Below the pieces are notes generated by a model. It did not search any database, was not told where the DNA came from, and saw only the letters and a program-made list of their open reading frames with translations. A stretch of DNA of 64,000 bases from a candidate division FCPU426 bacterium (GTDB lineage: Bacteria > Oederibacteriota > JAAXVQ01 > JAUVAV01). The stretch is from NCBI GenBank assembly GCA_040756875.1, contig JBFLYH010000001.1, forward strand, positions 288,001-352,000, read 5' to 3'. Position numbers and translations under genes: made by a program. Shown piece by piece: positions 1-64,000 of this stretch (positions within the stretch are counted from its first letter, which is position 1; each line of letters begins with the position of its first letter).

Positions 1-416
1 AGGGCCACCCAGACGAAGCCGAGAAAAAGGGTGTGGGCCCGGGGTGAAATATAACGTTTGACCAATTCGCCGATGGAAGTCCCGCCGTGGCGGACAGAGC
101 CCACCAAGCTGGAAAAATCATGCATGCCGCCGATGAAGATGCTGCCCAGAATGATCCACACCAAGGCCGGCAGCCAGCCGAACCAGATGCCGGCCAGGAT
201 GGGGCCCACGATAGGCCCGGCAGCGGCGATGGCGGAAAAGTGCTGGCCGAGGAGCAGGAAGGGTTTAGCCGGCACATAATCCAAGCCGTCGTTGATTTTA
301 CACGCGGGCGTGGGGCAGGCGTCGTCCAGGCTCAGACGCCTGGCCAGCCAACGCCCGTATGTAACATAAGCAATCCCCAAACAAGCCAGGGACAGGAGGA
401 CGACAAACGCAATCAT
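1..416 (-). CDS. cstA: Carbon starvation protein A family peptide/pyruvate transporter (5' part; runs off window)
   Basis: Not in the ORF track. Manual translation from ATG 416 gives MIAFVVLL...TPACKINDGLDYVP...GQHFSAIAAAGPIVGPILA...FGWLPALVWIILGSIFIGGMHDF, the CstA N-terminal signature. Confidence 0.93.
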   Translation of the reverse strand, partial: MIAFVVLLSLACLGIAYVTYGRWLARRLSLDDACPTPACKINDGLDYVPAKPFLLLGQHFSAIAAAGPIVGPILAGIWFGWLPALVWIILGSIFIGGMHDFSSLVGSVRHGGTSIGELVKRYISPRAHTLFLGFVWVA

Positions 417-431
417 TCGGCAGTGTGGTTT

Positions 432-1292
432 TTAAAACAGCCCTTTCATCATCTTTTGCACTTCCGGCGGAATCTGGTCCTTGCCCTGGCCGTCGTCTCC
501 GCCCTCGTCTCCGCCTTCGTCCTCGCCTTCGTCCTCCTCTTCATCCTCGCCGCCCTGGCCGCCTTGCATCATTTTATCCATGTCCTGCACTTTCGCGCCT
601 TTCGGCAGTTCGAACATGGAAGCCGGCACGGCTTTGTTCAGGACCAGGTCCGTGACCACGGACTCGGTAGTGGAAGCGGGCACCGTGGTTTTCATGCCCA
701 TCATGGTCATGGCTTGCTTGGGCGTGCTGACGATGGTCTTCATGGGGAAGTTCTTGCCGGTCCAGACCCATTCCTTCACGTCGCTGGTCAGGCCGCCGAA
801 GGTCTGCTGGTACGCGTAAATGGTGCAGGGTTTGCCGCTGACGGTCTCGGTGCCGGATTTTTTGGCGTTTTTGCGGCGCTCGGCCGCCTGCTGGAACGCC
901 TCGCTGTCCATCATGCCCGTGAACATGCCGCGCATCATGGCCCCCATTTTCGTGGCGGTTTTTTCCTTGGGATTGTAAATGTATTCATCCTTGCCGTCGC
1001 CGATGATGATCATCTGCTCGCCGGTCCGGCGGTCCTTGGTTTCCATGCGCATTTTGTCGCCCGAGATCCAGATTTGGCTGGAGGTTTTGGTGACTTTGCC
1101 GCCTTCTTCGGTCTGCGTCATCTGCGACGTCCACTGGGCGTGCTGGTAATCAAAGCCCATGTCCCGCATGGTTTTGGCCAGGCTGTTGCCCACGCCTGCG
1201 GCTTTGCCTTTGGCCGCGAGGGAGGCTGTGCCGCTCCCTGCCAGCAAAACGGCGGCCGTCAAAACCGCCACCACCACACGACTTGTACGCAT
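432..1292 (-). CDS. Secreted LolA-like/DUF4412-type protein with acidic Gly-rich tail
   Basis: ATG 1292 with GAAAGGAG RBS; signal peptide; GTETVSGKPCTIY and VPASMFELPKG motifs typical of LolA-fold/DUF4412 proteins. Confidence 0.6.
   Translation of the reverse strand: MRTSRVVVAVLTAAVLLAGSGTASLAAKGKAAGVGNSLAKTMRDMGFDYQHAQWTSQMTQTEEGGKVTKTSSQIWISGDKMRMETKDRRTGEQMIIIGDGKDEYIYNPKEKTATKMGAMMRGMFTGMMDSEAFQQAAERRKNAKKSGTETVSGKPCTIYAYQQTFGGLTSDVKEWVWTGKNFPMKTIVSTPKQAMTMMGMKTTVPASTTESVVTDLVLNKAVPASMFELPKGAKVQDMDKMMQGGQGGEDEEEDEGEDEGGDEGGDDGQGKDQIPPEVQKMMKGLF
490..552. repeat. Imperfect 12-bp tandem repeat encoding the acidic tail (EDEG/GDEG)
   Basis: ccgccctcgtct ccgccttcgtcc tcgccttcgtcc tcctcttcatcc units. 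Confidence 0.6.
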
Positions 1293-1448
1293 GTGTTGCT
1301 CCTTTCGGTCGACCCTTGGGGATGATGGGCCTGTGCCCATTCCAAACCGCCCGATTATCGTACAAGTGGCGCGGATGATCAACCATTTCTTGGCTTTCCA
1401 TCCGGGCCGATCCGATGGACAACGGGGAGGAAATTCGCTGGCAATGAA

Positions 1449-3671
1449 ATGCGAAACACGCTAACATACTTCCTATTGTTACCGAGCCGCCCTATGCCTT
1501 CATCTGACAAGAAACCAAACGATTTTGTCCCGTCTGACGCGGCCAGGTCCCGCGGCCGGTTGGTTGCGGCCGCAGCCCTGCTGGCCCTGACGGCAACCGT
1601 GCTTTTTGCCCTGGGGCCCGGCAGGCGCCTGGAGTGGCTGGCCACGGACTGGCTGCAGCGGGTCCAGGCCGGCTGGCAGCCGCCCCAGACGGACCTGGCT
1701 TTCGTGGTGCTGGACCAGAAGAGCCTGGATGTCGGCGAGGCGGAATTCGGCCTGACCTGGCCCTGGCCTAGGGAATCCTACGCCCAAGCCTTGGATTTCC
1801 TGAACCGCGCCGGCGCCAAAATCATTCTCTTTGATTTTACTTTTTCCGAGCCTTCTAGCTACCAGGCCGGGGACGATGAGACCCTGGCAGCCTCTCTCCA
1901 TTCGGCGGGCAATGTTTATCTGCCGGTCATCACCTATGACACCGGATCACCGGCTACCACCGCCCACCTGGCTTCCCGGCGGCCTGAGCTTTTCCTGCAC
2001 CCGGCCATGGGGCCGGGCCTGCGCCAGGCTCCCCGCCAAAGCGTGAACCTGCCGGTTGATCCGCTCCTGTCCGCGGTCGCCGGCCTGGGCGAGGCGCGGT
2101 TTCAACCGGATGCGGACGGCGTTCAGCGCCGCGTGGAGCCCTTGGTCATGCTGGGAAGCGGCGCCCTGCCGGCCTTAGGCCTGGCGCCTTGGATGCCGGC
2201 CCGGACCTCCGTGAGCGTCGGCCAAAACCGCCTCCAAATCGGCGGCCGTTCGTGGCCCCTGGATTCGCAAGGCAGGCTGGTGCTGCGTTATCCGGGCCGC
2301 TGGCAATCCTATCCCCGCGCCAGCCTGTCTGACGTGATCAAGTCCAACGTCCTGCTCCAGGAGGGGCAGCCTCCCCTGGTGGAGCCCGGCCGCTTCCGGG
2401 GAAAAGTGGTGGTGATCGGCTCCACGGCCGCGGGTCTGATGGATCTGCGCAAAACGCCCCTGGATACGGATACGCCCGGGTTCTTCGTTTCGGCCGCGCT
2501 CTGGGCCGCGGGCAAGACCAACCAGGCGTATGACGAGACCTGGCGCGGACGCCTGGCCTGGCCCCTGGCCGTATTGCTGATCGTGATCGGCGCCTGGGCC
2601 GGCACGCTCTCAGTGGGCCGCGGCTTGCTGGCGTCGGGAGCGGCGCTGGCGGGGTTTCTCGCGGCCGCGTCCCTGCTGTTCTTTTACCGGGGGCTGCTGT
2701 TCGACCTGCTGGCGCCGGTCCTGGGCTTGATTGTGGCCCACGCCTCGGCCTGGGGCCTGAGCTACCGCGCCGAACACCGGCAGAAGCGCTTCATTCAGGG
2801 CGCGTTCAGCCAGGTGCTGTCCCCGACCGTGCTGGAGCGGCTGATGCAGGAGCCGGGCCGCCTGCATGCCGGCGGGGAACTGGTCGAAGCCACTGTGTAT
2901 TTTTCCGACCTGGCCGGGTTCACCACGGTCTCCGAGTCCCTGGACCCGCGCCACTTGGTGGAAGTGCTCAACCTCTATCTCGGCGAGATGGTGGCCACGA
3001 TTGTGGACGAGCAGCAGGGGTACGTGGATAAATTCATCGGCGACGCGGTCATGGCGTTCTGGGGTGCGCCCCTGCCGGACCCGGACCAGGCCTATCGCGC
3101 CTGCGTTTCGGCCTTGCGCAACCAGGACAGACTTGCGGCTTTGCAGGGCCGGTTGCGCGACCTGGGCCTGCCGGCCGGGCTGTCCATGCGCATCGGCCTG
3201 CATACCGGGCCCGTGGTGGTGGGCATGATGGGCTCGCCGAAAAAACTGAATTACACGGTCATAGGCGACACCGTGAACCTGGCTTCGCGCCTGGAAGGTG
3301 CCAACAAGCAGTACGGCACCCGCATTCTTGCCAGCGGCGACCTGATCGACCGGGTGGCCGGCCGCGTCGTGGCGCGCGAGGTGGACCGCATCCGCGTAAA
3401 GGGCAAAACCCAGCCCACGCGCCTGTTCGAACTGGTCGGGCTGCAAGGGCAAGTGGGCGAAGACCTGATGCAGTTTGTCGGTGTCTATTCGCGGGGTCTC
3501 GAGTTATATTACCAGCGGAGCTTTGCAGCCGCGCGCCGCCAGCTGGAAGAGGCGCTGAAGCTGCGTCCCGAGGACGAACCGGCGCGCGTGCTGGTGGAGC
3601 GGTGCCGCGCCTTCAGCCGCAAGCGGCCGCCCAAGGACTGGGACGGCGTGACCACGCTGACGAGTAAATAA
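1449..3671 (+). CDS. CHASE2-domain membrane adenylate cyclase (class III); start may be 1494
   Basis: WPWPR, DFTFSE, DADGVQRR and VVIGSTAAGLMDLRKTP (CHASE2); 3 TM helices; FSDLAGFT, DKFIGDAVMAFWGAP, YTVIGDTVNLASRLEG; C-terminal TPR-like helices. Confidence 0.95.
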   Translation: MRNTLTYFLLLPSRPMPSSDKKPNDFVPSDAARSRGRLVAAAALLALTATVLFALGPGRRLEWLATDWLQRVQAGWQPPQTDLAFVVLDQKSLDVGEAEFGLTWPWPRESYAQALDFLNRAGAKIILFDFTFSEPSSYQAGDDETLAASLHSAGNVYLPVITYDTGSPATTAHLASRRPELFLHPAMGPGLRQAPRQSVNLPVDPLLSAVAGLGEARFQPDADGVQRRVEPLVMLGSGALPALGLAPWMPARTSVSVGQNRLQIGGRSWPLDSQGRLVLRYPGRWQSYPRASLSDVIKSNVLLQEGQPPLVEPGRFRGKVVVIGSTAAGLMDLRKTPLDTDTPGFFVSAALWAAGKTNQAYDETWRGRLAWPLAVLLIVIGAWAGTLSVGRGLLASGAALAGFLAAASLLFFYRGLLFDLLAPVLGLIVAHASAWGLSYRAEHRQKRFIQGAFSQVLSPTVLERLMQEPGRLHAGGELVEATVYFSDLAGFTTVSESLDPRHLVEVLNLYLGEMVATIVDEQQGYVDKFIGDAVMAFWGAPLPDPDQAYRACVSALRNQDRLAALQGRLRDLGLPAGLSMRIGLHTGPVVVGMMGSPKKLNYTVIGDTVNLASRLEGANKQYGTRILASGDLIDRVAGRVVAREVDRIRVKGKTQPTRLFELVGLQGQVGEDLMQFVGVYSRGLELYYQRSFAAARRQLEEALKLRPEDEPARVLVERCRAFSRKRPPKDWDGVTTLTSK

Positions 3672-3690
3672 AACAGTTTGAACCATGATC

Positions 3691-3720
3691 AGTAGGGGCG
3701 TTCAATTGAACGCCCCTACT
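3691..3720. repeat. Perfect 30-bp palindrome, GTAG-family REP-like element
   Basis: AGTAGGGGCGTTCAA|TTGAACGCCCCTACT in the intergenic gap. Confidence 0.75.
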
Positions 3721-3746
3721 ATGAATGCCGGTTGCAGGAGGTCCCC

Positions 3747-4244
3747 ATGCTGAAACGCGTTTTCGCAATGGTGGTGCTGTTGGCTTGGTTCATTCCCGCC
3801 TGGGCGCAAGCCGAAGTGAAGTATGTGCAGGTCAACCAGACGCGTCTGCTGGAACGCGCCACGGCTTTTTCCAAAGCCAAGGCCGTGCTGCCGTACCGCA
3901 CGGCGGTTGACGTGCTGGGCCAGCAGGGCGCCTATTATCTGGTGAAGGCCGGCAAAGCAAAGGGTTATGTGGCCCAGCGTTCGCTCACGGTTAAAAAACC
4001 GGCCTATTCGACGTCGGGGTCAGGGTCGCGCGAGTACGTTTCCTCGGACGAAGTGGCCATGGCCACCAAAGGCTTCAACCAACAGGTGGAGGCCGAGTAC
4101 CGCCGGGGGAATCCCGATTTGGCGTACGCCGAACTGGACCGCCTGGAAAAAGCCACCGCCTGCCCTGACCCGGGCAAGACCTACAAGGCTTTCCGCAAAG
4201 CCGGTTGCTTGGGAGAGTTCCAGAAGGGAGGCGGCGCCCAATGA
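3747..4244 (+). CDS. Secreted SH3b-like domain protein
   Basis: GGAGG RBS; signal peptide ending AWAQA; SH3b-like segment (VDVLGQQGAYYLVKAGKAKGYV) then EVAMATKGFNQQVEAEYR. Confidence 0.75.
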   Translation: MLKRVFAMVVLLAWFIPAWAQAEVKYVQVNQTRLLERATAFSKAKAVLPYRTAVDVLGQQGAYYLVKAGKAKGYVAQRSLTVKKPAYSTSGSGSREYVSSDEVAMATKGFNQQVEAEYRRGNPDLAYAELDRLEKATACPDPGKTYKAFRKAGCLGEFQKGGGAQ

Positions 4245-5107
4245 ACCGCATCCTGTTATGGGTCGTACTGGCGGCCTGGGCGGGCATGGCCTCGGGCTGC
4301 GCCACCCTGGGTTCGGCCATCAAAATCGGCGGTCAAATGACCGGATACCAGGACTTGGCGGACATGGGCACCAGCATGGAAAAGGCCAACCGCGAGTTCA
4401 ATGAAGAGGAAAAATATTATATCGGCCGGACCGTGGCCGCCACGCTTCTGTCCGAGGACCACTGGCTGAATCGCGAAGGCCTGAACGCCTACGTGAACGC
4501 GGTGGGGCAGACCCTGGTGCTGGCTTCCGAACGGCCCGAGCTGTTCCGGGGGTATCACTTCGCGGTGCTGGACGCCGCCGGCAAGGTCAATGCCTACGCC
4601 TGCCCGGGCGGGTTCCTGTTCATCACCACCGGCCTGCTGAAGCTGTGCCGGAACGAGGACGAACTGGCCGCGGTCCTGGCGCATGAAATCGCGCACATCA
4701 TCCGCGAGCATCCGGTCCAGGCCATCCAGGCCAGCCACCAGCGCTCGGCCGTGGCCTCGCTGGTCAAATTCGGCATCGCCAAGGCCGGCGAATCCAGTTC
4801 CGAGATCAAGGAACTGAGCGGCCTCTTCGACGCGGTGGTCAAGGACGTGGTCAAAGCCGTGGCGCACGGGTATTCGCGCGACAAAGAACAGGAAGCGGAT
4901 TTGATGGCCGTGGACATCCTGGGCCAGGCCGGTTATCCGCCCCTGGCTTTGGCCGGCGTGCTGGGGCGCATGGACCAAAAGTCCTGCTATCACGGGGATC
5001 CCAAGGTCAGGGCCGCGGCTGTGACTTCGGCGGCCGGCGAAAAATCCTACGGTGCGCAGCCTTTGAAGGCGCGCGACCAGCGCTTTGCGCGCGAAGCCGG
5101 AAAGTAG
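4241..5107 (+). CDS. M48 family Zn-metallopeptidase lipoprotein (BepA/LoiP-like)
   Basis: ATGA overlap with upstream gene; lipobox ASGC; VNAYACPGG, ELAAVLAHEIAH, YSRDKEQEAD. Confidence 0.92.
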   Translation: MNRILLWVVLAAWAGMASGCATLGSAIKIGGQMTGYQDLADMGTSMEKANREFNEEEKYYIGRTVAATLLSEDHWLNREGLNAYVNAVGQTLVLASERPELFRGYHFAVLDAAGKVNAYACPGGFLFITTGLLKLCRNEDELAAVLAHEIAHIIREHPVQAIQASHQRSAVASLVKFGIAKAGESSSEIKELSGLFDAVVKDVVKAVAHGYSRDKEQEADLMAVDILGQAGYPPLALAGVLGRMDQKSCYHGDPKVRAAAVTSAAGEKSYGAQPLKARDQRFAREAGK

Positions 5108-5117
5108 GGAAGCGACC

Positions 5118-5315
5118 ATGGCAGCCAAACGATTGTACCGCTCGCGCTCCAACCGCATCGTGTCCGGCGTGCTCGGCGGCCTGGGGGACTATTTCAACGT
5201 GGACCCGACGCTCTTGAGGCTGGCTTGGGTGGTTGTGACGTTGTTTTCAGGATTCGTTCCCGGCCTGCTCGCCTATTTGGTCGCCATCGTGATCATTCCC
5301 CTGCGTGCGGAATAA
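5118..5315 (+). CDS. pspC: PspC-domain small membrane protein
   Basis: KRLYRSRSNRIVSGVLGGLGDYFNVDPTLLRLAW...LAYLVAIVIIP. Confidence 0.9.
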   Translation: MAAKRLYRSRSNRIVSGVLGGLGDYFNVDPTLLRLAWVVVTLFSGFVPGLLAYLVAIVIIPLRAE

Positions 5316-6828
5316 AACCCAGACGGAGCGTGAATCCTTGAACCTGCATCGGCGCCTTTGGCGATTACTGTGGTACACCTGCCTGGGTTTGGTCCTGTTT
5401 CCGGCTGCGGCCAAGTCCGGCGCGGATGAAATCGCCCTGCCCGGATACCTGGAGCAGGTCCGGCAGCAATCCTCGGCCTGGCAGGCGGTGCAGACCGGGC
5501 AGGAAGCCGAGCGGAAGCTCGCGGCTGAACGGGGGCTGATGACCGCGCCTTATCTCCTGGGCGAGGCGAAATACGGCAAGGACCAAAGCCCGGATCTCAA
5601 TGACATCTTTTCCGGCGAAAGCCAGAGCCAGGCCAAGTGGATGCTGGGATTCGAACAAAAAACCGCGTACGGCCTGAGCGCCCGTCTGGCTTACCGCCTG
5701 TTGCGAACCATGATCGAAGGGCCCGGCAGCCTGGATTTCACCCTGCCCCTGCCCATGCCCCTGGGCCCGGTGGATTTGTCGTATCCCCTGATCACGGAAC
5801 CGGATTACTTCACGGCCCGGGCTGAAGTGGAACTGACCTTCGACTTGTGGCGGAATTTCGCGGGCAACGAGGTGCGGGCCACGGCCGAGGTTTTGGAACA
5901 GAAGCACCTGAGCCAGGGCCTGGAGCGTTCTTTCCAGGCGCGGCAGCTGCTCGCGCAGGCGGAAACGGTTTATTGGAAATTGGCCCTGGCGCAGGATGTG
6001 ATCCGGGTGCAGGAGGAACTGCTGGCCCGCAGCCGGCGCCTGTACGACTGGGTGGCTGAGCGCGTGCGCCTGAAGCTTCAGGACGCTTCGGACCTCCTGC
6101 AGGCCGAAGCTCAGATGCAAATGTACCAGCTGGAGCTGGTGCGCAGCCAGGATCAGGCCCGCACCGCGGCCGCGGCTTTCAACCAGTTGCGCGGCCGGGA
6201 AGGGGACGGGGTCGAGGAGAAGCTGCGGCTGCCCGCCGAAACGGAGTTGGGCGTGCCCGAACTGTCCGCCGAGGCGCCGCCCCGGCAGGACGTGCTGGCG
6301 CTGGAGGCCGGCATCCGGGCCGCCGAAGCCCAGAGCCGCCTCAAACAGGAAGGCCTGCTGCCCGAGCTGACGCTGAATCTGTCGGGCGCCCTCGAAGGGC
6401 AGAACGCCGGCCTGTCCGAAGCCGTGGCCGGGAGCGGCGATCCGAACCGTTCGGTGTACGGCGCCAGCCTGGAGCTGCGCCTGCCCCTGGACTTCATCAG
6501 CCGCGGGGACCTGCGTTCGGGCTACGGCCTCGAGGCCGAGGCGGGCCGGAAGCACCTGGATGAGCGCCGGCTGCAGGCGCAGTCCGACTGGAAGTCGCTC
6601 GCGCGCCGCCTGGCCGCGGCCCAGGAACAGTTGCGCCTGGCCCGGATTCTCGAACAGCTGCAGCAGCGCAAGGCGGACCGCGAGCGCGTGCGCCTGCAGC
6701 GCGGCAGCAGCGTGACCTTCCAGGTGCTGCAGTTCGAACAGGATTGGGGCAAAAGCCAGCTGGGCCGCATCGAGGCCGAGCTGGCCCTGCTGGAACTGCT
6801 GGCGCAGCTGAAAGTGTACGGGGAATGA
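5305..6828 (+). CDS. TolC family outer-membrane efflux protein (start uncertain)
   Basis: Signal peptide, two OEP-like helical repeats, ELTFDLWRN and LELRLPL strands; adjacent to an RND gene. Confidence 0.85.
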   Translation: MRNKTQTERESLNLHRRLWRLLWYTCLGLVLFPAAAKSGADEIALPGYLEQVRQQSSAWQAVQTGQEAERKLAAERGLMTAPYLLGEAKYGKDQSPDLNDIFSGESQSQAKWMLGFEQKTAYGLSARLAYRLLRTMIEGPGSLDFTLPLPMPLGPVDLSYPLITEPDYFTARAEVELTFDLWRNFAGNEVRATAEVLEQKHLSQGLERSFQARQLLAQAETVYWKLALAQDVIRVQEELLARSRRLYDWVAERVRLKLQDASDLLQAEAQMQMYQLELVRSQDQARTAAAAFNQLRGREGDGVEEKLRLPAETELGVPELSAEAPPRQDVLALEAGIRAAEAQSRLKQEGLLPELTLNLSGALEGQNAGLSEAVAGSGDPNRSVYGASLELRLPLDFISRGDLRSGYGLEAEAGRKHLDERRLQAQSDWKSLARRLAAAQEQLRLARILEQLQQRKADRERVRLQRGSSVTFQVLQFEQDWGKSQLGRIEAELALLELLAQLKVYGE

Positions 6829-6851
6829 CGCGGTCAAAAGAAATTCTGTCT

Positions 6852-6953
6852 GAGATTGCCGCGCGCCCTTCGGTCGCTCGCAATGACAGCATGGAGACGA
6901 AACTAGTCATTGCGAGGAACCCTGAGCTTGTCGAAGGGTAACGAAGCAATCTC
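6852..6953. repeat. Inverted pair of GTCATTGCGAG...GCAATCTC REP-like elements, one carrying a nested CCCTGAGCTTGTCGAAGGG unit
   Basis: The reverse complement of 6852-6887 (GTCATTGCGAGCGACCGAAGGGCGCGCGGCAATCTC) has the same ends as 6906-6953. Confidence 0.75.
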
Positions 6954-6968
6954 GAAGAGGATATCTAC

Positions 6969-9900
6969 ATGAGCATCGCCGAAACCGCCATCCGCCGCCC
7001 GGTGTTCATCACCTGCCTGGTGATCCTCATGCTGGCCACGGGGTTGCTGTTCTTTTCGCGCCTGCCCGTCAACTTTTTCCCCACGGTGACCATGCCGTTC
7101 ATCCGGGTGCTGACCCTGTATCCGGGCGCGGGCCCCAAGGAAATGGAAAGCCTGGTCAGTAAGCCCGTCGAAGAGCAGGTGCGCACGATCGCGGGCGTCA
7201 AACGCGTCTTTTCCTTCAGCAGCGAGGGCGTGTCCATGCTGTTCGCGGAATTCGTGCTGGAGGCCGACCCGGTCGAAGCCGAGCAGCAGATGCGCGACAA
7301 AGTGGGCCTGGCGCGGGCGCAGATGCCCAAGGAAGTCGAAGACCCGCTGATCCAGCGCTACGATTACGCCAATTTTCCCGTGGCCTCCATGGCTTTGCAG
7401 GGCCCGGGCACGACCGACGACCTGTACGCCATCGCGGAGAACGAGATCAAGCCCAGCCTGGAACAGGTGCCCCAGGTCAGCCAGGTGAGCCTGTTCGGCG
7501 GTTCGCGGCGCGAGGTGCAGGTGCGGCTGAACCGGGACAAGCTCGAAGCCTACGAGCTGTCCGTAAGCCAGATCGCCCAGGCCATTGGCATGGCCGGCCA
7601 GAACATCCCCCTGGGCAAGCGGACCGACGCCGCCCATCCGGACCGGGAATGGCTGTTCCGCTCCCTGGGCGAATTCACGTCGCTGGACATGATCCGCAAC
7701 GTGATCGTCAAATTCGTGGGGAACGACATTCCGGTCCGCCTCTCCGAAGTGGGGGAGGTGGTTGACGCCCACCGGGACGAGACCAGCCGCGCTTTTGTCG
7801 ACGGCCGGCAGTCCCTGGTGGTCGAGGTCAACCGCCAGAGCGGCGCCAACACTGTGGCCGTGTCCGACGGCGTCAAGCGCCGCATGGAACGCCTCAACCG
7901 CGAACTGGCCCTCAAGCATCCCGGAACCCGGCTGGTGTTGATCCGCGACGGGGCCAAGCCCATCCGGGCCAGCATCGAAGACGTCAGCGAATCCATCGCC
8001 ATCGGCATCGTGCTGTGCGTGGTGGTGGTGTTTTTCTTTCTCGGCAACCTGCGTTCCACGCTGATCACGGGCGTGGCCCTGCCCAATTCCCTGATCGGCG
8101 CCTTCATCCTGATCGCGGCCGCGGGGTTCTCGGTCAACGTACTCACCCTGCTCGCCCTGAGCCTGGCCGTGGGGCTCCTGGTGGACGACGCCATCGTGGT
8201 GCGCGAGAACATCTTCCGCCACATCGAACAGGGCGAGCCGCCGGCACAGGCGGCGGTGCAGGGCACGCACGAGGTGATGCTGGCCGTGATCGCGACCACC
8301 CTGGCCATCATGTCGGTGTTCGGCCCCATTGCCTTTGTGGGCGGCATCACGGGCAAATTCCTGCGCGAATTCGGCCTGACGGTCTGTTTCATCATGCTCA
8401 TCAGCCTCTTCGACGCCCTGACCATGGGCCCCATGCTGTCGGCCAAGTTCGCCGGCGTGGGCGAGAGCCGCTTCTGGCTGGTGCGGGGCTGGAGCAGCCT
8501 GATCCGGCCGGTGGTGGGCGGCTTCGGGCGCTTTCAGGCCTGGCTGGCCGAAGTGTACGGCCGCCTGGCCGCCTGGACCATCCGGCGGCCCGTGCTGGTG
8601 CTGCTGGCCAGCACCGTGATTTTCGTGGCCAGCAGTTCCACGATCGTCTGGCTGCCCAAGACCTTCATGCCCACGCCCGACACCGGCGAGTTCCAATTGC
8701 GCCTGGAAATGCCGCCGGGCACGAACCTGGCGGCCATGGAGCGCGAGGCCCTGGCCGTGGACGCGCTCCTGCGCCGACAGCCCGAAGTGCTGCACACGTT
8801 CCTGGTGGCGGGGCGGGAGCAGGGCGATCCCAGCCGCTCCTCGATCTATGTGCGCCTGATTCCAAGCAACCAGCGCAAGCTGACCAGCAGCGCCTTCAAG
8901 GACAGGATCCGGAAGGACCTGGCGGCCTTCAAGCACGTGCAGATCCAGATCAATGATTACGACGAGCTTTTCGGCGGCCAGCGGCCGTTCTCCCTGAACC
9001 TCATGGGCAACGACGGCGCCCAGCTGGAAAAAACGGCCAAGCAGGTGCTGGAGATCGTGAAGCGCCATCCGGGGTTCGTGGAGGCTGACTGGAGCCACCG
9101 GCCGGGCAAACCGGAAATGCGCCTGGTGTACGACGAACGCCTCACCAAACGCCTGGGCGTGTCCACGCTCATGGCCGGCGCCGAAGTGCGGGCGCAAATC
9201 GAGGGCGTCACGCCGGCCAAGTTCCGCGACGCGGGCGAGGAATACGACATCCGCGTGCGTCTGCGGGACCCGGACCGGGACCTGCAGCGCGACTTCGGCC
9301 AGACCCTGGTCCCCAACCTCAACTACCGCCTGGTGAACCTGTCCCAGGTGGCCAGGCTGGTGCCGGAGCAGGGGCCGGCCACCATCAGCCGCCAGAACAG
9401 CCAGCGCCTGATCGAGGTCAACTCGGACATCAATCCGGCCTACGGCGTGGGCGACTTGATGGATTACTTCAAGAAGGAAGTGGCGGACAAAGGGCTGCTG
9501 CCGCCGGGCGTAACCTATGCCTACGACAGCCAGGGCGAGCAATTCGAGGAAATGAGCAAGAACATGTCCCTGGCCGCGGCCCTGGCCGTGCTGTTCATCT
9601 ACCTGGTGCTGGCCAGCCTTTATGAATCCTTTGTCACCCCCTTCAGCCTGCTGCTGCCCCTGCCCCTGGCGGTGTGCGGGGCCCTGGTGGCCCTGTGGAT
9701 CGGCGGGCAGTCGCTGAACATCTATTCGATCATCGCCATCATCATGCTGCTGGGCATCGCCACCAAGAATTCCATTTTGCTGATCGATTACACCAACCAG
9801 CTCGTGGCCCAGGGCCTGGCGCTGGCCGAGGCCCTGGTCGTGGCCGGCAAGCGCAGGCTCCGGCCCATTCTCATGACCTCTATGACTTTGGTGGCCGGCA

Positions 9901-10106
9901 CCCTGCCCGTGGCCATCGGGCTCAACGAGGCGTCCAAGCAGCGCACCAGCATGGGCTGGGTCATCATCGGCGGGGTCATCAGCTCGACCCTGCTGACCCT
10001 GGTGGTCGTACCCGCGGCTTTGACCCTTTTTCGCGGCCGCGCGGCCGCCGGGCAGCGCGCGGCGGTTCCAGTAAAACGAAAAACCAAACGGAGCGTGACG
10101 AAATGA
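6969..10106 (+). CDS. RND efflux transporter permease (AcrB/AcrD/AcrF family)
   Basis: 1045 aa; AIRRPV, GLLVDDAIVVRENI, ATKNSILL, RLRPILMT. Confidence 0.96.
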   Translation: MSIAETAIRRPVFITCLVILMLATGLLFFSRLPVNFFPTVTMPFIRVLTLYPGAGPKEMESLVSKPVEEQVRTIAGVKRVFSFSSEGVSMLFAEFVLEADPVEAEQQMRDKVGLARAQMPKEVEDPLIQRYDYANFPVASMALQGPGTTDDLYAIAENEIKPSLEQVPQVSQVSLFGGSRREVQVRLNRDKLEAYELSVSQIAQAIGMAGQNIPLGKRTDAAHPDREWLFRSLGEFTSLDMIRNVIVKFVGNDIPVRLSEVGEVVDAHRDETSRAFVDGRQSLVVEVNRQSGANTVAVSDGVKRRMERLNRELALKHPGTRLVLIRDGAKPIRASIEDVSESIAIGIVLCVVVVFFFLGNLRSTLITGVALPNSLIGAFILIAAAGFSVNVLTLLALSLAVGLLVDDAIVVRENIFRHIEQGEPPAQAAVQGTHEVMLAVIATTLAIMSVFGPIAFVGGITGKFLREFGLTVCFIMLISLFDALTMGPMLSAKFAGVGESRFWLVRGWSSLIRPVVGGFGRFQAWLAEVYGRLAAWTIRRPVLVLLASTVIFVASSSTIVWLPKTFMPTPDTGEFQLRLEMPPGTNLAAMEREALAVDALLRRQPEVLHTFLVAGREQGDPSRSSIYVRLIPSNQRKLTSSAFKDRIRKDLAAFKHVQIQINDYDELFGGQRPFSLNLMGNDGAQLEKTAKQVLEIVKRHPGFVEADWSHRPGKPEMRLVYDERLTKRLGVSTLMAGAEVRAQIEGVTPAKFRDAGEEYDIRVRLRDPDRDLQRDFGQTLVPNLNYRLVNLSQVARLVPEQGPATISRQNSQRLIEVNSDINPAYGVGDLMDYFKKEVADKGLLPPGVTYAYDSQGEQFEEMSKNMSLAAALAVLFIYLVLASLYESFVTPFSLLLPLPLAVCGALVALWIGGQSLNIYSIIAIIMLLGIATKNSILLIDYTNQLVAQGLALAEALVVAGKRRLRPILMTSMTLVAGTLPVAIGLNEASKQRTSMGWVIIGGVISSTLLTLVVVPAALTLFRGRAAAGQRAAVPVKRKTKRSVTK

Positions 10107-10660
10107 AAGTGACCGGAACGGGTTGGCTGATCCAGTGGCAATACTATCAGGAAAAATATTCCCCTGCGGATCTGGAACGGGTCAAGGCCGCCCTGGCTCC
10201 GGCTGACCAGCAGGAACTGTTCGGGCGCGCCGTCCTGCCGGTCTCGTGGGTCGACCTGGGCGCGATCATGAGTTTCATGCTGGCGGCGGACCGGCTGCTG
10301 GCCAAAGGCGACAAGGGACTGATCGGCGATGTAATGCGATACAAGGCGCAGAAGGAGTTTACGGGCATTTACCGGTTTTTCCTGTCTCTGGCCTCACCCA
10401 AGACTATCATGCGCAGGGCTTCGGTCATCTGGAAAAAAATGTATTCGGAAGGGGAAGCGGTGGTGCTAAACGAGACCAAGACCAGTATTGATATCAAGGT
10501 GACGGAATTGAAGACCCAGCCGCCGTACCATGACCTGTCGGTGGTGGCCTATGCCGAGGAAGTGATGCGCATCGCCGGCTGGCAGAACCCCCGCGGGGAG
10601 ATCAAGAAATCGCCCCGCCTGGGGCACGATCACATGCTCATTCACTATACCTGGGATTGA
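10103..10660 (+). CDS. Hypothetical protein resembling DUF2378/TIGR02265 (H-NOX/V4R-like fold)
   Basis: ATGA overlap with the RND stop; MKVTG start, VLPVSWVD, GIYRFFLSLASPKTIMRRASVIWKKMYSEG, ends YTW. Confidence 0.6.
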   Translation: MKVTGTGWLIQWQYYQEKYSPADLERVKAALAPADQQELFGRAVLPVSWVDLGAIMSFMLAADRLLAKGDKGLIGDVMRYKAQKEFTGIYRFFLSLASPKTIMRRASVIWKKMYSEGEAVVLNETKTSIDIKVTELKTQPPYHDLSVVAYAEEVMRIAGWQNPRGEIKKSPRLGHDHMLIHYTWD

Positions 10661-11306
10661 CAGGAGGCAGGGCTGCAAGCACGCCTGCCCCGGTCACCCC
10701 GCCGATCACCAAGCCAGCCGCGAGGCTGGCGCTCAGGAGCGACGCCCCGGTTTCCCAAACCGACATCTGCTCCAGAGGCAGGGCAGTTTCGAGCGACAGG
10801 ACGACCAGACCCAGGCACCAGCCCAGGGCATTGGCGGGAATCCACAGTCCCGCATGCGCGCTGTGGCGCTTCAATTCCAGCCATTGCACGCCGCCGAAGA
10901 CGCCCCCGAAAACCAGGCCGATCAAACCGCTCCACAATATCAGGAGCGCGTGGGGGTGGGGCGTTTGCAATGCCAGTCCGGCGGCCAGGGAGACGGTTGG
11001 GAGGGTTCCCAGGAGCCAAGCCAAGCTGGCGGCCAGCACCGTGGCCCACAACCAATTCCGGAGTTGAAGTTGGGGCAGCAGGCGCCGCCATCCTTGCCAT
11101 TGAAACCAGCCCAGAACGAAGCCTTCGGCCACGCCCAGCAGCATCATGATAACCACTTCGGCGATCCGCGCCAGCACGCTGCCGCCGGGTTCCAATTCCC
11201 GGATGATCAGCCAGCCCGGCCAGGCGACCGCCAACAGACCGCAAAACTCCCCAGCCGCGCAGTAACAAGTCCAGCGCAGCCATGAATTGAATTTAGTCTC
11301 TGGCAT
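10638..11306 (-). CDS. Hypothetical multi-pass membrane protein
   Basis: GGAGGTG RBS before ATG 11306; about 6 hydrophobic segments; internal duplication (G..QW..(W/L)(R/K)R...W..A..L.W..G); 23-nt convergent overlap with the previous gene. Confidence 0.75.
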   Translation of the reverse strand: MPETKFNSWLRWTCYCAAGEFCGLLAVAWPGWLIIRELEPGGSVLARIAEVVIMMLLGVAEGFVLGWFQWQGWRRLLPQLQLRNWLWATVLAASLAWLLGTLPTVSLAAGLALQTPHPHALLILWSGLIGLVFGGVFGGVQWLELKRHSAHAGLWIPANALGWCLGLVVLSLETALPLEQMSVWETGASLLSASLAAGLVIGGVTGAGVLAALPPVNPRYSE

Positions 11307-11417
11307 ATTGCACCTCCGGTCAGATATATTGCCAGGCTGGCCAGGAAAAATCAAGCTGCGCCTGGGAGCTGGCCAGAAAAGGTTGACTTAGGCCTAATTC
11401 CGGGTTAAATCAAGTAA

Positions 11418-11545
11418 GCTTAGATCCCTTTGCAGGAATCCCCGGGATTCCGCTCCCAAAGAGACCGTTGGCCTGGGAGAGGATTTGCGGGACTGTTTTG
11501 CGGAGGGAGAAAGCCCGGCTATAAGTATCCAAAGGGAATTTAAGT
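11418..11545 (+). promoter_or_regulatory. Candidate structured 5' leader RNA upstream of the P-type ATPase
   Basis: Long-range stem 11418-11432 with 11530-11545 encloses hairpins GGAATCC/GGATTCC and CTCCCA/TGGGAG; TTGACT -35-like box just upstream. Confidence 0.4.
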
Positions 11546-11581
11546 CCAAGGGGCACGCCACTTTTCAAAGGAGGAAGGTAT

Positions 11582-14338
11582 ATGGAATCCTTACTCAACC
11601 GGCATTGGCACCATCTACCGGCCGAAGAAATCATCCAATTACTGAAGTCCTCGCCCTCCCGTGGTTTATCCGCTTTCGAGGTCAAACACCGCCAAACGCA
11701 TTTCGGGCCCAATGCCATCACGGCCCAGAAAGCCATGAGTCCCTTCAAACGATTCTTGCTGCAGTTTCACAACCCGCTGATTTATATCCTGCTCGCTTCG
11801 GCCCTGGTCACCGCGCTGCTGGCCGAGTGGGTGGATTTTTCCGTCATTTTCGGCGTGGTGCTGATCAATGCCGTCGTCGGCTATTTGCAGGAAGCCAAGG
11901 CCGAGCATTCCCTGGAATCCTTGCGAAAGTCCGTGACCACTATCGCCACGGTCACGCGGGATGGGGAGCAAATCAAAGTGCCTTCCATGGAATTGGTCCC
12001 CGGCGATCTGGTTTGGCTGGAATCCGGGGATAAAGTCCCGGCTGACCTGCGCCTGCTTAAAACCCGGGAGTTGCGCGTCGATGAGTCTCCGCTGACCGGC
12101 GAATCGCTGCCTGTGGAGAAAGCGCCGGTGTCCCTCCCGCAAGACACCGTGCTGGCGGACCGCGCCAACATGGCCTACTCCGGCACCCTGGTGGCCACGG
12201 GGCGCGGCCACGGCCTGGTGGTCAGCATCGGTGACAACACGGAAACCGGCCGCATCTCCGGGTTGATCGCCGCGGCGGTCAACCTGCAAACGCCGCTGAC
12301 GAAAAAGATCGCTAAATTCAGCCGCACCCTGCTGTGGGTCATTCTGGCGTTGGGCGTCCTCACCTTTGCCGTGGGTTTGTTCCGGCACCAGCCGGTGTTC
12401 GATATGTTCATGGCCACGGTCGCTTTAGTGGTGGGCGCCATTCCCGAAGGGCTGCCGGCCGCAGTCACCATCGTGCTAGCGATCGGTGTGAACCGCATGG
12501 CCAAGCGCAAGGCCATTATCCGCAAACTACCGGCCGTGGAAACCCTGGGCAGCACCACGGTGATCTGTTCGGATAAGACCGGCACCCTGACCGAGAACCA
12601 GATGACCGTGCAGGAAATCATGGCTGGCGGCCGGGTATACGAGGTCAGCGGCAGCGGCTACGCGCCTGCGGGCGAGGTGGCGCTTAAAGGGGGCAGCGGC
12701 GCGGTGGACCTGACCCGGCATCCGGCGCTCAAGGAATGTCTGCTGGCCGGCCTGCTATGCAACGATTCCAAGCTCCGGCAGGAGAATGGCGCATGGAAGG
12801 TCCAGGGCGACCCTACGGAAGCCGCGCTGCTGGTATCGGCGAGCAAAGCCGGTCTCGATCCCGAAACCGTCAGGGCCGGCCTGCCGCGCCTGGACGCCAT
12901 ACCCTTTGAATCTGACCGGCAATACATGGCCACGCTGCATGACACCGGGCCGAACCACCCCAATCCGGTCTACGTGAAAGGATCCGTGGAAAAAATCCTA
13001 CAACGTTCGGTGGCCATGCTGGGTCCGGACGGTTCGCCGCGGCCGCTCGACCACGCGCAGGTGCTGGAAGCCGCTGAAAACATGGCCAGGAACGGCTGGC
13101 GAGTGCTCGCCATGGCCAGCAAGCAAATGGGTCATTTACACAGTACGCTCGAGTGTTCCGAGGAATCCGGCCATACGCCCGGGAAGATGACCTGCGGCGA
13201 TGTCGCCTCCGAGCTGACCTTTGTGGGCCTCCAAGGCATGATCGATCCGCCCCGCGCTGAAGCCGTACGAGCCGTGGCCGCCTGCGCCCAGGCGGGGATC
13301 CAGGTCAAGATGATCACCGGTGACCATGCGGCCACAGCCACGGCGATTGCCGCCCAACTGGGCCTCAAAGGACCGGAGGCGGCGCTCTTGGCCATTACCG
13401 GCCAGGCCCTGGAAGGTTTATCGGACAAGGAATTGGTGGAAACTGCGCGTAGAACGTCGGTCTTCGCGCGGGTTGCGCCCGAGCAGAAACTGAAACTGGT
13501 GGAGGCGCTGCAATCCCTGGGACACGTGGTGGCCATGACCGGAGACGGTGTGAACGACGCGCCGGCCCTCAAGCAGGCGGACATCGGCGTAGCTATGGGC
13601 TTGGGCGGAACCGAAGTGGCCAAAGAAGCGGCGGACATGGTACTGACCGACGATAATTTCGCTACCATTGAAGCTGCGGTGGAAGAGGGGCGGGGAGTGT
13701 TCGACAACTTGACCAAGTTCATCGTCTGGACCCTACCCACCAACTTGGGCGAGGGCCTGGTCATTTTAGCTGCCATTTTGTTCGGCACCGCCCTGCCGAT
13801 CTTGCCGGTGCAGATCCTGTGGGTGAATATGACCACGGCCCTGCTGCTGGGTTTGATGCTGGCCTTCGAACCCAAGGAACCGGGGCTTATGTTGAGGCCG
13901 CCGCGTGAAACCAACCAACCGATCCTGACCCGGGTCCTGATCTTCCGGATTTTACTTGTAGCCGGCGTCATGCTGCTGGGCGGGTTCGCTCTGTTTAAGG
14001 CGGAGCTGATAGCCGGCGGTACGCTGGACCAGGCGCGCACCGTAGCGGTGAATATTTTCGTTATGGTGGAAACGTTTTACCTTTTCAACTGCCGATCATT
14101 GGACAAATCCATGTTCCGCCTGGGTGTGTTTTCGAATCCGCTGCTTTTGGCCGGTGTAGGAATCATGGCGTTGCTGCAGATGCTTTTCACCTATTGGTCG
14201 CCCCTGCAGACGGCCTTTTCCACTTCCGCGATCGGCATAAGAGAATGGGGCTGGATCCTCGCTTTTGCGTTGGCTGCCTATCTGATGGTCGGGCTGGAGA
14301 AGTGGCTGCGTTTCCGGCGTCGGTCGACAGCCCGCTGA
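11582..14338 (+). CDS. Cation-transporting P-type ATPase (type IIA, Ca2+/monovalent-cation-like)
   Basis: TGES, IPEGLP, CSDKTGTLT, KGSVE, MITGDH, MTGDGVNDAPALK; 918 aa. Confidence 0.97.
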   Translation: MESLLNRHWHHLPAEEIIQLLKSSPSRGLSAFEVKHRQTHFGPNAITAQKAMSPFKRFLLQFHNPLIYILLASALVTALLAEWVDFSVIFGVVLINAVVGYLQEAKAEHSLESLRKSVTTIATVTRDGEQIKVPSMELVPGDLVWLESGDKVPADLRLLKTRELRVDESPLTGESLPVEKAPVSLPQDTVLADRANMAYSGTLVATGRGHGLVVSIGDNTETGRISGLIAAAVNLQTPLTKKIAKFSRTLLWVILALGVLTFAVGLFRHQPVFDMFMATVALVVGAIPEGLPAAVTIVLAIGVNRMAKRKAIIRKLPAVETLGSTTVICSDKTGTLTENQMTVQEIMAGGRVYEVSGSGYAPAGEVALKGGSGAVDLTRHPALKECLLAGLLCNDSKLRQENGAWKVQGDPTEAALLVSASKAGLDPETVRAGLPRLDAIPFESDRQYMATLHDTGPNHPNPVYVKGSVEKILQRSVAMLGPDGSPRPLDHAQVLEAAENMARNGWRVLAMASKQMGHLHSTLECSEESGHTPGKMTCGDVASELTFVGLQGMIDPPRAEAVRAVAACAQAGIQVKMITGDHAATATAIAAQLGLKGPEAALLAITGQALEGLSDKELVETARRTSVFARVAPEQKLKLVEALQSLGHVVAMTGDGVNDAPALKQADIGVAMGLGGTEVAKEAADMVLTDDNFATIEAAVEEGRGVFDNLTKFIVWTLPTNLGEGLVILAAILFGTALPILPVQILWVNMTTALLLGLMLAFEPKEPGLMLRPPRETNQPILTRVLIFRILLVAGVMLLGGFALFKAELIAGGTLDQARTVAVNIFVMVETFYLFNCRSLDKSMFRLGVFSNPLLLAGVGIMALLQMLFTYWSPLQTAFSTSAIGIREWGWILAFALAAYLMVGLEKWLRFRRRSTAR

Positions 14339-15666
14339 TGTCTTCCGCTGCCGCCTCTTCTCCGCGGGGCTTTCCCCCGGAGTTCGTATGGGGAACCGCC
14401 ACTTCGGCTTTTCAGATCGAAGGCTCGCCCGCGGCGGACGGCAAGGGGCCTTCCATCTGGGACGAATTCTGCCGCCGGCCCGGCGCGATCCGGGACCGGA
14501 CGAACGCGGATGCCGCCTGCGACCACTACCGCCGCATGCCGGAGGACGTGGACCTGCTGGCTTCTTTAGGCGTGAAGGCTTACCGGTTTTCCATTTCCTG
14601 GCCACGCTTGTTTCCTGAAGGCAGGGGAACGCTTAATTCCGCGGGACTGGATTTTTACCGCCGCTTGACGGACGCGCTGCTCAGCCGGGGAATCGAACCC
14701 TGGGCCACGCTGTATCATTGGGACCTGCCGGCCGCGCTGGAACGCGAGGGCGGATGGGGCAAGCGCCGGACCGCGGAATATTTTGCCGAATACGCCCACG
14801 CCGCGGCCAGGGCCCTGGGAGACCGCGTCCGGTACTGGATGCCTGTCAACGAACCCGGCGTGGTCATGGCCTTGGGTTACGTCCTCGGCGGCCATGCCCC
14901 GGGCCGGCGTTCGCCTGTCCTGGCTTTGAAAGTCATGCACCATTTGTTGCTCGCCCACGGCCTGGCTACGCAGGCGGTCCGCGCCGCGGCGCCTTCGGTG
15001 CGCGTCGGCCCGGTCATCAACTTCAGCCCAGTGTACGACCGGACCGGCCGCCGGTTCGTCAGCCGCGGCTGGCGGCACGCGCTGGCCAACCGCCTGTTTC
15101 TCGACCCCGTGGGCCGGGGCCGCTATCCGCTCGGCTTGGGCATCCCGCTGCGGGCCATGGGCTGCTGCCGGCCGGGCGACATGCAGGTCATCGCCCAACC
15201 GCTGGATTTCATCGGCGTCAATTACTACTCGCGGCAGCAGGGGTGGGGCCGCCGGCCCGGCCCCCGGACCGCCATGGGCTGGGAAATATTTCCGCAGGGC
15301 CTGTACGACCTTCTCTGCTGGCTGCACCAGGCCCTTCCGGCCTTGCCCTTGGTGGTGACTGAAAACGGCGCCGCTTTTGACGACCAGGTGGAGAACAGTG
15401 CGGTTCACGACCCGGAGCGCCGGGAATACCTGCGGGCCCATCTGCAATCCGTGCGGCAGGCGCTGGACCGGGGCGTTCCGGTGCAGGGATACTTCTGCTG
15501 GTCTTTTTTAGACAACTTCGAGTGGGCCGAGGGCCTGAGCCGGCGCTTCGGGCTGGTGTACGTGGATTACGCGGATCAGCGGCGGATCGTCAAGGACAGC
15601 GGACGCTGGTTCGGCCGGGTCTGCCGGGAAGGGCTCATTCCGGACGAAAGTGGGGAACCCGCGTGA
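14338..15666 (+). CDS. Glycoside hydrolase family 1 beta-glucosidase
   Basis: FVWGTATSAFQIEG, YRFSISWPR, TLYHWDLP, catalytic NEP and TENG, WSFLDNFEWAEG; TGATG coupling to the ATPase. Confidence 0.96.
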   Translation: MSSAAASSPRGFPPEFVWGTATSAFQIEGSPAADGKGPSIWDEFCRRPGAIRDRTNADAACDHYRRMPEDVDLLASLGVKAYRFSISWPRLFPEGRGTLNSAGLDFYRRLTDALLSRGIEPWATLYHWDLPAALEREGGWGKRRTAEYFAEYAHAAARALGDRVRYWMPVNEPGVVMALGYVLGGHAPGRRSPVLALKVMHHLLLAHGLATQAVRAAAPSVRVGPVINFSPVYDRTGRRFVSRGWRHALANRLFLDPVGRGRYPLGLGIPLRAMGCCRPGDMQVIAQPLDFIGVNYYSRQQGWGRRPGPRTAMGWEIFPQGLYDLLCWLHQALPALPLVVTENGAAFDDQVENSAVHDPERREYLRAHLQSVRQALDRGVPVQGYFCWSFLDNFEWAEGLSRRFGLVYVDYADQRRIVKDSGRWFGRVCREGLIPDESGEPA

Positions 15667-16766
15667 GCATCGCCGTCATCATCGCCGTTTATCTGCACCC
15701 CCGCCGCGTCGCGGACATGATCCGGGCCCTGCTGCGGGACGCCTACCCGGACAAGGAAATCATCGCGGCCGTGGACGGCGAGTCCACGCCGGAGATCGAA
15801 GCCAGCCTCGCAGCCTTTGCCGGCCAGATCACCGTGCTTTACAACCACGAACACCTGGGAAAAGCCGCCACGCTCAACCGGGTGGCAGCGGCGGCGAAGT
15901 CGGACGTGCTGCTGTTTTTGGACAACGACGTGTTGCTGGGGGACAATCCGGGGTTTTTAAGCAAGCTGGCAGGGGACATGGAAAAGTTCGACCTGGCGGA
16001 AATTCCCAAGGAGGCGCGGGCGACCTCCTGGATTTCGGCCATGATGGAATTCGAATTTTTGGATTACGCCATCGTCACCTGGCTCTTTTCGCACCTGACC
16101 GGGCACTGCCCGGCCATGAACGGCGCGGCCTTTGCCGTGCGGCGGGAGTGGTTCAGCCGCCTCCAGGGATTCAGGCCGGTGGTGAACGAGGACATGGATT
16201 TCGCGGCCCGGGCCTTTCGGCTGCACGCCCGCTTCGGGTTCAATCCCCGCTTGAAGGTCGGCAACGAGGTCCCGACCGAGATCAACGGCTGGCTGAGGCA
16301 GCGCAAACGCTGGGCGCTGAACAACATCCTGTGGCTGCAGGAAAATTTCATCAATCTGCTGACGCGCAGCCTGCGTTCCCCCCGCCTGCTGCTGCCCTTG
16401 CTGGCGTTTTTCGCCCCGTTTTTCGCGATCATGCTCGCGTTTGTGGTTTTCCGCAGCGCGCACCTGACCGTGTTGCTGCCCAGCTTGTTCATGCTGTCCC
16501 AGCATTTTCACGGTTTGGCGGGTATTTTTCTCGGCGTCACCCACTATCACCTCATCATCGCCGACGGCCTGCTGCCCACGGCCCTGGCCCTGGCACTGTC
16601 CTGGGCGTTTCACTTTGCATTCGCGCGCATCCTGAAATATCCCTTCAAACCCCTGTTATTTCTGGTGTATTACTTCCTGTATGCGCCGGTGTGGATGCTG
16701 GCCAACCTGGTCATCTGGGCCCAGCTTGTTTTGCACGGCCGGGTGCAAACGGAGTGGAAGGTTTAA
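15663..16766 (+). CDS. GT2 family glycosyltransferase with C-terminal TM helices
   Basis: GTG start overlapping the GH1 stop; VDG, GKA, FLDND, NED, QRKRW motifs. Confidence 0.9.
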   Translation: MSIAVIIAVYLHPRRVADMIRALLRDAYPDKEIIAAVDGESTPEIEASLAAFAGQITVLYNHEHLGKAATLNRVAAAAKSDVLLFLDNDVLLGDNPGFLSKLAGDMEKFDLAEIPKEARATSWISAMMEFEFLDYAIVTWLFSHLTGHCPAMNGAAFAVRREWFSRLQGFRPVVNEDMDFAARAFRLHARFGFNPRLKVGNEVPTEINGWLRQRKRWALNNILWLQENFINLLTRSLRSPRLLLPLLAFFAPFFAIMLAFVVFRSAHLTVLLPSLFMLSQHFHGLAGIFLGVTHYHLIIADGLLPTALALALSWAFHFAFARILKYPFKPLLFLVYYFLYAPVWMLANLVIWAQLVLHGRVQTEWKV

Positions 16767-17578
16767 CCGGAACAACGCCGGTGGGCGCGCGAGAAAACGT
16801 GGATCTGGGACGGGGTGAAGCGGCCGCCCCGGAACACCCGGGTTTCGATCAGAAAGTGCTTGGCTTTAAGGCGGATCACGTTGTATGAATGCGGCCGGCT
16901 GAAGGTGCGGCGGGAAATCGCGGTGCCGGCCTGGGCCATGACCATGGGTCGCTCCAGCCAGGGGTAAAATTCCTGCAAATTATCCACCAGCAAACGATGG
17001 GTATGTCCGACCAGCACCAGGTCCACCCGGCAGCCGGACAGTATTTCCACGGCGGCTTTGCGGTGAAAGACCAGGTCGCGTGGGAAATGGCGGGGGTGGG
17101 GCATGAAGGGGTGGTGCGACATGAAGATGCGGAACCGTTGGTCGCTGCGCCCGCAAAAAAACTTCTGCATCTGTTCCAGCTGCCGCTCGGAGAGCTGGCC
17201 GCGGCGCCAGCGGAACCGCCGCGTGGAATTCAGTCCCAGCACCAGCATCTCCTTGTCCTTGAAGTCCGATTCAGCATCCTTGGGGAAATAGGAGTGATAG
17301 GCGGCCAGGGGATTAATGAAACGGCGGTAAAGGTTGAACAGGGGCACGTCGTGGTTGCCCGGCACCACTAGCTTGGGCGCGGGAAAGCGGTTGAGGAATT
17401 CGGCCGCGCGCGCAAACTGGCTCTTGCGGGCGCGCTGGGTCAGGTCGCCGCTGACCAGCAGCAGGTCGGGCTTGACCCGCAGCAGGTCATGGGCCAGGGC
17501 CTCGACCACCTCCGGCACTTCCGTGCCAAAATGAAGATCGGATAAATGGGCGATACGTCGCATAAGCGTCGGGTTCAT
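16763..17578 (-). CDS. Calcineurin-like metallophosphoesterase (CpdA/Icc-like); start 17578 or 17563
   Basis: HLSDLHFG, SGDLT, VPGNHD, SHHP, GHTH. Confidence 0.9.
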   Translation of the reverse strand: MNPTLMRRIAHLSDLHFGTEVPEVVEALAHDLLRVKPDLLLVSGDLTQRARKSQFARAAEFLNRFPAPKLVVPGNHDVPLFNLYRRFINPLAAYHSYFPKDAESDFKDKEMLVLGLNSTRRFRWRRGQLSERQLEQMQKFFCGRSDQRFRIFMSHHPFMPHPRHFPRDLVFHRKAAVEILSGCRVDLVLVGHTHRLLVDNLQEFYPWLERPMVMAQAGTAISRRTFSRPHSYNVIRLKAKHFLIETRVFRGGRFTPSQIHVFSRAHRRCSG

Positions 17579-17663
17579 TATACGTCCGTCCGGGCCGGAG
17601 CGCAATGCCGGGAACAAGAAGGGAATTGGTTTTTCCCCGGCGTCACGATACAATATTATTATC

Positions 17664-20534
17664 ATGACGGTTTCCAGCTGGGCAAAGACCGGATGGATGG
17701 GTTTGCTGGCCGCCTGTTTCGCCGGCTGGGCGGCAAGCGCGGGAGCCACGACCTTCTATGTGGATTCCGTGGCCGGCAATGACGGCAACAGCGGCACGGA
17801 CAGCGGCGCGCCGTGGAAAACACTCTACCAAATCGAGATAGTCACTTTTCAAGCCGGCGACCGCATCCTGCTCAAACGCGGCTCTGTCTGGCGGGAATAC
17901 CTGGATATCCGCAGCTCCGGCGCAGCGGGGAATCCCGTGGTTTTCGGGGCCTACGGTTCGGGCAGCCTGCCGGTCATTTCCGGCGCCAACACGCTCTCCG
18001 CCTCCACCCACGAGTGGCGGTTGTCCACTGGCGGAACCAATGAGTACTACCTGACCGCCCTCGGCGGCGCCAACCCCGGCCTGTCCCAGGTCCGCCTGCT
18101 CTGGCGCAACCAGATCTCCCAACCCCGGGGCACTCTGGGCTCACTGCAAAACAACCAGTGGAATTGGGGCAACAACGATGCCCTGGGGTTCAACACCCTG
18201 TACTGGCGCCGCGATACCGGCACGCCGGGTTTTGCGGGCGATTGGGAGGCAGGCGCCCGATACCGGCCGGTGGATCTCTACCAGGTTTCCTACGTGGACA
18301 TCGAGGATTGGGAAATCCGACAGGCCAACGGCGAATGGGGCGGATGCCTGGGCATCGGCGAGTCGGATCATGTCAATGTGAGGCGCTGTCTGTTGCGCGA
18401 AGGCCATGATACCGTCGTATTGGTGTACCACATGTCCGGCCGGCCCTTGTGCACGAATTTTATTTTTGAAGACAATACAATATCCGGAGCGCGCAATCAC
18501 GACGGCCCGTCCGGCATTCTGTTCCTCTTGGACGCGTCCAACTGCATTGTCCGGCGCAATGCGCTTTCGGAGACCACGTACACCCTGTTGAATGTGGAAG
18601 GCGATGGCGGCGGACACCTGATCGAGGACAACGAGTTTTCGGGGTCGGACAAAGCCCTGCTGACCATCGATGAGGTCCTGGGGGGCAACAACGTCGTCCG
18701 CTACAACCGGCTCCACGGGGTGTCCGGACCGGGGAGCTGGACCGGGATTTATCTGGGCGATTCGTCCGGCAACACCCTTCATTCCAACCTGATCTACGAC
18801 ATTGATGGATACCATGCATTGCAAGTCGAGGGAATCACGACTACGCCCGCCGCCAACTGGATATACAACAACACCCTGGCTTTGACTGCGGCCAATGTGG
18901 CCGGGATACAATGCGGAGGAACCGTGGGCGGCCTGGAGATCAAAAACAACGTGATCGTGGTCGGCGGCAACGCCCAGGCCCTGATCGTGGAGGCGGTCAG
19001 CACGGCCGGCGTCGTTTCCGATCACAATCTCATGCGCAATACCTTCGGCGCCCTGGTTGCCTGGGCGGGCATTTCCTATCCGCTGGCGTCCTTCGCCGCC
19101 TATCAGGCCGCGTCAGGCCAGGATGCGCATTCCCTGACCTCGGATCCGCTTTTTCAAAACGCCACGGCCTACGATTTCCACCTCCAGACCGGTTCGCCGG
19201 CCATCAACGCCGGAACCGGCGTGGGTTTGACGCGCGATTTCGACGGCGTGAGCGTGCCCATGGACGGCCTGCCGGACATGGGCGCCTATGAGGCGGTGCC
19301 AACGGCGCGGGCGCTGTCCTTGCAATGGGTGTCAGCGCCCTTTGCCCTGGTTTTCAACCAGACCCAAAACAATTTTGCTGGGCAGATCGACTGCCAGATC
19401 CTGGATCATGACCAATTGCAGAGCCTGCGCGTGCAGAATCTCGGCACGGCCCGCGCCGGCGAAAGCATCAGCCGCCTGCGCTTGTGGCGCCGGGCGAACG
19501 GCGCGCAGTCCGGAACCGTGACGTTTGATCCCCTGCAGTGTCAGCCGCTGGGCGATTTGGCCGCCACGGCGGACCGGACCTGGGACTTGACGCTCAACCA
19601 GACCCTGCTGCCGGCGGACGCGCTGTACCTGACCGTGGACCTGGCGGCCGGGGCCCAAGCCGGACAGACCATCCGCCTGTCCCTGCCTGCCGGCGGCGCG
19701 GTTTTCGCCTACAGCACGCCCCTGATGGCCTCGGCCATCAGTGCGGCCAATGACCTGATGATCCAGCGCCAGCAGATGACCACGCTGGCGGTTTGCTCCC
19801 GTCTGCTGCGCAATGTCGCCGTCGGCCAGCGCGGCCTGGACCTGGGCGACGTCGTGGTGGCCAATGTCAGCGGCCAGACCCTGGCCCTGACTTCGCTGCG
19901 ACTGGCGTTGCAGGACGGCGCCGGCCGCAGCCTGGCGCCCGGCCAGGCGGGAGAACGCTGGTGGCTGGAACAGGGCGGTGCCGCGGTTTCAACGCTCCTG
20001 CCGCCGTTTTCTGGCGGCCTGCTGTTCACGTTTTCGCCCGCCGTCACCCTGTCCGACCAGGCGCAGGCCGTGTTGACGCTGAAAATGGATGTCAGCGCCC
20101 AGCCTGAAACCCGCAGGTTCCAGGTTTCGGTGCCGGACGCCCAAACGCTCAACTGGGGCCAGGTTTCAACCGCTCCGGCTTCGGGTGCAGGCTTTCCGCT
20201 TGCGTTCGACGCCGCCAATCTGCTGGCGCCCGAACTGTCCTCCTCTTTCCACATCTACCCCAATCCCGTCCGGCCCGCTGCGTCGCCGGCCAGGATCGTG
20301 TATTATCTGGAGCAGAGCGCCCGCGTGCAGCTGACGGTCATGACCCTGGACGGCAGGCGGGTTTACAGGCTGGGGTGGCGGCAGCAAGGTCCCGGCATGC
20401 AGGAAGGCGCTTGGGACGGGCGCAACGAAAACGGGTTGCAGGTCCGCAGCGGAGTCTATGTCCTGAAACTGGAAGCGCAATACGCAGGCGGAAAGCGGGA
20501 AACGCTCACGCGCAGGCTGGCCGTGGCGCATTGA
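17664..20534 (+). CDS. Secreted right-handed beta-helix protein with choice-of-anchor Q-like segment and FlgD-Ig/T9SS-like C-terminal domain
   Basis: Signal peptide; FYVDSVAGNDGNSG...APWKT; PbH1-like repeats; DFHLQTGSPAINAG...DMGAYE; C-terminal IYPNP...WDGRNENG...SGVYVLKL...RRLAV. Confidence 0.85.
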   Translation: MTVSSWAKTGWMGLLAACFAGWAASAGATTFYVDSVAGNDGNSGTDSGAPWKTLYQIEIVTFQAGDRILLKRGSVWREYLDIRSSGAAGNPVVFGAYGSGSLPVISGANTLSASTHEWRLSTGGTNEYYLTALGGANPGLSQVRLLWRNQISQPRGTLGSLQNNQWNWGNNDALGFNTLYWRRDTGTPGFAGDWEAGARYRPVDLYQVSYVDIEDWEIRQANGEWGGCLGIGESDHVNVRRCLLREGHDTVVLVYHMSGRPLCTNFIFEDNTISGARNHDGPSGILFLLDASNCIVRRNALSETTYTLLNVEGDGGGHLIEDNEFSGSDKALLTIDEVLGGNNVVRYNRLHGVSGPGSWTGIYLGDSSGNTLHSNLIYDIDGYHALQVEGITTTPAANWIYNNTLALTAANVAGIQCGGTVGGLEIKNNVIVVGGNAQALIVEAVSTAGVVSDHNLMRNTFGALVAWAGISYPLASFAAYQAASGQDAHSLTSDPLFQNATAYDFHLQTGSPAINAGTGVGLTRDFDGVSVPMDGLPDMGAYEAVPTARALSLQWVSAPFALVFNQTQNNFAGQIDCQILDHDQLQSLRVQNLGTARAGESISRLRLWRRANGAQSGTVTFDPLQCQPLGDLAATADRTWDLTLNQTLLPADALYLTVDLAAGAQAGQTIRLSLPAGGAVFAYSTPLMASAISAANDLMIQRQQMTTLAVCSRLLRNVAVGQRGLDLGDVVVANVSGQTLALTSLRLALQDGAGRSLAPGQAGERWWLEQGGAAVSTLLPPFSGGLLFTFSPAVTLSDQAQAVLTLKMDVSAQPETRRFQVSVPDAQTLNWGQVSTAPASGAGFPLAFDAANLLAPELSSSFHIYPNPVRPAASPARIVYYLEQSARVQLTVMTLDGRRVYRLGWRQQGPGMQEGAWDGRNENGLQVRSGVYVLKLEAQYAGGKRETLTRRLAVAH

Positions 20535-20541
20535 CGGGGAA

Positions 20542-21624
20542 TTACATCGGCACCAGGAAAGTAAGTTCGGCGTGGCAGTCCCAAAAGCATTCTTTGCAGT
20601 TCAAAGCCTCCAGCCGGTCCTGCCGCCATTTCGGGCTGTTCCACAGCTGTTTCAGGCTCTTGCCCTTCGGGTCCCATTGAAATAAAAAACGGGCTGTGTT
20701 CATGTAGGGGATGCAGCGGTAGATCTTGAAATCCGCGCCCATGACCAGATGGGTGTAGCCCGCGTTGCAGCGTTCGGGCATGACCCCGCCGGTCATGACG
20801 TGGTAGAACCCCCGGAGGTATGAGGAGCTGTTTTCGAGGGGCAGGCCGTAGCGGTGCGACAGGGCGAGCAGGGTCTCGTACAGGTTGGGGCTGACTTTTT
20901 CCGAGCGGGCGAGGAAACTTTTGCCGTTTGCGATGTCGTGCAGGGGGATGAAACAAATCCGGTCCGCGCCCGAAGGCGCGACTTTTTGGAACAGGACGTC
21001 CAGGTCGTCCACGTTCAGGTCGCTGAGCGTGGTGACCGCGGTGATGCTGAATTTCTTCCCGCGCGCGTCGCGGGCCCGCGCCAGGGCGCCAATGCGGTCC
21101 AGCACCCGCGCCAGCACGCCCTTGCCCCCGCGCAGTTGGTCGTTGATTTCCTCCCGCCCGCTGTCAATGGACACGTTGACATTGTCGAAATCCACTTCCA
21201 GAAGATCGGCGATCCCGGCTTCGGTCAGGAGCATGAGGTTGCTGTTGAGCGTGACCGTATTGCGCGGGCTTTTGGCGTGTTGCAAAAGCTGCAAGGCGTC
21301 GGGCCGGGTCAGGGGCTCGCCGCCGCTGATGGCAATGCCGCCCAGGCCGAGCTCGTGCAGCTGGTCCAGCACCTGTTTCCAGGCGGCCGTGGGCTGGTTG
21401 TTGGGGTGGCTTTGGAAGCGGTGCGGCAGCACGCACATGGGGCAGCGCAGGTTGCAGTTTTCGGTCACGACCAGGCCGCAGGCCAGGGGCGGCGGGGAAT
21501 AGCCGGTTTTCAGGCGGCTTTCGATTTTCAGGAACAGATAGGTATAGGCTTTGTGCAGCAGCCAGAAAAAATCGAGGCGCTTCAGGCGCTCCCAGATCAC
21601 CGAGGCGTAGATTTTACGCTGCAT
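20542..21624 (-). CDS. Radical SAM protein with SPASM/twitch domain
   Basis: CNLRCPMC, SGGEP, VSIDS; C-terminal CNAG...RC...CKECFWDC. Confidence 0.92.
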   Translation of the reverse strand: MQRKIYASVIWERLKRLDFFWLLHKAYTYLFLKIESRLKTGYSPPPLACGLVVTENCNLRCPMCVLPHRFQSHPNNQPTAAWKQVLDQLHELGLGGIAISGGEPLTRPDALQLLQHAKSPRNTVTLNSNLMLLTEAGIADLLEVDFDNVNVSIDSGREEINDQLRGGKGVLARVLDRIGALARARDARGKKFSITAVTTLSDLNVDDLDVLFQKVAPSGADRICFIPLHDIANGKSFLARSEKVSPNLYETLLALSHRYGLPLENSSSYLRGFYHVMTGGVMPERCNAGYTHLVMGADFKIYRCIPYMNTARFLFQWDPKGKSLKQLWNSPKWRQDRLEALNCKECFWDCHAELTFLVPM

Positions 21625-22363
21625 GCCGCTTCCCTGAGGCCGAGGGCAGCCAGGATTCAGGCAGGAACGTGATGCCCCACATGATATACCGCCAAAACCA
21701 GGGCACATAGGCTTCGACTGCTTTGGCCCTGATCGCGCGCCGGATGCCGCGGGCCACGGCCGCGGGCCGGGCGTAAAGGGGGTTTTTGGGCAGCGCCGCG
21801 GTCAGGGGCGTGTCTGTCAGGCCGGGCTTGATGGTCACGACCGCCACGCCGGCCGGACGCAGGCGCTGGCGCAGGCCCTGCAGGAACACGGTCACTCCGG
21901 CTTTGCAGGCCGCGTAAACGTACTGGTCGCGGCGGCCCCGGTCGCCGGCTACGGAGGTCAGCACGGCGATGGTGCCGCGCCCCTGTTGCTCGAACCAGGC
22001 CGCCAGACGCAGCAGCAGCAGGAGGGTGCCGGTGAAATTCGTTTCCACTTCAGGGGGCAGCAAATCGGGGTTCTTTTCAATGGGCCCGGGAAAGACCGGG
22101 GTCGCGTGGGCGATCAAGGCCACGTCCGCGCCGCCCAGGGCTTTGATCTTTTGCAGCAGCAGGGAATGGCGCTGCCGGCGGTTGACATCCAGGGGAAAAC
22201 AGACGGTTTTGGTTGCGCCCAGTTTCCGCAGTTCCGCGGCCAGGGCGGACAGTTTTTTCGGATCGCGGGCCGCGAGCAGGAAAGCGGCCCCTTCGCGGGC
22301 GTACAAGCGGGCGGTTTCCCGCGCCATGGCGGAAGTCGCGCCGATGATCAGGATTTTTTCCAC
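21614..22363 (-). CDS. SDR oxidoreductase, DprE2-like subfamily
   Basis: IIGATSAMA, SVAGDRGR, YAACK (YxxxK), TIKPGLTDTPLT. Confidence 0.88.
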   Translation of the reverse strand: MEKILIIGATSAMARETARLYAREGAAFLLAARDPKKLSALAAELRKLGATKTVCFPLDVNRRQRHSLLLQKIKALGGADVALIAHATPVFPGPIEKNPDLLPPEVETNFTGTLLLLLRLAAWFEQQGRGTIAVLTSVAGDRGRRDQYVYAACKAGVTVFLQGLRQRLRPAGVAVVTIKPGLTDTPLTAALPKNPLYARPAAVARGIRRAIRAKAVEAYVPWFWRYIMWGITFLPESWLPSASGKRHAA

Positions 22364-22366
22364 GGG

Positions 22367-23203
22367 TCAGCCTTTCCGAAACAAGGCCAGGCCTTCGGCC
22401 ACGGGCGAAAGGCTGCTGCCCGCTCCGAAAACAAGCGGCGGGCATTCCTTGAGATGGGTTTTCCACCAGGCTTTATCCATCAGCCCCTGCATGTAGGTCT
22501 CGGATTCAGCCTCGTGGGTGAACACATACCCGCCTTTTTTAAGGCGCGGCCAGAGCGATTTCAGGCAGTCGCGGGCCGAGCTGATTAAATCCACGTCCAG
22601 CACGATAGCCGCCGGCTTCACGTTAAGCCGCGGCAGGGAGCGGTTGAAGAATCCGGGCACGAATTCGCAAACCTCGATCGCGCCGTATCGCGAGATGTTG
22701 CCCTTGATTTCGTCCAGCGTGGCCGCGTAGTCGCCTTCCTGGTAAGTATGCGTGCGCGAGTCGTTGAAGATCTTGACCTTGGCCTCGGATTTGGACGGCG
22801 CGGGCAGGCCCTGGAAGGAATCGCAGACGTAGAGCTTGCGTCCCGTAGCCCGGGCGATCAGCGACAGTTGGGCCGAAGAACCGCCCTTGAAGGAGCCGCA
22901 TTCCACGATGGGCCCGGCTACGTCCAGGTCCAGGAGGAATTTCGCGACCTGCGCGAAGTGGAAGGGGAAGTGCAGGCACAGGATGCTGCGGTAAATGGTC
23001 TTGAACCGCGCCAGCAAATCGGCGCGCAGGCGGCGCCTTTCGGGCGTGGCTGCTTCGGCGATGAATTTTTTTTCCTCGGCGCGCAAAAGCAGGAAGAGGG
23101 CGGCGGCTTTGGTCAGGCCGAAATACTTCAGCGCTTGGCGGGCGGCCCCGATAAAACCCGGGCGCATTTCGCGGTGGATGACAGGCTGGGACTCGTTGGG
23201 CAT
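22367..23203 (-). CDS. TylF/MycF/NovP family O-methyltransferase
   Basis: IVECGSFKGGS, CDSFQGLP, PGFF..SLP, LDVDL..S. Confidence 0.88.
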   Translation of the reverse strand: MPNESQPVIHREMRPGFIGAARQALKYFGLTKAAALFLLLRAEEKKFIAEAATPERRRLRADLLARFKTIYRSILCLHFPFHFAQVAKFLLDLDVAGPIVECGSFKGGSSAQLSLIARATGRKLYVCDSFQGLPAPSKSEAKVKIFNDSRTHTYQEGDYAATLDEIKGNISRYGAIEVCEFVPGFFNRSLPRLNVKPAAIVLDVDLISSARDCLKSLWPRLKKGGYVFTHEAESETYMQGLMDKAWWKTHLKECPPLVFGAGSSLSPVAEGLALFRKG

Positions 23204-23299
23204 GCGGCAGCTCCGGAAAGGTGGAAGTCGGCGGAAACGAGGTTCCGCAGGTGAGGAAATTGTACGATAAATCCCAGCCGGCCGCAAAATGTTTCCGCG

Positions 23300-25231
23300 T
23301 CAGGGGTTCTTTTCTTTAGCGGCCGGTTTTTCCGGGGCGGAATCCTGGGCCGGCGCGGCGTGGGAACGCTCCGAGGCTTCGATGGCCTGGGTGGCCGCCT
23401 CGATGGCTTTGGTGGCCGCCACAATGACCTCGGCGGCCGCTGCGGCGGGTTTCGGGGATTCCGCAGCCGCTTCCTCCTTGCCGCCGCGCTTTTCCTGGTC
23501 CGCCTGCTGCTTGATCGCGGAAATGGCCTGGGTGGCCGCTTCCACGGCCTGGGTCGCAGCCGCCAGCACATCCTTGGGCGCCGGCGGCGCGGTTTCGGGC
23601 TTCACCAGCTTGAACCAGTAAAACGTGTGGGGGCCGAAGCTGAGGGTATAGGGGCTGTCCGTGATTTTGGGAAAATGGGCGCCGCCGATCAGTTCCACGG
23701 GCGTCCAGCCCGGGTATTTCTTCAGGTCGATCTGGGCGAACTGCACGTAGCGGGAGAGGTTGTTGACGATCAAAAGCGTTTCGTCCTGATACTCGCGGAT
23801 ATAGGCGAGGATTTTTTGGTTGCTCGGCGCCAGGAATTCCAGGGTGCCACGGCCGAAGGCCTTGTGCTGCTTGCGGGTCTGGATGAATTTCTTCATCCAG
23901 TTGAGGAAGGAGGTAGGCGTGCGTTTTTGCGCCTCCACGTTAACGGCCTGGTAACCGTAGACCGGGTCGCTGATGACCGGCGCATACAATTGGGCCGCGT
24001 CGGCCGTGGAGAAGCCGGCATTGCGGTCGCCGTTCCACTGCATGGGCGTGCGCACGCCGTTGCGATCCCCGAGATAGATGTTGTCGCCCATGCCGAGCTC
24101 GTCGCCGTAATAAATGACCGGCGTGCCGGGCATGGTGAACAGCAGGCTGTTGAGCAGCTCCAGCTGGCGGCGGCCGTTGTTCATCAGCGGCGCCAGGCGG
24201 TGACGGATGCCCAGGTTCAGCTTGGCCTTGGGATGCTTGGCGTACTCCCGGTACATATAATCGCGTTCTTCGTGGGTGACCATTTCCAGGGTCAGTTCGT
24301 CGTGGTTGCGCAAAAACAGGGCCCACTGGCAGTTGGCGGGCAGGGGCGGCGTCTGGCGCATGATGTCGATGATCGGCTTGCTGTCCTCCATGCGCAGGGC
24401 CATGAAAATCCGCGGCATGAGCGGGAAGTGGAAGGCCATGTGGCACTCGTCGCCGTCGCCGAAATAAGGCCGCACGTCCGCGGGCCACTGGTTGGCTTCG
24501 GCCAGCAGCACCTTGTTTTTGTATTTTTTGTCCAGCCGCTGGCGCAGGGCTTTGAGATAGGCGTGGGTTTCAGGGAGATTTTCGCAGTTGGTGCCGTCGC
24601 GTTCGAAAAGATAGGGCACGGCATCCAGCCGGAACCCGTCCACGCCCGTGTCCAGCCAGTAGGAGAGGGTGTTCAGCATGGTGCGGCAGACGATGGGATT
24701 GTCGTAATTCAGGTCCGGCTGGTGGCTGAAAAAGCGGTGCCAGTAATACTGCTTGGAGACCGGGTCCCAGGCCCAGTTGGATTTTTCGGTGTCTGTGAAG
24801 ATGACCCGCGCGCCCTCGTACCGCTTGCCCGGCTCGTCGATCCAGACGTAGAAATCGCGTTTTTTGGACTGGCGGGCCTGGCGGGCCTCCTGGAACCAGA
24901 CATGCTGGTCCGAAGTGTGGTTCATCACCAGCTCGATCAGCACGCGGATGTCGCGCTTGTGGGCCTCGCGCACGAAGCGGCGGAAATCCTTCAACGTGCC
25001 GTATTCCGGCTGGAGGCTGCGATAATCGGCGATGTCGTAGCCGTCGTCCTTCAGGGGGGATTTGTAAAAGGGGAGCAGCCAGATGCAATTGACGCCCAGT
25101 TCGTGCAAATAATCCAGTTTTTGGATCAGTCCCGGGAAGTCGCCGATGCCGTCGCCATTGCCGTCGGAGAAGGCTTTAACGTGCAGTTCGTAGATGACGG
25201 CGTCCTGGTACCAAAGAGGGTCGTTTTGCAT
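23300..25231 (-). CDS. treS: Trehalose synthase (maltose alpha-D-glucosyltransferase) with Ala-rich C-terminal extension
   Basis: DPLWYQDAVIYELHV, SPLKDDGYDIADY, WHRFFSHQPDLN, GFRLDAVPYL, EANQWP, FLRNHDELTLE. Confidence 0.97.
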   Translation of the reverse strand: MQNDPLWYQDAVIYELHVKAFSDGNGDGIGDFPGLIQKLDYLHELGVNCIWLLPFYKSPLKDDGYDIADYRSLQPEYGTLKDFRRFVREAHKRDIRVLIELVMNHTSDQHVWFQEARQARQSKKRDFYVWIDEPGKRYEGARVIFTDTEKSNWAWDPVSKQYYWHRFFSHQPDLNYDNPIVCRTMLNTLSYWLDTGVDGFRLDAVPYLFERDGTNCENLPETHAYLKALRQRLDKKYKNKVLLAEANQWPADVRPYFGDGDECHMAFHFPLMPRIFMALRMEDSKPIIDIMRQTPPLPANCQWALFLRNHDELTLEMVTHEERDYMYREYAKHPKAKLNLGIRHRLAPLMNNGRRQLELLNSLLFTMPGTPVIYYGDELGMGDNIYLGDRNGVRTPMQWNGDRNAGFSTADAAQLYAPVISDPVYGYQAVNVEAQKRTPTSFLNWMKKFIQTRKQHKAFGRGTLEFLAPSNQKILAYIREYQDETLLIVNNLSRYVQFAQIDLKKYPGWTPVELIGGAHFPKITDSPYTLSFGPHTFYWFKLVKPETAPPAPKDVLAAATQAVEAATQAISAIKQQADQEKRGGKEEAAAESPKPAAAAAEVIVAATKAIEAATQAIEASERSHAAPAQDSAPEKPAAKEKNP

Positions 25232-25358
25232 GCGGGTCTCCTTTTGCGCTGTGCAAATTTTACACTAGCCTGTCGGAATGTTGAAAGACAAAATGCGCTG
25301 CCATATAAACCGGGATAGAAGCCGCCGCCGGCGGCGCGGAGATTGTAGACGAAAAAAC

Positions 25359-25393
25359 TTGACCAATAAAATAAAACAGGTACTATATTACCT
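25359..25393 (+). promoter_or_regulatory. Sigma70-type promoter overlapped by an inverted-repeat operator candidate
   Basis: TTGACC-N16-TACTAT; AGGTA-N6-TACCT (25378-25393) spans the -10 box. Confidence 0.55.
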
Positions 25394-25421
25394 AAATAGG
25401 ACGGGCTGAGGAGGCTGGATC

Positions 25422-26261
25422 ATGAAACGGAAGATCATACATATTGACGAAGACCGCTGCAACGGTTGCGCGGCCTGCATCCCGAACTGCCCGGAGGGAG
25501 CCCTGCAAATCATCGACGGCAAGGCCCGGCTGGTCTCTGATTTGTTCTGCGACGGCCTGGGCGCGTGCCTGGGGCATTGTCCGGAAGGCGCCATCCTCGT
25601 GGAAGAACGCGAAGCCGAGCCGTACGACGAAAGGCGGGTGATGGAAAACATCGTCCGCCAGGGCGCCGGCACCATCCGGGCGCACTTGATCCATTTGCAG
25701 GAACACGGGGAAGACGCGCTCTACCGCCAGGCGGCGGCCTACCTGCGCGAACAGGGGATCGGCAATCCCTGCGAAGATCCGGGCCCTTCCCGGGCCGAAC
25801 ACGGCGGGTGCCCCGGGTCCCGCCTGCGCACGCTGAAACCATCCGGCGCGGCGCCGGCTGCACCCTCGTCCGAACGGCCTTCGCAGCTGCAGAATTGGCC
25901 GATCCAAATCCACCTGGCCAATCCGCGGGCGCCCTATTTCCGCGGCGCCGACCTGCTGCTGGCCGCGGATTGCGCCGGATTCGCGGCGACAGACCTGCAC
26001 AACCAGTGGCTTGCAGGGCGCGTGACGCTCATCGGTTGCCCGAAGCTGGATGACACCGAAGCCTACCTTGAGAAATTGACGGCGATTTTTAAGCAGAACG
26101 AGCCCCGTTCCCTGACGGTTTTGCACATGGAAGTGCCGTGTTGCGGAGGCTTGGTGGCATTGGCCCGCGAGGCTTTGACGCGTTCCGGCGCCCAGACGCC
26201 GTTTACTGCCGTCCAGATCAGCCTGCAGGGCGAAATCCTTCGGTCCCTGCCCGTGGCATAA
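25422..26261 (+). CDS. 4Fe-4S dicluster protein with Cys-rich C-terminal domain (family often found beside hcp)
   Basis: CNGCAACIPNCP, CDGLGACLGHCP, GGCPGS, QNWPIQIHL, AADC, IGCPKLD, MEVPCCGG. Confidence 0.88.
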   Translation: MKRKIIHIDEDRCNGCAACIPNCPEGALQIIDGKARLVSDLFCDGLGACLGHCPEGAILVEEREAEPYDERRVMENIVRQGAGTIRAHLIHLQEHGEDALYRQAAAYLREQGIGNPCEDPGPSRAEHGGCPGSRLRTLKPSGAAPAAPSSERPSQLQNWPIQIHLANPRAPYFRGADLLLAADCAGFAATDLHNQWLAGRVTLIGCPKLDDTEAYLEKLTAIFKQNEPRSLTVLHMEVPCCGGLVALAREALTRSGAQTPFTAVQISLQGEILRSLPVA

Positions 26262-26284
26262 AACCCAAATCTGTTTCTTGGGTT

Positions 26285-26312
26285 TTGTGCCGATCCCCAT
26301 CCGTGCTATAAT
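26285..26312 (+). promoter_or_regulatory. Extended -10 sigma70 promoter for the TolC-RND operon
   Basis: TTGTGC-N16-TATAAT with TGn; a 10-bp hairpin follows in the leader. Confidence 0.5.
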
Positions 26313-26384
26313 TCTGACTTCAATAACCGCCGGCTGTCCGCGCTTTCAGACTCAAGCGGACGGCCATTCGGGAAGGATGCCGAG

Positions 26385-27656
26385 ATGAAGGTTCGCCATT
26401 TTGGCTGGGTGCTAGGGTGCGTCGTCGGACTTGCAGGGGCGGCGCGTGCTTTGTCGAACATGACCTTGGCGGAATGTTACCAGGCGGCCCAAAAACAAAG
26501 CGAAATCCTGGCCGGCCAAACCGAGCTGGTCAACCAGGCGGAAGCCCGCTATCGCCAGGCCCTGGCGGCCGTGTTGCCCGGTCTTTCGCTGCAGGGAATT
26601 TACCTCCACCAACAGGAGAAGAGCGGCCCGGCGTCGGACCAGACCGTGGCCAAGCTGGCCGCGGTGCAACCGCTGTTCCGGGGGTTCCGGGAATACGCGG
26701 CCCTGCGCCAAACCCAAAACCTGATCACTGCCGAAAAAGAAGCCAGACAGTGGGCGAACCTGCAGCTTTATCAGGACGTGGCTGAGGCGTTCTACACCGT
26801 GCTCTCCCTGGAAACCGAGCAGGCGCACCTGGAGATCCAACTGCGCCTGTATGACCAGCGGATCAAAGATTTGCAGGACCGGGTGCGCATCGGCCGTTCG
26901 CGGGACAGTGAAGTTTTGTCGGTCCAATCCGCCCAGGCGGGTTTGCAGGCCCAGGTTCAGGAGCTGCAAGGCTTGATCGACGTGGCCAAGGAACTTTTGA
27001 CGTTCCTCACCGGCCTGCCGCGGGACAGCCAGTGCCAGGCTCCGGCGCCGTTTGCTCAGACTTTGGAGCCGGTGGAGACCTACCTCGACCGGGCGCAGAA
27101 CCGGCCGGATATCGCGGCAGCGCGCAGCCGGGTTGAAGCCGGCCGTGATGCTGTCGGGGTCGCTACGGGCGGGCATTGGCCCTCCCTGGATGCGAGCGCC
27201 AATTACTATCTGTATGAATCCGGCGTTTCCCAGGAAAACACCTGGGATGCACAGCTCGCCCTGACCCTGCCGCTGTTCTTGGGCGGGGCGGTGGCCGCCA
27301 CCACTGCCGAGGCCCAGGCGCAGCTCCGGCAGAACGAATTGACGTGGGAACGGTTGCGCCGCTCGGCCGAGCAGGAGATCCGCGGCCAATATGCCACAGT
27401 GCAGACCGGGCTGGCCCAGCGGCAGGCCTGGGAAAAAGCTTCGGCTCTGGCGCACCAAAACTATCTGGCCGTGGTGCGGGACTACAACCTGGGCCTGGCC
27501 ACGAACCTCGACGTATTGAAGGCTCTGGCCGACGACCAGGACGCCCTGCGCAGCCTCGACCGCGCGCGCTTCGGCGTCTGGATAGGCTATAGCCGCCTGT
27601 TGGCTTCCTCCGCCCTGGTCCCGGCGGCGGAGGTTGCCGGAAACCAACAGCCGTGA
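26385..27656 (+). CDS. TolC family outer-membrane efflux protein
   Basis: Signal peptide; QPLFRG, NRPDI, LTLPLFLGG, YNLGLATNLDVL. Confidence 0.92.
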   Translation: MKVRHFGWVLGCVVGLAGAARALSNMTLAECYQAAQKQSEILAGQTELVNQAEARYRQALAAVLPGLSLQGIYLHQQEKSGPASDQTVAKLAAVQPLFRGFREYAALRQTQNLITAEKEARQWANLQLYQDVAEAFYTVLSLETEQAHLEIQLRLYDQRIKDLQDRVRIGRSRDSEVLSVQSAQAGLQAQVQELQGLIDVAKELLTFLTGLPRDSQCQAPAPFAQTLEPVETYLDRAQNRPDIAAARSRVEAGRDAVGVATGGHWPSLDASANYYLYESGVSQENTWDAQLALTLPLFLGGAVAATTAEAQAQLRQNELTWERLRRSAEQEIRGQYATVQTGLAQRQAWEKASALAHQNYLAVVRDYNLGLATNLDVLKALADDQDALRSLDRARFGVWIGYSRLLASSALVPAAEVAGNQQP

Positions 27657-30600
27657 CCCTCTCCGATCTTTCCATCCAACGGCCGGTTTTCGCCTGGATG
27701 CTGATGGCGTTTCTGATCGTTTTCGGCGGGCTGGCCTTTTCGCGCATGGGCGTGAGCCGCCTGCCGGACGTGGATTACCCCGTGATTTCGGTTTCATTGC
27801 AGCTTGAAGGCGCCGCGCCGGAGATCATGGAGACCGATGTGGTGGACGTGGTCGAGAGCGCCCTGATGACCATTCAGGGTGTGCGCACCATCAGTTCCTC
27901 GTCGCGCAACGGGTCGGCCCGCATTACCGTGGAGTTTGAACTCAACCGGAACATTGATCTGGCCCAGCAGGACGTGGAAGCCAAGCTGCAGCAAATACAG
28001 CGCAGGCTTCCCAACGATCTGGACCCGCCGTCAGTGTCCAAAACCAATCCTGAAGACCAGCCCATCCTCTGGCTCACCCTGGAAAGCGAAACCGTCCCCC
28101 GGCCCAAACTCATGGCCTATGTCCGGGACCAGTTGCAGGACAAGTTTACGACCATCAGCGGCGTGGGGGAGGTCCGGCTGGGCGGATACGTGGACCCCAA
28201 CCTGCGCATCTGGGTCTCGGGATCGGCCTTGAAGCGGTACTCCCTGACGGTCAACGACGTAGTCGCCACCGTGGCGCGCGAGCATTCCGAACTGCCGGCC
28301 GGCGTGCTGCAGAGCGGCAAACGCGAGTTCAACGTCCGCACCCTGGGCGAGGCCAGCACGGCCGAGGAATTCGAGAACCTGATCATCTCCCAGCGCGGCG
28401 GCCAGCCTAACTACGTGCCCATCAAGCTCAAACAGGTCGCCCGCATTGAGGAAGGGCTGGCGGACATCCGGCGCATCAGCCGGGGCATGGGACGTTCGGC
28501 CGTGGGGCTGGGCATCATCAAGCAGCGGGGCACCAACGAGGTGGAGGTGGCGCGGGCGGTCAAACGCCGCATGCGGGAACTCGGCCCGACGCTACCGGAG
28601 GGCATGGTGCTGGCCCTCAACGTGGACAACACCGAATTCACGGAGCGGTCCGTGGCGGACATGAATTTCACACTGGTCCTGTCCGCGGTGCTGACCGCCC
28701 TGGTCTGCTGGCTGTTCCTGGGTTCCTGGTCCTCCACCATCAACGTGTTGCTGGCGATCCCCACCTCGATCATCGGCAGTTTTCTGGTGCTGTATTTCGC
28801 CGGCTTCACCCTCAACCTGTTCACTCTGCTGGCTCTCTCCCTTGTCATCGGGATCGTGGTGGACGACGCCATCATGATGCTCGAGAACATCATGCGCCAC
28901 CGGGAACGGGGCGAAGGCCGCATGGCCGCCGCCCTCGTGGGTGCGCGGGAGATCACCTTCGCGGCCATCGCGGTCAGCCTGGCCATCGTGGCCATTTTTC
29001 TTCCCGTGGCGTTCATGCGGGGCGTCATCGGCAAATACTTCTTCCAATTCGGCGTAACCATCACCGTGGCCGTGCTGCTGTCGCTGCTGGAAGCCATCAC
29101 GCTCACACCCATGCGCTGTTCGCAGTTCCTGGAAGTCGGGGCCCGCACCACCTGGCTGGGCAAGGGGGTGGACGCCGCCTTCCGCAGCCTCAAAATTCTG
29201 TATCAGCGCCTGTTGGCAGGCGCCTTGAAGCACCGCTGGAAAGTCGTGCTGGTCTCGCTCCTCTTCTTCGCCTCTAGTTTCGCGACCCTCCCCCTGCTCA
29301 ATAAGGAATTCCTCCCGGCCGAGGACCAGAGCCGTTTCGGCGTCCGCCTACAGACCCCGGTCGGCTCGTCGCTCGAATACACGGACGCACAATTCAAACA
29401 AGCCGAGGCGTTCGTGCTTAAACGCCCCGAAGTAGAGCGCGTTTTCGCCATTGTGGGCGGGATGGGCGGCAGCGCGGTCAACCAGGGCATGCTTTTCATC
29501 ACCCTCAAGCCCAAGTCGCAGCGCCCCGTGGATCCCGAAGTGGGGCACCCCCTGACTCAGCAGGACATGATGGCCCTGTGCCGCAAGGTCATGAACCAGA
29601 TCCCGGACGTCAAGGCCGTGGTGCAGGATTTCTCCCTCAGAAGCTTCACCGCCTCGCGCGGGTTCCCGGTGGAATTCACGGTCCAGGGCCCGGATTGGGA
29701 TAAACTGGCGCAATACAGCGACCAGATGGCGCAGAAATTGGAAAAAACCGGCCTGGTCACGGACCTGGACGTGGATTACAAAGTCGGGCAGCCGGAGATC
29801 AAAGTGATCCCGGACCGCAACCGGGCGGCCACACACGGCGTCAGCGTGGCTTCGATCGGCGAGGTGGTGAATGCCACCATCGGCGGCGTGGTGGTCGGCA
29901 CCTACCCCAAGGGTGGCCACCGCTACGACATCCGCGTCAAGCTCGAGGAGGACGACCGGCCCCGTGATGAGCGGATCAAGGAATTGTTCGTGCGCAACAA
30001 CCGCGGCGAACTGATCCCGCTTTCCAGCGTGGTGCGCCTGGAGGAGCGGCCGACCCTGCAGCAGATCACGCGCCAGGACCGGCAGCGCGCCATTTCGGTG
30101 TTCGCCAATGTAGCGCAGGGGCAGTCCCAGGAAAAAGCCCTGGAAGCCGTGCGCCGGGTCGCCAAACGGATTTTGCCCGAGGACTATCACGTGGAGATCA
30201 GGGGCAGTGCCCAGACGTTCCGGGACTCCTTCCAGGACCTGTACCTGGCCATGGCGCTCGGCATTTTGGTGGCGTACATGATCCTGGCGTCCCAGTTCAA
30301 CAGCTACCTGGATCCGCTTTCGATCCTCATGGCCCTGCCGTTCAGCGTGTCCGGCGCCTTCCTCGCCCTGTTGCTAACGCACCAGTCCCTCAATATTTTC
30401 AGCCTCATCGGCCTGATCCTGCTGCTGGGCATCGTCAAAAAGAATTCGATTCTGCTGGTGGATTTCACCAACCACCTGCGGGAACAAGGGTGCAGCCTGC
30501 AGGAAGCCCTGCTGGAGGCCTGCCCGATCCGGTTGCGGCCGATTCTCATGACTTCGACCGCCATCATCGCCGCCTCCCTGCCCGTGGCCCTGGCCATCGG

Positions 30601-30814
30601 GCCGGGCGCCGAGAGCCGTGTGCCCATGGCCGTGGCAGTGATCGGCGGCGTGATCGTGTCCACGCTGCTGACGCTGTTCGTGGTACCCTGCGTATACAGC
30701 CTGTTTTCGAAACTGGAAGGGAAGCAGGCACACCGGGCCAACCTGGCGGCCGCGGTCGAGGCGGTGCAGTCTAAAACGCCCCGGGCCAGGCCCGGGAGCA
30801 GGAAGAACCGGTAA
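27653..30814 (+). CDS. RND efflux transporter permease (AcrB/AcrD/AcrF family)
   Basis: SIQRPV, PDVDYP, GIVVDDAIMMLENI, VKKNSILL, RLRPILMT; GTGA coupling to TolC. Confidence 0.96.
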   Translation: MTLSDLSIQRPVFAWMLMAFLIVFGGLAFSRMGVSRLPDVDYPVISVSLQLEGAAPEIMETDVVDVVESALMTIQGVRTISSSSRNGSARITVEFELNRNIDLAQQDVEAKLQQIQRRLPNDLDPPSVSKTNPEDQPILWLTLESETVPRPKLMAYVRDQLQDKFTTISGVGEVRLGGYVDPNLRIWVSGSALKRYSLTVNDVVATVAREHSELPAGVLQSGKREFNVRTLGEASTAEEFENLIISQRGGQPNYVPIKLKQVARIEEGLADIRRISRGMGRSAVGLGIIKQRGTNEVEVARAVKRRMRELGPTLPEGMVLALNVDNTEFTERSVADMNFTLVLSAVLTALVCWLFLGSWSSTINVLLAIPTSIIGSFLVLYFAGFTLNLFTLLALSLVIGIVVDDAIMMLENIMRHRERGEGRMAAALVGAREITFAAIAVSLAIVAIFLPVAFMRGVIGKYFFQFGVTITVAVLLSLLEAITLTPMRCSQFLEVGARTTWLGKGVDAAFRSLKILYQRLLAGALKHRWKVVLVSLLFFASSFATLPLLNKEFLPAEDQSRFGVRLQTPVGSSLEYTDAQFKQAEAFVLKRPEVERVFAIVGGMGGSAVNQGMLFITLKPKSQRPVDPEVGHPLTQQDMMALCRKVMNQIPDVKAVVQDFSLRSFTASRGFPVEFTVQGPDWDKLAQYSDQMAQKLEKTGLVTDLDVDYKVGQPEIKVIPDRNRAATHGVSVASIGEVVNATIGGVVVGTYPKGGHRYDIRVKLEEDDRPRDERIKELFVRNNRGELIPLSSVVRLEERPTLQQITRQDRQRAISVFANVAQGQSQEKALEAVRRVAKRILPEDYHVEIRGSAQTFRDSFQDLYLAMALGILVAYMILASQFNSYLDPLSILMALPFSVSGAFLALLLTHQSLNIFSLIGLILLLGIVKKNSILLVDFTNHLREQGCSLQEALLEACPIRLRPILMTSTAIIAASLPVALAIGPGAESRVPMAVAVIGGVIVSTLLTLFVVPCVYSLFSKLEGKQAHRANLAAAVEAVQSKTPRARPGSRKNR

Positions 30815-30905
30815 CCAGTAGGAAAAACCGAATCCCTCAGGCCATGACCTTCAACCTCCGGCTCCCGGGCCGGGGGCATCCAGGCCTGCGCGACAAAAGG
30901 CCTGG

Positions 30906-32069
30906 ATGCTTATGGACATATTATTCAACTTCGGACACCAGCCTCTCCGCTTTTCCCGTCCAACTCAGACCGTTGTCTGCCACGATCCGGCCGGTTTGCC
31001 GGGCGTTTTTCAACGTGTCGAGCGCTGGCTCAGGGCAGGCCATTACGTCGCCGGTTTTTTCAGTTATGAGGCGGGGTATGCCTTTGAACAACGCCTCGCT
31101 GATCCGCGGCCGCGGGCGTTCCCGCTGGCCATGCTGGGCGCCTATCCTCCTCCTGAACGCCGGCCGTTTGCGGAACGCGTGGACAGCGCCTATTGCCTCG
31201 ACGATATCCGGATTCGCACGCCGCGTTCGCGCTATGCCGAGGACATCCGGCGCATCCGCCGGTACATCTCCCGGGGAGACGTTTACCAGATCACCTATTG
31301 CATGAAAATGGGGTTCCGGTTTTCGGGCGATCCCCGCGCCTTGTTTTTCGATCTCTATCGGCACCAACCGGTCCCGTACGCCGCCTACCTGGATGCCAAG
31401 ACATTTCAGATTCTCTCCCTCTCGCCGGAACGCTTTCTGCGCAAACGGGGGGAAGCCATCCTGTCGGAACCGATGAAAGGCACCTGGCCCCGGGGAACCG
31501 GCCCTGCCGCGGACCGCAGGGCGCAGCAGCGGTTTCAACGGGACCGCAAGAACCGCGCGGAGAATGTCATGATCGCGGATTTGCTGCGCAATGATCTGGG
31601 GAGAATAGGCACGTGCATCCGGGCGCCGAAACTTTTTACGGTCACGCCGTACCGGACCCTGTTCCAAATGACCTCCACCGTTACCGGCAAAGTCCCTTCC
31701 CGGCTGCGGTTGCATGACCTGTTGGCTGCGGTTTTTCCCTCCGGTTCGGTGACCGGCGCGCCGAAAATACGCGCCATGCAGATCATCAGGGAGCTGGAGG
31801 TCGAGGAAAGGAAGATCTACACCGGGGCCATCGGTTATATCACGCCGAACCGGGATCTCTATTTCAACATTCCCATCCGGACATTGCTGATATCGGGCGG
31901 GTTTGGCGAAATGGGCGTGGGTGGCGGAATTGTTTGGGATTCGACGGTCCGGGGCGAGTGGGCCGAAGGCCTGCTAAAAGCCCGCTTCCTTTCCGATGTT
32001 TCCGGCGCCCCCATCTGTGCGACGGCCGCCTGCGCCGATGAACTGCTTGCGGAAAGCCAGTGGGATTGA
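30906..32069 (+). CDS. pabB: Aminodeoxychorismate synthase component I
   Basis: GFFSYEAG, GDVYQ, SLSPERF, PMKGT, KNRAENVMIADLLRNDL, FPSGSVTGAPK, YTGAIG. Confidence 0.9.
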   Translation: MLMDILFNFGHQPLRFSRPTQTVVCHDPAGLPGVFQRVERWLRAGHYVAGFFSYEAGYAFEQRLADPRPRAFPLAMLGAYPPPERRPFAERVDSAYCLDDIRIRTPRSRYAEDIRRIRRYISRGDVYQITYCMKMGFRFSGDPRALFFDLYRHQPVPYAAYLDAKTFQILSLSPERFLRKRGEAILSEPMKGTWPRGTGPAADRRAQQRFQRDRKNRAENVMIADLLRNDLGRIGTCIRAPKLFTVTPYRTLFQMTSTVTGKVPSRLRLHDLLAAVFPSGSVTGAPKIRAMQIIRELEVEERKIYTGAIGYITPNRDLYFNIPIRTLLISGGFGEMGVGGGIVWDSTVRGEWAEGLLKARFLSDVSGAPICATAACADELLAESQWD

Positions 32070-32114
32070 TAAAATATGCGTGGATTGAAATCATAAACGT
32101 GCAAAGGAGAAGGA

Positions 32115-32921
32115 ATGCGCTTCATCCAATCGGTACTGACGGGTTGCTTTTTCATGGTGGCCGTTTTGGCGCAGCCGGTATTGTCGGCCAAGGCCGACGA
32201 CCTTATTTACGAAGGGTCCGTGCCGATCGGGGAATACATCATCGTAGAGGCCGGCAAAGCTTTCAAAGAGAAGTATGGCGTCAATTTCGACGCTATTTAC
32301 ACCAGCGGCACGGATGTGGCCCTGAAGTCCCTCCAGGAAAACAAATGCGATGTGGCCGGAATCGCGCGTTCCCTGACGCCCGAAGAGAAGAGTTCTAAAT
32401 TTTATTTCCAGATCATCGGGTACGACACCCTGGCCGTGTTCGTGAACGAAAAAAACCGCGTGGAAGGTTTGACGACCGAACAGTTAAGAAGGATTTTTAC
32501 GGGCGCGGTCCGGAATTGGCGCGAGGTCGGCGGCGCCGACCTGCCGATCCGCAAGGTGGTGGACGGCACGCCCGGGCGCACCCTCAACAACGAATTTAAA
32601 AAGCTGGCCTTGAATAGCGAGGAATATTTCGACGTGGAGATGACGGCCAATCCCCGCGAGCATTTGCTTCAGGTCACCACGGATGTCGCGGTCATCACCT
32701 TCGATTCGCTGCCGTTCAAGCCTGAAGGCGCCAAGATCCTCGAGATCGACGGCCACGAAGCCACGGATAAGAATGTCCGCTGGGGCGTCTATCCGCTGAA
32801 AAGGCCCTTGCACCTCATGTGCAAAGGCCAACCCCGGGGCAACGTCAAGAAATTCATGCGGTTCATGCTCACGCCCGAAGGCCAGGCGATCGTGGGCAAA
32901 GGTTTCGTGAGAGTGAAATAA
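32115..32921 (+). CDS. PstS-like (PBP type 2) substrate-binding protein, orphan
   Basis: Signal peptide; IGYDTLAVFVN, IFTGAVRNWREVGG.DLPI, YPLKRPL, FMLTPEGQAIV. Confidence 0.85.
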   Translation: MRFIQSVLTGCFFMVAVLAQPVLSAKADDLIYEGSVPIGEYIIVEAGKAFKEKYGVNFDAIYTSGTDVALKSLQENKCDVAGIARSLTPEEKSSKFYFQIIGYDTLAVFVNEKNRVEGLTTEQLRRIFTGAVRNWREVGGADLPIRKVVDGTPGRTLNNEFKKLALNSEEYFDVEMTANPREHLLQVTTDVAVITFDSLPFKPEGAKILEIDGHEATDKNVRWGVYPLKRPLHLMCKGQPRGNVKKFMRFMLTPEGQAIVGKGFVRVK

Positions 32922-32922
32922 A

Positions 32923-33873
32923 TCAGTCCCAATCCGCCATCGCCGCCGCCAGGTGGCTTTCTTTCATCGCGCCCGTTCCGGGGAAATCCGAATCCTGACC
33001 CCAGGTCTGCATCCGCCGCAGATGCCTGCCCGCAGCCAAGCCGGCATTGCGCAGCCAGCGTCCCAGCAGTTTGTCATCCACTTCCGAATGATTGGTTGAA
33101 ACGAACAACGTTCCGTTTTGATTCAATACCTCGAGGCCGGCTTTGATCAGCCGGGGCAAACCGGTTTTGACGGTGAAAACACGCCCTTGGTGTCTGGCAA
33201 ACGACGGCGGATCGAGGATGACGAGGTCGAAACAGTTACTTCGTTTGGCCGCTCCTCTCAGATAAAGGCCGCAATCAGCTGCCACAAATTCGCCATCCTT
33301 GACCGGTAGTTGGTTGAGGCGGTAGTTCTGTTCTCCCCAGGCAAGAACCTTCCGGCTGATGTCCACATTGACCACCTGGCTGGCCCCGCGGCTGCAGGCA
33401 TGAACACCAAAGGCGCAGGTATAGGCGAAGGCATTCAATATTCTGCGGCCTTTGGCCCGCTTGGCCACGCGCAGGCGGTTGGCGCGCATGTCGAGAAACA
33501 GGCCGGGATTGACCGCGTCGCGGAGGTCCACGCGGAAATGCAACCCGTGTTCCGTGATTTCAGTTTGCGGTCCGGCTTCCTCCAACCAGACTTCGGCCCG
33601 GGCGATGCATTCCGCAGCCGGGAGCGTGCGGTTTTTACTTATGATATAAGCGGCGGGAAAGCGGGACCGCACGTACTCGGCCAGCAGGGAAGGGGACAGC
33701 GCCGGGCGGGCGCTGTAGGTTTGGATGAGGAAGTGGCGGTCAAAACGATCCAGGGTGATGCCCGGCAGGCCGTCGCCCTGGCCGTTGACCAGGCGCAGCG
33801 CATTGGTATCCGCCGCCAGCAAAGCGCGGCGGGCGATCGCTTTTTCGACGAGGGCGGCCCGCTGCGGGTCCAT
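32923..33873 (-). CDS. Class I SAM-dependent rRNA methyltransferase (RlmI/RlmK-like)
   Basis: RLVNGQGDGLPG, GLFLDMR, LNAFAYTCAF, VILDPPSF. Confidence 0.88.
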   Translation of the reverse strand: MDPQRAALVEKAIARRALLAADTNALRLVNGQGDGLPGITLDRFDRHFLIQTYSARPALSPSLLAEYVRSRFPAAYIISKNRTLPAAECIARAEVWLEEAGPQTEITEHGLHFRVDLRDAVNPGLFLDMRANRLRVAKRAKGRRILNAFAYTCAFGVHACSRGASQVVNVDISRKVLAWGEQNYRLNQLPVKDGEFVAADCGLYLRGAAKRSNCFDLVILDPPSFARHQGRVFTVKTGLPRLIKAGLEVLNQNGTLFVSTNHSEVDDKLLGRWLRNAGLAAGRHLRRMQTWGQDSDFPGTGAMKESHLAAAMADWD

Positions 33874-34304
33874 CAGCCCTGGGGTTCTGCCAGCCAGTGT
33901 TCGATTTTAGCCTTGATCTGGTCCCGGACCAGCCGGGTTTGCTGCAGGCGCGCTTCATGGGGGCCCGTGAAACGGGAAGGATCCGGGAAGCTCCAGTGCA
34001 GGCGCTTCGCGGGTCCCGGGAAAACGGGGCAGCGTTCCGATTGGGATTCGTCGCAGACCGTGACCACATAGTCGTATTTCCGGCCTCGCCGGTGGAAATC
34101 GAAAACGCTCTTGGTTTGGTTGCCGGAAATATCGATGCCCGCCTCCTGCATGGCTTCGACCACCAGCGGATTGAGCGTTCCCGGCTCCAGGCCGGCGCTC
34201 TCCACTTCGCAGCGGCCCCCGCCCAAGTGTTTCAACCAGGCCTCGGCCATCTGGCTGCGGGCCGAATTGTGGATGCAGACGAACAGGACTTTGATTTTTT
34301 CCAT
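33873..34304 (-). CDS. arsC: Thioredoxin-type arsenate reductase / LMW-PTP family
   Basis: [15 protein letters not shown]-loop, VTVCD...RCPVFP, HWSFPDP. Confidence 0.9.
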
Positions 34305-34587
34305 GCTGTAAACCTCTTCCGGCGAAGTGAAATATACTTGAAGATACTATACTTTGCAGGGATGTCAACCGGGGAATCCGGGAATGAGGATGGGAAAAGG
34401 GTTTGAACGCGATGGACGGTATGGTACGATGCCCACGACGATTTATCGGGAATGAAGCGTATCGGATTGTTTTTTGAGGAATCAACCGTTCTATGACGAC
34501 CTGGCGCGGGCAAAGGGATGAGCTTCCGCCGCTGCATCTCGGGTGAGACTGCGAAAACCAACCCGTGAGATAAAAGGGAATATACTG

Positions 34588-35361
34588 ATGAATCCGGCTG
34601 TTGTCCAAACATCCGAAGTGCTTGCGGTCCGGGTTTTGCGAAAGTCTTTCGGCTCTGTCACCGCGGTGGATGGAATCTCCTTCGAAGTCCGGCCCCGCGA
34701 GATCGTGGGGCTGCTCGGGCCCAATGGCGCGGGAAAGACCACGACCATCAATATGGTGCTCGGCGTGCTCGCCCCCGACGCCGGCGCGATTACGGTGGCC
34801 GGCCTGGATTTGGCCGCCCGCAGGCGCCAGGCCCTGGGGCGCGCCAATTTCGCCGCGGTGTACGCCCCCCTCCCCGGGAACTTGACGGTCGCGCAAAATC
34901 TCCGGATATTCGGGCTCCTGTACGGCGTACGCCGCCTGCGGGAACGCCTGGAGGCGCTGCTGGACCAGTTTGACCTGAAACGCTTCCGGAACGTGAAGTG
35001 CGGCCTGCTTTCCTCCGGGGAACAGACGCGCGTCAGCCTGGCCAAAGCCGTGCTGAACGAACCCCGGCTCCTGCTGCTGGACGAGCCCACCGCCTCCCTC
35101 GATCCGGCCACGGCGCGGGATGTGCGGGCCCAGATCCGGGAGTTCGCCGACCGGGGCGACTGCGGCGTGCTCTGGACCTCGCATAATATGTACGAAGTCG
35201 CGGAAGTATGCGACCGCGTGTTCTTTCTGTCCCGCGGCCGCATTCTGCTCGCCGGTGATCCCCGGACCCTGCCTCAGGAGCACGGCAAGACCACCCTCGA
35301 GGACCTGTTTGTCGCCGTGGCCCGAGAACCCCTGACCCTCGGGCCGGCGGAGGGCGCATGA
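34588..35361 (+). CDS. ABC-2 type transporter ATP-binding protein
   Basis: GPNGAGKTT, LSSGE, LLLLDEPT, SH. Confidence 0.93.
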   Translation: MNPAVVQTSEVLAVRVLRKSFGSVTAVDGISFEVRPREIVGLLGPNGAGKTTTINMVLGVLAPDAGAITVAGLDLAARRRQALGRANFAAVYAPLPGNLTVAQNLRIFGLLYGVRRLRERLEALLDQFDLKRFRNVKCGLLSSGEQTRVSLAKAVLNEPRLLLLDEPTASLDPATARDVRAQIREFADRGDCGVLWTSHNMYEVAEVCDRVFFLSRGRILLAGDPRTLPQEHGKTTLEDLFVAVAREPLTLGPAEGA

Positions 35362-36161
35362 ATTTCCGCCGCGTGCTCGCCGTCATGCTCCGTATATACT
35401 TCCTCATGCGGGGAAGCGTCTCGCGCCTGGTGCCGCTCTTTGCCTGGGTGGCCATTGACATCGTGCTCTGGGGGTTCATCACCCGCTACCTCAACACCGT
35501 GGCTTCGCCCGGGTTCAATTTCGTGCCCGCCCTGCTGGGCGCGGTGCTGCTGTGGGATTTCTTCACGCGTGTCATGCAGGGCGTGACCACGGCCTTTCTC
35601 GAGGATGTCTGGACCCGGAATTTTCTCAACGTCTTTTCGACCCCGCTCTCGACCGGCGAATACCTCACCGGCTTGGTGCTGACCAGTTTTGCCACCAGCC
35701 TGATCGGGCTGGCGGTCATGCTGGCGCTTGCCACCCTGGTTTTCGGGTTTTCTTTCCTGGTGTACGGGCTGGCCATCCTGCCGTTTTTATCGGCGCTCTT
35801 CCTGTTCGGCATTGCGCTGGGCATTCTCGGGTGCGCGTTGGTCCTGCGCCTCGGCCCGGCGGCCGAATGGTTCATCTGGCCCATTCCCGCCCTGCTTTCG
35901 CCCTTTGCCGGCGTCTTTTATCCGCTCGCCACCCTGCCGCATTGGATGCAAGGGGTGGCCCGCCTGCTGCCCCCTTCCTACATTTTCGAAAACCTGCGGG
36001 CCATCGTCGCCGGCGGCCAGGCTTCGGGTTCGGCCCTGGGGTGGGCCGCGGGCCTGGCGGTGCTCCACATTGTCGTGGCCGCCTGGGTTTTCAAGCGCGT
36101 CTACCGGAACGCCGTGCGCAGCGGACTCCTGGCCCGGTACAGCGCCGAATCCGTCAGCTGA
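35358..36161 (+). CDS. ABC-2 type transporter permease
   Basis: 6 TM helices, GVFYPLATLPHW motif; ATGA coupling. Confidence 0.92.
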   Translation: MNFRRVLAVMLRIYFLMRGSVSRLVPLFAWVAIDIVLWGFITRYLNTVASPGFNFVPALLGAVLLWDFFTRVMQGVTTAFLEDVWTRNFLNVFSTPLSTGEYLTGLVLTSFATSLIGLAVMLALATLVFGFSFLVYGLAILPFLSALFLFGIALGILGCALVLRLGPAAEWFIWPIPALLSPFAGVFYPLATLPHWMQGVARLLPPSYIFENLRAIVAGGQASGSALGWAAGLAVLHIVVAAWVFKRVYRNAVRSGLLARYSAESVS

Positions 36162-36294
36162 AGCATGCCGCCCGGCCCGGTCATTTTCGGGTTGTCTGCT
36201 GCAACTTGAAATGGCACAATGAAACGCATCATGGCTGGGACGATGCCCACTCTTGCCCACGCCGGCTGCAGCATAATTCCGAGGAGGGAACCAG

Positions 36295-38127
36295 ATGCCG
36301 AATGTAAACCGTATTCCCCGTTTGATGGCAGGCGCAGCCCTTTTACTGCTGTGCGCCGCCGGAGCGGGGGCCGCCACGTATGACGTGACCAGCATCGAGG
36401 ATTCGGGAGCCAACACCCTGCGGTCGGCCATCGCCCAAGCCAATGCCAGCACGGGGGTGGTGGATACGATCAACCTCGCGGTCTCCAATTCCATTACCGT
36501 GTTTTCGGCCTTGAGCGTCACGGACCCGGTGGTCATCCAGGGAAACGGCACCACCCTGGGCGCTTTGAACCAGAATTTTATCGTCTTGAATATGGGGATT
36601 GGTTCGAACGGCAGCGTAGTCCAGGACCTGGCCCTGGTCAGCGGCGGCACGGGTCTGAACGTCCTTTCGTCCGGCAACACCATTCTGGCCTGCTGCTGCG
36701 GCACGGATTGGTCCGGCGCCGCCAACCGCGGCAACACCACGGGCGCCTGGATCGCCGGCGACCACAACATCATCGGCGGCAGCGCGGCCGGGCAGGGCTG
36801 CGTCTTCTCCGGCAATTACCTCGTCGGCCTGCTGGTGGACGGGCAATACAACCGCATCCAGGGCAGTATCATCGGCCTGAATCCCGGCGGTACCGCGCAG
36901 TTGCGCAACGGCGGCGTCGGGCTGAATATCAGCGACCACCGCAACATCGTCGGCGGCCTGGCGGCGGGGGAGGGCAACGTGGTGTCCGGCAACGGCAGCC
37001 AGGGGCTCAACCTCACGGGCGATTACTGCTTGATTTTGGGCAATTACTTCAGTTTCAGTCAGGCCGGGGATCTGGTCATTCAAAACGGCAACAATACGGA
37101 CATGATTGGTTACGGTGCCTACGGTTGGTATGAAGGAAATCATTTCGGCCGGCGGATGTTTTTCCTGAACAGCGGGGCCATCGGCAACACGATGGTTGCC
37201 AATGTGGTGGGTATGTTTCCGGACGGCAGCGGGTTCTCCGGTTCCGCCTACAATGGCATTTATCTGGGTGGGTCCAGCGGTCCGACGGATAACTGCATCG
37301 GATTGCCCAACGGCAATGGCAATCTGTTCGCCGATACCAGCGGCCCGGGTGTTTATATCTCCGGGGCCACGGCCCTGCGAAACAGCGTGATGAGCAATAC
37401 GATCGTGGCCTGCGGCAATCTCCCCGTCTTTTTGGAAAACGGTTCGAACCAGGGGCAACTGCCGCCGGTGGTGATCGCCGCTGCCCCCGGAGGGCCGGTC
37501 CGCGGAACCGCGGATCCGGGTGAATACATCGAGGTGTTTTTGGCCGAGGGCAACGCCGCCAACGACGGCACCGTGCAATACCTCGGCTATGCGGTAGCCA
37601 ACGGGTCCGGAATCTGGCAGCTGAACTCGGCGGCGGTCGTTTTGGGGCAATACGTCTGCGCCCTGGCCACGGACGCTCAAAACAACACCTCCCAACTTTC
37701 TGCGAAAGTCCAGGTCCAGATGCCCACGGCCACACCCACGGCCACGGTCACGCCGACGATCAGCGCCACGCCGACGATCACCCCCACTCCCACGCTGACG
37801 CCCACGGCCACGGTTACATCCACCGCTACGGCCACCCCCACCTCGGCGCTGGCCGGCCTGGATCTGGGCGGCAAAGCGGCCCTGACCTTTCCCAATCCGG
37901 GCCGGAAGCAGATCACTTTTGCAGTCAACCTTCTCCAGCTTGCGACGGTCAAAGTGGTGCTCTACAATCTGTCCGGCGAACGGGTCGCGGAACTATCATC
38001 TGAATTCGGGAGCGGGACCCAAGGCTTGGTTTGGAACTGCGCCGACGCGGCGCCGGGTGTGTACCTCGCGCGGATCTTGGTCAACGGCGATGAGAAAGCC
38101 ACGCTTAAAGTGGCGGTGGTAAAATGA
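36295..38127 (+). CDS. Secreted CSLREA-like/beta-helix protein with Pro/Thr linker and T9SS-like C-terminal domain
   Basis: Signal peptide; VTSIEDSGANTLRSAIAQAN; N.IGG...GN.VSGN repeats; PTATPT linker; FPNP...LYNLSGERV...APGVYLARI...KVAVVK. Confidence 0.85.
   Translation: MPNVNRIPRLMAGAALLLLCAAGAGAATYDVTSIEDSGANTLRSAIAQANASTGVVDTINLAVSNSITVFSALSVTDPVVIQGNGTTLGALNQNFIVLNMGIGSNGSVVQDLALVSGGTGLNVLSSGNTILACCCGTDWSGAANRGNTTGAWIAGDHNIIGGSAAGQGCVFSGNYLVGLLVDGQYNRIQGSIIGLNPGGTAQLRNGGVGLNISDHRNIVGGLAAGEGNVVSGNGSQGLNLTGDYCLILGNYFSFSQAGDLVIQNGNNTDMIGYGAYGWYEGNHFGRRMFFLNSGAIGNTMVANVVGMFPDGSGFSGSAYNGIYLGGSSGPTDNCIGLPNGNGNLFADTSGPGVYISGATALRNSVMSNTIVACGNLPVFLENGSNQGQLPPVVIAAAPGGPVRGTADPGEYIEVFLAEGNAANDGTVQYLGYAVANGSGIWQLNSAAVVLGQYVCALATDAQNNTSQLSAKVQVQMPTATPTATVTPTISATPTITPTPTLTPTATVTSTATATPTSALAGLDLGGKAALTFPNPGRKQITFAVNLLQLATVKVVLYNLSGERVAELSSEFGSGTQGLVWNCADAAPGVYLARILVNGDEKATLKVAVVK
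37723..37842 (+). repeat. Low-complexity repeat encoding the Pro/Thr linker
   Basis: PTATPTATVTPTISATPTITPTPTLTPTATVTSTATATPT. Confidence 0.8.
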
Positions 38128-38807
38128 GGAAACCGCTGGCCGCGCTTGGCTGCCTGTTGGGGATTGCGATCCTGGCAGCCGGCTGCGCCACCCGCGGCCC
38201 CCTAGCCAGCCTTCGCCCGCAGCCGGGCAAGGCGCTGGTAGTGGGCCGGGTTGAAGTTTACTACAACCAAAAACTCCGGAATGAACAGGTTGAACTCCGG
38301 TTCAAGCAACTGACCAGGGTGGCCAAGGACAATACGTTTTATTACGGCCCGGGTGAAGCCGGTCCGAACATTCCCCAACCATACGGGTTGGATGCCTCAG
38401 GGCTACTGGTACTGGCTTTGGAGCCGGGCGAGTGGATCCTGGAACGCATTTTGTGCCATTTGGGTGAAAACCGGGGTGACATGCTTTATGCCTTTTACCG
38501 GGAAAACCCGGTCTTCAATCTGCCGCAGGCTGGAAAAGTTTATTACCTGGGGGACCTCAACATTCGCTGGCAGGGGCCGGAGACCAAGGATTGGGACCTT
38601 TTCAGGACGCTGGATCCCACCGCCCGCCCGGTCAACGACGGCGAGTTGCAGCTTGAAATAAGCGAGGACGCGGAGGGGTTGAGAACGGAACTTAACCGGC
38701 GGTATGGCGCGGTGCCGGAATGGGAGCACGCCGTGCCTGCGATCCAAACGTCCGTTGCCCCTGCCGGGAATACGGTTCCGGCGCAGACGGTTCCGGATTC
38801 CCAGTAG
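38124..38807 (+). CDS. Hypothetical lipoprotein
   Basis: ATGA overlap; lipobox LAAGC; GKALVVGRV...LEPGEW...AGKVYYLGDL. Confidence 0.75.
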   Translation: MRKPLAALGCLLGIAILAAGCATRGPLASLRPQPGKALVVGRVEVYYNQKLRNEQVELRFKQLTRVAKDNTFYYGPGEAGPNIPQPYGLDASGLLVLALEPGEWILERILCHLGENRGDMLYAFYRENPVFNLPQAGKVYYLGDLNIRWQGPETKDWDLFRTLDPTARPVNDGELQLEISEDAEGLRTELNRRYGAVPEWEHAVPAIQTSVAPAGNTVPAQTVPDSQ

Positions 38808-38875
38808 AAAATATGGTATAATACCTGCCGCATTGCCGTGCGTGTGGGCAGCGAGTCCGCAAGGGAGGAATGACT

Positions 38876-39136
38876 ATGTCGAAATATCTGTGGTTGCCGC
38901 TGTTGCTGGTGCTGGGAACGATGACCGGTTGTTCGAGCATGAACGTGTCGTTGGGCGGGGAACTCGGAGGCGCCTCCTTGGGCGCCAATGTCGATCCGCT
39001 GAACAAGAACGTGAACGTCAATGCCGGCAAGACCATCAAAACCGGCGGCGTCGAGACCACGGTCAACACATCCACCGACGGCTCGGGCGTCGGCATGGAC
39101 ACGGATGTGCAATACGACCCGGACGCGGAAGAATAA
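38876..39136 (+). CDS. Small hypothetical lipoprotein
   Basis: GGAGG RBS; lipobox MTGC; Gly/Asn/Val-rich body. Confidence 0.65.
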   Translation: MSKYLWLPLLLVLGTMTGCSSMNVSLGGELGGASLGANVDPLNKNVNVNAGKTIKTGGVETTVNTSTDGSGVGMDTDVQYDPDAEE

Positions 39137-39283
39137 CGTTCTTTCCCGAAAACGAACAAAGGGGCCCGGCCGGTTGGGTTCATAGCCACCGCCGGCCGGA
39201 TCCCGGGAAGTCCGCCGCATTTACACCCCGCCCTGCCTTCGCAACCCTCCGCAGGTTGACCAGCCCTCATGCCAAGCTAGAGA

Positions 39284-40762
39284 TCAGATTTTTTCGAAGA
39301 TTTTGCGAAAATGAAACCCGTAAATGGCGAGGGTGACGGCCAGAGGAAAATGGCGCGGTTTGCGAAACAGCGACCAGAGCAGCAATTTCCAATACTGCAG
39401 GCGCTCTTTGCCGATGATGCCCAGGCGGACAATAGATTTGAAAAAAGCCGCCAGGGTGACGAATTCGAAATGGTAATGGCGGCGCGCCGGCGAACGGTAT
39501 TCTTTCAGGAAACGGATAATGCGGGCGTAATAATTAGCCGGCGCGTAAATATGAGTGACGATTTTCCGGTATCCCGCCAGGAGGGCGTCTCGGTTCATCC
39601 GGGGTTTGAAATTCAAGGAATAGTTGGTATTGTCTCCGGAGGAGGTCTGAACCAGGCGTTGTTCCTTTTCCAATTTGGCGTGCAGCCGGGTGCCTTTCAT
39701 CGCGTTGAGCAGCCCGACCATGGCGGTGACAATGCCGCTTTGCTGGATGAAGGCGATGGTGCTGTCGAAGATGGAAGCCGGGTCGTTATCGAACCCGACG
39801 ATAAACCCCGCCTGCACCTGCAATCCCGCTTGCTGGCATTTTTGCACCGCGGCCAGCAGATCCCGGTTTTTATTTTGGGTTTTCGAGCATTCGGCCAGGC
39901 TGGCCTCGTTGGGCGATTCGATCCCGATGAAGACCATGTTAAACCCGGCCTTCACCAGCAGCGGCAACAGCTCGTCGTCGTCCGCCAGGTTGATGGATGT
40001 TTGCGTTAAAAAAGTGAAGGGATGGCGGTGGCGTTCCATCCACTCGCTGATGGCCGGCAGGATGGAATGCTTCAGTTTTTGCGTGTTGCCGATGAAGTTA
40101 TCGTCTACGAAGAAGACCGGGCCGCGCCAGCCACGCTGGTAAAGGCGGTCAAGCTCCTCGAGCACCTGCGCCCGGCTTTTGGTTCGGCTGCGGCAGCCAT
40201 AGAGCACCGTAATGTCGCAGAAATCACAGTTGAAAGGGCAGCCGCGGGAATATTGGATGCTCATGGCAGCATAGTGCCGTTTGGAAATCAGATTCCATTC
40301 CGGAGGAGGCGAGCTCGTCAGATCGGCCCACTCGGAAGTGGCATAAACCGGCTGCGGGCAGCCGGCTTCCAGGTCCTGCACGAAGCGCGGGAGGGTGATC
40401 TCGGCCTCGTTCAGAACCAAATGATCGATGCCCTGAAAATCGCCGGGGGCCGAGGTGAAGAGCGGTCCGCCGGCCACGATTTTAACCCCGGCCTGACGGC
40501 AGCGCTCGATGACCTTGAGTACGGAGGCGCGCTGGATCGAAATGCCGCTCAGGAAAACGTAATCGGCCCACTGCAAATCCCGGTCCCGCAGGGATTTGAC
40601 GTTCAAATCCACCAGCTTTTTATTCCACGCGGCCGGCAGCTGGGCTGCGATGGTGAGCAGTCCCAGGGGCGGAAACGACGCTTTCTTGGAAATGAAACGC
40701 AGGGCGTATTTAAAACTCCAAAACGTCTGCGGATGCTTGGGGTAAACCAGTAGAATATTCAT
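39284..40762 (-). CDS. B12-binding domain radical SAM protein with DUF4070-like C-terminus
   Basis: MNILLVYP...FPPLGLLT, SRGCPFNCDFC, FFVDDNFIG, FIGIES, GFIVGFDND. Confidence 0.93.
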   Translation of the reverse strand: MNILLVYPKHPQTFWSFKYALRFISKKASFPPLGLLTIAAQLPAAWNKKLVDLNVKSLRDRDLQWADYVFLSGISIQRASVLKVIERCRQAGVKIVAGGPLFTSAPGDFQGIDHLVLNEAEITLPRFVQDLEAGCPQPVYATSEWADLTSSPPPEWNLISKRHYAAMSIQYSRGCPFNCDFCDITVLYGCRSRTKSRAQVLEELDRLYQRGWRGPVFFVDDNFIGNTQKLKHSILPAISEWMERHRHPFTFLTQTSINLADDDELLPLLVKAGFNMVFIGIESPNEASLAECSKTQNKNRDLLAAVQKCQQAGLQVQAGFIVGFDNDPASIFDSTIAFIQQSGIVTAMVGLLNAMKGTRLHAKLEKEQRLVQTSSGDNTNYSLNFKPRMNRDALLAGYRKIVTHIYAPANYYARIIRFLKEYRSPARRHYHFEFVTLAAFFKSIVRLGIIGKERLQYWKLLLWSLFRKPRHFPLAVTLAIYGFHFRKIFEKI

Positions 40763-40991
40763 GGTGAGAACGCTCCTTGTCAACGCGGGCGGATACGAAC
40801 AGGACATGGGAAGCGGAGAAGTGCTCGACCGAAGAAGTCTCAAGACAGGCTGGTTCGGAGGGCGGTAATCATTGGCGCCAGCGAACGGCGACTCCCGGAG
40901 CGGCGCCAGTGGCCGAAATTGCTCCCCAAACAAGTATACAAGAGCGGCCTGGGAAAAGATAGCCCCGCTTTCGAAGGGACGAAAATAAAGC

Positions 40992-41020
40992 TTGCCATGA
41001 TCCCGCTTCTTTGGTACTGT
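40992..41020 (+). promoter_or_regulatory. Sigma70-type promoter implying a ~220-nt 5' UTR for rhlE
   Basis: TTGCCA-N17-TACTGT with TGn extension. Confidence 0.45.
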
Positions 41021-41247
41021 ATATGCCGATAGCGCAGTAATTTGCCTTCCAACCTTCCTTCAGGCTTACCGAGAAAGAGCGGCAGGAAAATTCCCGCTAA
41101 TCAGAACAAAATCCATTGCCGATTCCGTTTTAACGGTCCGTATGGGGAAGACCGGCTTTATGCCGGGCTTCGCCGGGACTGCTGCCAGTTTAGGGCGGTA
41201 GGAGTGGGTTTAAAACCTCGCTTGCTGGCAGGCAAAAAAGGAATGCA

Positions 41248-42456
41248 ATGAAGTTCGAAGAATTACAGTTGGACCCCCGCGTGGCGCAAGGGTTGCAAGC
41301 CGCCGGGTATGAAGCAGCAACCCCCATTCAGGAGGCCGCGATTCCCACGGCCATGGCCGGCCGGGATTTGATCGGAACGGCCCAGACCGGGACCGGAAAG
41401 ACCGCGGCGTTTGTGCTGCCGATTTTACACCGGCTACTGCAAAAGCCCGGCCCAGGCCGGACCCGCGCCTTGATCGTGACGCCCACCCGGGAATTGGCGG
41501 AGCAAATCCACGGCGTCGTTAAAATTCTGGGTCAGCATACGCGCCTCAAATCGGCCACCGTGTACGGCGGCGTGGGTATGCAGGCCCAAATCGAGGCCCT
41601 GCGCCGCGGTGTTGACATCATCGTGGCTTGTCCCGGACGCCTGCTCGACCATGTGGCCCAGGGCCATGCCAAGCTGGATGCGGTGGAAATACTGGTCTTG
41701 GATGAAGCGGACCGGATGCTGGACATGGGCTTTCTGCCTTCGATCCAAAAAATCATCCGGTTGCTTCCGGCCGAGCGGCAGACCATGCTGTTTTCGGCGA
41801 CGTTCGACCAAGCCATGGAAAAATTGATCAAGCATGCCCTGCGCCAGCCACAGCGCTTCTCCGTGAACTCCGAGGCTCCGGCCGATACGGTCGAGCACAC
41901 CCTCTATCCGGTCGCCCAACACATGAAAAACAGCCTGCTGCTGCAGCTGATCAAAAAAACCGTGGCGCAGTCCATTTTGGTCTTTACGCGCACCAAGCAT
42001 CGCGCCGACCGCGTGACCGAGATCATCAAACGCGCCGGCCACCCCGTAGCCGCGTTGCATGCCAACAAATCGCAAAGCCAGCGTCAGCAGGCCATGAATC
42101 AGTTTCGGTCCGGCCGGCTTTCCATCCTGGTGGCCACGGATATCGCGGCCCGCGGACTGGACGTTGCCAGCATCTCCCACGTCATCAATTACGACATGCC
42201 GGATTCCGCGACCACCTATATTCACCGCATCGGCCGGACCGGACGCGCTTCGCGCACCGGAGACGCGCTGACGCTGGCGACCTGGGAGGATGCGGACGTG
42301 GTGAAGGAGATTGAAAGGAAACTGGGTGCTCCGATCCGGAGGGAGACGCTGGAGGAAATGACCGACAGCACGGTTCTGCCTGTGGCCGCGGCCGCCGCTC
42401 CTGCCGTCAAAACCATGAGCAACCGTCACACCGTTTCCGTGCGCCGGCGCTTGTAG
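41248..42456 (+). CDS. rhlE: DEAD-box RNA helicase (RhlE-like)
   Basis: TPIQ, AQTGTGKT, PTRELA, DEAD, SAT, ARGLD, HRIGRTGR. Confidence 0.93.
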   Translation: MKFEELQLDPRVAQGLQAAGYEAATPIQEAAIPTAMAGRDLIGTAQTGTGKTAAFVLPILHRLLQKPGPGRTRALIVTPTRELAEQIHGVVKILGQHTRLKSATVYGGVGMQAQIEALRRGVDIIVACPGRLLDHVAQGHAKLDAVEILVLDEADRMLDMGFLPSIQKIIRLLPAERQTMLFSATFDQAMEKLIKHALRQPQRFSVNSEAPADTVEHTLYPVAQHMKNSLLLQLIKKTVAQSILVFTRTKHRADRVTEIIKRAGHPVAALHANKSQSQRQQAMNQFRSGRLSILVATDIAARGLDVASISHVINYDMPDSATTYIHRIGRTGRASRTGDALTLATWEDADVVKEIERKLGAPIRRETLEEMTDSTVLPVAAAAAPAVKTMSNRHTVSVRRRL

Positions 42457-42518
42457 TACGCGGACGGGAGCCGGAACCTGTTTTTCGAAGGATTCGCCGG
42501 TAGGGAAGGTCGTATTGG

Positions 42519-43661
42519 TTAATCGCCCAGGCGCAAGCGACGGGGCAATACGGTTTTCAGCCAGGGGACGGCCGCTGGTTTGGACCTGGCCGTTTCGGGC
42601 GCGTCCAGCATCTGAGAAGCCACGAGAAATTCCGGACGGTATTCAAAATGCATGGTATCAAAGTGATGCCATTTCCCGCCCCAAATGAATCCGTGACGTT
42701 CGAAGATTTCCACCAGGCGCCAGGGGACTTCTTCGATCCGGCCCGCAACAGGCCTTTTCCACTCCCAATACTTGGGCAGCCGCGTGAAGGGATTGTTGAT
42801 ATCCAGGGCAATGCCGAAACTGTGGGCGGAAAGCTGCCGGGTGCCGGCCACGCGCCGCCATTCCCACGAGGTAATGTAGCGTCCCTGGCGCAAACCGGCG
42901 GTGCGGCCTCTTGAGAAACGGCGCCAGTAAGGGCGGGCGATTCGTTCGATATAGGTGCACACTTCAGGGTCGGCTTTCATTTCCCGCACCACGCCGCGCA
43001 AAGCCGCGGCTGCGCCGTTGCGGCGGTTGAACCAGACGGCATTCCCGAAAAAATCCACAACTTCCAGATTGCGGCGGACTTCCTGCGGCGTTCGGCCGTA
43101 CGCGGCTCGCAACAGATCATAGTGGCGTATCCGCCCCGGGTCCTGGCCGCTTGGCCTGGGAAGCGGAACCGGACCGAAGGGATACGGTTGGGACAGGATT
43201 GAAGCCAAGTCCGGATGGTCGAAACGTTCCTGCCAGGACATGAAACGGCCGGCACTATACCATTCCTCCCGCCGGTCATTAAAAGTGATCAGCCAGCCGC
43301 CAGGCGTGTGGGTGGGCCGGTCGATCGCTTCAGGATAGGCCTGAGCGAGAATTTGCGGGTAAGAAGCATACTGCGGGGGCAGGAGCAGAAAGGATCGGGG
43401 CCCCAGCAGCACCACGCCCGCGGCTATGACCGGCGCCAACCAGCGTGGTTTGAAAGCAGCAAGAATGATCCGCTGATAACGATTGAGAACAACCAGGGAA
43501 GGGACCCAGGGGATTTGAATGGACGGTTGACGGCTGCCCGGTTCCGCTGGAAGAGCGGGCGGGAGTGAGAGCCGGGTCCTGGAAACCGGAACCAGCGGAA
43601 TGGACAATTTCGACTGGTGGCGTTTTCGCTTCCGGTTTTTGCGTTTCTTGTGTTGGCTCAT
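42519..43661 (-). CDS. M15 family metallopeptidase (peptidoglycan peptidase) with basic/hydrophobic N-terminal extension
   Basis: WRRVAGT..LSAHSFGIALDIN, GFIWGGKWHHFDTMHFEYRPE. Confidence 0.88.
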   Translation of the reverse strand: MSQHKKRKNRKRKRHQSKLSIPLVPVSRTRLSLPPALPAEPGSRQPSIQIPWVPSLVVLNRYQRIILAAFKPRWLAPVIAAGVVLLGPRSFLLLPPQYASYPQILAQAYPEAIDRPTHTPGGWLITFNDRREEWYSAGRFMSWQERFDHPDLASILSQPYPFGPVPLPRPSGQDPGRIRHYDLLRAAYGRTPQEVRRNLEVVDFFGNAVWFNRRNGAAAALRGVVREMKADPEVCTYIERIARPYWRRFSRGRTAGLRQGRYITSWEWRRVAGTRQLSAHSFGIALDINNPFTRLPKYWEWKRPVAGRIEEVPWRLVEIFERHGFIWGGKWHHFDTMHFEYRPEFLVASQMLDAPETARSKPAAVPWLKTVLPRRLRLGD

Positions 43662-43845
43662 GGTTAACAAAGCCTAAAGAAACATTATTTAATATCCGAT
43701 AACTCAATTATATCTTATTATTGGCAGAGACCAACAAGTGATTGAGCCGAAACATGTGTGATAACCATGGCAAATGCAGTTTGATTTCGAGCGGGGGTTA
43801 TTATAAAAATAAAATCGGTAATGATTCTTATAATCGAGATATACG

Positions 43846-43875
43846 TTGACAAATAAAAGGTATTATTGTTAATAT
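43846..43875 (+). promoter_or_regulatory. Sigma70 promoter of the dsrE-tusA-hdr operon, within an AT-rich intergenic region
   Basis: TTGACA-N18-TAATAT with TGn. Confidence 0.6.
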
Positions 43876-43957
43876 AAACCCCAACTCAGAGGCCATTTGA
43901 CCTATCGCCGCCTATTCGTTTGCTCCATATAAATAATCATCCCCCAAGGAGTTGAAC

Positions 43958-44524
43958 ATGCCGGCAGAATCCGAAAAAAATCAAACCAGTGGACCGATCC
44001 AGCTTCAGGAACTTGCCGCGCGCGTGGCCAAACTGGAAAAAAACGCCCCCCAGGACCGCCTAACCCTGGGTGTTATGAAAGGCGACCTGGATTACACCAT
44101 GGCCGCATTCATTATCGCCCTGGGAGCCGCAGCCTACGACATGCAGGTGGATTTGTTTTTCACCTTCTGGGCCACAGCCTCCCTGCGGGATCCCAAGAAA
44201 AAGGCCAGGAAGGGCCTGCTGGACAAAATGTTCGGCTGGATGCTGCCCCGGGGGTCTTTCCGGCTGCCCCTGTCGAAGATGCAGATGGCCGGCATCGGCC
44301 CCCTGATGATCCGGCAGGTGATGAAAATGCGGCACGTGAAATCCCTGGAAGGGCTCATGGCCGAAGCGGCAGCCCTGGGCATTCGCATCCACGTATGCAC
44401 CATGTCCATGGATGTCATGGGGATCAAGAAAGAGGAACTGATCGATTATCCGCATATGGATTTTGTCGGCGTGGGAACGTTTGTGGACATGTTCTCCAAT
44501 TCCAAACAGTGCTGGTTCATGTAG
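43958..44524 (+). CDS. DsrE/DsrF/DrsH-like (DsrE2-type) sulfur-transfer protein
   Basis: AFIIALGAAA, LFFTFW, LPLSKM, HVCTMSMDVMGI, GVGTF. Confidence 0.9.
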   Translation: MPAESEKNQTSGPIQLQELAARVAKLEKNAPQDRLTLGVMKGDLDYTMAAFIIALGAAAYDMQVDLFFTFWATASLRDPKKKARKGLLDKMFGWMLPRGSFRLPLSKMQMAGIGPLMIRQVMKMRHVKSLEGLMAEAAALGIRIHVCTMSMDVMGIKKEELIDYPHMDFVGVGTFVDMFSNSKQCWFM

Positions 44525-44545
44525 GCGGCCGGCGAAGGAGCGCAA

Positions 44546-44800
44546 ATGAACACCGATGAACTGAAGGCCCTGAAAGTTGACAAGGAAGTGGACGCCCGCG
44601 GCATGGCTTGCCCCGGCCCCCTGCTTGAAGCCAAGCGGGCCGTGGCCGAGGTTTCCGGCGGCCAGGTCATGCAGGTGATGTCCTCGGACGAAGGCACGCT
44701 CTCGGACATGCAGCGGTGGTCGCAGAAGATCGGACATGAGTATCTGGGCCACATTGAAGAAGACGGCTTCTGGAGCATCTTCGTCCGGATCAAAAGCTAA
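44546..44800 (+). CDS. tusA: TusA/SirA family sulfur carrier
   Basis: VDARGMACPGPLL, SSDEGTLSDM..W...GHEYL. Confidence 0.92.
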   Translation: MNTDELKALKVDKEVDARGMACPGPLLEAKRAVAEVSGGQVMQVMSSDEGTLSDMQRWSQKIGHEYLGHIEEDGFWSIFVRIKS

Positions 44801-44819
44801 GGACACAGGCTGGCCGGTC

Positions 44820-45215
44820 ATGCCTCCATCCCCCAAGATATTGGTTTTTTCCACCAATAATATTTCCGATCCCGGAATCGACTTCGCGGGCAGCGCGCAC
44901 CTTCACTATTCGACCGCGGTGCGCGTGGTAGCCTTGCCCTGTTCCAGCGGGATCAAGCCCGCCTGGATCGAGCACGCCTTGAAGTCCGGGTTCGACGGGG
45001 TGTTCGTCGCGGCCTGCGGAGGAGACTGCGCCTTCTTGCCCAATTGCAACCAGTTGACGGGCCAAGTCGTGCAAAAGGCCCAGGCGCTGCTCAAATCGTC
45101 CGGCCTCAATCCCAAACGGCTGAAGATGGCCGCCATTTGCTCGGTGTGCGCCGAGCAGTTCGTCACGCACATGCACAATTTTGAGAAGGAACTCGTCAAA
45201 CTTGCCGCCTCTTGA
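44820..45215 (+). CDS. mvhD: MvhD/FlpD-like iron-sulfur subunit with atypical Cys pattern
   Basis: PKILVF, D.AG....Y, LPCSS, GFDGVFVAAC..DC, GLNPKRL. Confidence 0.82.
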   Translation: MPPSPKILVFSTNNISDPGIDFAGSAHLHYSTAVRVVALPCSSGIKPAWIEHALKSGFDGVFVAACGGDCAFLPNCNQLTGQVVQKAQALLKSSGLNPKRLKMAAICSVCAEQFVTHMHNFEKELVKLAAS

Positions 45216-47949
45216 AAGCAGTCACCACCACTATGACGCGTTGATCGTCGGCGCGGGCACTTCGGGCATGGAGGCCGCCCTCACGCTGGGCGACATGGGC
45301 CATCGCGTGCTGCTGGTCGAAAAGGAACCCAGCATCGGCGGGAAAACCATCCTGCTGAGCAAGGTGTTTCCCACCCTCGACTGCGCCAGCTGCATCTCCA
45401 CGCCCAAAATGGCGGCCACGGCGCATCATCCGAACGTGACCTTGATGGTTTCCACCGAGGCCGAAGCGGTCGAAAAAAACGACGGCCGTTTCCGGATCAG
45501 GCTGCGCCACCGGGCCACTTCGGTGCATCCTGACTTGTGCACGGGCTGCGGCCAATGCGAAACCGCCTGCACGGTCGCGGTGCCGGACCAGTATAATTAC
45601 GGCCTGGCCGCCCGGCGGGCGGCGCACATTCCCTTTCCCCAGGCCATTCCCAAGAAAGCGGTGATCGAGAAGGAAGGATCCGCGCCCTGCCACCGCGCCT
45701 GTCCGGCCGGGGTGCACGCCAGCGGATTCGTCTCCCTGGTGCGGAGCGGCAAATACCGGGAGGGCTTCCTGCTCCACCTTGAGGATGCGCCCCTGGTCGG
45801 CGTGCTCAGCCGCGCCTGTTACGCGCCCTGTGAAGGGGAATGCACGCGCACCGACCTGGAAGGCGCGGTCAACATCCGCGCCGTCAAGCGTTTCATGTCC
45901 GACCGTTACTACGCCGACCATCCTGAACCTGAATACGGCCCGCCTGCCGAACGCCTGAACACGCGCGTGGCCGTGGTGGGTTCCGGGCCGGCCGGCCTGG
46001 CCGCGGCCTTTTACCTCGCCCGCCAAGGGCACGGCGTGACGATCTTCGAGTCGCAGCCCGAACCCGGCGGCATGCTGCGCTACGGCATTCCGGCCTACCG
46101 CCTGCCGCGCGAAGTGGTGGACCGGGACATCAGGAACGTCACAGCCCTGGGCGTGGAGATCAAGACCAACGCCAAAGTGGAATCGCTCGCGGCCCTCCAG
46201 GGCCAAGGCTTTGACGGCGTCGTCGTGGCCGTGGGCGGGCAGGTGCCCCGCATCGTGCCGCTGGCGGGCGTTGAACGGGTCGACCAGGACGACTGCATGA
46301 ATTTCCTCAGCCACAGCCAGAGCAAACAGGCGGAGATCCGCAACCGGCACGTGGTGGTGATCGGCGGCGGCAACGTGGCCATGGACGTGGCGCGTTCGGC
46401 CGTGCGCCTGGGTGCGGCCGCGGTCTCGGTGCTGTGCCTGGAGTGCCGGGCTGACATGCCGGCCCACCCCTTCGAAGTGGTGGAAGCCGAGGAAGAGGGA
46501 GTTAATTTCCATCCGGCCTCGGTCACCAACCGCATTTTCAGCGGGCCGGAAGGCCCGCTGCTCGAGTTCGTGCAAATTCATTCGTTCCAAATGGTGGAAG
46601 GCAAACCGAGTTATCAAACCATGCCGGGCAGTGAACGGCAAATCCGCGCGGACGTGGTGATCATGGCGGTCGGCCTTGCGCCCAGCACCTTGCCGTTCCG
46701 CGGGGAAGTGGAGCTCAACCGCAACCAGACCATCCGCGCGGACGAGGAAACGCTGGAAACCTCCCGGCCGCTGGTTTTTGCCTGCGGCGACGCGGTCATG
46801 GGGCCGGCCATCATTGTCAAATCCATCGGCCAGGGCAAGCGGGCCGCGCACTATCTGGATTTGAAGCTCAAGCAACAGCCTTTGGCGCCCGCAGCCTGGA
46901 TGGCTCTGCCGGAGGCGGCTGACAAAGTCGCGGTGCTTAAAAATGAAAAAGGCGCGCCGAGGCGGGAACCGGCGGCCCAGCGGATGAAAACTCCCAAGGA
47001 ACGCGTGGCCAGCTTCGAAGCGTACGAAGGCGCGCTGACGGAAGCGGAGGCGCGCTCAGCCGCAGGCCGCTGCCTGGATTGCGCGGTCTGCTCCCAGTGC
47101 CTGGAGTGCGTGCGCGTCTGCCCGGCGAATGCCGTTGATTTCGGCATCCGTCCGCGCATGGAACAGGTGACCGCCTCGGCCGTCATCCTGGCCGGCGGGT
47201 TCGAGATCCTCGATCCGGCCGCCAAGCCGCTGCTGGGATTCGGCCGTTATCCCGACGTCCTTTCCGCGCCGCAGATGGACCGCCTGCTGGCTCCCACGCG
47301 GCCGTTCAACGGCGTGCTGCGCCCGTCCGACGGCCGGGAACCGGAACACATCGCCATGGTGCTGTGTTCAGGGGCCAGGGACCATACGGTTTGCAACCCC
47401 CTCTGCTGCCGGATCGGGTGCATGTACGCCCTCAAACAGGCGCAGTTGCTGATGGGCGCACTGCCCCTGGCCGAGGTCACGATTTACTACATCGACATCC
47501 GCGCCTTCGGCAAGGGGTACGACGAGTTTTTCGAACAGGCCAGGGGCATGGGCGTCAAATTCGCGAAAGGCAAAGTTGTCCGCATCGAGGAAAAGCCGGG
47601 GGGCGGCCTGCTTCTGCATTACGAGGACATGGCCGCGGGTGCGGGCCCCAAAACCGCGGAGCATGACCTGGCCGTGCTGTCCGTGGGCCTGCAGCCCAAC
47701 CGCGCGCTCCTGGACCGGCTGGGAGCCCTGCGGCCGGAAACCGACGAGCAGGGATACGTGCGCGAAGCCGGCGGCATGACTGATCCGGCCGCCACCAATG
47801 TTGAAGGCCTGTTCGTGGCCGGCGCTTTTCCCGGGGGCCGCGACATCCCGGATGCGGTGCTGCACGCCGCGGCCACGGCCACGCAGGCTGCGCGTTATCT
47901 GGCGAAAAAAGAAAACCAGCCGGCCGGACCGGCGCAGGAGGGCCGCTGA
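45181..47949 (+). CDS. hdrA: HdrA-like flavoprotein with inserted GltD/NfnB-like NAD(P)H oxidoreductase module (HdrL type); start may be TTG 45202
   Basis: IVGAGTSG, LSKVFPTLDCASC, CTGCGQCETAC, APCHRACP...CYAPCEGEC, VGSGPAG, IGGGNVAMD, RCLDCAVCSQCLECVRVCP, YYIDIRAFGK. Confidence 0.92.
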   Translation: MRRNSSNLPPLESSHHHYDALIVGAGTSGMEAALTLGDMGHRVLLVEKEPSIGGKTILLSKVFPTLDCASCISTPKMAATAHHPNVTLMVSTEAEAVEKNDGRFRIRLRHRATSVHPDLCTGCGQCETACTVAVPDQYNYGLAARRAAHIPFPQAIPKKAVIEKEGSAPCHRACPAGVHASGFVSLVRSGKYREGFLLHLEDAPLVGVLSRACYAPCEGECTRTDLEGAVNIRAVKRFMSDRYYADHPEPEYGPPAERLNTRVAVVGSGPAGLAAAFYLARQGHGVTIFESQPEPGGMLRYGIPAYRLPREVVDRDIRNVTALGVEIKTNAKVESLAALQGQGFDGVVVAVGGQVPRIVPLAGVERVDQDDCMNFLSHSQSKQAEIRNRHVVVIGGGNVAMDVARSAVRLGAAAVSVLCLECRADMPAHPFEVVEAEEEGVNFHPASVTNRIFSGPEGPLLEFVQIHSFQMVEGKPSYQTMPGSERQIRADVVIMAVGLAPSTLPFRGEVELNRNQTIRADEETLETSRPLVFACGDAVMGPAIIVKSIGQGKRAAHYLDLKLKQQPLAPAAWMALPEAADKVAVLKNEKGAPRREPAAQRMKTPKERVASFEAYEGALTEAEARSAAGRCLDCAVCSQCLECVRVCPANAVDFGIRPRMEQVTASAVILAGGFEILDPAAKPLLGFGRYPDVLSAPQMDRLLAPTRPFNGVLRPSDGREPEHIAMVLCSGARDHTVCNPLCCRIGCMYALKQAQLLMGALPLAEVTIYYIDIRAFGKGYDEFFEQARGMGVKFAKGKVVRIEEKPGGGLLLHYEDMAAGAGPKTAEHDLAVLSVGLQPNRALLDRLGALRPETDEQGYVREAGGMTDPAATNVEGLFVAGAFPGGRDIPDAVLHAAATATQAARYLAKKENQPAGPAQEGR

Positions 47950-49685
47950 TGGCCGCGAACCCTTCCCCGGAAAAACGGATCGGCGTGTACGTCTGCTACT
48001 GCGGCGGCAATATATCGGATTACGTCGATGTGCAGAAGATCGCGGAAGCGGTCAGGCAGGAGCCGGGCGTGACGGTTGCCCGCAACCACATGTTCACCTG
48101 TTCGGATGCTGCCCAGCAGGAAATCATCCAGGACATCAAGGATCAGCACCTGGACGGCCTGGTGATCGCCTCCTGTTCCCCCAAACTTCATATGTTCACC
48201 TTCCGGGGCATGGCCGAGCGCGCGGGCATCAACCCCTACCAGTATATCCAGGTGAACCTGCGCGAGCAGTGCTCCTGGGCCCACCGGCAGGAGCGCGACC
48301 AGGCGACCCAAAAGGGCGTGGCCTTGGTCAAAGCCGGCATTGCCAAAGCCCGTTTCACCGAGCCGCTGGCCCCCATCCGGGTGACCACCAAGCCCAGGGT
48401 CCTGGTGGTCGGCGGCGGCATGACCGGCCTGGCCGCGGCCCGGGCCTTGTCGGACCTCGGAATCGGGGTGGACCTGGTCGAGAAAAGCGGCCGCCTGGGC
48501 GGATGGACCGCCGAGTGGGAGCGCGTGTATCCGGGCGGTCAGGACGGAGTCGCCCTGGCCAAGGCCCTGGCCGGGGAAGTGGCCGGGCGGCCGAACGTGC
48601 GGGTATGGACTGAAACCGAAGTGGTGGACAAAGGCGGACACCTGGGTGATTTCGAAATCACCGTGCAGTCGCCCGACGGCCGCCACACACTGTCCGCCGG
48701 CGCCATCGTGGCGGCCACGGGTTTTGATCCTTACCAGCCCCAGGCCGGGGAATTCGGCTACGGCCTGCCGGACGTGGTGACCCTGCCGGATTTCAAGAAA
48801 AGGCTGGGAACGGGGAAGCCGCTGGCCACGGCCGACGGCCGGCCGGTGAAGAAAATCGCTTACATCTACTGCGTGGGCAGCCGGCAGAAAAAAGCGCCGG
48901 GAGCCAATACCCACTGCTCCCGTTATTGCTGCACCGCAGCCTGCTTTTCCAGCGTCAGCGTGCACGCGGCGGATCAGGAAGTCGTCCAGTACCATTTGTT
49001 CCGCGACATCCGCACATTCGGGGAACACGAGCTGCTGTACGAACAGGCGCGCCGGGAGGGCGCCGTGTTCCTGCGCTACGAAGCCGGGGAACCGCCCCAG
49101 GTGGAGTCCGCGGAACAAGGCCTGCTGGTCTCGGTCAAGGATCAGCTGACCGCGGGCGAGCTGCTGGAGATTCCGGCCGACCTGGTGGTCCTGGTCACGG
49201 GCATGACACCCCGTAAAAACGAGAATCTGGTCAATGTCCTGAAGGTGCCGGTCGGGAGCAACGGTTTTTTCAATGAAATCCACCCCAAGCTGCGGCCTGT
49301 GGAAACGGTCATGGACGGCATTTTCATCGCCGGCGCGGCCCAAAGCCCGCGCCTGATCGGCGAGGCGGTCGGATCCGCCTTGGCGGCGGTGAGCAAATGC
49401 GGCGCCCTGCTGAAGAAGGGGTTCGTGGACCTGGAACCCTTGATCGCCACGGTGCGCCAGGATCGCTGCGAATGGTGCGGGCTGTGCCAGCCCGTATGCC
49501 CCTACCGGGCCATCGAGATGGTGTCCTGCGACGGCAAGGACAAAGCGCAGATCATCCCCTTTTTATGCAAAGGCTGCGGCGCCTGCGTGCCGATGTGCCC
49601 CAAAGACGCCATTGACGTCAAAGGCTACAGCGACGAGCAAATCACATCCATGATTTCAGCTTTGGCTGGGGAGCGGACAGCATGA
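47949..49685 (+). CDS. hdrA: Heterodisulfide reductase subunit A family protein (QmoB-like architecture, no fused MvhD)
   Basis: IGVYVCYCGGNI, VIASCSP, NLREQCSW, VVGGGMTG, YCVGSR, HCSRYCC, HPKLRP, C-terminal 2x[4Fe-4S]. Confidence 0.94.
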   Translation: MAANPSPEKRIGVYVCYCGGNISDYVDVQKIAEAVRQEPGVTVARNHMFTCSDAAQQEIIQDIKDQHLDGLVIASCSPKLHMFTFRGMAERAGINPYQYIQVNLREQCSWAHRQERDQATQKGVALVKAGIAKARFTEPLAPIRVTTKPRVLVVGGGMTGLAAARALSDLGIGVDLVEKSGRLGGWTAEWERVYPGGQDGVALAKALAGEVAGRPNVRVWTETEVVDKGGHLGDFEITVQSPDGRHTLSAGAIVAATGFDPYQPQAGEFGYGLPDVVTLPDFKKRLGTGKPLATADGRPVKKIAYIYCVGSRQKKAPGANTHCSRYCCTAACFSSVSVHAADQEVVQYHLFRDIRTFGEHELLYEQARREGAVFLRYEAGEPPQVESAEQGLLVSVKDQLTAGELLEIPADLVVLVTGMTPRKNENLVNVLKVPVGSNGFFNEIHPKLRPVETVMDGIFIAGAAQSPRLIGEAVGSALAAVSKCGALLKKGFVDLEPLIATVRQDRCEWCGLCQPVCPYRAIEMVSCDGKDKAQIIPFLCKGCGACVPMCPKDAIDVKGYSDEQITSMISALAGERTA

Positions 49686-49918
49686 GAAACCTGAGGACCG
49701 TCATGCGCGATGAAATGGTCAAACGCGACGAAATCCTGCGTTTGCTGCAGGACGGCCCCAAAACCGTTCCCGAGATCGCCCGGGCCCTGAACGCGCCCAC
49801 GGCGGATGCGGTGTTGTGGATGATGGCCATGCGCCGGTACGGCTGGATTGCGGAAACCGGCCGGCCGAATACCGAAGGCTATTTTGCCTATGCCCTGATC
49901 AAGAAGGACCAGCCATGA
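49682..49918 (+). CDS. Small winged helix-turn-helix protein
   Basis: EILRLLQDGPKTVPEIARAL...MRRYGWIAETG; ATGA-coupled on both sides. Confidence 0.8.
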   Translation: MRNLRTVMRDEMVKRDEILRLLQDGPKTVPEIARALNAPTADAVLWMMAMRRYGWIAETGRPNTEGYFAYALIKKDQP

Positions 49919-50214
49919 CCCGGGTCAACGCGGAATTCCCGAAGACATTCGATGCCACGGGCGAATTCGACGCCGCGCCCTGCATGAACTGCGGCACGTG
50001 CACGGCGTTGTGCCCCATGGAATTGACCAGCCTGCCGCGCGAACTGTTCCGCTACGCCCAACTGGGAATGGCGGACAAAATCGGCCAGCACGCGGAGACG
50101 GTTTTTTCCTGCCTGCTCTGCCGCATGTGCGAGGTCAACTGCCCCTCCCAGGTGAAGATCGCGGGCAATGTGCGGGCATTGCGGGCCTACCTCAACCGCA
50201 AGGAGGGCGTGTGA
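49915..50214 (+). CDS. HdrC-like 4Fe-4S dicluster protein
   Basis: CMNCGTCTALCP and CLLCRMCEVNCP. Confidence 0.88.
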   Translation: MTRVNAEFPKTFDATGEFDAAPCMNCGTCTALCPMELTSLPRELFRYAQLGMADKIGQHAETVFSCLLCRMCEVNCPSQVKIAGNVRALRAYLNRKEGV

Positions 50215-51185
50215 GCGCGAACTCCCTGCCGCGGAAACATGTCATCGGCATCCTGGCGGACAACCTCCGCCTGCGGGGAAGCGTCATGCCGCTTTCCGGC
50301 CGCCGCCTCACCGCCTGGGCCAGGGGTTTGCATCTGCCTCGCGGCGGGGACACCGTGATTTACACCGGCCACATGTATCAAATGATGCCCGCCCTGGGCT
50401 CTCTGGAGGCGGGGCTGGCTCTGGCCGCGAAACTGTCGCTCACCCGGTTGATGGGCCTCGGCCGCTGGGTGAACCGGCTGGTCGACCTGTCAACGTTCAT
50501 GACCTGGCCATCAGGCCGGGAGCAGCGCGAGTACGACGGCCGCTTGCGCCGGATCGCGAAACGGCTGCTGGCCGCCAAGGTAACCTTCGGGTATCTGTAC
50601 GAAAAGGAACTGTACACCGGCGCGCTGCTCTACGATTTGGGGGCCGAGGAGGTCTTTCGCAGCCATGCGCAGAAGGTCTGGCACCTGCTCAAGGCGCAAG
50701 GCGTGAAACGCGTGATTACCGTCGATCCCCATACCATGGATATGCTGCGCGAAGTCTATCCCCGTTATTGTCCGGATTACCGGATGGAAGTCGTCAGTTA
50801 TCTTGAAGTGCTATCGCAGGCAGAGGCGCCCGCAGCGCCAAACGCCGGCAAGATGGCGAAGGAGTGCGTGGCGCTCCACGATTCCTGCCTCTATGCCCGG
50901 GTGTTGGACGTTGTCGAACCGCCCCGGCGGTTGCTGGCGCAAGACCGCCGGCCTGAGGCCGAACATGCCCAATCGCGGGCCGCGACCCATTGTTGCGGCG
51001 GCCCGCTTGAATCCCTGTTTCCGGACAAAGCCGAGACAGTGGCCAGGACCCGGTTTGCCCAGTTGGAGCAGACCGGTTGCAAATCCGTTGCCGCCATGTG
51101 TCCCATCTGCCTGCACAATCTGCGCAAAGCCGCAGCCGGGAAGGGAATCGAGGTCAGGGATTTTTCGGAAGTTTTGGACCGTTGA
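50211..51185 (+). CDS. CCG-domain Fe-S protein (HdrB/HdrD-like)
   Basis: GTG start in a GTGA overlap with GGAGG RBS; ITVDPH, LHDSC, HCCGG, MCPIC. Confidence 0.87.
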   Translation: MSANSLPRKHVIGILADNLRLRGSVMPLSGRRLTAWARGLHLPRGGDTVIYTGHMYQMMPALGSLEAGLALAAKLSLTRLMGLGRWVNRLVDLSTFMTWPSGREQREYDGRLRRIAKRLLAAKVTFGYLYEKELYTGALLYDLGAEEVFRSHAQKVWHLLKAQGVKRVITVDPHTMDMLREVYPRYCPDYRMEVVSYLEVLSQAEAPAAPNAGKMAKECVALHDSCLYARVLDVVEPPRRLLAQDRRPEAEHAQSRAATHCCGGPLESLFPDKAETVARTRFAQLEQTGCKSVAAMCPICLHNLRKAAAGKGIEVRDFSEVLDR

Positions 51186-51197
51186 TGGCAGGCTAAG

Positions 51198-51254
51198 TCC
51201 CCCAATAAATAAAAACCTCGCCTGAATCAGGCGGGGTTTTTATTTATTGGGGGA
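51198..51254. terminator. Bidirectional intrinsic terminator; 28-bp inverted repeat
   Basis: TCCCCCAATAAATAAAAACCTCGCCTGA-A-TCAGGCGGGGTTTTTATTTATTGGGGGA between convergent genes. Confidence 0.9.
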
Positions 51255-51268
51255 TGATCGAGGCTGGT

Positions 51269-51742
51269 TTACTTCTGTTTGAAAATATGGTCGTTTTTAC
51301 GGACTTTTTCATCCACCTTGATGCCCACAGCCTGGCCGGCAGCAGCCTGGCTGACCGGAGCATGCTCAATCTGAATAGAACGGACAATCTGTTCGGTATT
51401 GGTGGTAAAGCCGCGGATGGAAACCATTTCGCCTACGGACAAAGGCGCTTTCAATGTAGTCAGAATGACTTCCAAGTGGCTGAGATAATCCTCCACTACT
51501 CCGGCTAAAACTTCGTTTTGACGGGGTTGATGCCAGGCGGGTTCTGCGGCTGGCGCGGAAACCTTCTTTTTTGCCGGCGCGGATTTAATGGCGGGCTTTT
51601 TGACTTTCTTAGATGCGTTTTTTTTAACCGGCTTTTTAGCCCGTTTGATGCTTTTTTTAACGGGTTTTTTCGCGGCTTTGGCGGAAGCTTTCCGCTTCGG
51701 TTTGGCTTTGGATTTTTTGGCTTTTTTCTTCGCGGTTGGCAT
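51269..51742 (-). CDS. Lys/Ala-rich histone-H1-like tail fused to an EF-Tu domain II/U32-C-like beta-barrel
   Basis: About 65 aa of KKAKK/KKPVKK repeats, then GVVEDYLSHLEV...LSVGEMVSIRG.TT...Q.V.SIQIEH...GQAVGIKVDEKVRKND. Confidence 0.8.
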   Translation of the reverse strand: MPTAKKKAKKSKAKPKRKASAKAAKKPVKKSIKRAKKPVKKNASKKVKKPAIKSAPAKKKVSAPAAEPAWHQPRQNEVLAGVVEDYLSHLEVILTTLKAPLSVGEMVSIRGFTTNTEQIVRSIQIEHAPVSQAAAGQAVGIKVDEKVRKNDHIFKQK

Positions 51743-51895
51743 GGTCAGGCTTCACCCCCGTTTGAAAGATTTTGGAAAGAAGAAGCTTATCTGCCTTATA
51801 GCACTTTCGGGATGGAAAGGGAACAGGAAAGTAAAAGCCTGAAAAATGTCCTGCGGCCCGCCCTGGGCCAAGGCGGGTGGCGGTTTTCGCATGAT

Positions 51896-54409
51896 TTAAA
51901 TTGGATATTTAGGCTCGTTTTGGATTGGCCCATCATCCTGAAGCGGTAAGCGGATGATGAAGGTGGTGCCTTGGCCGCTTCGGGTGGTGACGTGGATGCT
52001 TCCCTGGTGACGGTTTACGATGATGTTGTGGGCAATGGTCAATCCTTGGCCCGTGCCTTTGCCTACTTCTTTGGTGGTGAAAAAGGGGTCGAAAATGCGC
52101 GTCAGCAGGTGCTCGGGAATGCCGGTGCCCGTATCAGCGACTCGGATCTCCGCATGGGCTCCCTCCATCCGGGTGCTGATGGTAATCTGACCCTTGCCTT
52201 TGCCCCCGCCTTCTGTTACGTCGCTGATGGTGTGCGCGGCATTGACGATTAAATTAAGGATGACTTGGTTGAATTCGCCCGCGAAGCAGGGCACCGCCGG
52301 GAGTTGAAGATCGAAATCGGTCACGACCTCCGCGATGTATTTCCATTCATTGCGCGCCACGATCAGGGTGCTGGAGATTGCTTCGTTGAGGTTGACGAGC
52401 GTTTTTTGAGAACTGTCCGGATGGGCGAAGTCTTTCATGGCCCGGACGATGGTGGTCACGCGCTTGATCCCTTCTTGAGCCTGCTGGATCGCCTTGGGAA
52501 CCTCGGTGGAGAGGTAGGGGAGGTCGGCTTTGGACAGACTCGTCTCCACCTGTGCGACCAGCGCGCGGTCGATTTCACCCTGACGGGCTGAATCCAACAA
52601 GGACGTATACCCGGAAATCACCGGTTTGATGTCCTCGAGGGATTCCTGCAAGAACCTCAGGTTGTCTCCCACGTATTGTGTCGGTGTATTGATTTCGTGC
52701 GCGATGCCGGCGGCCAATTGCCCGATGGACTCCAGCTTTTGGGCTTGCAGGAGTTTGGTTTGCAGGCGTTCTTTTTCCAGCTCGGCCTGTTTGCGTTCGC
52801 TGAGATTGCGGAAGATGCCCTGAATGATCGTTTTCCCCCGGATGGAAACCACGGAGGCGTTTATTTCCACCGGGATGAGTTTGCCGGTTTTGGTCTTGAT
52901 CTCCGCCTCGTCACCGACCGTGATTTTTTGGCTGATGCGCCTTTTGAATTCCCCCTCATAAAAGGTCCGCTTCTCCTCGGGATAGATCGATATGGCTGGC
53001 CGGCCGATCAGGGCTTCGCGGGGAGTTTCCAAGAGGGCCTCGGCGGCGTGGTTGCATTTAAGGATCAAGCCGGTGGAAGTGTCCGCCCAAAAGATGGCGT
53101 CCTTGGCGTTTTCGAACGCCAGCCTGAATTCTTCCTCGCTCTCGGTCAAAGCCTCTTCGACTTTGATCCTTTCCGATATTTCCACCAGCAAGGCGTCGCG
53201 CGAAACAGTGGTTTTTTCGAGCGCCACGGTCATTTGGTTGAAGCTGTCGGCCAATTCACCGATTTCGTTGCGGGAATGGATATCGATGTGCAGATTCATG
53301 TTGCCGCGGCTGATTTCGCGGGTGGCGTCCCGCAAACGGATAATCGGCTCGGTGATCTTTTTGGAAATCAGTATGCTGGCCAAAAGAACCAGCAACAGGC
53401 TGAGGAAAACAGCCCCGAAAGACATTTTCAACCCGCGGATCACGTTTTCGTAGGCTTCGGTCGCCGGCAGTTCCACCACCACCGCCCAGTTCGGCATGCC
53501 GAGATGGACGTGGTTGGATACGACCCAGGTGTTGAGAATGCCTTTGACGATATCCGTGTTGGTGGTATGCGTCTTGGTATCCCCTTGGGTAAAAATGTCA
53601 ACCTGTTTGAGGTACTTAAGGTTTTCGGCCTTTAATACGCGGCTGATGTCCTTGAAAGCCAATAGGACGCCTTGGTCGTTGACGACATAGGCCAATCCTT
53701 TTTTACCGATCTTGAGATTGTCAATCAATTCCCAAATGTACTTCAGTTTGACCTCGGCCAATAATACTCCTTTAAAATCGCCGAAGATATTGTTGATCGG
53801 AACGCCCATGATGACCATGGGTTCTGAGGTTATTTTATCCACGTAAACCGGGCTGATATATTGATCGCCTGGCTTTTGCAAGGCGCGGATCTTGCCGTCG
53901 ATTCGGCCGTAAAAACTGCTGGAATCGAGTTTGGACAAGCGGGAGAGCTGGGTGATCTCGTGGTATTGGGGATTGAGGATCGCCAATTGATTGAAGGAAG
54001 CTTCGGCCCCCATTATTTTGTTGAGTGTCAGTTTCAGGTTGGCCGAGTTCTCTTTGGCTAGATTGCCGAGGAGAATGGCGTTGGATAGGATCGTGAATTT
54101 GTCGTGAAGATACTCTCTGACGTGGTCAGTCGCATTTTGGGCAATGAGGTGCTGTTGCGAAACGATAACGGTCTTTTCATATTGATAGCTGGCGAAAATG
54201 ATGATGAGATACGAAAACAGCAGTACCAGAGTACAGAGGTGAAAAAAGGTTGAGAAAAGCGTGAAAGTCAAGCCCTGGAAACGAATGTTGTGCAAGCCGA
54301 GTCTGGAGACCAACGCACGCCAGGCTTGGCGCAGACGGTCAAACCACGAAGCCAAGCCGGGCCATGAATATCTATGTAAAGTGCGATTCGATTTCGAACC
54401 AAGCGTCAT
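51896..54409 (-). CDS. Sensor histidine kinase (dCache-HAMP-PAS-HisKA-HATPase)
   Basis: YISPVY and AYVVNDQG (Cache), NEIGELADSFNQM (HAMP), PAS, GIAHEINTP, LNLIVNAAH, DTGTGI, FDPFFTTK, GTGQGL. Confidence 0.95.
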   Translation of the reverse strand: MTLGSKSNRTLHRYSWPGLASWFDRLRQAWRALVSRLGLHNIRFQGLTFTLFSTFFHLCTLVLLFSYLIIIFASYQYEKTVIVSQQHLIAQNATDHVREYLHDKFTILSNAILLGNLAKENSANLKLTLNKIMGAEASFNQLAILNPQYHEITQLSRLSKLDSSSFYGRIDGKIRALQKPGDQYISPVYVDKITSEPMVIMGVPINNIFGDFKGVLLAEVKLKYIWELIDNLKIGKKGLAYVVNDQGVLLAFKDISRVLKAENLKYLKQVDIFTQGDTKTHTTNTDIVKGILNTWVVSNHVHLGMPNWAVVVELPATEAYENVIRGLKMSFGAVFLSLLLVLLASILISKKITEPIIRLRDATREISRGNMNLHIDIHSRNEIGELADSFNQMTVALEKTTVSRDALLVEISERIKVEEALTESEEEFRLAFENAKDAIFWADTSTGLILKCNHAAEALLETPREALIGRPAISIYPEEKRTFYEGEFKRRISQKITVGDEAEIKTKTGKLIPVEINASVVSIRGKTIIQGIFRNLSERKQAELEKERLQTKLLQAQKLESIGQLAAGIAHEINTPTQYVGDNLRFLQESLEDIKPVISGYTSLLDSARQGEIDRALVAQVETSLSKADLPYLSTEVPKAIQQAQEGIKRVTTIVRAMKDFAHPDSSQKTLVNLNEAISSTLIVARNEWKYIAEVVTDFDLQLPAVPCFAGEFNQVILNLIVNAAHTISDVTEGGGKGKGQITISTRMEGAHAEIRVADTGTGIPEHLLTRIFDPFFTTKEVGKGTGQGLTIAHNIIVNRHQGSIHVTTRSGQGTTFIIRLPLQDDGPIQNEPKYPI

Positions 54410-54410
54410 G

Positions 54411-55427
54411 TCAGCGAATGACCTCGTCGGCCCTGTTTAATAACCCTTCATCGACCTTTAAACCGGCTTTAATCGCGGCTTTGTAATTGATTTGAAGGTA
54501 TGTTTCAGCTGAAACCACGGGAACCGTGCCTGCCGGGGCGCCTTGGAACACTTTGTGGACGAGAAAGGCCGCTTGCTTGCCCTGGGCGATGTTTTGCGGA
54601 GTAAGCCCAAAGACGGATTCATAACCGCCGGCTGACATCATGACCCCGCCGATGGGGATCCGGCGGCGATCGGCAAATGCCCCTAAAGACTGGAACAGTT
54701 CCGGTGTGACACTGAGAGGTTCGATAATAAGAAGGATGGCGTCAGGAGGTCCGGATGCTTTTAATTGCTGCTTCAGGTTGGATTCAAGTTCCTGGGGAGT
54801 CGTTGCGGGGATTTCCACCAACGAAAACCCCTGAGAGGTACTGGCCTGCTTAAGAATGTCCAATTGGCAGGGGAGTATGGGATAACCGCGATAGTAGGGC
54901 ACCCATAATTTGCTTAAACGGGGAACCAACTCTTGCATGATCTCGAGGCGTTTGAGAACGATGTTCGGACCCAGCCAGCAAACGCCGGTTATATTTTCGC
55001 CGGGCGTGCGAATGCTGTCCACCAGCCCGGTGTTTTCCAGAAAGACGTTGACCGCAACCACCGGAGTTTTAGTGCCTTTGGTAAGGGTTTTGGCTTCCAT
55101 GGAGGCTTCGGTTGGGAACGCCAGGATCAAATCAACCTTGTCATCCAGGAATTTCTTCACGATATTTTGGTATGAGGCGATATCGACGTTTGATTTTTGG
55201 ATGTCATAGACGACATTCTTTCCTTCGATATAGCCGAACTCCGCCATCTTTTCTTTGAATCCGTCGCTGATGGTGGAAAAGTAATCCAAACCGGAAAGAA
55301 TGCCTATGCGGTAAACCGGATGTGAATTTGTACTGCAACTGCTCGTTAGACAAAAAACGCCAAAAGCGAGTAAACACGGGAGGTAAAATAATTTCGAAGC
55401 CGTATATGACTTTGGCATTCTCATCAA
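54411..55427 (-). CDS. ABC_sub_bind-type solute-binding lipoprotein, orphan
   Basis: Lipobox TSSC; GFKEKMAEFGYIEGKNV, GLVDSIRTPGENITGV, LQINYKAA, LLNRADEVI. Confidence 0.88.
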   Translation of the reverse strand: MMRMPKSYTASKLFYLPCLLAFGVFCLTSSCSTNSHPVYRIGILSGLDYFSTISDGFKEKMAEFGYIEGKNVVYDIQKSNVDIASYQNIVKKFLDDKVDLILAFPTEASMEAKTLTKGTKTPVVAVNVFLENTGLVDSIRTPGENITGVCWLGPNIVLKRLEIMQELVPRLSKLWVPYYRGYPILPCQLDILKQASTSQGFSLVEIPATTPQELESNLKQQLKASGPPDAILLIIEPLSVTPELFQSLGAFADRRRIPIGGVMMSAGGYESVFGLTPQNIAQGKQAAFLVHKVFQGAPAGTVPVVSAETYLQINYKAAIKAGLKVDEGLLNRADEVIR

Positions 55428-55802
55428 CTCCTTTGCTGATAGCTTGAATAGCCCCAGACGGCAGGAATAATCGGCATTTATGCCTCGCTATTAGAATCGG
55501 CAATTCAGCCTTGAAATGTAGCCGAGAATTCCTCGGGGGAAACCTGAAAAGGCTTGAATTATATACGCGAATGCAAACCGGGGTGTTCCGGCTGGGGTAC
55601 GAAAGGATGCCAAGGCCTGGAAGTTCGAAAGAAAGCCGGCGTGCTGAATGAAGGGATGTGATGGGAAAAAATAAGACCGGCCGGGATTTTTATGAAACGG
55701 CATTCGATTCTGGTGTGATAAAATGCGTTTCAAAACAAATGGTCGGCGTCAGGGTCGGATGGATTTCGAAAGAACTTTACCCGGGCCGGAATTCCCATTG
55801 GG

Positions 55803-57548
55803 ATGATGATGAAAATATACTTGCGACAATTGGGCATAATTATTAAAAGGATGGCGCTGGGCGCCGTAACGTTGGGTCTCGCGGGAACGGCTCCTTGCTT
55901 TGCCGCAGAGTTGTTGCGCAGCGTTGGATATGGAAACGTAGATCCGCTTAGAGACGGCGCTACTCCGCCGGCGATAACCATGCGCATTATATCCAGCGCG
56001 CAATTCAGCGCAGATCTGCCTTTGAACATCGGGGTGGGTGACTGCATTATTTATGATTCGGGAACGGATCATGTTTATGATTCCGTCGCATTCATTTATC
56101 AGCGCCTGGATGCCCGTAACTATCAGGTTTGCGATGCCGCCGGACAGGATCCCGTTACCACTACTGGATATATTCAGGATTGGAGGATTTACCGGGCGTA
56201 TGCTTCGTTAGCGGATGCAGCCCGGGGTCTGGAAAATCCTGGGATGAGCGGTTTTTCAGGATGGAATTTTGACAATCACATGGCCAGCTTCGCCATGACG
56301 GATTCCTGGAGCTTTGCCTGTTATGCGGATGCCCCCAATACCAATACTGCGGATTTCAGCGCCTGGATGACCGCCATACCCCAAAATAGATTGAAAATAT
56401 TCGTTCCGGCTATCACCACTTCCGGCGGGGAAGTCGGTGTTTCTCAGAGGCACAACGGCGTGTGGAGCGCGAGCGCCTTTGTGTTCGTGGTCGGGAATTC
56501 AACCGGGCTGAATGTGATGAGAAATACAACCATTGAGGGCCTGCAATTTCAGAATACCGGCGGCACTGCCAATATTGCCGCCGTATACGGGGCATTCATC
56601 ACGGATTCGGATGTGCGAATAACGAAATGCATTTTCCGGGGACCCGGGGGCTCAACCGACGCCGTTCTCCATGCGCTTGATTTTGGCAATATGAACGCGG
56701 GAGAAGTCAAAATCTGGAACAATATTTTTTATGATTATAAAACCATTGCCGAAGGAAATGCGGCCATCTATGCGACCTCCACGGCAGCCGGCTTTCTGAT
56801 TCATTGTTACCACAATACCATTGTGAATTGCGAAAGCGGTATTAACGCGGCGAACCAAGCGGTTGCTTATGCCAAAAATTGCATGGTTTTGGATATCGAC
56901 CTCGCGTTGGGCGCCAGTTACAGCGGAGTGGCGGCAGCCGGTTCAACCAATAATCTGTCGAATGACGGCATTCTTCCTCCTGGGGCAGGCTCGAGGAACG
57001 GCACGCCGCTGTTTGCCGATGCCGCGGGCAAGAATTTCCATTTGGCCGCCGCGGACACGATAGCCTGCAATCAAGGCGCGGATTTAACCGGCGATGCCTA
57101 TTTGTATATCAACGATGATATTGATGGGAATATTCGGGGGGCATATGACGGTTGGGATATTGGTGCGGATGAACTGGCCCTGCAGCCCACTTTTACTCCG
57201 AGTGTTTCACCAACCATCAGTCCGACCCCGACTCAAACTCCGACACGGACGACGACCCCCTCGCTAAGCGCCTCCCTGCCTGAACCTGCCCAGGAAATCG
57301 CTTATCCCAATCCTGCCCGCAGCGGTGTGGTGGCTTTCACCAGCAGGCCCGGAACGGGTGAACGTGTGACGGTCCGGGTTTTCACCATGGCTTACCGCCA
57401 AGTTTGGCATGCGACGATTGCGGGTGTCCCGGGCCAGATCAATCGGATGGAATGGAACATCAGCGGCATGCCTCCGGGGATCTATCTGTACCAGATCGAA
57501 ACCGGCTCCAGAAAAACGCCATTTAAAAAATTGGCCATCATCAAATGA
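55803..57548 (+). CDS. Secreted beta-helix-like protein with Pro/Thr linker and T9SS-like C-terminal domain
   Basis: Signal peptide; WNNIFY/YHNTIV repeats; NFHL...DIDG..R...WDIGADE; PTFTPSVSPTISPTPT; AYPNP...WNISGMPPGIYLYQI...KKLAIIK. Confidence 0.82.
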   Translation: MMMKIYLRQLGIIIKRMALGAVTLGLAGTAPCFAAELLRSVGYGNVDPLRDGATPPAITMRIISSAQFSADLPLNIGVGDCIIYDSGTDHVYDSVAFIYQRLDARNYQVCDAAGQDPVTTTGYIQDWRIYRAYASLADAARGLENPGMSGFSGWNFDNHMASFAMTDSWSFACYADAPNTNTADFSAWMTAIPQNRLKIFVPAITTSGGEVGVSQRHNGVWSASAFVFVVGNSTGLNVMRNTTIEGLQFQNTGGTANIAAVYGAFITDSDVRITKCIFRGPGGSTDAVLHALDFGNMNAGEVKIWNNIFYDYKTIAEGNAAIYATSTAAGFLIHCYHNTIVNCESGINAANQAVAYAKNCMVLDIDLALGASYSGVAAAGSTNNLSNDGILPPGAGSRNGTPLFADAAGKNFHLAAADTIACNQGADLTGDAYLYINDDIDGNIRGAYDGWDIGADELALQPTFTPSVSPTISPTPTQTPTRTTTPSLSASLPEPAQEIAYPNPARSGVVAFTSRPGTGERVTVRVFTMAYRQVWHATIAGVPGQINRMEWNISGMPPGIYLYQIETGSRKTPFKKLAIIK

Positions 57549-59014
57549 AACCTTCCTGCCTCATCTTTTTGATTTTATCTCTCGCAGGCGTTCTGGGAGC
57601 CCGTCCCGCTTTTGCCCAGGCGGCGGGCGAACTGTTGCTCCTTGATAAAGGGGCGCGCGCGGCAGCCTTGGCCGGTGCTTTGTGCGCTTCTCCGGAATCA
57701 GGTCCTTTCGGGTTTGTCTACAATCCGGCCGGATTGGCGGCTCAAAACGTCTTGGCTTTCGGTTTCGAGCATAATGAATGGGGACAGGGCATGCGCGGGG
57801 AATATCTGGCTGCTGCCAGCCCGCTGGGGTCCGGAACCCTGGCCGGGGCACTGGATTATTTTTCGTACGGGACCTTGGAAGTCACGGATGGAAACGGCCG
57901 GATCAGCGGTGAAACCCTCGCACCCTATCTGCTAGGGGCAAGATCCGCCTATGCCCTGTGGGTACGGCCTCGTCTGGCAGCAGGGGCCCAAGTTGATTTT
58001 TATATGGAAAACATCGGCGACTTCACCGAGCTGGGTGGCGGACTCTCTGTGGGTGCTTTCTGGAAGTCGCCCTGGCAGGGGGTGAGCGCTGGCTTGACGG
58101 TGCGAAATCTCGGGCTGACCCGCTCCGGCTATAGCCTTCCCAGCCGGGTGATTTTGGGCTGCTCCTGGATGAACGCCCTGGTCGATCGATTAGCACTCTA
58201 CCTGGAAACGGGATTTAATTGGGTGGATTCAGAGGCGGCTGTGGCTTTGGCCGCAGAATATCAAGCCCTTTCTTGGCTGGATCTGCGACTGGGATATCGC
58301 CCACATCTGTCTATGGCGGAAACCGCCCCCTTGGGTGTAACCGCTGGGATCGGGTTTCATTGGCAGGACTGGCAGCTGGGATATGCCGTGGTGCCTTTGG
58401 GGGAATGGGGCTGGGCTCACCGGCTCTCGCTGGAAATGGCGATTAAACCGGCTCCAAACCTGGAACAGATTCCCGGTAAAACTGCCGCAGTGTCGTCACA
58501 GCCTGCTCGAAAAACCGCCGAGGACATGGCCAAACAACTGGCCGGCGTGGTCAGAAAACGGTTTGAATTAGGGCTGAAACAATATCAGAATGGCAATTAC
58601 AAAGCCGCCATTCGCGAGTGGAAAATGGTATTGGATATTGCTCCTCATCATGAGGAAACCAAGGAATACATACAAAAAGCGGAAAACAAGTGGGAGGCAC
58701 TGCTGGACAATTACCGGCAGAACGCCAGGCAGGCCCGGCTGCAAAAGGATTTGGCGGAAGAGATAATGAACTGGAAGGACGTTTTGGCATTGGTACCCGG
58801 AGATCAGGAGGCGCAACAGGGGTTGGAGAGCGCCCAGAAACTGGTGCCTGCCATGGCCCAGGCCTATTACAACGCCGGCCTGGATGATTACAGCAAGGGC
58901 CGTTATCAGGAAGCAATAAAGAATTGGGAAAAAGTCCTGGCGTTGGATCCTGGTCACTACAAAGCCATGGAAAGCATCCAAAAAACCAAGGAAAAATTGA
59001 TAAAAATCGAATAA
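57545..59014 (+). CDS. PorV/PorQ (FadL-like) beta-barrel protein fused to C-terminal TPR repeats
   Basis: Signal peptide; GARAAALAGA, VYNPAGLA, GLTVRNLG, LRLGY, GIGF...YA..P.GEWG..HRLSL; then TPRs (GLKQYQNGNYKAAIREWKMVL, GLDDYSKGRYQEAIKNWEKVLALDP). Confidence 0.85.
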   Translation: MKPSCLIFLILSLAGVLGARPAFAQAAGELLLLDKGARAAALAGALCASPESGPFGFVYNPAGLAAQNVLAFGFEHNEWGQGMRGEYLAAASPLGSGTLAGALDYFSYGTLEVTDGNGRISGETLAPYLLGARSAYALWVRPRLAAGAQVDFYMENIGDFTELGGGLSVGAFWKSPWQGVSAGLTVRNLGLTRSGYSLPSRVILGCSWMNALVDRLALYLETGFNWVDSEAAVALAAEYQALSWLDLRLGYRPHLSMAETAPLGVTAGIGFHWQDWQLGYAVVPLGEWGWAHRLSLEMAIKPAPNLEQIPGKTAAVSSQPARKTAEDMAKQLAGVVRKRFELGLKQYQNGNYKAAIREWKMVLDIAPHHEETKEYIQKAENKWEALLDNYRQNARQARLQKDLAEEIMNWKDVLALVPGDQEAQQGLESAQKLVPAMAQAYYNAGLDDYSKGRYQEAIKNWEKVLALDPGHYKAMESIQKTKEKLIKIE

Positions 59015-59021
59015 CCCATTC

Positions 59022-59050
59022 CATCCGAAGGGCTCCTGGCCCTTCGGATG
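59022..59050. terminator. Hairpin between convergent genes (probable terminator)
   Basis: CATCCGAAGGGC-TCCTG-GCCCTTCGGATG, 12-bp perfect stem; no clear U-tract. Confidence 0.6.
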
Positions 59051-60772
59051 CTACCTGGTTTTCATGTTGCGCGTTGATTCGTCAAGCGCATCGGCCACGT
59101 CGGAAATTTCCTGGGAACTGTTTTTAACCGAGACCATCGAGTTGTTCAGCTCTTCCATGCTGGCGGAGATTTCCTCCAGCGCCGAGGCGTTTTCATCCGC
59201 ATACATTGAGATTTCGTTCGTGATTTTACGAAAAGGATCTATCCGGTCCAATTGCTGCTTGGAAATATTCGACATGGAAGAAATGCGTTCCTCGAGCAAA
59301 GCGGCGGCTTCGACGATCTTTTTCAGCGAATCGTCGGCTTGATCCATGGCTTCGCGTCCGGAAGCGATGTGTTTGCCTCCGGTGGACATGGCTTCCAAAG
59401 TGGCTTGGTTTTCTTTTTGGATACGGCTGACAATGGCCGCGATTTGCTGCGCGGAAGCGTCGGTTCTTTCGGCCAGCGTGCGGATTTCTCCCGCCACCAC
59501 CGTGAAACCGCGGCCGGCATCGCCGGCGCGCGCGGCTTCGATGGCCGCGTTTAAGGACAACAGGTTCGTCTGATGCGTAATTTGTGTGATCACCTCGATG
59601 AATTGGACGATTTCCTGGATGGCGGCCGCCAGTTCCTTGACGCGTTTGGCAATTTGCTCGAATAAATTGAAAACCAGGTTCATCTTGCCTATGCCCGTCC
59701 GGATGATGCCGCCGCCTTTCTCGGCCGTTGTCTGCGTCAAATGAGTGACCTGGATGAATTCGTTAAAGTCGTGAATGAACTTCTTCATGGAGTCGGCCTG
59801 TTCCGCGATTGCTTGCGCCGCAGACTGTATCCTGTCCCGCTGCAATTCCGCATTTTTTGATACCGAGGAAATATTGCCGGTGATTTCTTCCGAGGCGGCA
59901 TTCGTCTCTTCTGCCAGCGCCGAAAGATGCTCCGAGGTTTTTTGCAAAGAGACGCTGAAAGTTTGGGTTTGGACGATCATGAGCCGGATGGATTCGCTGA
60001 ATCGGTCGAAGGAGGATGCGACTTTGCCTATTTCATCATGGCCGGAATAATTGAGGCGGCGGGTGAGATCGGCTTTTCCCGCTGCGAAATCCTGCATATG
60101 ATTGACCATGATGTCGTTCACGTTTCGCAGTTTCGCCAAAATGCGGATCACATAATTCATGAAGAAAGCGAAAGACAAAACGACGATGCCCGTGGTGCCC
60201 ACCATTGAGATGATGAACAACCGGTGGTCGGCTATGCCGCGTTTTTTAAGGTCCCTGAGAATGCTTTGGTTTTTAGCCGACAATTGACCGATGATGCTTG
60301 TTAAAAGATGCAGCTTTCCTTCGCCTGCGGAAACGGTGGAATTATCCAGGGTTCCTTTGATGGTTTTGACGGCATTGATGAGCAATTTAATCTCGTCGAT
60401 GTCCTTGCGATACTGGACGGGAATGGCGGAAAAACGGTTGTTCTCACGGTCGACGGATAGGTCTCCTCCCTGCAACATGACAGGGATGGAAAGCGTAAGC
60501 AGGTCCAACTGGGCCTCCATTTCATTCTTGAGGTTATAAATCTCGAAATCCTGGTTTGCCGCATAACGGCGCAAAAGATTGGTCTGGATCAATTTGCGGC
60601 TTACCGATTCGATCAATTGATTCTGATAAAGCAAAAGCCTTTCGTGGCGGCGGGTTTTTTCCTGCTTGTTATAGATAAACAGGGTGAAAATCAAGGAAAT
60701 CCCCAGCAGCAGTGGAATGAACACCGTAATGAGCAGGGTGAGGGAGTCGATTTGGCGGGATCTTTTAGTCAT
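59051..60772 (-). CDS. Methyl-accepting chemotaxis protein
   Basis: 2 TM helices, HAMP (DLTRRL...DEIG), [34 protein letters not shown]. Confidence 0.96.
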
Positions 60773-60957
60773 GGCTGTTTGCTGGGATGGGGAAGGCCTG
60801 GAGGATAAATAATCGCCGCGTGAGCGGTCCGCGGGGGAGGGCGGGGGCGAAGCGGGCAAGAAAAGAGGTGTGGAAAAGACCATTCCGTTGTCGAAATGAT
60901 TTGCTGGTTATGGCTGGCACGCTAGGCATTATGCGTCGGCTGCTCCTGGCACTGAGG

Positions 60958-62172
60958 CTATTTGAAAATGACAAATTTATCTCCTGCTATCGAACTGATG
61001 AAGACTTTATCGAAAAAGCTGTGGTTGCTTGGCCCGACGACCGAAGGCAGACCGGTGCCCGCATTGTAATTCGACATGGTTTCGAGGGTTTGCATAAAAC
61101 GCTTGCGGGTGAGCTTTTTGCCGCACCGTTCCAGGGTGGTTATTAGGATTTTGGCGTTTATAAACCCTTCCAGGGCTACGTAATTATAATTTTCGTCGGG
61201 GTAGTATTTTTTATACAATTCCTGGAATTCTCTGACGGTTGGATTTCGTGAATCATAGGGTGATGGCACCACCTGTGTGACCAATACGTTTTTTTCCACT
61301 CCGCTCGTAAACGACAGCAACTGTTCGGCAAAGGCCTCGGATCCGACGAAAGAAACCGTATGAAACTCTGCGTCTGAAAGGCCCTTTTCTTTCGCCATTT
61401 TGACGAAATGGGCCAGCGGCGTATACGTGCCGACCATGACGATTCCGCTCGGGGCGGCGGCCACGATCTGATCAACGGCGTTGACATCGGGTAATTCTCC
61501 CCTGGAATAGGTGGCGGTGGTTAAGACTTCGAGATTATGACGCGCCAGGGCGAGTTGCACTCCCGCCAGGACGGAGTAGCCGAAATCATCATTCTGCAGA
61601 AAAACCGCTATCTTGGTTTTGCCACGGGCGGCCCAGTAATCAACGATGGCTTCGACCTCGGCAAAATAGGAGGCGCGGACGTTAAAAATGTAAGGCTGGA
61701 AAGGGTTCCGCAAGAACTCCGCGCCCGTAAAAAGCCCCAAAATGGGTGTCTGGTTTTCGTTGACGATCGGAACCACTACTTTGGCCGTCGGCGTTCCAAC
61801 ATAGTCAAAAAGGATGAAGACTTTGTCCTGGTTGATGAGTTTCCGGGTGTTTTCCGCGCATCGGGTGGGTTCATATCCGTCGTCATAGCATATGAGATTG
61901 ATGGTCCTGCCATAAATCCCGCCCTTGCTGTTTATCTCTTTGATAAGCGCCAGAGATCCTTGGGTGAGTTGGGTGCCCAAGAAGGAAGCGTGTCCGCCGA
62001 GCGCGGCCGAAGAACCGATCGTTATTTCGCGCTTGTCGATCCCTTGCGTTTCATTGGAACCGGCGCCGAAAGCTGGAAAAACAAGCAAGATCACCGCGGC
62101 TGACAAAAGCAAAGACGAAAACTTGAATTTGGACACTGTTTCAACCTCCGGAAGACGGCTTGGCCTACCCAT
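60958..62172 (-). CDS. LivJ-like (PBP type 1) solute-binding protein, orphan
   Basis: INSKGGIYGRTI...YDDGYEP, YVGTPT, FNVRASY, QNDDFG, TQVVP.P. Confidence 0.9.
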   Translation of the reverse strand: MGRPSRLPEVETVSKFKFSSLLLSAAVILLVFPAFGAGSNETQGIDKREITIGSSAALGGHASFLGTQLTQGSLALIKEINSKGGIYGRTINLICYDDGYEPTRCAENTRKLINQDKVFILFDYVGTPTAKVVVPIVNENQTPILGLFTGAEFLRNPFQPYIFNVRASYFAEVEAIVDYWAARGKTKIAVFLQNDDFGYSVLAGVQLALARHNLEVLTTATYSRGELPDVNAVDQIVAAAPSGIVMVGTYTPLAHFVKMAKEKGLSDAEFHTVSFVGSEAFAEQLLSFTSGVEKNVLVTQVVPSPYDSRNPTVREFQELYKKYYPDENYNYVALEGFINAKILITTLERCGKKLTRKRFMQTLETMSNYNAGTGLPSVVGPSNHSFFDKVFISSIAGDKFVIFK

Positions 62173-62352
62173 GAGGAAGCATCGGAAAACCGCAAAAATA
62201 CATTATATAATAAACGGATCATATTGCTAACGGCAATAAACGGCCGGCGATTAAAGGTCGCCAAGCGAAACATTAAAGAATTTACGGAATTGGTGCGAAA
62301 TATAAGGATGGAGCGGGCCGGGGGCACAAACCAGGGAAGGTGCGTGCCTTCA

Positions 62353-63414
62353 ATGATCATCGCCGCCAGCCAGGTTTCATTTCAGCAGACGTATCTGAAT
62401 GTTCAGCAACAATCTATCGAGGAAAAATTGAAAGCCTGGATTGGACCGAGGCCGCAAACCGCCCCTGCGTCCGAACCGGCACTGGCTCGGGATTCGCTCG
62501 AACTGTCCGCTCGGGCGCTTGCCGCCTGCCGGAGTCAGGTGGAGGAAATAGAAGCCGCTCTCGTGGAGGACAGGGACGGGGAAAGCGAACTGGACCCCAA
62601 ACTGCGGTTGATCAAGCTGCTGGTGGAGAAGTTGTTCGGCCGCCGGATTCATATTGTGACGAGTGCGGAATTGCAAACCGCGGATCAAACGGAAGGCCAG
62701 CCGGCGCCCGGAGAGACGGAAACCAACCGATCGTCCTCGGATCCGGGATACGGGGTGGAATATAATCGCCGCATGCTGACATACCAGATGGAAAAAAACA
62801 CCTTTCAAGCCCGCGGTACTGTGCGGACCCAGGATGGCAAGGAGGTCCGATTCAGTTTGAGCCTGGAGATGCAATGGGAACGGCTCACCGATGAACAAGT
62901 CAGCATCCGTTTGGGCAATGCGCTGCAAGACCCGTTGGTCATCAATTTCGACGGCCGGGCGGCCGAACTGTCGGACGTGCGGATGAAGTTTGATTTGGAT
63001 GGCGATCAAAAAATGGATTTGGTGAATACGTTAAAACCCCATAGCGGCTTTTTGGCGTTGGACGTCAACGGAGACGGCAAAATCAACAATGGCATGGAAT
63101 TATTCGGCCCGCGGACCGGAGACGGATTGCGGGAATTGAGCGCTTACGACAGCGACCAGAACCGCTGGATCGATGCCAACGATGAGGTTTTCGGCCGGTT
63201 GAAAATCTGGAACCGGAACGAGCAAGGCCAGGATCAAATTCGCACGCTGGCCGATGCCGGAATCGGCGCGATCTACCTGGAGGCGGCATCCGCTCCATTT
63301 ACCCTGCGCGGCGAAGATCAGCAGGTTCAGGGGCAAGTCAAATCGACGGGATTGTATCTCAATGAAAATGGAAGCGCGGGGACGATACAGCAAGTGGATT
63401 TGGCTGTTGCCTAG
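62353..63414 (+). CDS. Hypothetical protein with C-terminal Ca2+-binding, FrpC self-processing-module-like domain
   Basis: GGAAGG RBS before ATG 62353; D|PLVINFDG, FDLDGD, GFLALDVNGDGKINNGMELFG, YDSDQNRWIDANDEVFGRLKIW, RTLADAGIGAIYL. Confidence 0.8.
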   Translation: MIIAASQVSFQQTYLNVQQQSIEEKLKAWIGPRPQTAPASEPALARDSLELSARALAACRSQVEEIEAALVEDRDGESELDPKLRLIKLLVEKLFGRRIHIVTSAELQTADQTEGQPAPGETETNRSSSDPGYGVEYNRRMLTYQMEKNTFQARGTVRTQDGKEVRFSLSLEMQWERLTDEQVSIRLGNALQDPLVINFDGRAAELSDVRMKFDLDGDQKMDLVNTLKPHSGFLALDVNGDGKINNGMELFGPRTGDGLRELSAYDSDQNRWIDANDEVFGRLKIWNRNEQGQDQIRTLADAGIGAIYLEAASAPFTLRGEDQQVQGQVKSTGLYLNENGSAGTIQQVDLAVA

Positions 63415-63451
63415 GCGCCTTTGCCTTGGGGTAACGGGCGCTTGCCGGAAT

Positions 63452-64000
63452 TTACCAGCGTACGGCGGCCCCGGCCCAACTCAACCCTCCTCCGAACCCT
63501 ATCAGAAAGACGTGATCGCCTTTGGCAAAACGGTTTCCTTTCCAGGCCTCATCCAGGGCCAAACCGATGGAAGCGGACGAGGTATTGCCAAAGCGGTCGA
63601 TATTCATGACAAACCGGTCCATGGGGATTCCGCGGGTTTCCGAAACAGCTTGGGTGATGCGAAGATTGGCTTGGTGGGGAACGATGTGGAAACGGGCCTG
63701 CGGTGAAAGCCCGGTTTTCTCCTTCAACCGGTCGATCACATGGCTGATCGTGCGGACGGCAAAGCGGAACACTTTCTGCCCGTCCTGCCAGAAAAAAGGA
63801 TCGCCTTCGCGGGCGCCCATTTTGACGTAATCCGATCCGCTGGCGTCGCAACCCAGCTCGGTGGCGATGATTTCGTGCTCAAAGCTGTCGGCCGACAAAA
63901 GCAGGGCAGAGGCGCCGTCGCCGAACAGGATGCAGCTTCTGCGGTCTTGGTAGTTTGTGAAAATGGACATTTTTTCGCCGGCGGTCACCAGGCTTTGCCG
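63452..64000 (-). CDS. fabH: 3-oxoacyl-ACP synthase III (C-terminal part; start beyond window)
   Basis: DRRSCILFGDGA, VPHQANLRI, FGNTSSASI, GFGGGLSW; frame is open to the window edge. Confidence 0.94.
   Translation of the reverse strand, partial: RQSLVTAGEKMSIFTNYQDRRSCILFGDGASALLLSADSFEHEIIATELGCDASGSDYVKMGAREGDPFFWQDGQKVFRFAVRTISHVIDRLKEKTGLSPQARFHIVPHQANLRITQAVSETRGIPMDRFVMNIDRFGNTSSASIGLALDEAWKGNRFAKGDHVFLIGFGGGLSWAGAAVRW

Follow-up and report, generated by a model that had tools for sequence, protein, structure and literature searches.

Which reaction is carried out by an operon that sets Hdr-type iron-sulfur flavoprotein genes beside genes for the sulfur carrier TusA and a DrsE_2-type protein? 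Such an operon occupies positions 43958-51185 of the window, the stretch of 64,000 nucleotides analysed here, and a literature search found no published description of it. The best single reading, unproven and given here a probability of about 0.42, is an NADPH-linked reductase of TusA/DsrE persulfides; judged from the sequence, the products would form a soluble Hdr/Qmo-type Fe-S flavoprotein complex that interconverts carrier-bound persulfide and sulfide with NADP(H).

Organization of the operon

The operon comprises eight co-directional and mostly overlapping open reading frames on the plus strand, from the first ATG at 43958 to the last stop codon at 51185, in the order DrsE_2-type carrier, tusA, mvhD, hdrL, a second hdrA, a winged-helix gene of 78 codons, a short hdrC and an HdrB-like CCG gene. 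Gaps of 21 and 19 nt follow the first and second genes, respectively, the size of the mvhD/hdrL overlap depends on the uncertain hdrL start, hdrL and hdrA share one base, and the three remaining junctions (hdrA/winged-helix gene, winged-helix gene/hdrC and hdrC/CCG gene) are 4-base overlaps. The operon described in the original prediction is borne out by this layout, by the encoded domains and by the order kept in other genomes, and the gene content is as it had described, according to Pfam and NCBIfam matches.

The genes had also been placed between one promoter and one terminator. An AAGGAG Shine-Dalgarno motif stands 6 nt before the ATG at 43958, and a sigma-70-like promoter candidate (TTGACA-18-TAATAT with a TG extension, 10/12 positions) lies at 43846-43875 on the plus strand, 83 nt upstream of the same ATG; the scan returned three such sites in the region against 2.0 expected, which makes the candidate weak evidence for a promoter. 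No RNA run contains the stretch, which weighs neither way. Downstream, at 51200-51252, a long palindrome separates the operon from the convergent gene and is likely a bidirectional terminator common to both; its centre is a GC hairpin, preceded by an A-run and followed by a T-run, and a scan flagged the hairpin at 51233-51219 on the minus strand.

The sulfur carriers

The first gene (43958-44524) encodes a sulfur-carrier-like protein of 188 residues from the DrsE_2 family (Pfam PF13686, 146.8 bits), whose Cys147 is kept in 30/30 sequences and which matches 3pnx (1.3e-23) and 2qs7 among PDB sequences. Its earlier label dsrE2 fails against the NCBIfam DsrE2 equivalog, which gives 51.4 bits, under its cut-off of 210. 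TusA (44546-44800, 84 residues; Pfam PF01206, 72.5 bits) has a single cysteine, Cys22, which belongs to a CPGP motif and is kept in 59/59 sequences, and residues D16, A17, R18, G19, A21, C22, P23, G24 and P25 are invariant in A5. In NCBIfam, the TusA of the window also matches YedF-type selenium proteins weakly.

The redox subunits

The MvhD-like [2Fe-2S] protein (44820-45215, 131 residues; Pfam FlpD, i.e. FlpD/MvhD, 104.3 bits) has five invariant cysteines, at 41, 70, 76, 107 and 110 (59/59 each). It is followed by HdrL (45181-47949, about 922 residues; Pfam Pyr_redox_2 and Fer4_20), the true start of which is probably slightly downstream of 45181, since the same-order relative has a stop codon at the place of the first hdrL codons of the window. 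HdrL matches NCBIfam HdrA2/HdrA models and, over residues 159-653, NAD(P)-binding GltD-type models; of HdrA it keeps the thioredoxin-reductase core and lacks the cluster domains at either end, and an NfnB/GltD-like FAD/NADPH/2x[4Fe-4S] module is inserted in its inserted-ferredoxin domain. The proposed fusion of an NAD(P)H module into one HdrA is thus supported by Pfam, NCBIfam and domain alignment. Its Rossmann motif GGGNVA (GxGxxA), found in 59/59 sequences, is of the NADP type by a rule quoted in the available part of PMC12054007.

The second HdrA (47949-49685, 578 residues; Pfam Fer4 and FAD motifs, NCBIfam HdrA2/HdrA models) combines the FAD core with a cluster domain at its N-terminus and a ferredoxin domain at its C-terminus and is without the inserted ferredoxin domain, with its alignment to 5odc_A covering residues 3-235 and 320-646 and skipping 236-319. 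The domain losses of the two proteins are complementary, and we infer a heterodimer that would restore the domain set of the canonical HdrA dimer. A lysine and an acid residue separate bifurcating from non-bifurcating HdrA, as stated in the same part of PMC12054007. HdrL has K752 in 59/59 sequences and, at position 700, D in 54/59 and E in 5/59, while the second HdrA has F and K at the K409 and E356 positions, with K at the former in 0/66 and E at the latter in 5/66 members of its family. Aligned in this way, HdrL keeps the pair cited as a bifurcation signature and the second HdrA is without it.

The short HdrC (49915-50214, 99 residues; Pfam Fer4_17) is limited to the 2x[4Fe-4S] core, matching NCBIfam HdrC models only over positions 31-98 of 198, and keeps eight cysteines in 77/77 sequences. 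The HdrB-like protein (50211-51185, 324 residues; one Pfam CCG domain, 33.4 bits), encoded by the only CCG-domain gene of the host genome, has a single cysteine motif (C226, C261, C262, C297 and C300, all kept in 81/81) and no conserved cysteine in its N-terminal half. All cluster-ligand cysteines of the operon proteins are invariant. The AF2 model of the CCG protein (pLDDT 85.8) was matched by Foldseek to EtfD (9ojn, 1.3e-7), a LutA model (9a6l) and HdrB (8rwn_B and 5odc_B, about 1e-4), and weak NCBIfam matches to DsrK and HmcF were obtained. HdrL and the CCG protein each also match the 'diclust_near_Sec' family in part.

Conservation and a QmoC-type sister form

Synteny was assessed in 54 loci from other genomes, each covering 6400 nt or more ahead of the CCG gene. 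In the same order, the winged-helix gene and hdrC are present in all 54, hdrA in 53, tusA and mvhD in 52 and hdrL in 51, so that the order of the seven-gene core from tusA to the CCG gene is kept in 51-54 of the 54 informative loci, over more than 15 phyla, which argues that the gene set is not due to chance. The expected synteny holds for these seven genes and not for the eighth, as the DrsE_2-type gene is accessory (30/54, same order). Nevertheless, a DsrE-family gene lies beside the core in 40 of the 42 loci with enough flank, and together with tusA this agrees with the carriers being conserved beside the hdr genes, on which the prediction depended. Given the same gene set in uncultured bacteria of many phyla, the operon probably encodes an enzyme of cytoplasmic sulfur metabolism that is widespread and has as yet no name.

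A sister form has a QmoC-like membrane subunit in place of HdrC and the CCG protein and keeps tusA in 13/13 loci, and the HdrA tree requires at least two such swaps. TusA chemistry may consequently not occur at the CCG site, and the earlier assignment of the TusA persulfide to this subunit is not secure. The CCG subunit has one cysteine motif, against two in HdrB. The quinone-linked sister form suggests a different energetic logic.

Could the complex have no sulfur substrate? It would then be, for example, an NADPH:ferredoxin or NADPH:acceptor oxidoreductase, with TusA/DsrE serving only maturation, regulation or unrelated thiolation, or, as a minor variant, selenium would be handled. TusA-family proteins serve several pathways, and the YedF-type matches of TusA and the 'diclust_near_Sec' matches of HdrL and the CCG protein point the same way, but this reading is improbable: across more than 15 phyla, TusA is found in both operon forms (also in 24/24 metagenome loci anchored on the winged-helix gene) and a DsrE-family gene accompanies nearly all CCG-type loci. 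Several loci of each form also contain rhodanese genes, and a TauE gene occurs in a single case. Such a pattern is hard to explain without a sulfur substrate. Against the selenium variant, no selD above the cut-off is found in the complete genome (72.9 bits against 125).

Relation to known systems

The HdrABC/HdrL loci of Syntrophobacter fumaroxidans (Sfum_0819-0824) and Desulfobacterium autotrophicum (HRM2 locus VIII) were compared by their published descriptions. In the available parts of PMC5947623 and PMC2702500, they likewise have HdrL (an HdrA-GltD fusion), a second HdrA, HdrC, HdrB and MvhD and no hydrogenase catalytic subunit, and NAD(P)H-linked confurcation or bifurcation is proposed for them. 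Unlike the operon, they are described there with an FdhB-like Fe-S protein and without mention of a winged-helix gene, and their proposed partner is DsrC, absent from the operon's host; the word TusA is absent from the text of both papers.

By comparison with these loci, TusA and/or the DsrE-family protein could be a 'bacterial heterodisulfide' like DsrC instead of sulfur carriers, which would make the complex an NADPH- and ferredoxin-linked protein-disulfide/trisulfide reductase that serves redox balance or energy conservation. Such a role agrees with speculation on HdrABC/HdrL of sulfate reducers: the S. fumaroxidans complex was detected only with sulfate present and DsrC reduction was speculated upon by its authors (available part of PMC5947623), locus VIII has tandem hdrL/hdrA with hdrCB (available part of PMC2702500), and the single-motif CCG subunit resembles DsrK-type subunits, given its weak DsrK and HmcF matches. 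We consider it quite unlikely, as TusA has only one cysteine and a disulfide would need a second protein, the host has no DsrC, and the QmoC-type form keeps tusA without a CCG site.

QmoABC/QmoAB-HdrCB of sulfate reducers and sulfur oxidisers also combine two tandem HdrA-like flavoproteins with an MvhD-type module, and their terminal module is QmoC or HdrCB, the same alternative as between the window's form and the sister form; 'HdrAACB/QmoABHdrCB' appears among sulfur-oxidation proteins, beside AprBA/AprM, in the part of PMC6397845 available. In contrast to Qmo, the operon belongs to a genome without aprBA, has an NADPH module in one flavoprotein and MvhD as a separate upstream gene, adds tusA, a DsrE-family gene and a winged-helix gene, and encodes large subunits that score best against HdrA2/HdrA models. 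Type III HdrA of ANME-1 and Bathyarchaeota, as described in the sections of PMC12054007 at hand, resembles HdrL in the GltD-like domain inserted at the inserted-ferredoxin domain, in a core (as in the A9 class) that has no cluster domain at either terminus and in a conserved K409, but has GXGXXG where HdrL has GxGxxA and differs at the E356 position, mostly Asp in the HdrL family. For Bathyarchaeota the same sections report mvhADG as partner genes, for ANME-1 no functional partner; TusA or DsrE occurs nowhere in the paper.

The sHdr complex with LbpA likewise has a genetic link to sulfur transferases of the TusA and DsrE families (PMC11094781, in its available part) and shares a small extra gene between hdrA and hdrC. 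The operon differs from it in not following the order shdrC1B1AHC2B2, in one HdrC/HdrB pair, large instead of minimal HdrA proteins, an NADPH module, MvhD, a one-motif CCG subunit and a genome without a GCV_H/LbpA-type gene. The two HdrA-type proteins and the CCG subunit have their best relative, in sequence and fold, in MvhAGD-HdrABC of methanogens (PDB 5ODC and 8RVU), and MvhD, HdrC and HdrB homologues are common to both systems; however, the operon has no MvhAG beside it, splits HdrA functions over two proteins, has a half-length HdrC and one CCG motif in the HdrB-like subunit, and adds the NADPH module and the sulfur carriers. No flx genes are present within the operon. The only NiFe-hydrogenase-like match of the genome is about 350 kb away, and the distinction originally drawn from sHdr and Mvh-Hdr is upheld by this and by the absence of LbpA-type, dsrC, dsrA and aprA genes from the host genome.

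Host context and direction of the reaction

The host genome, 100% complete, has no DsrA/CysI-like match, no YeeE/YedE-type sulfur importer and no visible route by which sulfane sulfur would become sulfite or sulfate; it encodes an OFOR-type oxidoreductase as well as an hdrA-mvhD-[FeFe]-hydrogenase cluster of a kind usual in fermenters. For such a Dsr-less host the self-contained system originally proposed is plausible, but dsrA is present in 24 of 50 sampled carrier genomes and, within one class, in 7/9 carriers against 33/142 non-carriers (a comparison among kin, which are not independent). The complex may serve Dsr-based metabolism in many hosts instead of standing alone.

The dsrA-positive carriers include sulfur-oxidiser lineages (Rhodoferax, Rhodocyclaceae and Sedimenticolaceae MAGs), as would suit an oxidative, bifurcating reaction, a reading we hold to be unlikely. 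By analogy, sulfide or a carrier thiol would be converted into TusA-bound persulfide and electron pairs split at the HdrL flavin, the uphill path leading to NADP+ through the GltD-like module and the downhill path to quinone via QmoC in the sister form, or to a disulfide or persulfide at the CCG subunit in the window's form. NADPH would then be obtained from sulfide without reverse electron flow, or TusA would be loaded with sulfur for biosynthesis or Dsr. The redox potentials would fit, with sulfide/sulfane at about -270 mV, above NADP at about -320 mV and below menaquinone at about -75 mV, and HdrC plus the CCG protein, being exchangeable with QmoC, behaves as a generic high-potential exit. 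Moreover, the inserted-ferredoxin domain, which carries the GltD module, is where low-potential electrons leave canonical HdrA by a structural argument in the available part of PMC12054007, and tusA always adjoins mvhD, through whose product electrons of the mid-potential donor enter Mvh-Hdr (PMC2702500, available part). On the other hand, the idea is wholly by analogy, no sulfide-oxidation site is recognised in the complex, and the host has no downstream oxidation pathway (no dsrA, aprA or dsrC).

The reductive reading, NADPH-linked release of sulfide from the carriers, is favoured by the translational coupling, the Hdr-type domains, the complementary HdrL/HdrA domain losses, the invariant cysteines and the conserved tusA and DsrE-family genes, and also by the rhodanese genes of some loci and an ArsR-family regulator gene with two conserved cysteines upstream in 21/42 loci. 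HdrL would bring the NADPH-binding NfnB/GltD-like module and a flavin with the bifurcation-type Lys/acid pair, where a second electron partner, e.g. ferredoxin, may couple; the N-terminal cluster of the second HdrA would lead to HdrC and the HdrB-like subunit, and its C-terminal ferredoxin domain would connect to MvhD. The complex would thereby interconvert sulfide and the sulfane sulfur on TusA and DsrE-family proteins, drawing on NADP(H); in this fermenter-like host electrons would probably pass from NADPH to persulfide, and the release of H2S would serve as an electron sink or for reactive-sulfur disposal. Against it, NADPH reduction of a persulfide needs no bifurcating machinery and so gives no reason for the elaborate wiring, and neither the single CCG motif nor the missing YeeE/YedE-type importer is in its favour.

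The winged-helix protein

The winged-helix protein (49682-49918, 78 residues, no cysteines), a conserved member of the operon, has only sub-threshold HTH matches in Pfam (HTH_5, 19.9 bits against a cut-off of 22). Its AF2 model (pLDDT 90.6) has a helix-helix-helix-strand-strand layout that Foldseek matches to generic MarR/ArsR cores, and 460 cluster representatives at E<=0.001 were found as its relatives in 1.84 billion proteins.

Operon structure

The operon consists of eight open reading frames on the + strand at 43958-51185, separated by short gaps or overlapping, in the order dsrE2-tusA-mvhD-hdrL-hdrA-wHTH-hdrC-CCG. The first gene encodes a DrsE_2-family protein (43958-44524, 188 aa) and is followed by tusA (44546-44800, 84 aa), mvhD (44820-45215, 131 aa), hdrL (about 45181-47949, about 922 aa), the hdrA that encodes the second HdrA of the operon (47949-49685, 578 aa), a gene for a winged-helix protein (wHTH; 49682-49918, 78 aa), hdrC (49915-50214, 99 aa) and the gene of an HdrB-like subunit, the CCG protein (50211-51185, 324 aa). 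The final three junctions are 4-base overlaps and hdrL and hdrA have one base in common; the start of hdrL is uncertain, as a relative from the same order has a stop codon at the position of the window's first hdrL codons. Every domain named in the original prediction was confirmed by Pfam and NCBIfam.

A good Shine-Dalgarno sequence lies 5' of the ATG at 43958, and a candidate promoter (TTGACA-18-TAATAT) is located 83 nt upstream of this ATG, in a scan that found three sites against 2.0 expected by shuffle and is thus barely above expectation. Between the operon and a convergent gene lies an unusually long, near-perfect palindrome (51200-51252) that probably serves as a terminator in both directions; its AT-rich arms of 18 nt flank a GC hairpin at the centre, and a T-run accompanies it. 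The convergent gene (51269-51742, - strand) is a 157-aa open reading frame whose first ~75 residues are Lys/Ala/Pro-rich and histone-H1-like and whose tail is globular, and the next gene, also on the - strand, encodes an 837-aa sensor histidine kinase-like protein. The G+C content is ~0.62-0.66 within the operon versus 0.50-0.55 downstream (window 51000-64000).

Conservation and distribution

Of 8000 candidates scored against the CCG protein, 2448 are related to it at E<=1e-5, and the best 120 are all 306-356 aa long and 49-100% identical. A pattern scan with this subunit over one genome per species (about 185,000 species genomes) gave 302 loci, and gene order was checked in the best 80, nearly all of them from MAGs. 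The carriers among these 80 are labelled Bacteroidales, Zixibacteria, Ignavibacteria, Nitrospiraceae, Verrucomicrobiota, Planctomycetota, Chloroflexota, Acidobacteriota, Actinomycetota, Spirochaetia, Kiritimatiellales, Hydrogenedentota, Myxococcota, and Alpha-, Beta- and Gammaproteobacteria. When the eight window proteins were used in tblastn searches against the 54 loci in which 6400 nt or more precede the CCG gene, wHTH and hdrC were found in all 54, hdrA in 53, tusA and mvhD in 52 each, hdrL in 51 and a DrsE_2-type gene in 30, at nearly constant positions. The DrsE_2-type gene is located before tusA in 24 loci and just after the CCG gene in six. Moreover, a gene for a small DsrE protein (PF02635, about 124 aa) lies directly downstream in 39 loci by flank clustering, or 35 by BLAST recount, so that a DsrE-family gene, of either type, accompanies 40 of the 42 loci whose flanks are long enough on each side; the two that lack one are both from Bacteroidales, and one of them, L020, has a third DsrE-like open reading frame upstream. 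Given these locus counts, tusA and dsrE are kept beside the hdr genes in other genomes, an association on which the original prediction depended.

Other neighbors recur around these loci. An ArsR-family gene lies directly upstream in 28 loci by clustering, 25 on recount (e.g. L030:3990-4343), and is not found in the window. These regulators have two conserved cysteines, C16 at 90% or more and C87 invariant, and match SqrR (6o8l) and BigR (3pqj), with NolR, SmtB and HlyU matching as well or better; in the HlyU alignment, the residues facing both conserved cysteines are not cysteines, and HlyU's own cysteine (RLQILC) is elsewhere. These matches did not suffice to assign the regulators to persulfide-sensing repressors of the SqrR/BigR type. 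A cytidylate-kinase-like gene (PF13189) is found downstream in 14 loci by clustering, 13 on recount, from several phyla, and a rhodanese gene occurs near a few loci of the same type as that of the window. The encoded cytidylate-kinase-like protein is conserved, with a length of 273 aa (e.g. L071:4640-5461) and one invariant cysteine.

The operon is rare within the host's own phylum: among 41 genomes searched, a full HdrL orthologue was found only in the host, a genus relative (82% HdrL identity) and one MAG of the same order. Phyla are freely mixed in the HdrA tree, and the module has evidently been transferred horizontally between them; a tblastn search of 72,556 plasmid records with the CCG protein gave no match at 1e-20. 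In one carrier genome, the match to the CCG gene (G095:C14:24962-25930) contains two TAA stops and may be a decaying gene or an assembly error.

Sulfur carriers and Hdr-like subunits

TusA scores over the cut-off of its family (PF01206, 72.5 bits against 28.6), and its Cys22, placed within an invariant C-P-G-P, is conserved in 59 of 59 sequences. The product of the first gene is a member of the Pfam DrsE_2 family (146.8 bits), and the label "DsrE2" that it first received is not supported, since the NCBIfam equivalog NF047629 scores 51.4 bits, below its curated cut-off of 210.

The HdrA domains are divided between two proteins. The second HdrA aligns to residues 3-235 and 320-646 of a solved methanogen HdrA (5odc_A) and skips residues 236-319; it thus has an N-terminal cluster domain, the FAD core and a C-terminal ferredoxin domain, without the inserted ferredoxin domain. 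HdrL keeps the FAD core but neither the N- nor the C-terminal domain, and its inserted ferredoxin domain is split by a module of ~480 residues: residues about 167-650 match NfnB/GltD-type chains, while both flanks match HdrA. The nearest relatives of this module are NfnB-type, GltD-type and formate-dehydrogenase-linked NAD(P)H modules (9bov_A, 9n5u_A, 5jca_L). HdrL and the second HdrA look like the halves of a heterodimer that would together restore one HdrA dimer.

The architecture of HdrL is of the kind described as type III HdrA or HdrL (PMC12054007, PMC2702500), in which a GltD domain is likewise inserted at the inserted-ferredoxin domain. According to PMC12054007, two residues, K409 and E356, set bifurcating HdrA apart, and type III HdrA is described there with both residues and a GXGXXG motif. 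At these positions, HdrL has the lysine in 59 of 59 sequences and an acidic residue that is Asp in 54 and Glu in five, whereas its NAD(P) Rossmann motif is GxGxxA in all 59, which by the rule given in that paper would be of the NADP type. The second HdrA has lost both signature residues (Lys 0/66, Glu 5/66). A selenocysteine in HdrL was considered and rejected: the TGA in the HdrL match of a same-order genome precedes the real start and is not at a catalytic cysteine. A role of the operon in selenium handling was rejected as well, as the host genome has no selD over the cut-off.

The cluster-ligand cysteines of the operon proteins are all invariant. HdrC is reduced to a two-cluster core that covers positions 31-98 of the 198-position NCBIfam model. 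The CCG subunit has one Pfam CCG stretch, with a single CX34CCX34CXXC-type motif in its C-terminal half whose cysteines C226, C261, C262, C297 and C300 are present in 81 of 81 sequences, and its N-terminal half is without a conserved cysteine. A PDB sequence search with this protein gave no match at E<=0.01, and its structural relatives were found by fold search only: the predicted fold (AF2 pLDDT 85.8) resembles that of HdrB, of LutA and of the CCG portion of EtfD (Foldseek E 1e-7 to 5e-4, TM 0.47-0.64).

A sister form with a QmoC-like end

A metagenome contig search anchored on the winged-helix protein, in which the best 80 of 353 relatives were kept, revealed a second form of the operon. 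Among the 44 wHTH loci with at least 1400 nt downstream, an HdrC-like match was found in 43 and a CCG gene in 20. In the 14 examined loci that lack a CCG gene, what matches HdrC is the N-terminal part of a longer protein, of 379-403 aa, that has 5-7 hydrophobic segments; the three of these proteins compared with NCBIfam match its QmoC model end to end at 200-222 bits, under the cut-off of 300. The open reading frames downstream of eight QmoC-type loci matched Pfam in nine of 17 cases (four DsrE-family, three rhodanese, one TauE and one PadR), with no CCG protein among these Pfam matches. The upstream part is common to both forms, as tusA, mvhD, hdrL and hdrA are present in all 24 wHTH loci with at least 5400 nt upstream, 11 of them CCG-type and 13 QmoC-type.

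QmoC-type rows occur in two places of a 100-row HdrA tree, one a clade of 15 rows and the other two rows nested with four CCG-type rows in a well-supported group, itself part of a larger CCG-type clade in which Chloroflexota MAGs also occur. Given the supported branches, the terminal module must have changed at least twice, in a tree built by a quick method with SH-aLRT support only. What is conserved is therefore TusA-MvhD-HdrL-HdrA-wHTH together with an HdrC-type domain, and the end of the operon is interchangeable, with the CCG protein as one of its two variants. A QmoC-versus-HdrCB alternative is also listed for Qmo complexes, by the description in PMC6397845.

Comparison with known systems

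The kinds of components in the operon are already known, namely HdrL/type III HdrA, MvhD, HdrC, an HdrB-like subunit, TusA and DsrE. The operon as a whole lacks defining features of Mvh-Hdr, sHdr-LbpA and Apr-linked Qmo systems. Methanogen-type HdrABC-MvhAGD has a single HdrA with N-terminal, TrxR, inserted-ferredoxin and C-terminal ferredoxin domains, which are split here; its HdrB has two CCG motifs for two noncubane clusters, whereas the CCG protein here has one; and its MvhA and MvhG are encoded with MvhD, while neither is among the eight genes of the operon. The sHdr-LbpA system also has linked tusA and dsrE-type genes but follows the order shdrC1B1AHC2B2, or that of type II, as described in PMC11094781, which differs from the order in the window, and it has LbpA, of the GCV_H family, in the genome, which is not the case of the complete host genome. 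The closest logic is that of Qmo with its QmoC/HdrCB alternative: QmoABC and QmoAB-HdrCB likewise combine two HdrA-like flavoproteins with a QmoC or HdrCB terminal module, but Qmo is tied to the APS reductase AprBA, and the host genome is without aprA.

By their descriptions (PMC5947623, PMC2702500), the HdrABC/HdrL systems of sulfate reducers also bring together HdrL, HdrA, HdrC, HdrB and MvhD, and among described loci those nearest to the operon are the HdrABC/HdrL of S. fumaroxidans and D. autotrophicum locus VIII. In those accounts, the cluster includes an FdhB-like Fe-S protein and DsrC is the proposed partner, whereas the former is absent from the operon and the latter from the host genome. 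No description of the tusA-mvhD-hdrL-hdrA-wHTH-hdrC-CCG unit was found in the openly accessible literature searched.

Host genome and link to Dsr

The host genome (3.22 Mb, 7 contigs, 100% complete) gave no dsrA match, not even a CysI-like one, in a search that was positive in eight of 14 control genomes, and no match to GCV_H/LbpA (PF01597) in one that was positive in 13 of 14. There were also no matches to aprA (TIGR02061) or DsrC (PF04358), and no YeeE/YedE was found. The CCG-domain gene of the operon is the only one in the genome, and the only NiFe-hydrogenase-like match is at C1:689856, about 350 kb from the operon. Outside the operon, another hdrA (649 aa) with an mvhD is found at G000:C1:30001-44000 (locus L100), about 250 kb upstream of the window, directly before an [FeFe]-hydrogenase gene and after an OFOR-type 2-oxoacid:ferredoxin oxidoreductase, a neighborhood that points to a fermentative lifestyle. 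The second tusA of the host, also at L100, is inside a STAS / anti-sigma-type partner-switching cluster. Quinones are possible in the host because a MenA-like gene scores 105.6 bits, just over its cut-off of 102. The one sequencing run found to contain the stretch is a DNA run from a groundwater metagenome, possibly its source, and no RNA run was listed.

A dependence of the operon on Dsr was considered. Among 50 of the 80 carriers, sampled for their longer loci, dsrA exceeds the curated cut-off in 24 and gives no match that reaches it in 26. In the class holding the Zixibacteria- and Ignavibacteria-labelled carriers, dsrA is found in 40 of 151 sampled genomes and the CCG gene in nine, with dsrA in seven of these nine carriers versus 33 of the 142 non-carriers, although kin are not independent and five of the nine were already in the 50-genome set. 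In the order of a Rhodoferax carrier, the operon is found in one of 251 genomes, the seed itself, and dsrA in 50. The enrichment of the operon in Dsr-bearing lineages, both oxidative and reductive, is perhaps only two- to threefold relative to base rates of 20-26% in the lineages concerned. As a rule, the dependence was rejected: the host, whose genome is complete, and its genus relative carry the operon without dsrA, as do the 26 carriers without a match over the cut-off, which are MAGs in which absences are soft.

Functional interpretation and significance

How anaerobes handle sulfane sulfur in the cytoplasm is little understood apart from Dsr and sHdr. TusA, with its invariant Cys22, is present in both forms of the operon, and almost every CCG-type locus has a DsrE-family gene, a pattern that speaks for protein-bound sulfane sulfur as substrate or product; DsrE-family genes were also seen in QmoC-type loci that were examined. 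One redox partner is indicated by the fused NADPH module. The complex, whose assembly, substrate, direction and bifurcation we infer here, would interconvert TusA/DsrE persulfide and sulfide with NADP(H), which is the simplest reading because the host shows no pathway that would turn sulfane sulfur into sulfite, and the direction of the complex in this host is likely reductive. The NADPH-linked reductase of TusA/DsrE persulfides originally proposed thus stands as the simplest account for this host, and three points caution against extending it: a persulfide reductase would not need machinery nearly so elaborate, the CCG subunit has a single motif, and TusA stays in the QmoC-type form, where the CCG site is absent.

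The last of these points keeps alive a bolder alternative, which we consider unlikely. In that case, the TusA-MvhD-HdrL-HdrA-wHTH core would be a cytoplasmic sulfur enzyme of a new kind, a flavin-based electron-bifurcating sulfide/persulfide:NADP+ oxidoreductase, with the sulfur chemistry in the core rather than at the CCG cluster. Electrons would be divided at the HdrL flavin, one path leading to NADP+ and the other to quinone or disulfide as a high-potential exit, and this exit would be exchangeable, being the HdrC/HdrB-like pair in the window and quinone via QmoC in the sister form. Anaerobes could then make NADPH directly from sulfide or, in reverse, use sulfane sulfur as an electron sink, which would explain the travel of the module between so many phyla.

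The operon is rigidly conserved, has evidently moved between phyla and is wired to NADPH. If its complex reduces or forms TusA persulfide, it would close a gap in the understanding of how fermenters reduce sulfur or polysulfide, of O2-free detoxification of reactive sulfur, or of sulfur supply to Dsr. Additionally, it is a natural experiment in Hdr/Qmo rewiring, with HdrA roles on two proteins, an NADPH module for the ferredoxin site and exchangeable terminal modules. The size of the components permits heterologous production, so its function is directly testable and of high interest for research on sulfur metabolism and flavin-based bifurcation.

The winged-helix protein

The 78-aa protein is predicted to be a minimal winged helix without cysteines (AF2 pLDDT 90.6), and no curated family fits it in Pfam and Foldseek comparisons. 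Its family comprises 460 cluster representatives at E<=0.001 among 1.84 billion proteins, and the relatives listed are mostly stand-alone proteins of 75-100 aa. The gene is mobile within the operon yet retained: in L030, L084 and L061, loci from two Acidobacteria MAGs and one Phycisphaerae MAG, it lies directly after the CCG gene and not between hdrA and hdrC. Three relatives, P0171, P0140 and P0134, are C-terminal domains of longer proteins (302, 165 and 136 aa), and their fusion partners might hint at the binding target of the winged-helix protein.

What the first reader, a model, noticed from the sequence alone, without database searches (positions are those of the whole stretch)
62353..63414. 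Non-RTX protein ending in an FrpC-like Asp-Pro 'clip-and-link' self-processing module
Seen: Asp193-Pro194 (codons 62929-62934) opens a 160-aa C-terminal domain: D|PLVINFDG...FD...GFLALDVNGDGKINNGMELFG...YDSDQNRWIDANDEVFGRLKIW...RTLADAGI. From memory this is collinear with the Neisseria FrpC self-processing module (D|PLALDLDG...[21 protein letters not shown]...[22 protein letters not shown]...RTLEELGI), which cleaves the D-P bond on Ca2+ binding and can join the freed Asp to a lysine. Here there are no RTX repeats and no signal peptide, and the N-terminal part has a DSLELSARA motif like that of FlgM-type flagellar export substrates. Inference: a possibly flagellum-exported protein that self-cleaves and covalently attaches its N-terminal half to a target, i.e. 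this module working outside type I secretion.
Basis: partly seen in the sequence, partly recalled or inferred. Interest (0 to 1): 0.8.

Follow-up and report, generated by a model that had tools for sequence, protein, structure and literature searches.

The report
Flagellum-linked self-cleaving calcium-switch protein
This gene encodes a small protein whose rear half is a calcium-triggered self-cutting module so far studied only in large secreted RTX toxins, and its relatives in hundreds of bacteria sit behind flagellar promoters or inside flagellar gene clusters, pointing to an undescribed flagellum-associated 'clip-and-link' protein.

Summary
ORF 62353-63414 (+) encodes 353 aa. Residues 194-353, opened by Asp193-Pro194, are a FrpC-type self-processing module (SPM): PDB 6sjw E 2.6e-6 with the single sequence, 4.3e-13 with a family profile; AlphaFold model against 6sjw Z 19.4, rmsd 2.8 A over 148 residues. 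There are no RTX repeats and no hydrophobic signal.

It belongs to a large family of about 350 aa (Pfam 38.1 names: SPM, some with DUF8379). Asp-Pro is invariant in 115 of 115 aligned members.

- 83 of 85 family-positive genomes in three clade samples carry FlhA. Of the two exceptions, one has flagellin-family genes and the other has a stop codon inside the family gene.
- A sigma-28 promoter match (at least 10 of 12) lies upstream in 47 of 73 homologue loci, against 2.5% of other genes.
- In 4 of 4 loci of one Bacillota class the gene lies beside fliD or flaG inside the flagellar cluster.

Best reading: a late flagellar gene product, probably exported without Sec or type I secretion, that cleaves itself on meeting calcium. 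Export, cleavage and the target are inferred. The window's own copy has only a weak sigma-28-like site.

The parts
62353..63414 (+). Coding sequence, 353 aa plus stop. Member of the short 'N-domain + SPM' family (Pfam 38.1: PF26745 SPM; some members also PF28292 DUF8379).
62228..62253 (+). Weak sigma-28-like site, TAAC-N14-GGCGATTA, 9 of 12 matches, 125 nt upstream of the ATG. This score is not above chance.
   Evidence: About 15% of random 200-nt control windows reach 9 or more.
62334..62340 (+). Ribosome-binding-like GGGAAGG, 12 nt upstream of ATG 62353.
   Evidence: read from the sequence
62359..62442 (+). N-terminal beta-hairpin, residues 3-30. It is conserved from the first residues onward, including in the paralogue subfamily (MKIxxSxxxLxxxH).
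62458..62742 (+). Variable, partly helical insert, residues 36-130 (helices 53-72, 82-95, 104-112; pLDDT mostly 41-74). It contains the DSLELSARA motif at 62491-62517.
   Evidence: no FlgM model match
62749..62904 (+). Conserved pair of long beta-hairpins, residues 133-184, preceding the cleavage site. In the model it forms a sheet with the N-terminal hairpin.
62905..62928 (+). Flexible linker, residues 185-192. The model's segment 183-191 has pLDDT below 50. The residue before Asp is Q here and K in 86 of 115 members.
62929..62934 (+). Asp193-Pro194, the predicted scissile bond. Invariant in 115 of 115 aligned members.
62932..63411 (+). Self-processing module, residues 194-353, running to the C-terminus.
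63061..63099 (+). EF-hand-like Ca2+ loop D237-E249, aligned to FrpC D462-E474. D237 and E249 are in 115 of 115 members, N239 in 114, and position 241 is D in 101 and N in 14.
   Evidence: FrpC sites from PMC7078468 passages
63148..63183 (+). EF-hand-like Ca2+ loop D266-D277, aligned to FrpC D499-D510. D266, N270, W272, D274 and D277 are in 115 of 115 members.
63208..63234 (+). W286 (aligned to FrpC W519; W in 114 of 115) followed by a loop three residues shorter than FrpC's D521-E532 site. Position 289 is N here and D in 106 of 115; D294 is kept.
63388..63408 (+). C-terminal strand QQVDLAV. D349-L350 are probably the counterparts of FrpC D579-L580. 111 of 115 members end exactly 3 residues after this Asp.
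   Evidence: The mapping rests on the range of the structural superposition only; the sequence profile did not reach this part.

Best explanation
The gene encodes a member of a widespread family of about 350-aa proteins. Each has an N-terminal part of about 190 aa, a flexible linker, and a FrpC-type Ca2+-dependent self-processing module (SPM). The N-terminal part is a conserved beta-sheet core, made of the first 30 residues and residues 133-184, with a variable helical insert between them.

Shown here:
- SPM homology in sequence and in predicted fold
- an invariant Asp-Pro
- two intact EF-hand-like loops
- that the family belongs to the flagellar gene set. It occurs almost only in genomes with FlhA, mostly carries its own sigma-28/sigma-D-type promoter, and in one Bacillota class lies between flagellin and fliD or next to flaG.

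Inferred:
- The protein is made late in flagellar assembly.
- It leaves the cell without Sec or type I secretion, most simply through the flagellar type III export channel.
- It stays unfolded at cytoplasmic Ca2+ and folds at extracellular Ca2+.
- It then breaks the Asp193-Pro194 bond, giving a 17.5 kDa SPM and a 21.7 kDa N-fragment whose C-terminal Asp is an anhydride.
- That anhydride is either hydrolysed or forms an isopeptide bond with a nearby lysine, on a flagellar part, another copy or a surface.

The target is unknown.
For: SPM identity:
- (figures under the observation check).
- AlphaFold pLDDT is 80-98 across residues 190-353.

Cleavage competence:
- D193, P194, L195 and N198 are in 115 of 115 members.
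- The residue before Asp is K, T, Q, V, S, H or I, never D, G or P. Those three blocked FrpC SPM cleavage (PMC7846742 passages).
- A disordered linker lies just before the bond.

The two halves go together:
- The N-part alone found 806 cluster representatives at E<=0.001. By my reading of the 150 best, most are about 330-400 aa and match from their own N-terminus; about two dozen shorter ones (165-295 aa) may be fragments; none is a known protein.

Flagellar link 1, co-occurrence with FlhA (family-positive genomes against all genomes sampled):
- Order sample of 301 genomes: 45 of 45 against 206 of 301 (Fisher p 7e-9).
- Desulfobacterota-type phylum sample of 251: 16 of 17 against 143 of 251. 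The exception, G572, has two Flagellin_N genes.
- Bacillota class sample of 123: 22 of 23 against 105 of 123. The exception, G636, has a TAG stop inside the family gene.
- 10 of 10 scattered carriers: Sandaracinaceae, Brocadiaceae, Ignavibacteria, Nitrospirae, a delta MAG and 5 Bacillota.
- Internal control: of 31 genomes with an SPM only in giant ORFs, 23 have FlhA, which is close to background.

Flagellar link 2, promoters:
- TAAA-N14-16-GCCGATAA matches at 10 or more of 12 positions within 200 nt upstream in 47 of 73 loci, at 11 or more in 19, and at all 12 in 5.
- Controls: 1.9% of 2095 random windows and 16 of 635 upstream regions of other genes.
- By the record titles, the loci scoring 11 or more come from several phyla.

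Flagellar link 3, gene order:
- In 4 of 4 loci of the Bacillota class, the gene is followed by fliD-fliS (L076; L109), lies between flagellin and fliD (L111), or lies between flaG and flgB (L110).
- A 12 of 12 promoter match precedes the gene in L111.

Not Sec, not type I:
- No hydrophobic segment, no RTX repeats, and no ABC or membrane-fusion exporter among the conserved neighbours.
- The family is present in monoderm Bacillota.
Against: - No experiment or tool here shows export, cleavage or cross-linking.
- Sigma-28 regulons also hold cytoplasmic proteins (chemotaxis, Mot), so regulation does not prove export.
- The window's own copy has only a 9 of 12 sigma-28-like site. Its neighbours are not flagellar: an MCP, a periplasmic binding protein and FabH. 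In this genome the canonical consensus does not mark known flagellar genes.
- It is the only carrier among 60 genomes of its phylum.
- Some FrpC features are not kept. The first, incomplete Ca2+ site (FrpC D419/D421/D423 with D456) is N198/x/T-or-R202 with S231. D478 is P253. W451 is F in 99 of 115 members and T here. The third EF loop is 3 residues shorter, and position 289 is N here.
- In most proteobacterial loci the neighbours are housekeeping genes, and 13 of 14 diverse loci had no flagellar neighbour.
- The co-occurrence tests are not corrected for relatedness. Flagellated genomes may share lifestyle or size.
Confidence: 0.6

Rival explanations
1. Same family and same flagellar regulon, but the protein is not a flagellar export substrate. 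It stays in the cytoplasm as an irreversible Ca2+-triggered switch acting on motility or chemotaxis, or it leaves the cell by lysis, vesicles or another route.
For: Sigma-28 regulons include cytoplasmic chemotaxis proteins (established knowledge). An MCP gene lies directly downstream on the same strand in 8 of 70 loci (identified), and one lies two genes away in the window. No export signal can be recognised with these tools.
Against: FrpC SPM needs sub-millimolar to millimolar Ca2+ (0.5-10 mM tested; PMC7846742 passages), and the mBio paper puts cytosolic Ca2+ below 100 nM (PMC7078468 passages). In the Bacillota class the gene sits among genes for exported late parts and their chaperones (flagellin, fliD, fliS, flgN-like, flaG), not among che genes.
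Confidence: 0.2
2. The SPM-like domain has lost catalysis and serves only as a Ca2+-binding fold. The protein is not cleaved.
For: Several FrpC residues differ: D478 to P253, W451 to T226, the first Ca2+ site is not kept, and the third loop is shorter. Cleavage has been shown only for RTX-type SPMs (PMC7078468 passages; PMC12538545 section 7).
Against: Asp-Pro and the following LV(I)NF are invariant or nearly so in 115 of 115 members at about 40% overall identity. Such conservation at a linker-domain junction is hard to explain without the reaction. In FrpC, D478A only reduced cleavage, and the essential D579 position appears kept (D in 111 and N in 4 of 115; D579N was active).
Confidence: 0.08
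3. A FlgM-like secreted anti-sigma-28 factor: the N-terminal insert binds FliA and the SPM disposes of it after export.
For: The family has sigma-28 promoters, as flgM does.
Against: The FlgM model matches 0 of 20 members at E<=1 and does not pick this locus in the genome. The genome already has two FlgM-family genes. The motif lies in the insert that is replaced in the paralogues.
Confidence: 0.05
4. A miniature type I secretion substrate whose conserved C-terminal D-L-x-V acts as the secretion signal.
For: 111 of 115 members end exactly three mostly hydrophobic residues after a conserved Asp. This recalls the C-terminal motif of protease-type T1SS substrates (recalled; no paper seen).
Against: The structural superposition places these residues in the last SPM strand (model 353 against chain 171), which explains their conservation. 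There are no RTX repeats and no ABC, membrane-fusion or TolC genes among the conserved neighbours. The family occurs in monoderm Bacillota. SPM carried in giant ORFs does not track flagella, whereas this family does.
Confidence: 0.04

Closest known systems
[quoted passage not shown]
   Same: Homologous domain: 28% identity, Z 19.4, full-length superposition. Asp-Pro at the N-terminal boundary, two EF-hand-like loops, the W519 equivalent, G477/G491/L475 equivalents, and a probable D579 equivalent.
   Different: Here the module ends a 353-aa protein with no RTX repeats and no type I context, and it is tied to flagellar genes in both diderm and monoderm bacteria. The first incomplete Ca2+ site, D478 and W451 are not kept, and the third loop is shorter. 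The papers I read describe the SPM as defining a subclass of RTX exoproteins (PMC7078468 passages).
FlgM, the flagellar anti-sigma-28 factor exported by the flagellar type III system
   Same: Small, acidic, partly disordered, no Sec signal, sigma-28-type promoter, and a short DxVxLSxxA motif.
   Different: No FlgM model match. Beta-rich core plus SPM. Two separate FlgM genes exist in the genome.
Late flagellar operon genes of Bacillota (hag, fliD, fliS, fliT/flgN, flaG)
   Same: Same position and direction in 3 of the 4 loci of one class (opposite strand in L110), and a sigma-D-like promoter.
   Different: No similarity to any of them. It lacks the terminal helices of axial proteins. The N-domain has no credible fold match (best Z 5.2).

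Membership tests
FrpC-type self-processing module (SPM) | Asp-Pro scissile bond at the N-terminal edge of the module | tested here: met
   D193-P194, invariant in 115 of 115 members
FrpC-type self-processing module (SPM) | Sequence homology to the solved SPM | tested here: met
   E 2.6e-6 with the single sequence and 4.3e-13 with the profile; the only PDB hits. The Atlas's nearest clusters carry PF26745 'SPM' in 100% of members.
FrpC-type self-processing module (SPM) | SPM fold over the whole module | tested here: met
   Predicted model only: Foldseek E 4.2e-10 and target TM 0.71; VIA Z 19.4, rmsd 2.8 A, 148 residues, model 194..353
FrpC-type self-processing module (SPM) | Four EF-hand-like Ca2+ sites (FrpC D419-G424 with D456; D462-E474; D499-D511; D521-E532) | tested here: inconclusive
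   The second and third sites are fully kept. The fourth loop is 3 residues shorter (position 289 is D in 106 of 115 and N here; D294 kept). The ligands of the first site are not kept (N198, variable 200, T/R202, S231) (sites from PMC7078468 passages).
FrpC-type self-processing module (SPM) | W451-W519 aromatic pair and the 'narrow port' (W451, L475, G477, G491, D579-L582) | tested here: inconclusive
   W286, L250, G252 and G258 are kept. The W451 position is F in 99 of 115 members and T here. D349-L350 are mapped to D579-L580 by the superposition range only.
FrpC-type self-processing module (SPM) | Ca2+-dependent autocleavage and Asp-Lys isopeptide formation | not testable with these tools
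   Needs protein chemistry
RTX / type I secreted 'clip-and-link' exoproteins | RTX nonapeptide repeats and a type I secretion context | tested here: not met
   No GGxGxD motif and no HemolysinCabind hit. No exporter genes among the conserved neighbours. Present in Bacillota.
FlgM (PF04316) | Match to the FlgM model | tested here: not met
   No hit at E<=1 for this protein or for 20 members. A genome-wide FlgM search lists other loci only.
Sigma-28 (FliA/SigD) late flagellar regulon | TAAA-N15-GCCGATAA-type promoter upstream (consensus recalled from established knowledge) | tested here: inconclusive
   Family: 47 of 73 loci reach 10 or more of 12, against 2.5% of other genes. This window's copy: 9 of 12 only. 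No transcript data are available.
Flagellar type III export substrates | FlhA/FlhB-dependent export | not testable with these tools
   Indirect only: co-occurrence with FlhA in 83 of 85 family-positive genomes, and the position beside fliD

The most novel reading that the evidence does not exclude
This is a new flagellar accessory protein, exported through the flagellar type III channel. When it meets extracellular Ca2+ at or near the filament tip it cuts itself. It then covalently couples its 21.7 kDa beta-rich N-fragment, through an Asp193 anhydride, to a lysine of the cap, the filament or a contacted surface. That would be the first natural 'clip-and-link' chemistry outside RTX/type I secretion, operating in both Gram-negative and Gram-positive bacteria and wired into the sigma-28 regulon.
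Probability: 0.3. Interest if true: 0.85.

Novelty: new variant of a known kind. Interest (0 to 1): 0.72.

Why it matters
- The SPM reaction, Ca2+-induced Asp-Pro cleavage through an anhydride, has been treated as a peculiarity of a subclass of RTX toxins of pathogens. It is already used as a protein-ligation tool (NeissLock).
- This family shows the module as the business end of a short protein found in at least 589 species genomes across several phyla. It was present in 7-19% of the genomes in the three clade samples.
- The family is tied to flagella by three independent lines of evidence. That gives flagellar biology an unstudied, widespread late gene with a predictable and easily assayed chemistry.
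- It also gives protein engineers a large natural pool of compact SPM variants.
- Cultured carriers appear among the loci (for example Methylomonas methanica, Hydrogenophaga defluvii, Undibacterium spp., Desulfosediminicola flagellatus, Azonexus sp.; record titles), so the idea is directly testable.

Tried and rejected
- FlgM relationship: no model match.
- NCBIfam: 0 families.
- The local Pfam copy lacks PF26745, so only weak EF-hand hits appear.
- N-domain fold: best VIA Z 5.2 at rmsd 9.9 A (a MACPF hairpin). Gasdermin and aegerolysin pores and G5 domains score Z 4 or less, all within the noise the tool describes. Foldseek finds nothing at E<=1e-3 apart from FrpC. The Atlas search of residues 1-192 among named clusters gave no usable hit.
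- Conserved partner genes: none. The commonest neighbour, ferrochelatase, is in 15 of 70 loci and reflects betaproteobacterial synteny with hrcA, grpE, dnaK, recN and NAD kinase.
- Type I signal idea for the C-terminus: rejected in favour of the last SPM strand.
- Sequence mapping of D349 to FrpC D579: a C-terminal profile aligned only to chain 92-145, E 0.087.
- Plasmid carriage: 57 records match, but 0 cover 80% or more of the query; only the SPM part matches.
- Composition: GC 0.55 for the gene against 0.47-0.58 over 58-64 kb, so no anomaly.
- Synteny with the same-genus genome: only the MCP signalling domain matched.
- A sigma-28 motif specific to this genome: canonical 12 of 12 or 11 of 12 sites precede clpB, a hybrid kinase, topA and others; the best site found near flagellin scored 9 of 12.
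- RNA evidence: no RNA holder was listed.
- Earlier notes of this scan: nothing found.
- Complex prediction of this genome's FliA with family residues 1-130: no verdict.
- Literature: searches for 'self-processing module' alone and with FrpC, for 'clip-and-link' with flagell, for DUF8379/PF26745/PF28292/'SPM domain-containing', and for FrpC with fliD. By their titles and abstracts, none of the listed papers concerns a non-RTX or flagellar SPM protein. Supplements, such as the SPM homologue panel of PMC12538545 Figure S1, could not be seen.
Full report
OBSERVATION

The ORF 62353-63414 (+) encodes 353 aa. The public gene call starts at GTG 62344 (P0002, 356 aa). However, 85 of 115 aligned homologues begin MKI and 8 begin MII, as this protein does, so ATG 62353, preceded by GGGAAGG at 62334-62340, is the likelier start. 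Asp193-Pro194 are codons 62929-62934, and 160 residues follow. The protein is acidic (pI 4.7) and has one Cys. It has no GGxGxD repeat and no hydrophobic stretch: the highest 12-residue Kyte-Doolittle mean is 1.31, and 0.78 at the N-terminus. Cleavage at Asp-Pro would give fragments of 21.7 and 17.5 kDa.

THE C-TERMINAL HALF IS AN SPM

- phmmer against all PDB chains finds only the two FrpC SPM entries, 6sjw and 6sjx, at E 2.6e-6.
- A profile of 20 family members raises this to 4.3e-13 and starts the alignment at the residue after Pro194, against chain residue 2.
- An AlphaFold2 model built on 115 sequences has mean pLDDT 75.9, with 80-98 over residues 190-353.
- Foldseek against the PDB gives 6sjx at E 4.2e-10, target TM 0.71 and 179 columns, with nothing else at E<=1e-3.
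- VIA-align against 48,161 representative chains gives 6sjw at Z 19.4, rmsd 2.8 A and 148 residues, model 194..353 against chain 1..171. The next hit scores Z 5.2.
- The local Pfam copy lacks the newer families and shows only sub-threshold EF-hand hits.
- The precomputed column and the Atlas name the families as PF26745 'SPM' and PF28292 'DUF8379' (Pfam 38.1).

I mapped the FrpC features described in the mBio 2020 paper (PMC7078468; I saw passages) onto the HMMER alignment and the family columns.

Kept:
- EF loop D462-E474 corresponds to D237-E249.
- EF loop D499-D510 corresponds to D266-D277.
- W519 corresponds to W286, L475 to L250, G477 to G252, and G491 to G258.

Changed:
- The first, incomplete site (D419/D421/D423 with D456) is N198/variable/T-or-R202 with S231.
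- D478 is P253.
- W451 is F in 99 of 115 members and T here.
- The D521-E532 loop is three residues shorter, and position 289 is N here (D in 106 of 115).

The C-terminal QQVDLAV probably holds the D579-L580 equivalents. D349 is D in 111 and N in 4 of 115 members, and FrpC D579N was active while D579A was not. This mapping rests on the superposition range only, because a C-terminal profile did not align that far.

The residue before Asp is K 86, T 12, Q 9, V 4, S 2, H 1, I 1. It is never D, G or P, the three that nearly block FrpC SPM cleavage (PMC7846742, passages).

THE FAMILY

- The word-indexed search found 1210 proteins at E<=0.001. The best 120 are all 334-379 aa, 38-46% identical, and cover the whole query.
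- Alignment A2 holds the query plus 114 of these. I left out P0002 (the window's own protein with the other start) and five hits with 95% or less query coverage (P0025, P0032, P0049, P0057, P0101). D193 and P194 are invariant in 115 of 115.
By record titles, the 80 kept loci include Beta- and Gammaproteobacteria, Desulfobacterota, Nitrospirota, Bacillota, Ignavibacteria, Brocadiaceae and Sandaracinaceae.
- The N-terminal 193 residues, searched alone with phmmer against 1.84 billion representatives, gave 806 hits at E<=0.001. By my reading of the 150 best, most are about 330-400 aa and match at their own N-terminus, so an SPM follows. About two dozen are shorter and may be fragments. One 1161-aa repeat protein matched only residues 161-179, twenty times. 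The two halves therefore go together.
- In the model, the N-part is a sheet of long hairpins (residues 3-30, 133-159, 164-184) with a less confident helical insert (53-112). The segment 183-191, just before the scissile bond, is disordered.
- A paralogue subfamily keeps the N-terminal hairpin motif, the pre-cleavage hairpins and the SPM, but replaces the insert.

THE FLAGELLAR LINK

(a) Co-occurrence with FlhA.
- Among 301 genomes sampled from the order of an Azonexus carrier, the profile hit 78 at E<=1e-10. I classed 45 as full-length family (best E<=1e-60). One more (G324) is in pieces with two TAG stops, one (G270) is an N-terminal fragment at a contig end, and 31 have the SPM only, mostly inside ORFs of 1000-4775 aa. 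FlhA (PF00771, E<=1e-30) is in 206 of 301 genomes and in 45 of 45 family carriers (Fisher p 7e-9). It is in 23 of the 31 SPM-only genomes, close to background.
- In 251 genomes of the phylum of Desulfosediminicola, 17 carry the family or its paralogue (E<=1e-40) and 16 of these have FlhA, against 143 of 251 overall (p 7e-4). The exception, G572, has two Flagellin_N genes.
- In 123 genomes of the Bacillota class of a Pelotomaculum carrier, 23 have a match (four of them partial) and 22 of these have FlhA, against 105 of 123 overall. The exception, G636, has a TAG stop inside the family gene.
- Ten scattered carriers all have FlhA, as does the window's genome.
- These tests are not corrected for relatedness.

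(b) Promoters. The sigma-28/sigma-D consensus TAAA-N15-GCCGATAA is recalled from established knowledge, not from a call. I scored it with spacers of 14-16 in the 200 nt upstream of the start codon of 73 loci: 74 loci had the query start aligned, and one lacked enough upstream sequence.
- 47 loci reach 10 or more of 12, 19 reach 11 or more, and 5 are perfect.
- Controls: 1.9% of 2095 random 200-nt windows of the same loci, 16 of 635 upstream regions of the other called genes, and 8 of 325 of those with at least 100 nt of intergenic space.
- Sites scoring 11 or more come from loci titled as Beta- and Gammaproteobacteria, delta and Desulfobulbaceae MAGs, Nitrospirae, Bacillota and Brocadiaceae.
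- Among 14 paralogue loci, 4 reach 10 or more.

(c) Gene order.
- In most proteobacterial loci the neighbours are housekeeping genes, and no partner is conserved. Of 14 diverse loci scanned with Pfam, only one had flagellar neighbours.
- That one, the Pelotomaculum MAG (L076), has the family gene followed after 67 nt by fliD and then fliS.
- Three more genomes of that class, chosen because the gene lay 14-19 kb from flhA on the same contig, show it inside the flagellar cluster.
- L109: family gene, fliD (43 nt gap), fliS, flgN-like, flaG, flgB, flgC, fliE, fliF, fliG, with fliW-csrA-flagellin divergent upstream.
- L110: family gene between flaG and flgB, on the opposite strand.
- L111: flgL-like, fliW, csrA, flagellin, an unknown 415-aa ORF, family gene, fliD, fliS, flgN-like, flaG. 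A 12 of 12 promoter match lies just upstream of the MKI start in L111.

THE WINDOW'S OWN COPY

- It is the only copy in its genome.
- It is the only one among 60 genomes of its phylum with at least 90% completeness. The same-genus genome lacks it, and the one other hit is an SPM inside a 1078-aa ORF.
- Its GC content is unremarkable.
- It stands alone on the + strand between a periplasmic binding-protein gene and an MCP gene (both on the - strand) and fabH (- strand).
- Its best sigma-28-like site is TAAC-N14-GGCGATTA at 62228-62253, 9 of 12, which about 15% of control windows reach.
- The genome has flhA, a fliA-like gene just downstream of flhA, flagellin and two FlgM-family genes on another contig. 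The canonical consensus does not mark these genes there, so its regulation in this organism is open.
- All invariant family residues are present. T226, N289 and Q192 are minority states.

MECHANISM

Shown: an intact SPM with an invariant Asp-Pro, fused by a flexible linker to an obligate N-domain; membership of the flagellar gene set at the family level; absence of Sec, lipoprotein, RTX and type I features.

Inferred: late (class III) expression; export by the flagellar type III system, the one route shared by all carriers, diderm and monoderm; no folding at cytosolic Ca2+; Ca2+-induced folding outside the cell; a twisted Asp-Pro amide, an anhydride on Asp193, and then hydrolysis or an isopeptide link to a lysine. 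I put about 0.85 on an active SPM, about 0.85 on a true flagellar association of the family, and about 0.45 on flagellar export. The target is unknown. The position beside fliD makes the cap or filament a natural candidate, but nothing here tests that.

RIVALS

Each is listed with its own evidence in the Rival explanations section:
- A flagellar-regulon protein that is not exported by the flagellum (0.2).
- A non-catalytic SPM (0.08).
- A FlgM-like anti-sigma factor (0.05). No FlgM model match was found.
- A type I substrate (0.04).

COMPARISON AND NOVELTY

The domain is a true SPM homologue, but the protein is not a member of the RTX clip-and-link exoproteins. The papers I saw treat the SPM as a feature of RTX proteins, and cleavage has been shown only for FrpC, ApxIVA, FrpA and two hemolysin-type homologues (PMC7078468 passages; PMC12538545 abstract and section 7). 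Databases already label the family 'SPM domain-containing', so the domain call is not new. Five full-text searches listed no paper that, by title or abstract, concerns a non-RTX SPM protein or a flagellar link. I could not see supplements. I rate it a new variant of a known kind, with interest 0.72.

Noticed in passing
L095-L108 (for example G060:C5:347657-348604, G061:C1:1488613-1489470): A paralogue subfamily of about 320-450 aa keeps the N-terminal MKIxxSxxxLxxxH hairpin, the pre-cleavage hairpins and the SPM, but has a different middle region. It often sits in the same genome as the main form. A sigma-28-like site of 10 or more of 12 is found in 4 of 14.
   Followed up: partly
G636:C37:40707-41771 and G324:C6:99071-100205: Two family genes look decayed. 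One has a single TAG stop, in a genome without FlhA. The other is in three pieces with two TAG stops, in a genome that has FlhA.
   Followed up: no
window 1-64000 / genome G000: The family gene is found in only this genome among 60 of its phylum, and is missing from the same-genus genome G019. This suggests gain by transfer or repeated loss. Composition is not deviant.
   Followed up: partly
window 43675-43702 (+): An 11 of 12 sigma-28 consensus match (TAAAG...TCCGATAA) lies 249 nt upstream of a DsrE-like ORF (43952-44524). It is probably chance, because other near-perfect sites in this genome precede clpB and topA.
   Followed up: partly
window 45181-51185 (+): A run of HdrA-like flavoprotein and Fe-S genes (Pyr_redox_2, Fer4, CCG domain) lies next to the DsrE-like gene, pointing to a sulfur- or heterodisulfide-type energy metabolism.
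   Followed up: no
window 36295-38807 (+) and 55803-57548 (+): Three sizeable ORFs (610, 227 and 581 aa) have no Pfam match at E<=1e-5. The 581-aa ORF overlaps by 4 nt the start of a 489-aa protein with a signal-peptide-like N-terminus and TPR repeats (57545-59014).
   Followed up: no
L111:9447-10691 (-): An unknown 415-aa ORF with no Pfam match lies between flagellin and the family gene in a Bacillota flagellar cluster.
   Followed up: no
various genomes and plasmids: SPM modules are common inside giant ORFs (1000-4775 aa) and on plasmids, where they are annotated 'calcium-binding protein'. Some ORFs hold two SPM matches (for example G071:C17, 3531 aa).
   Followed up: no
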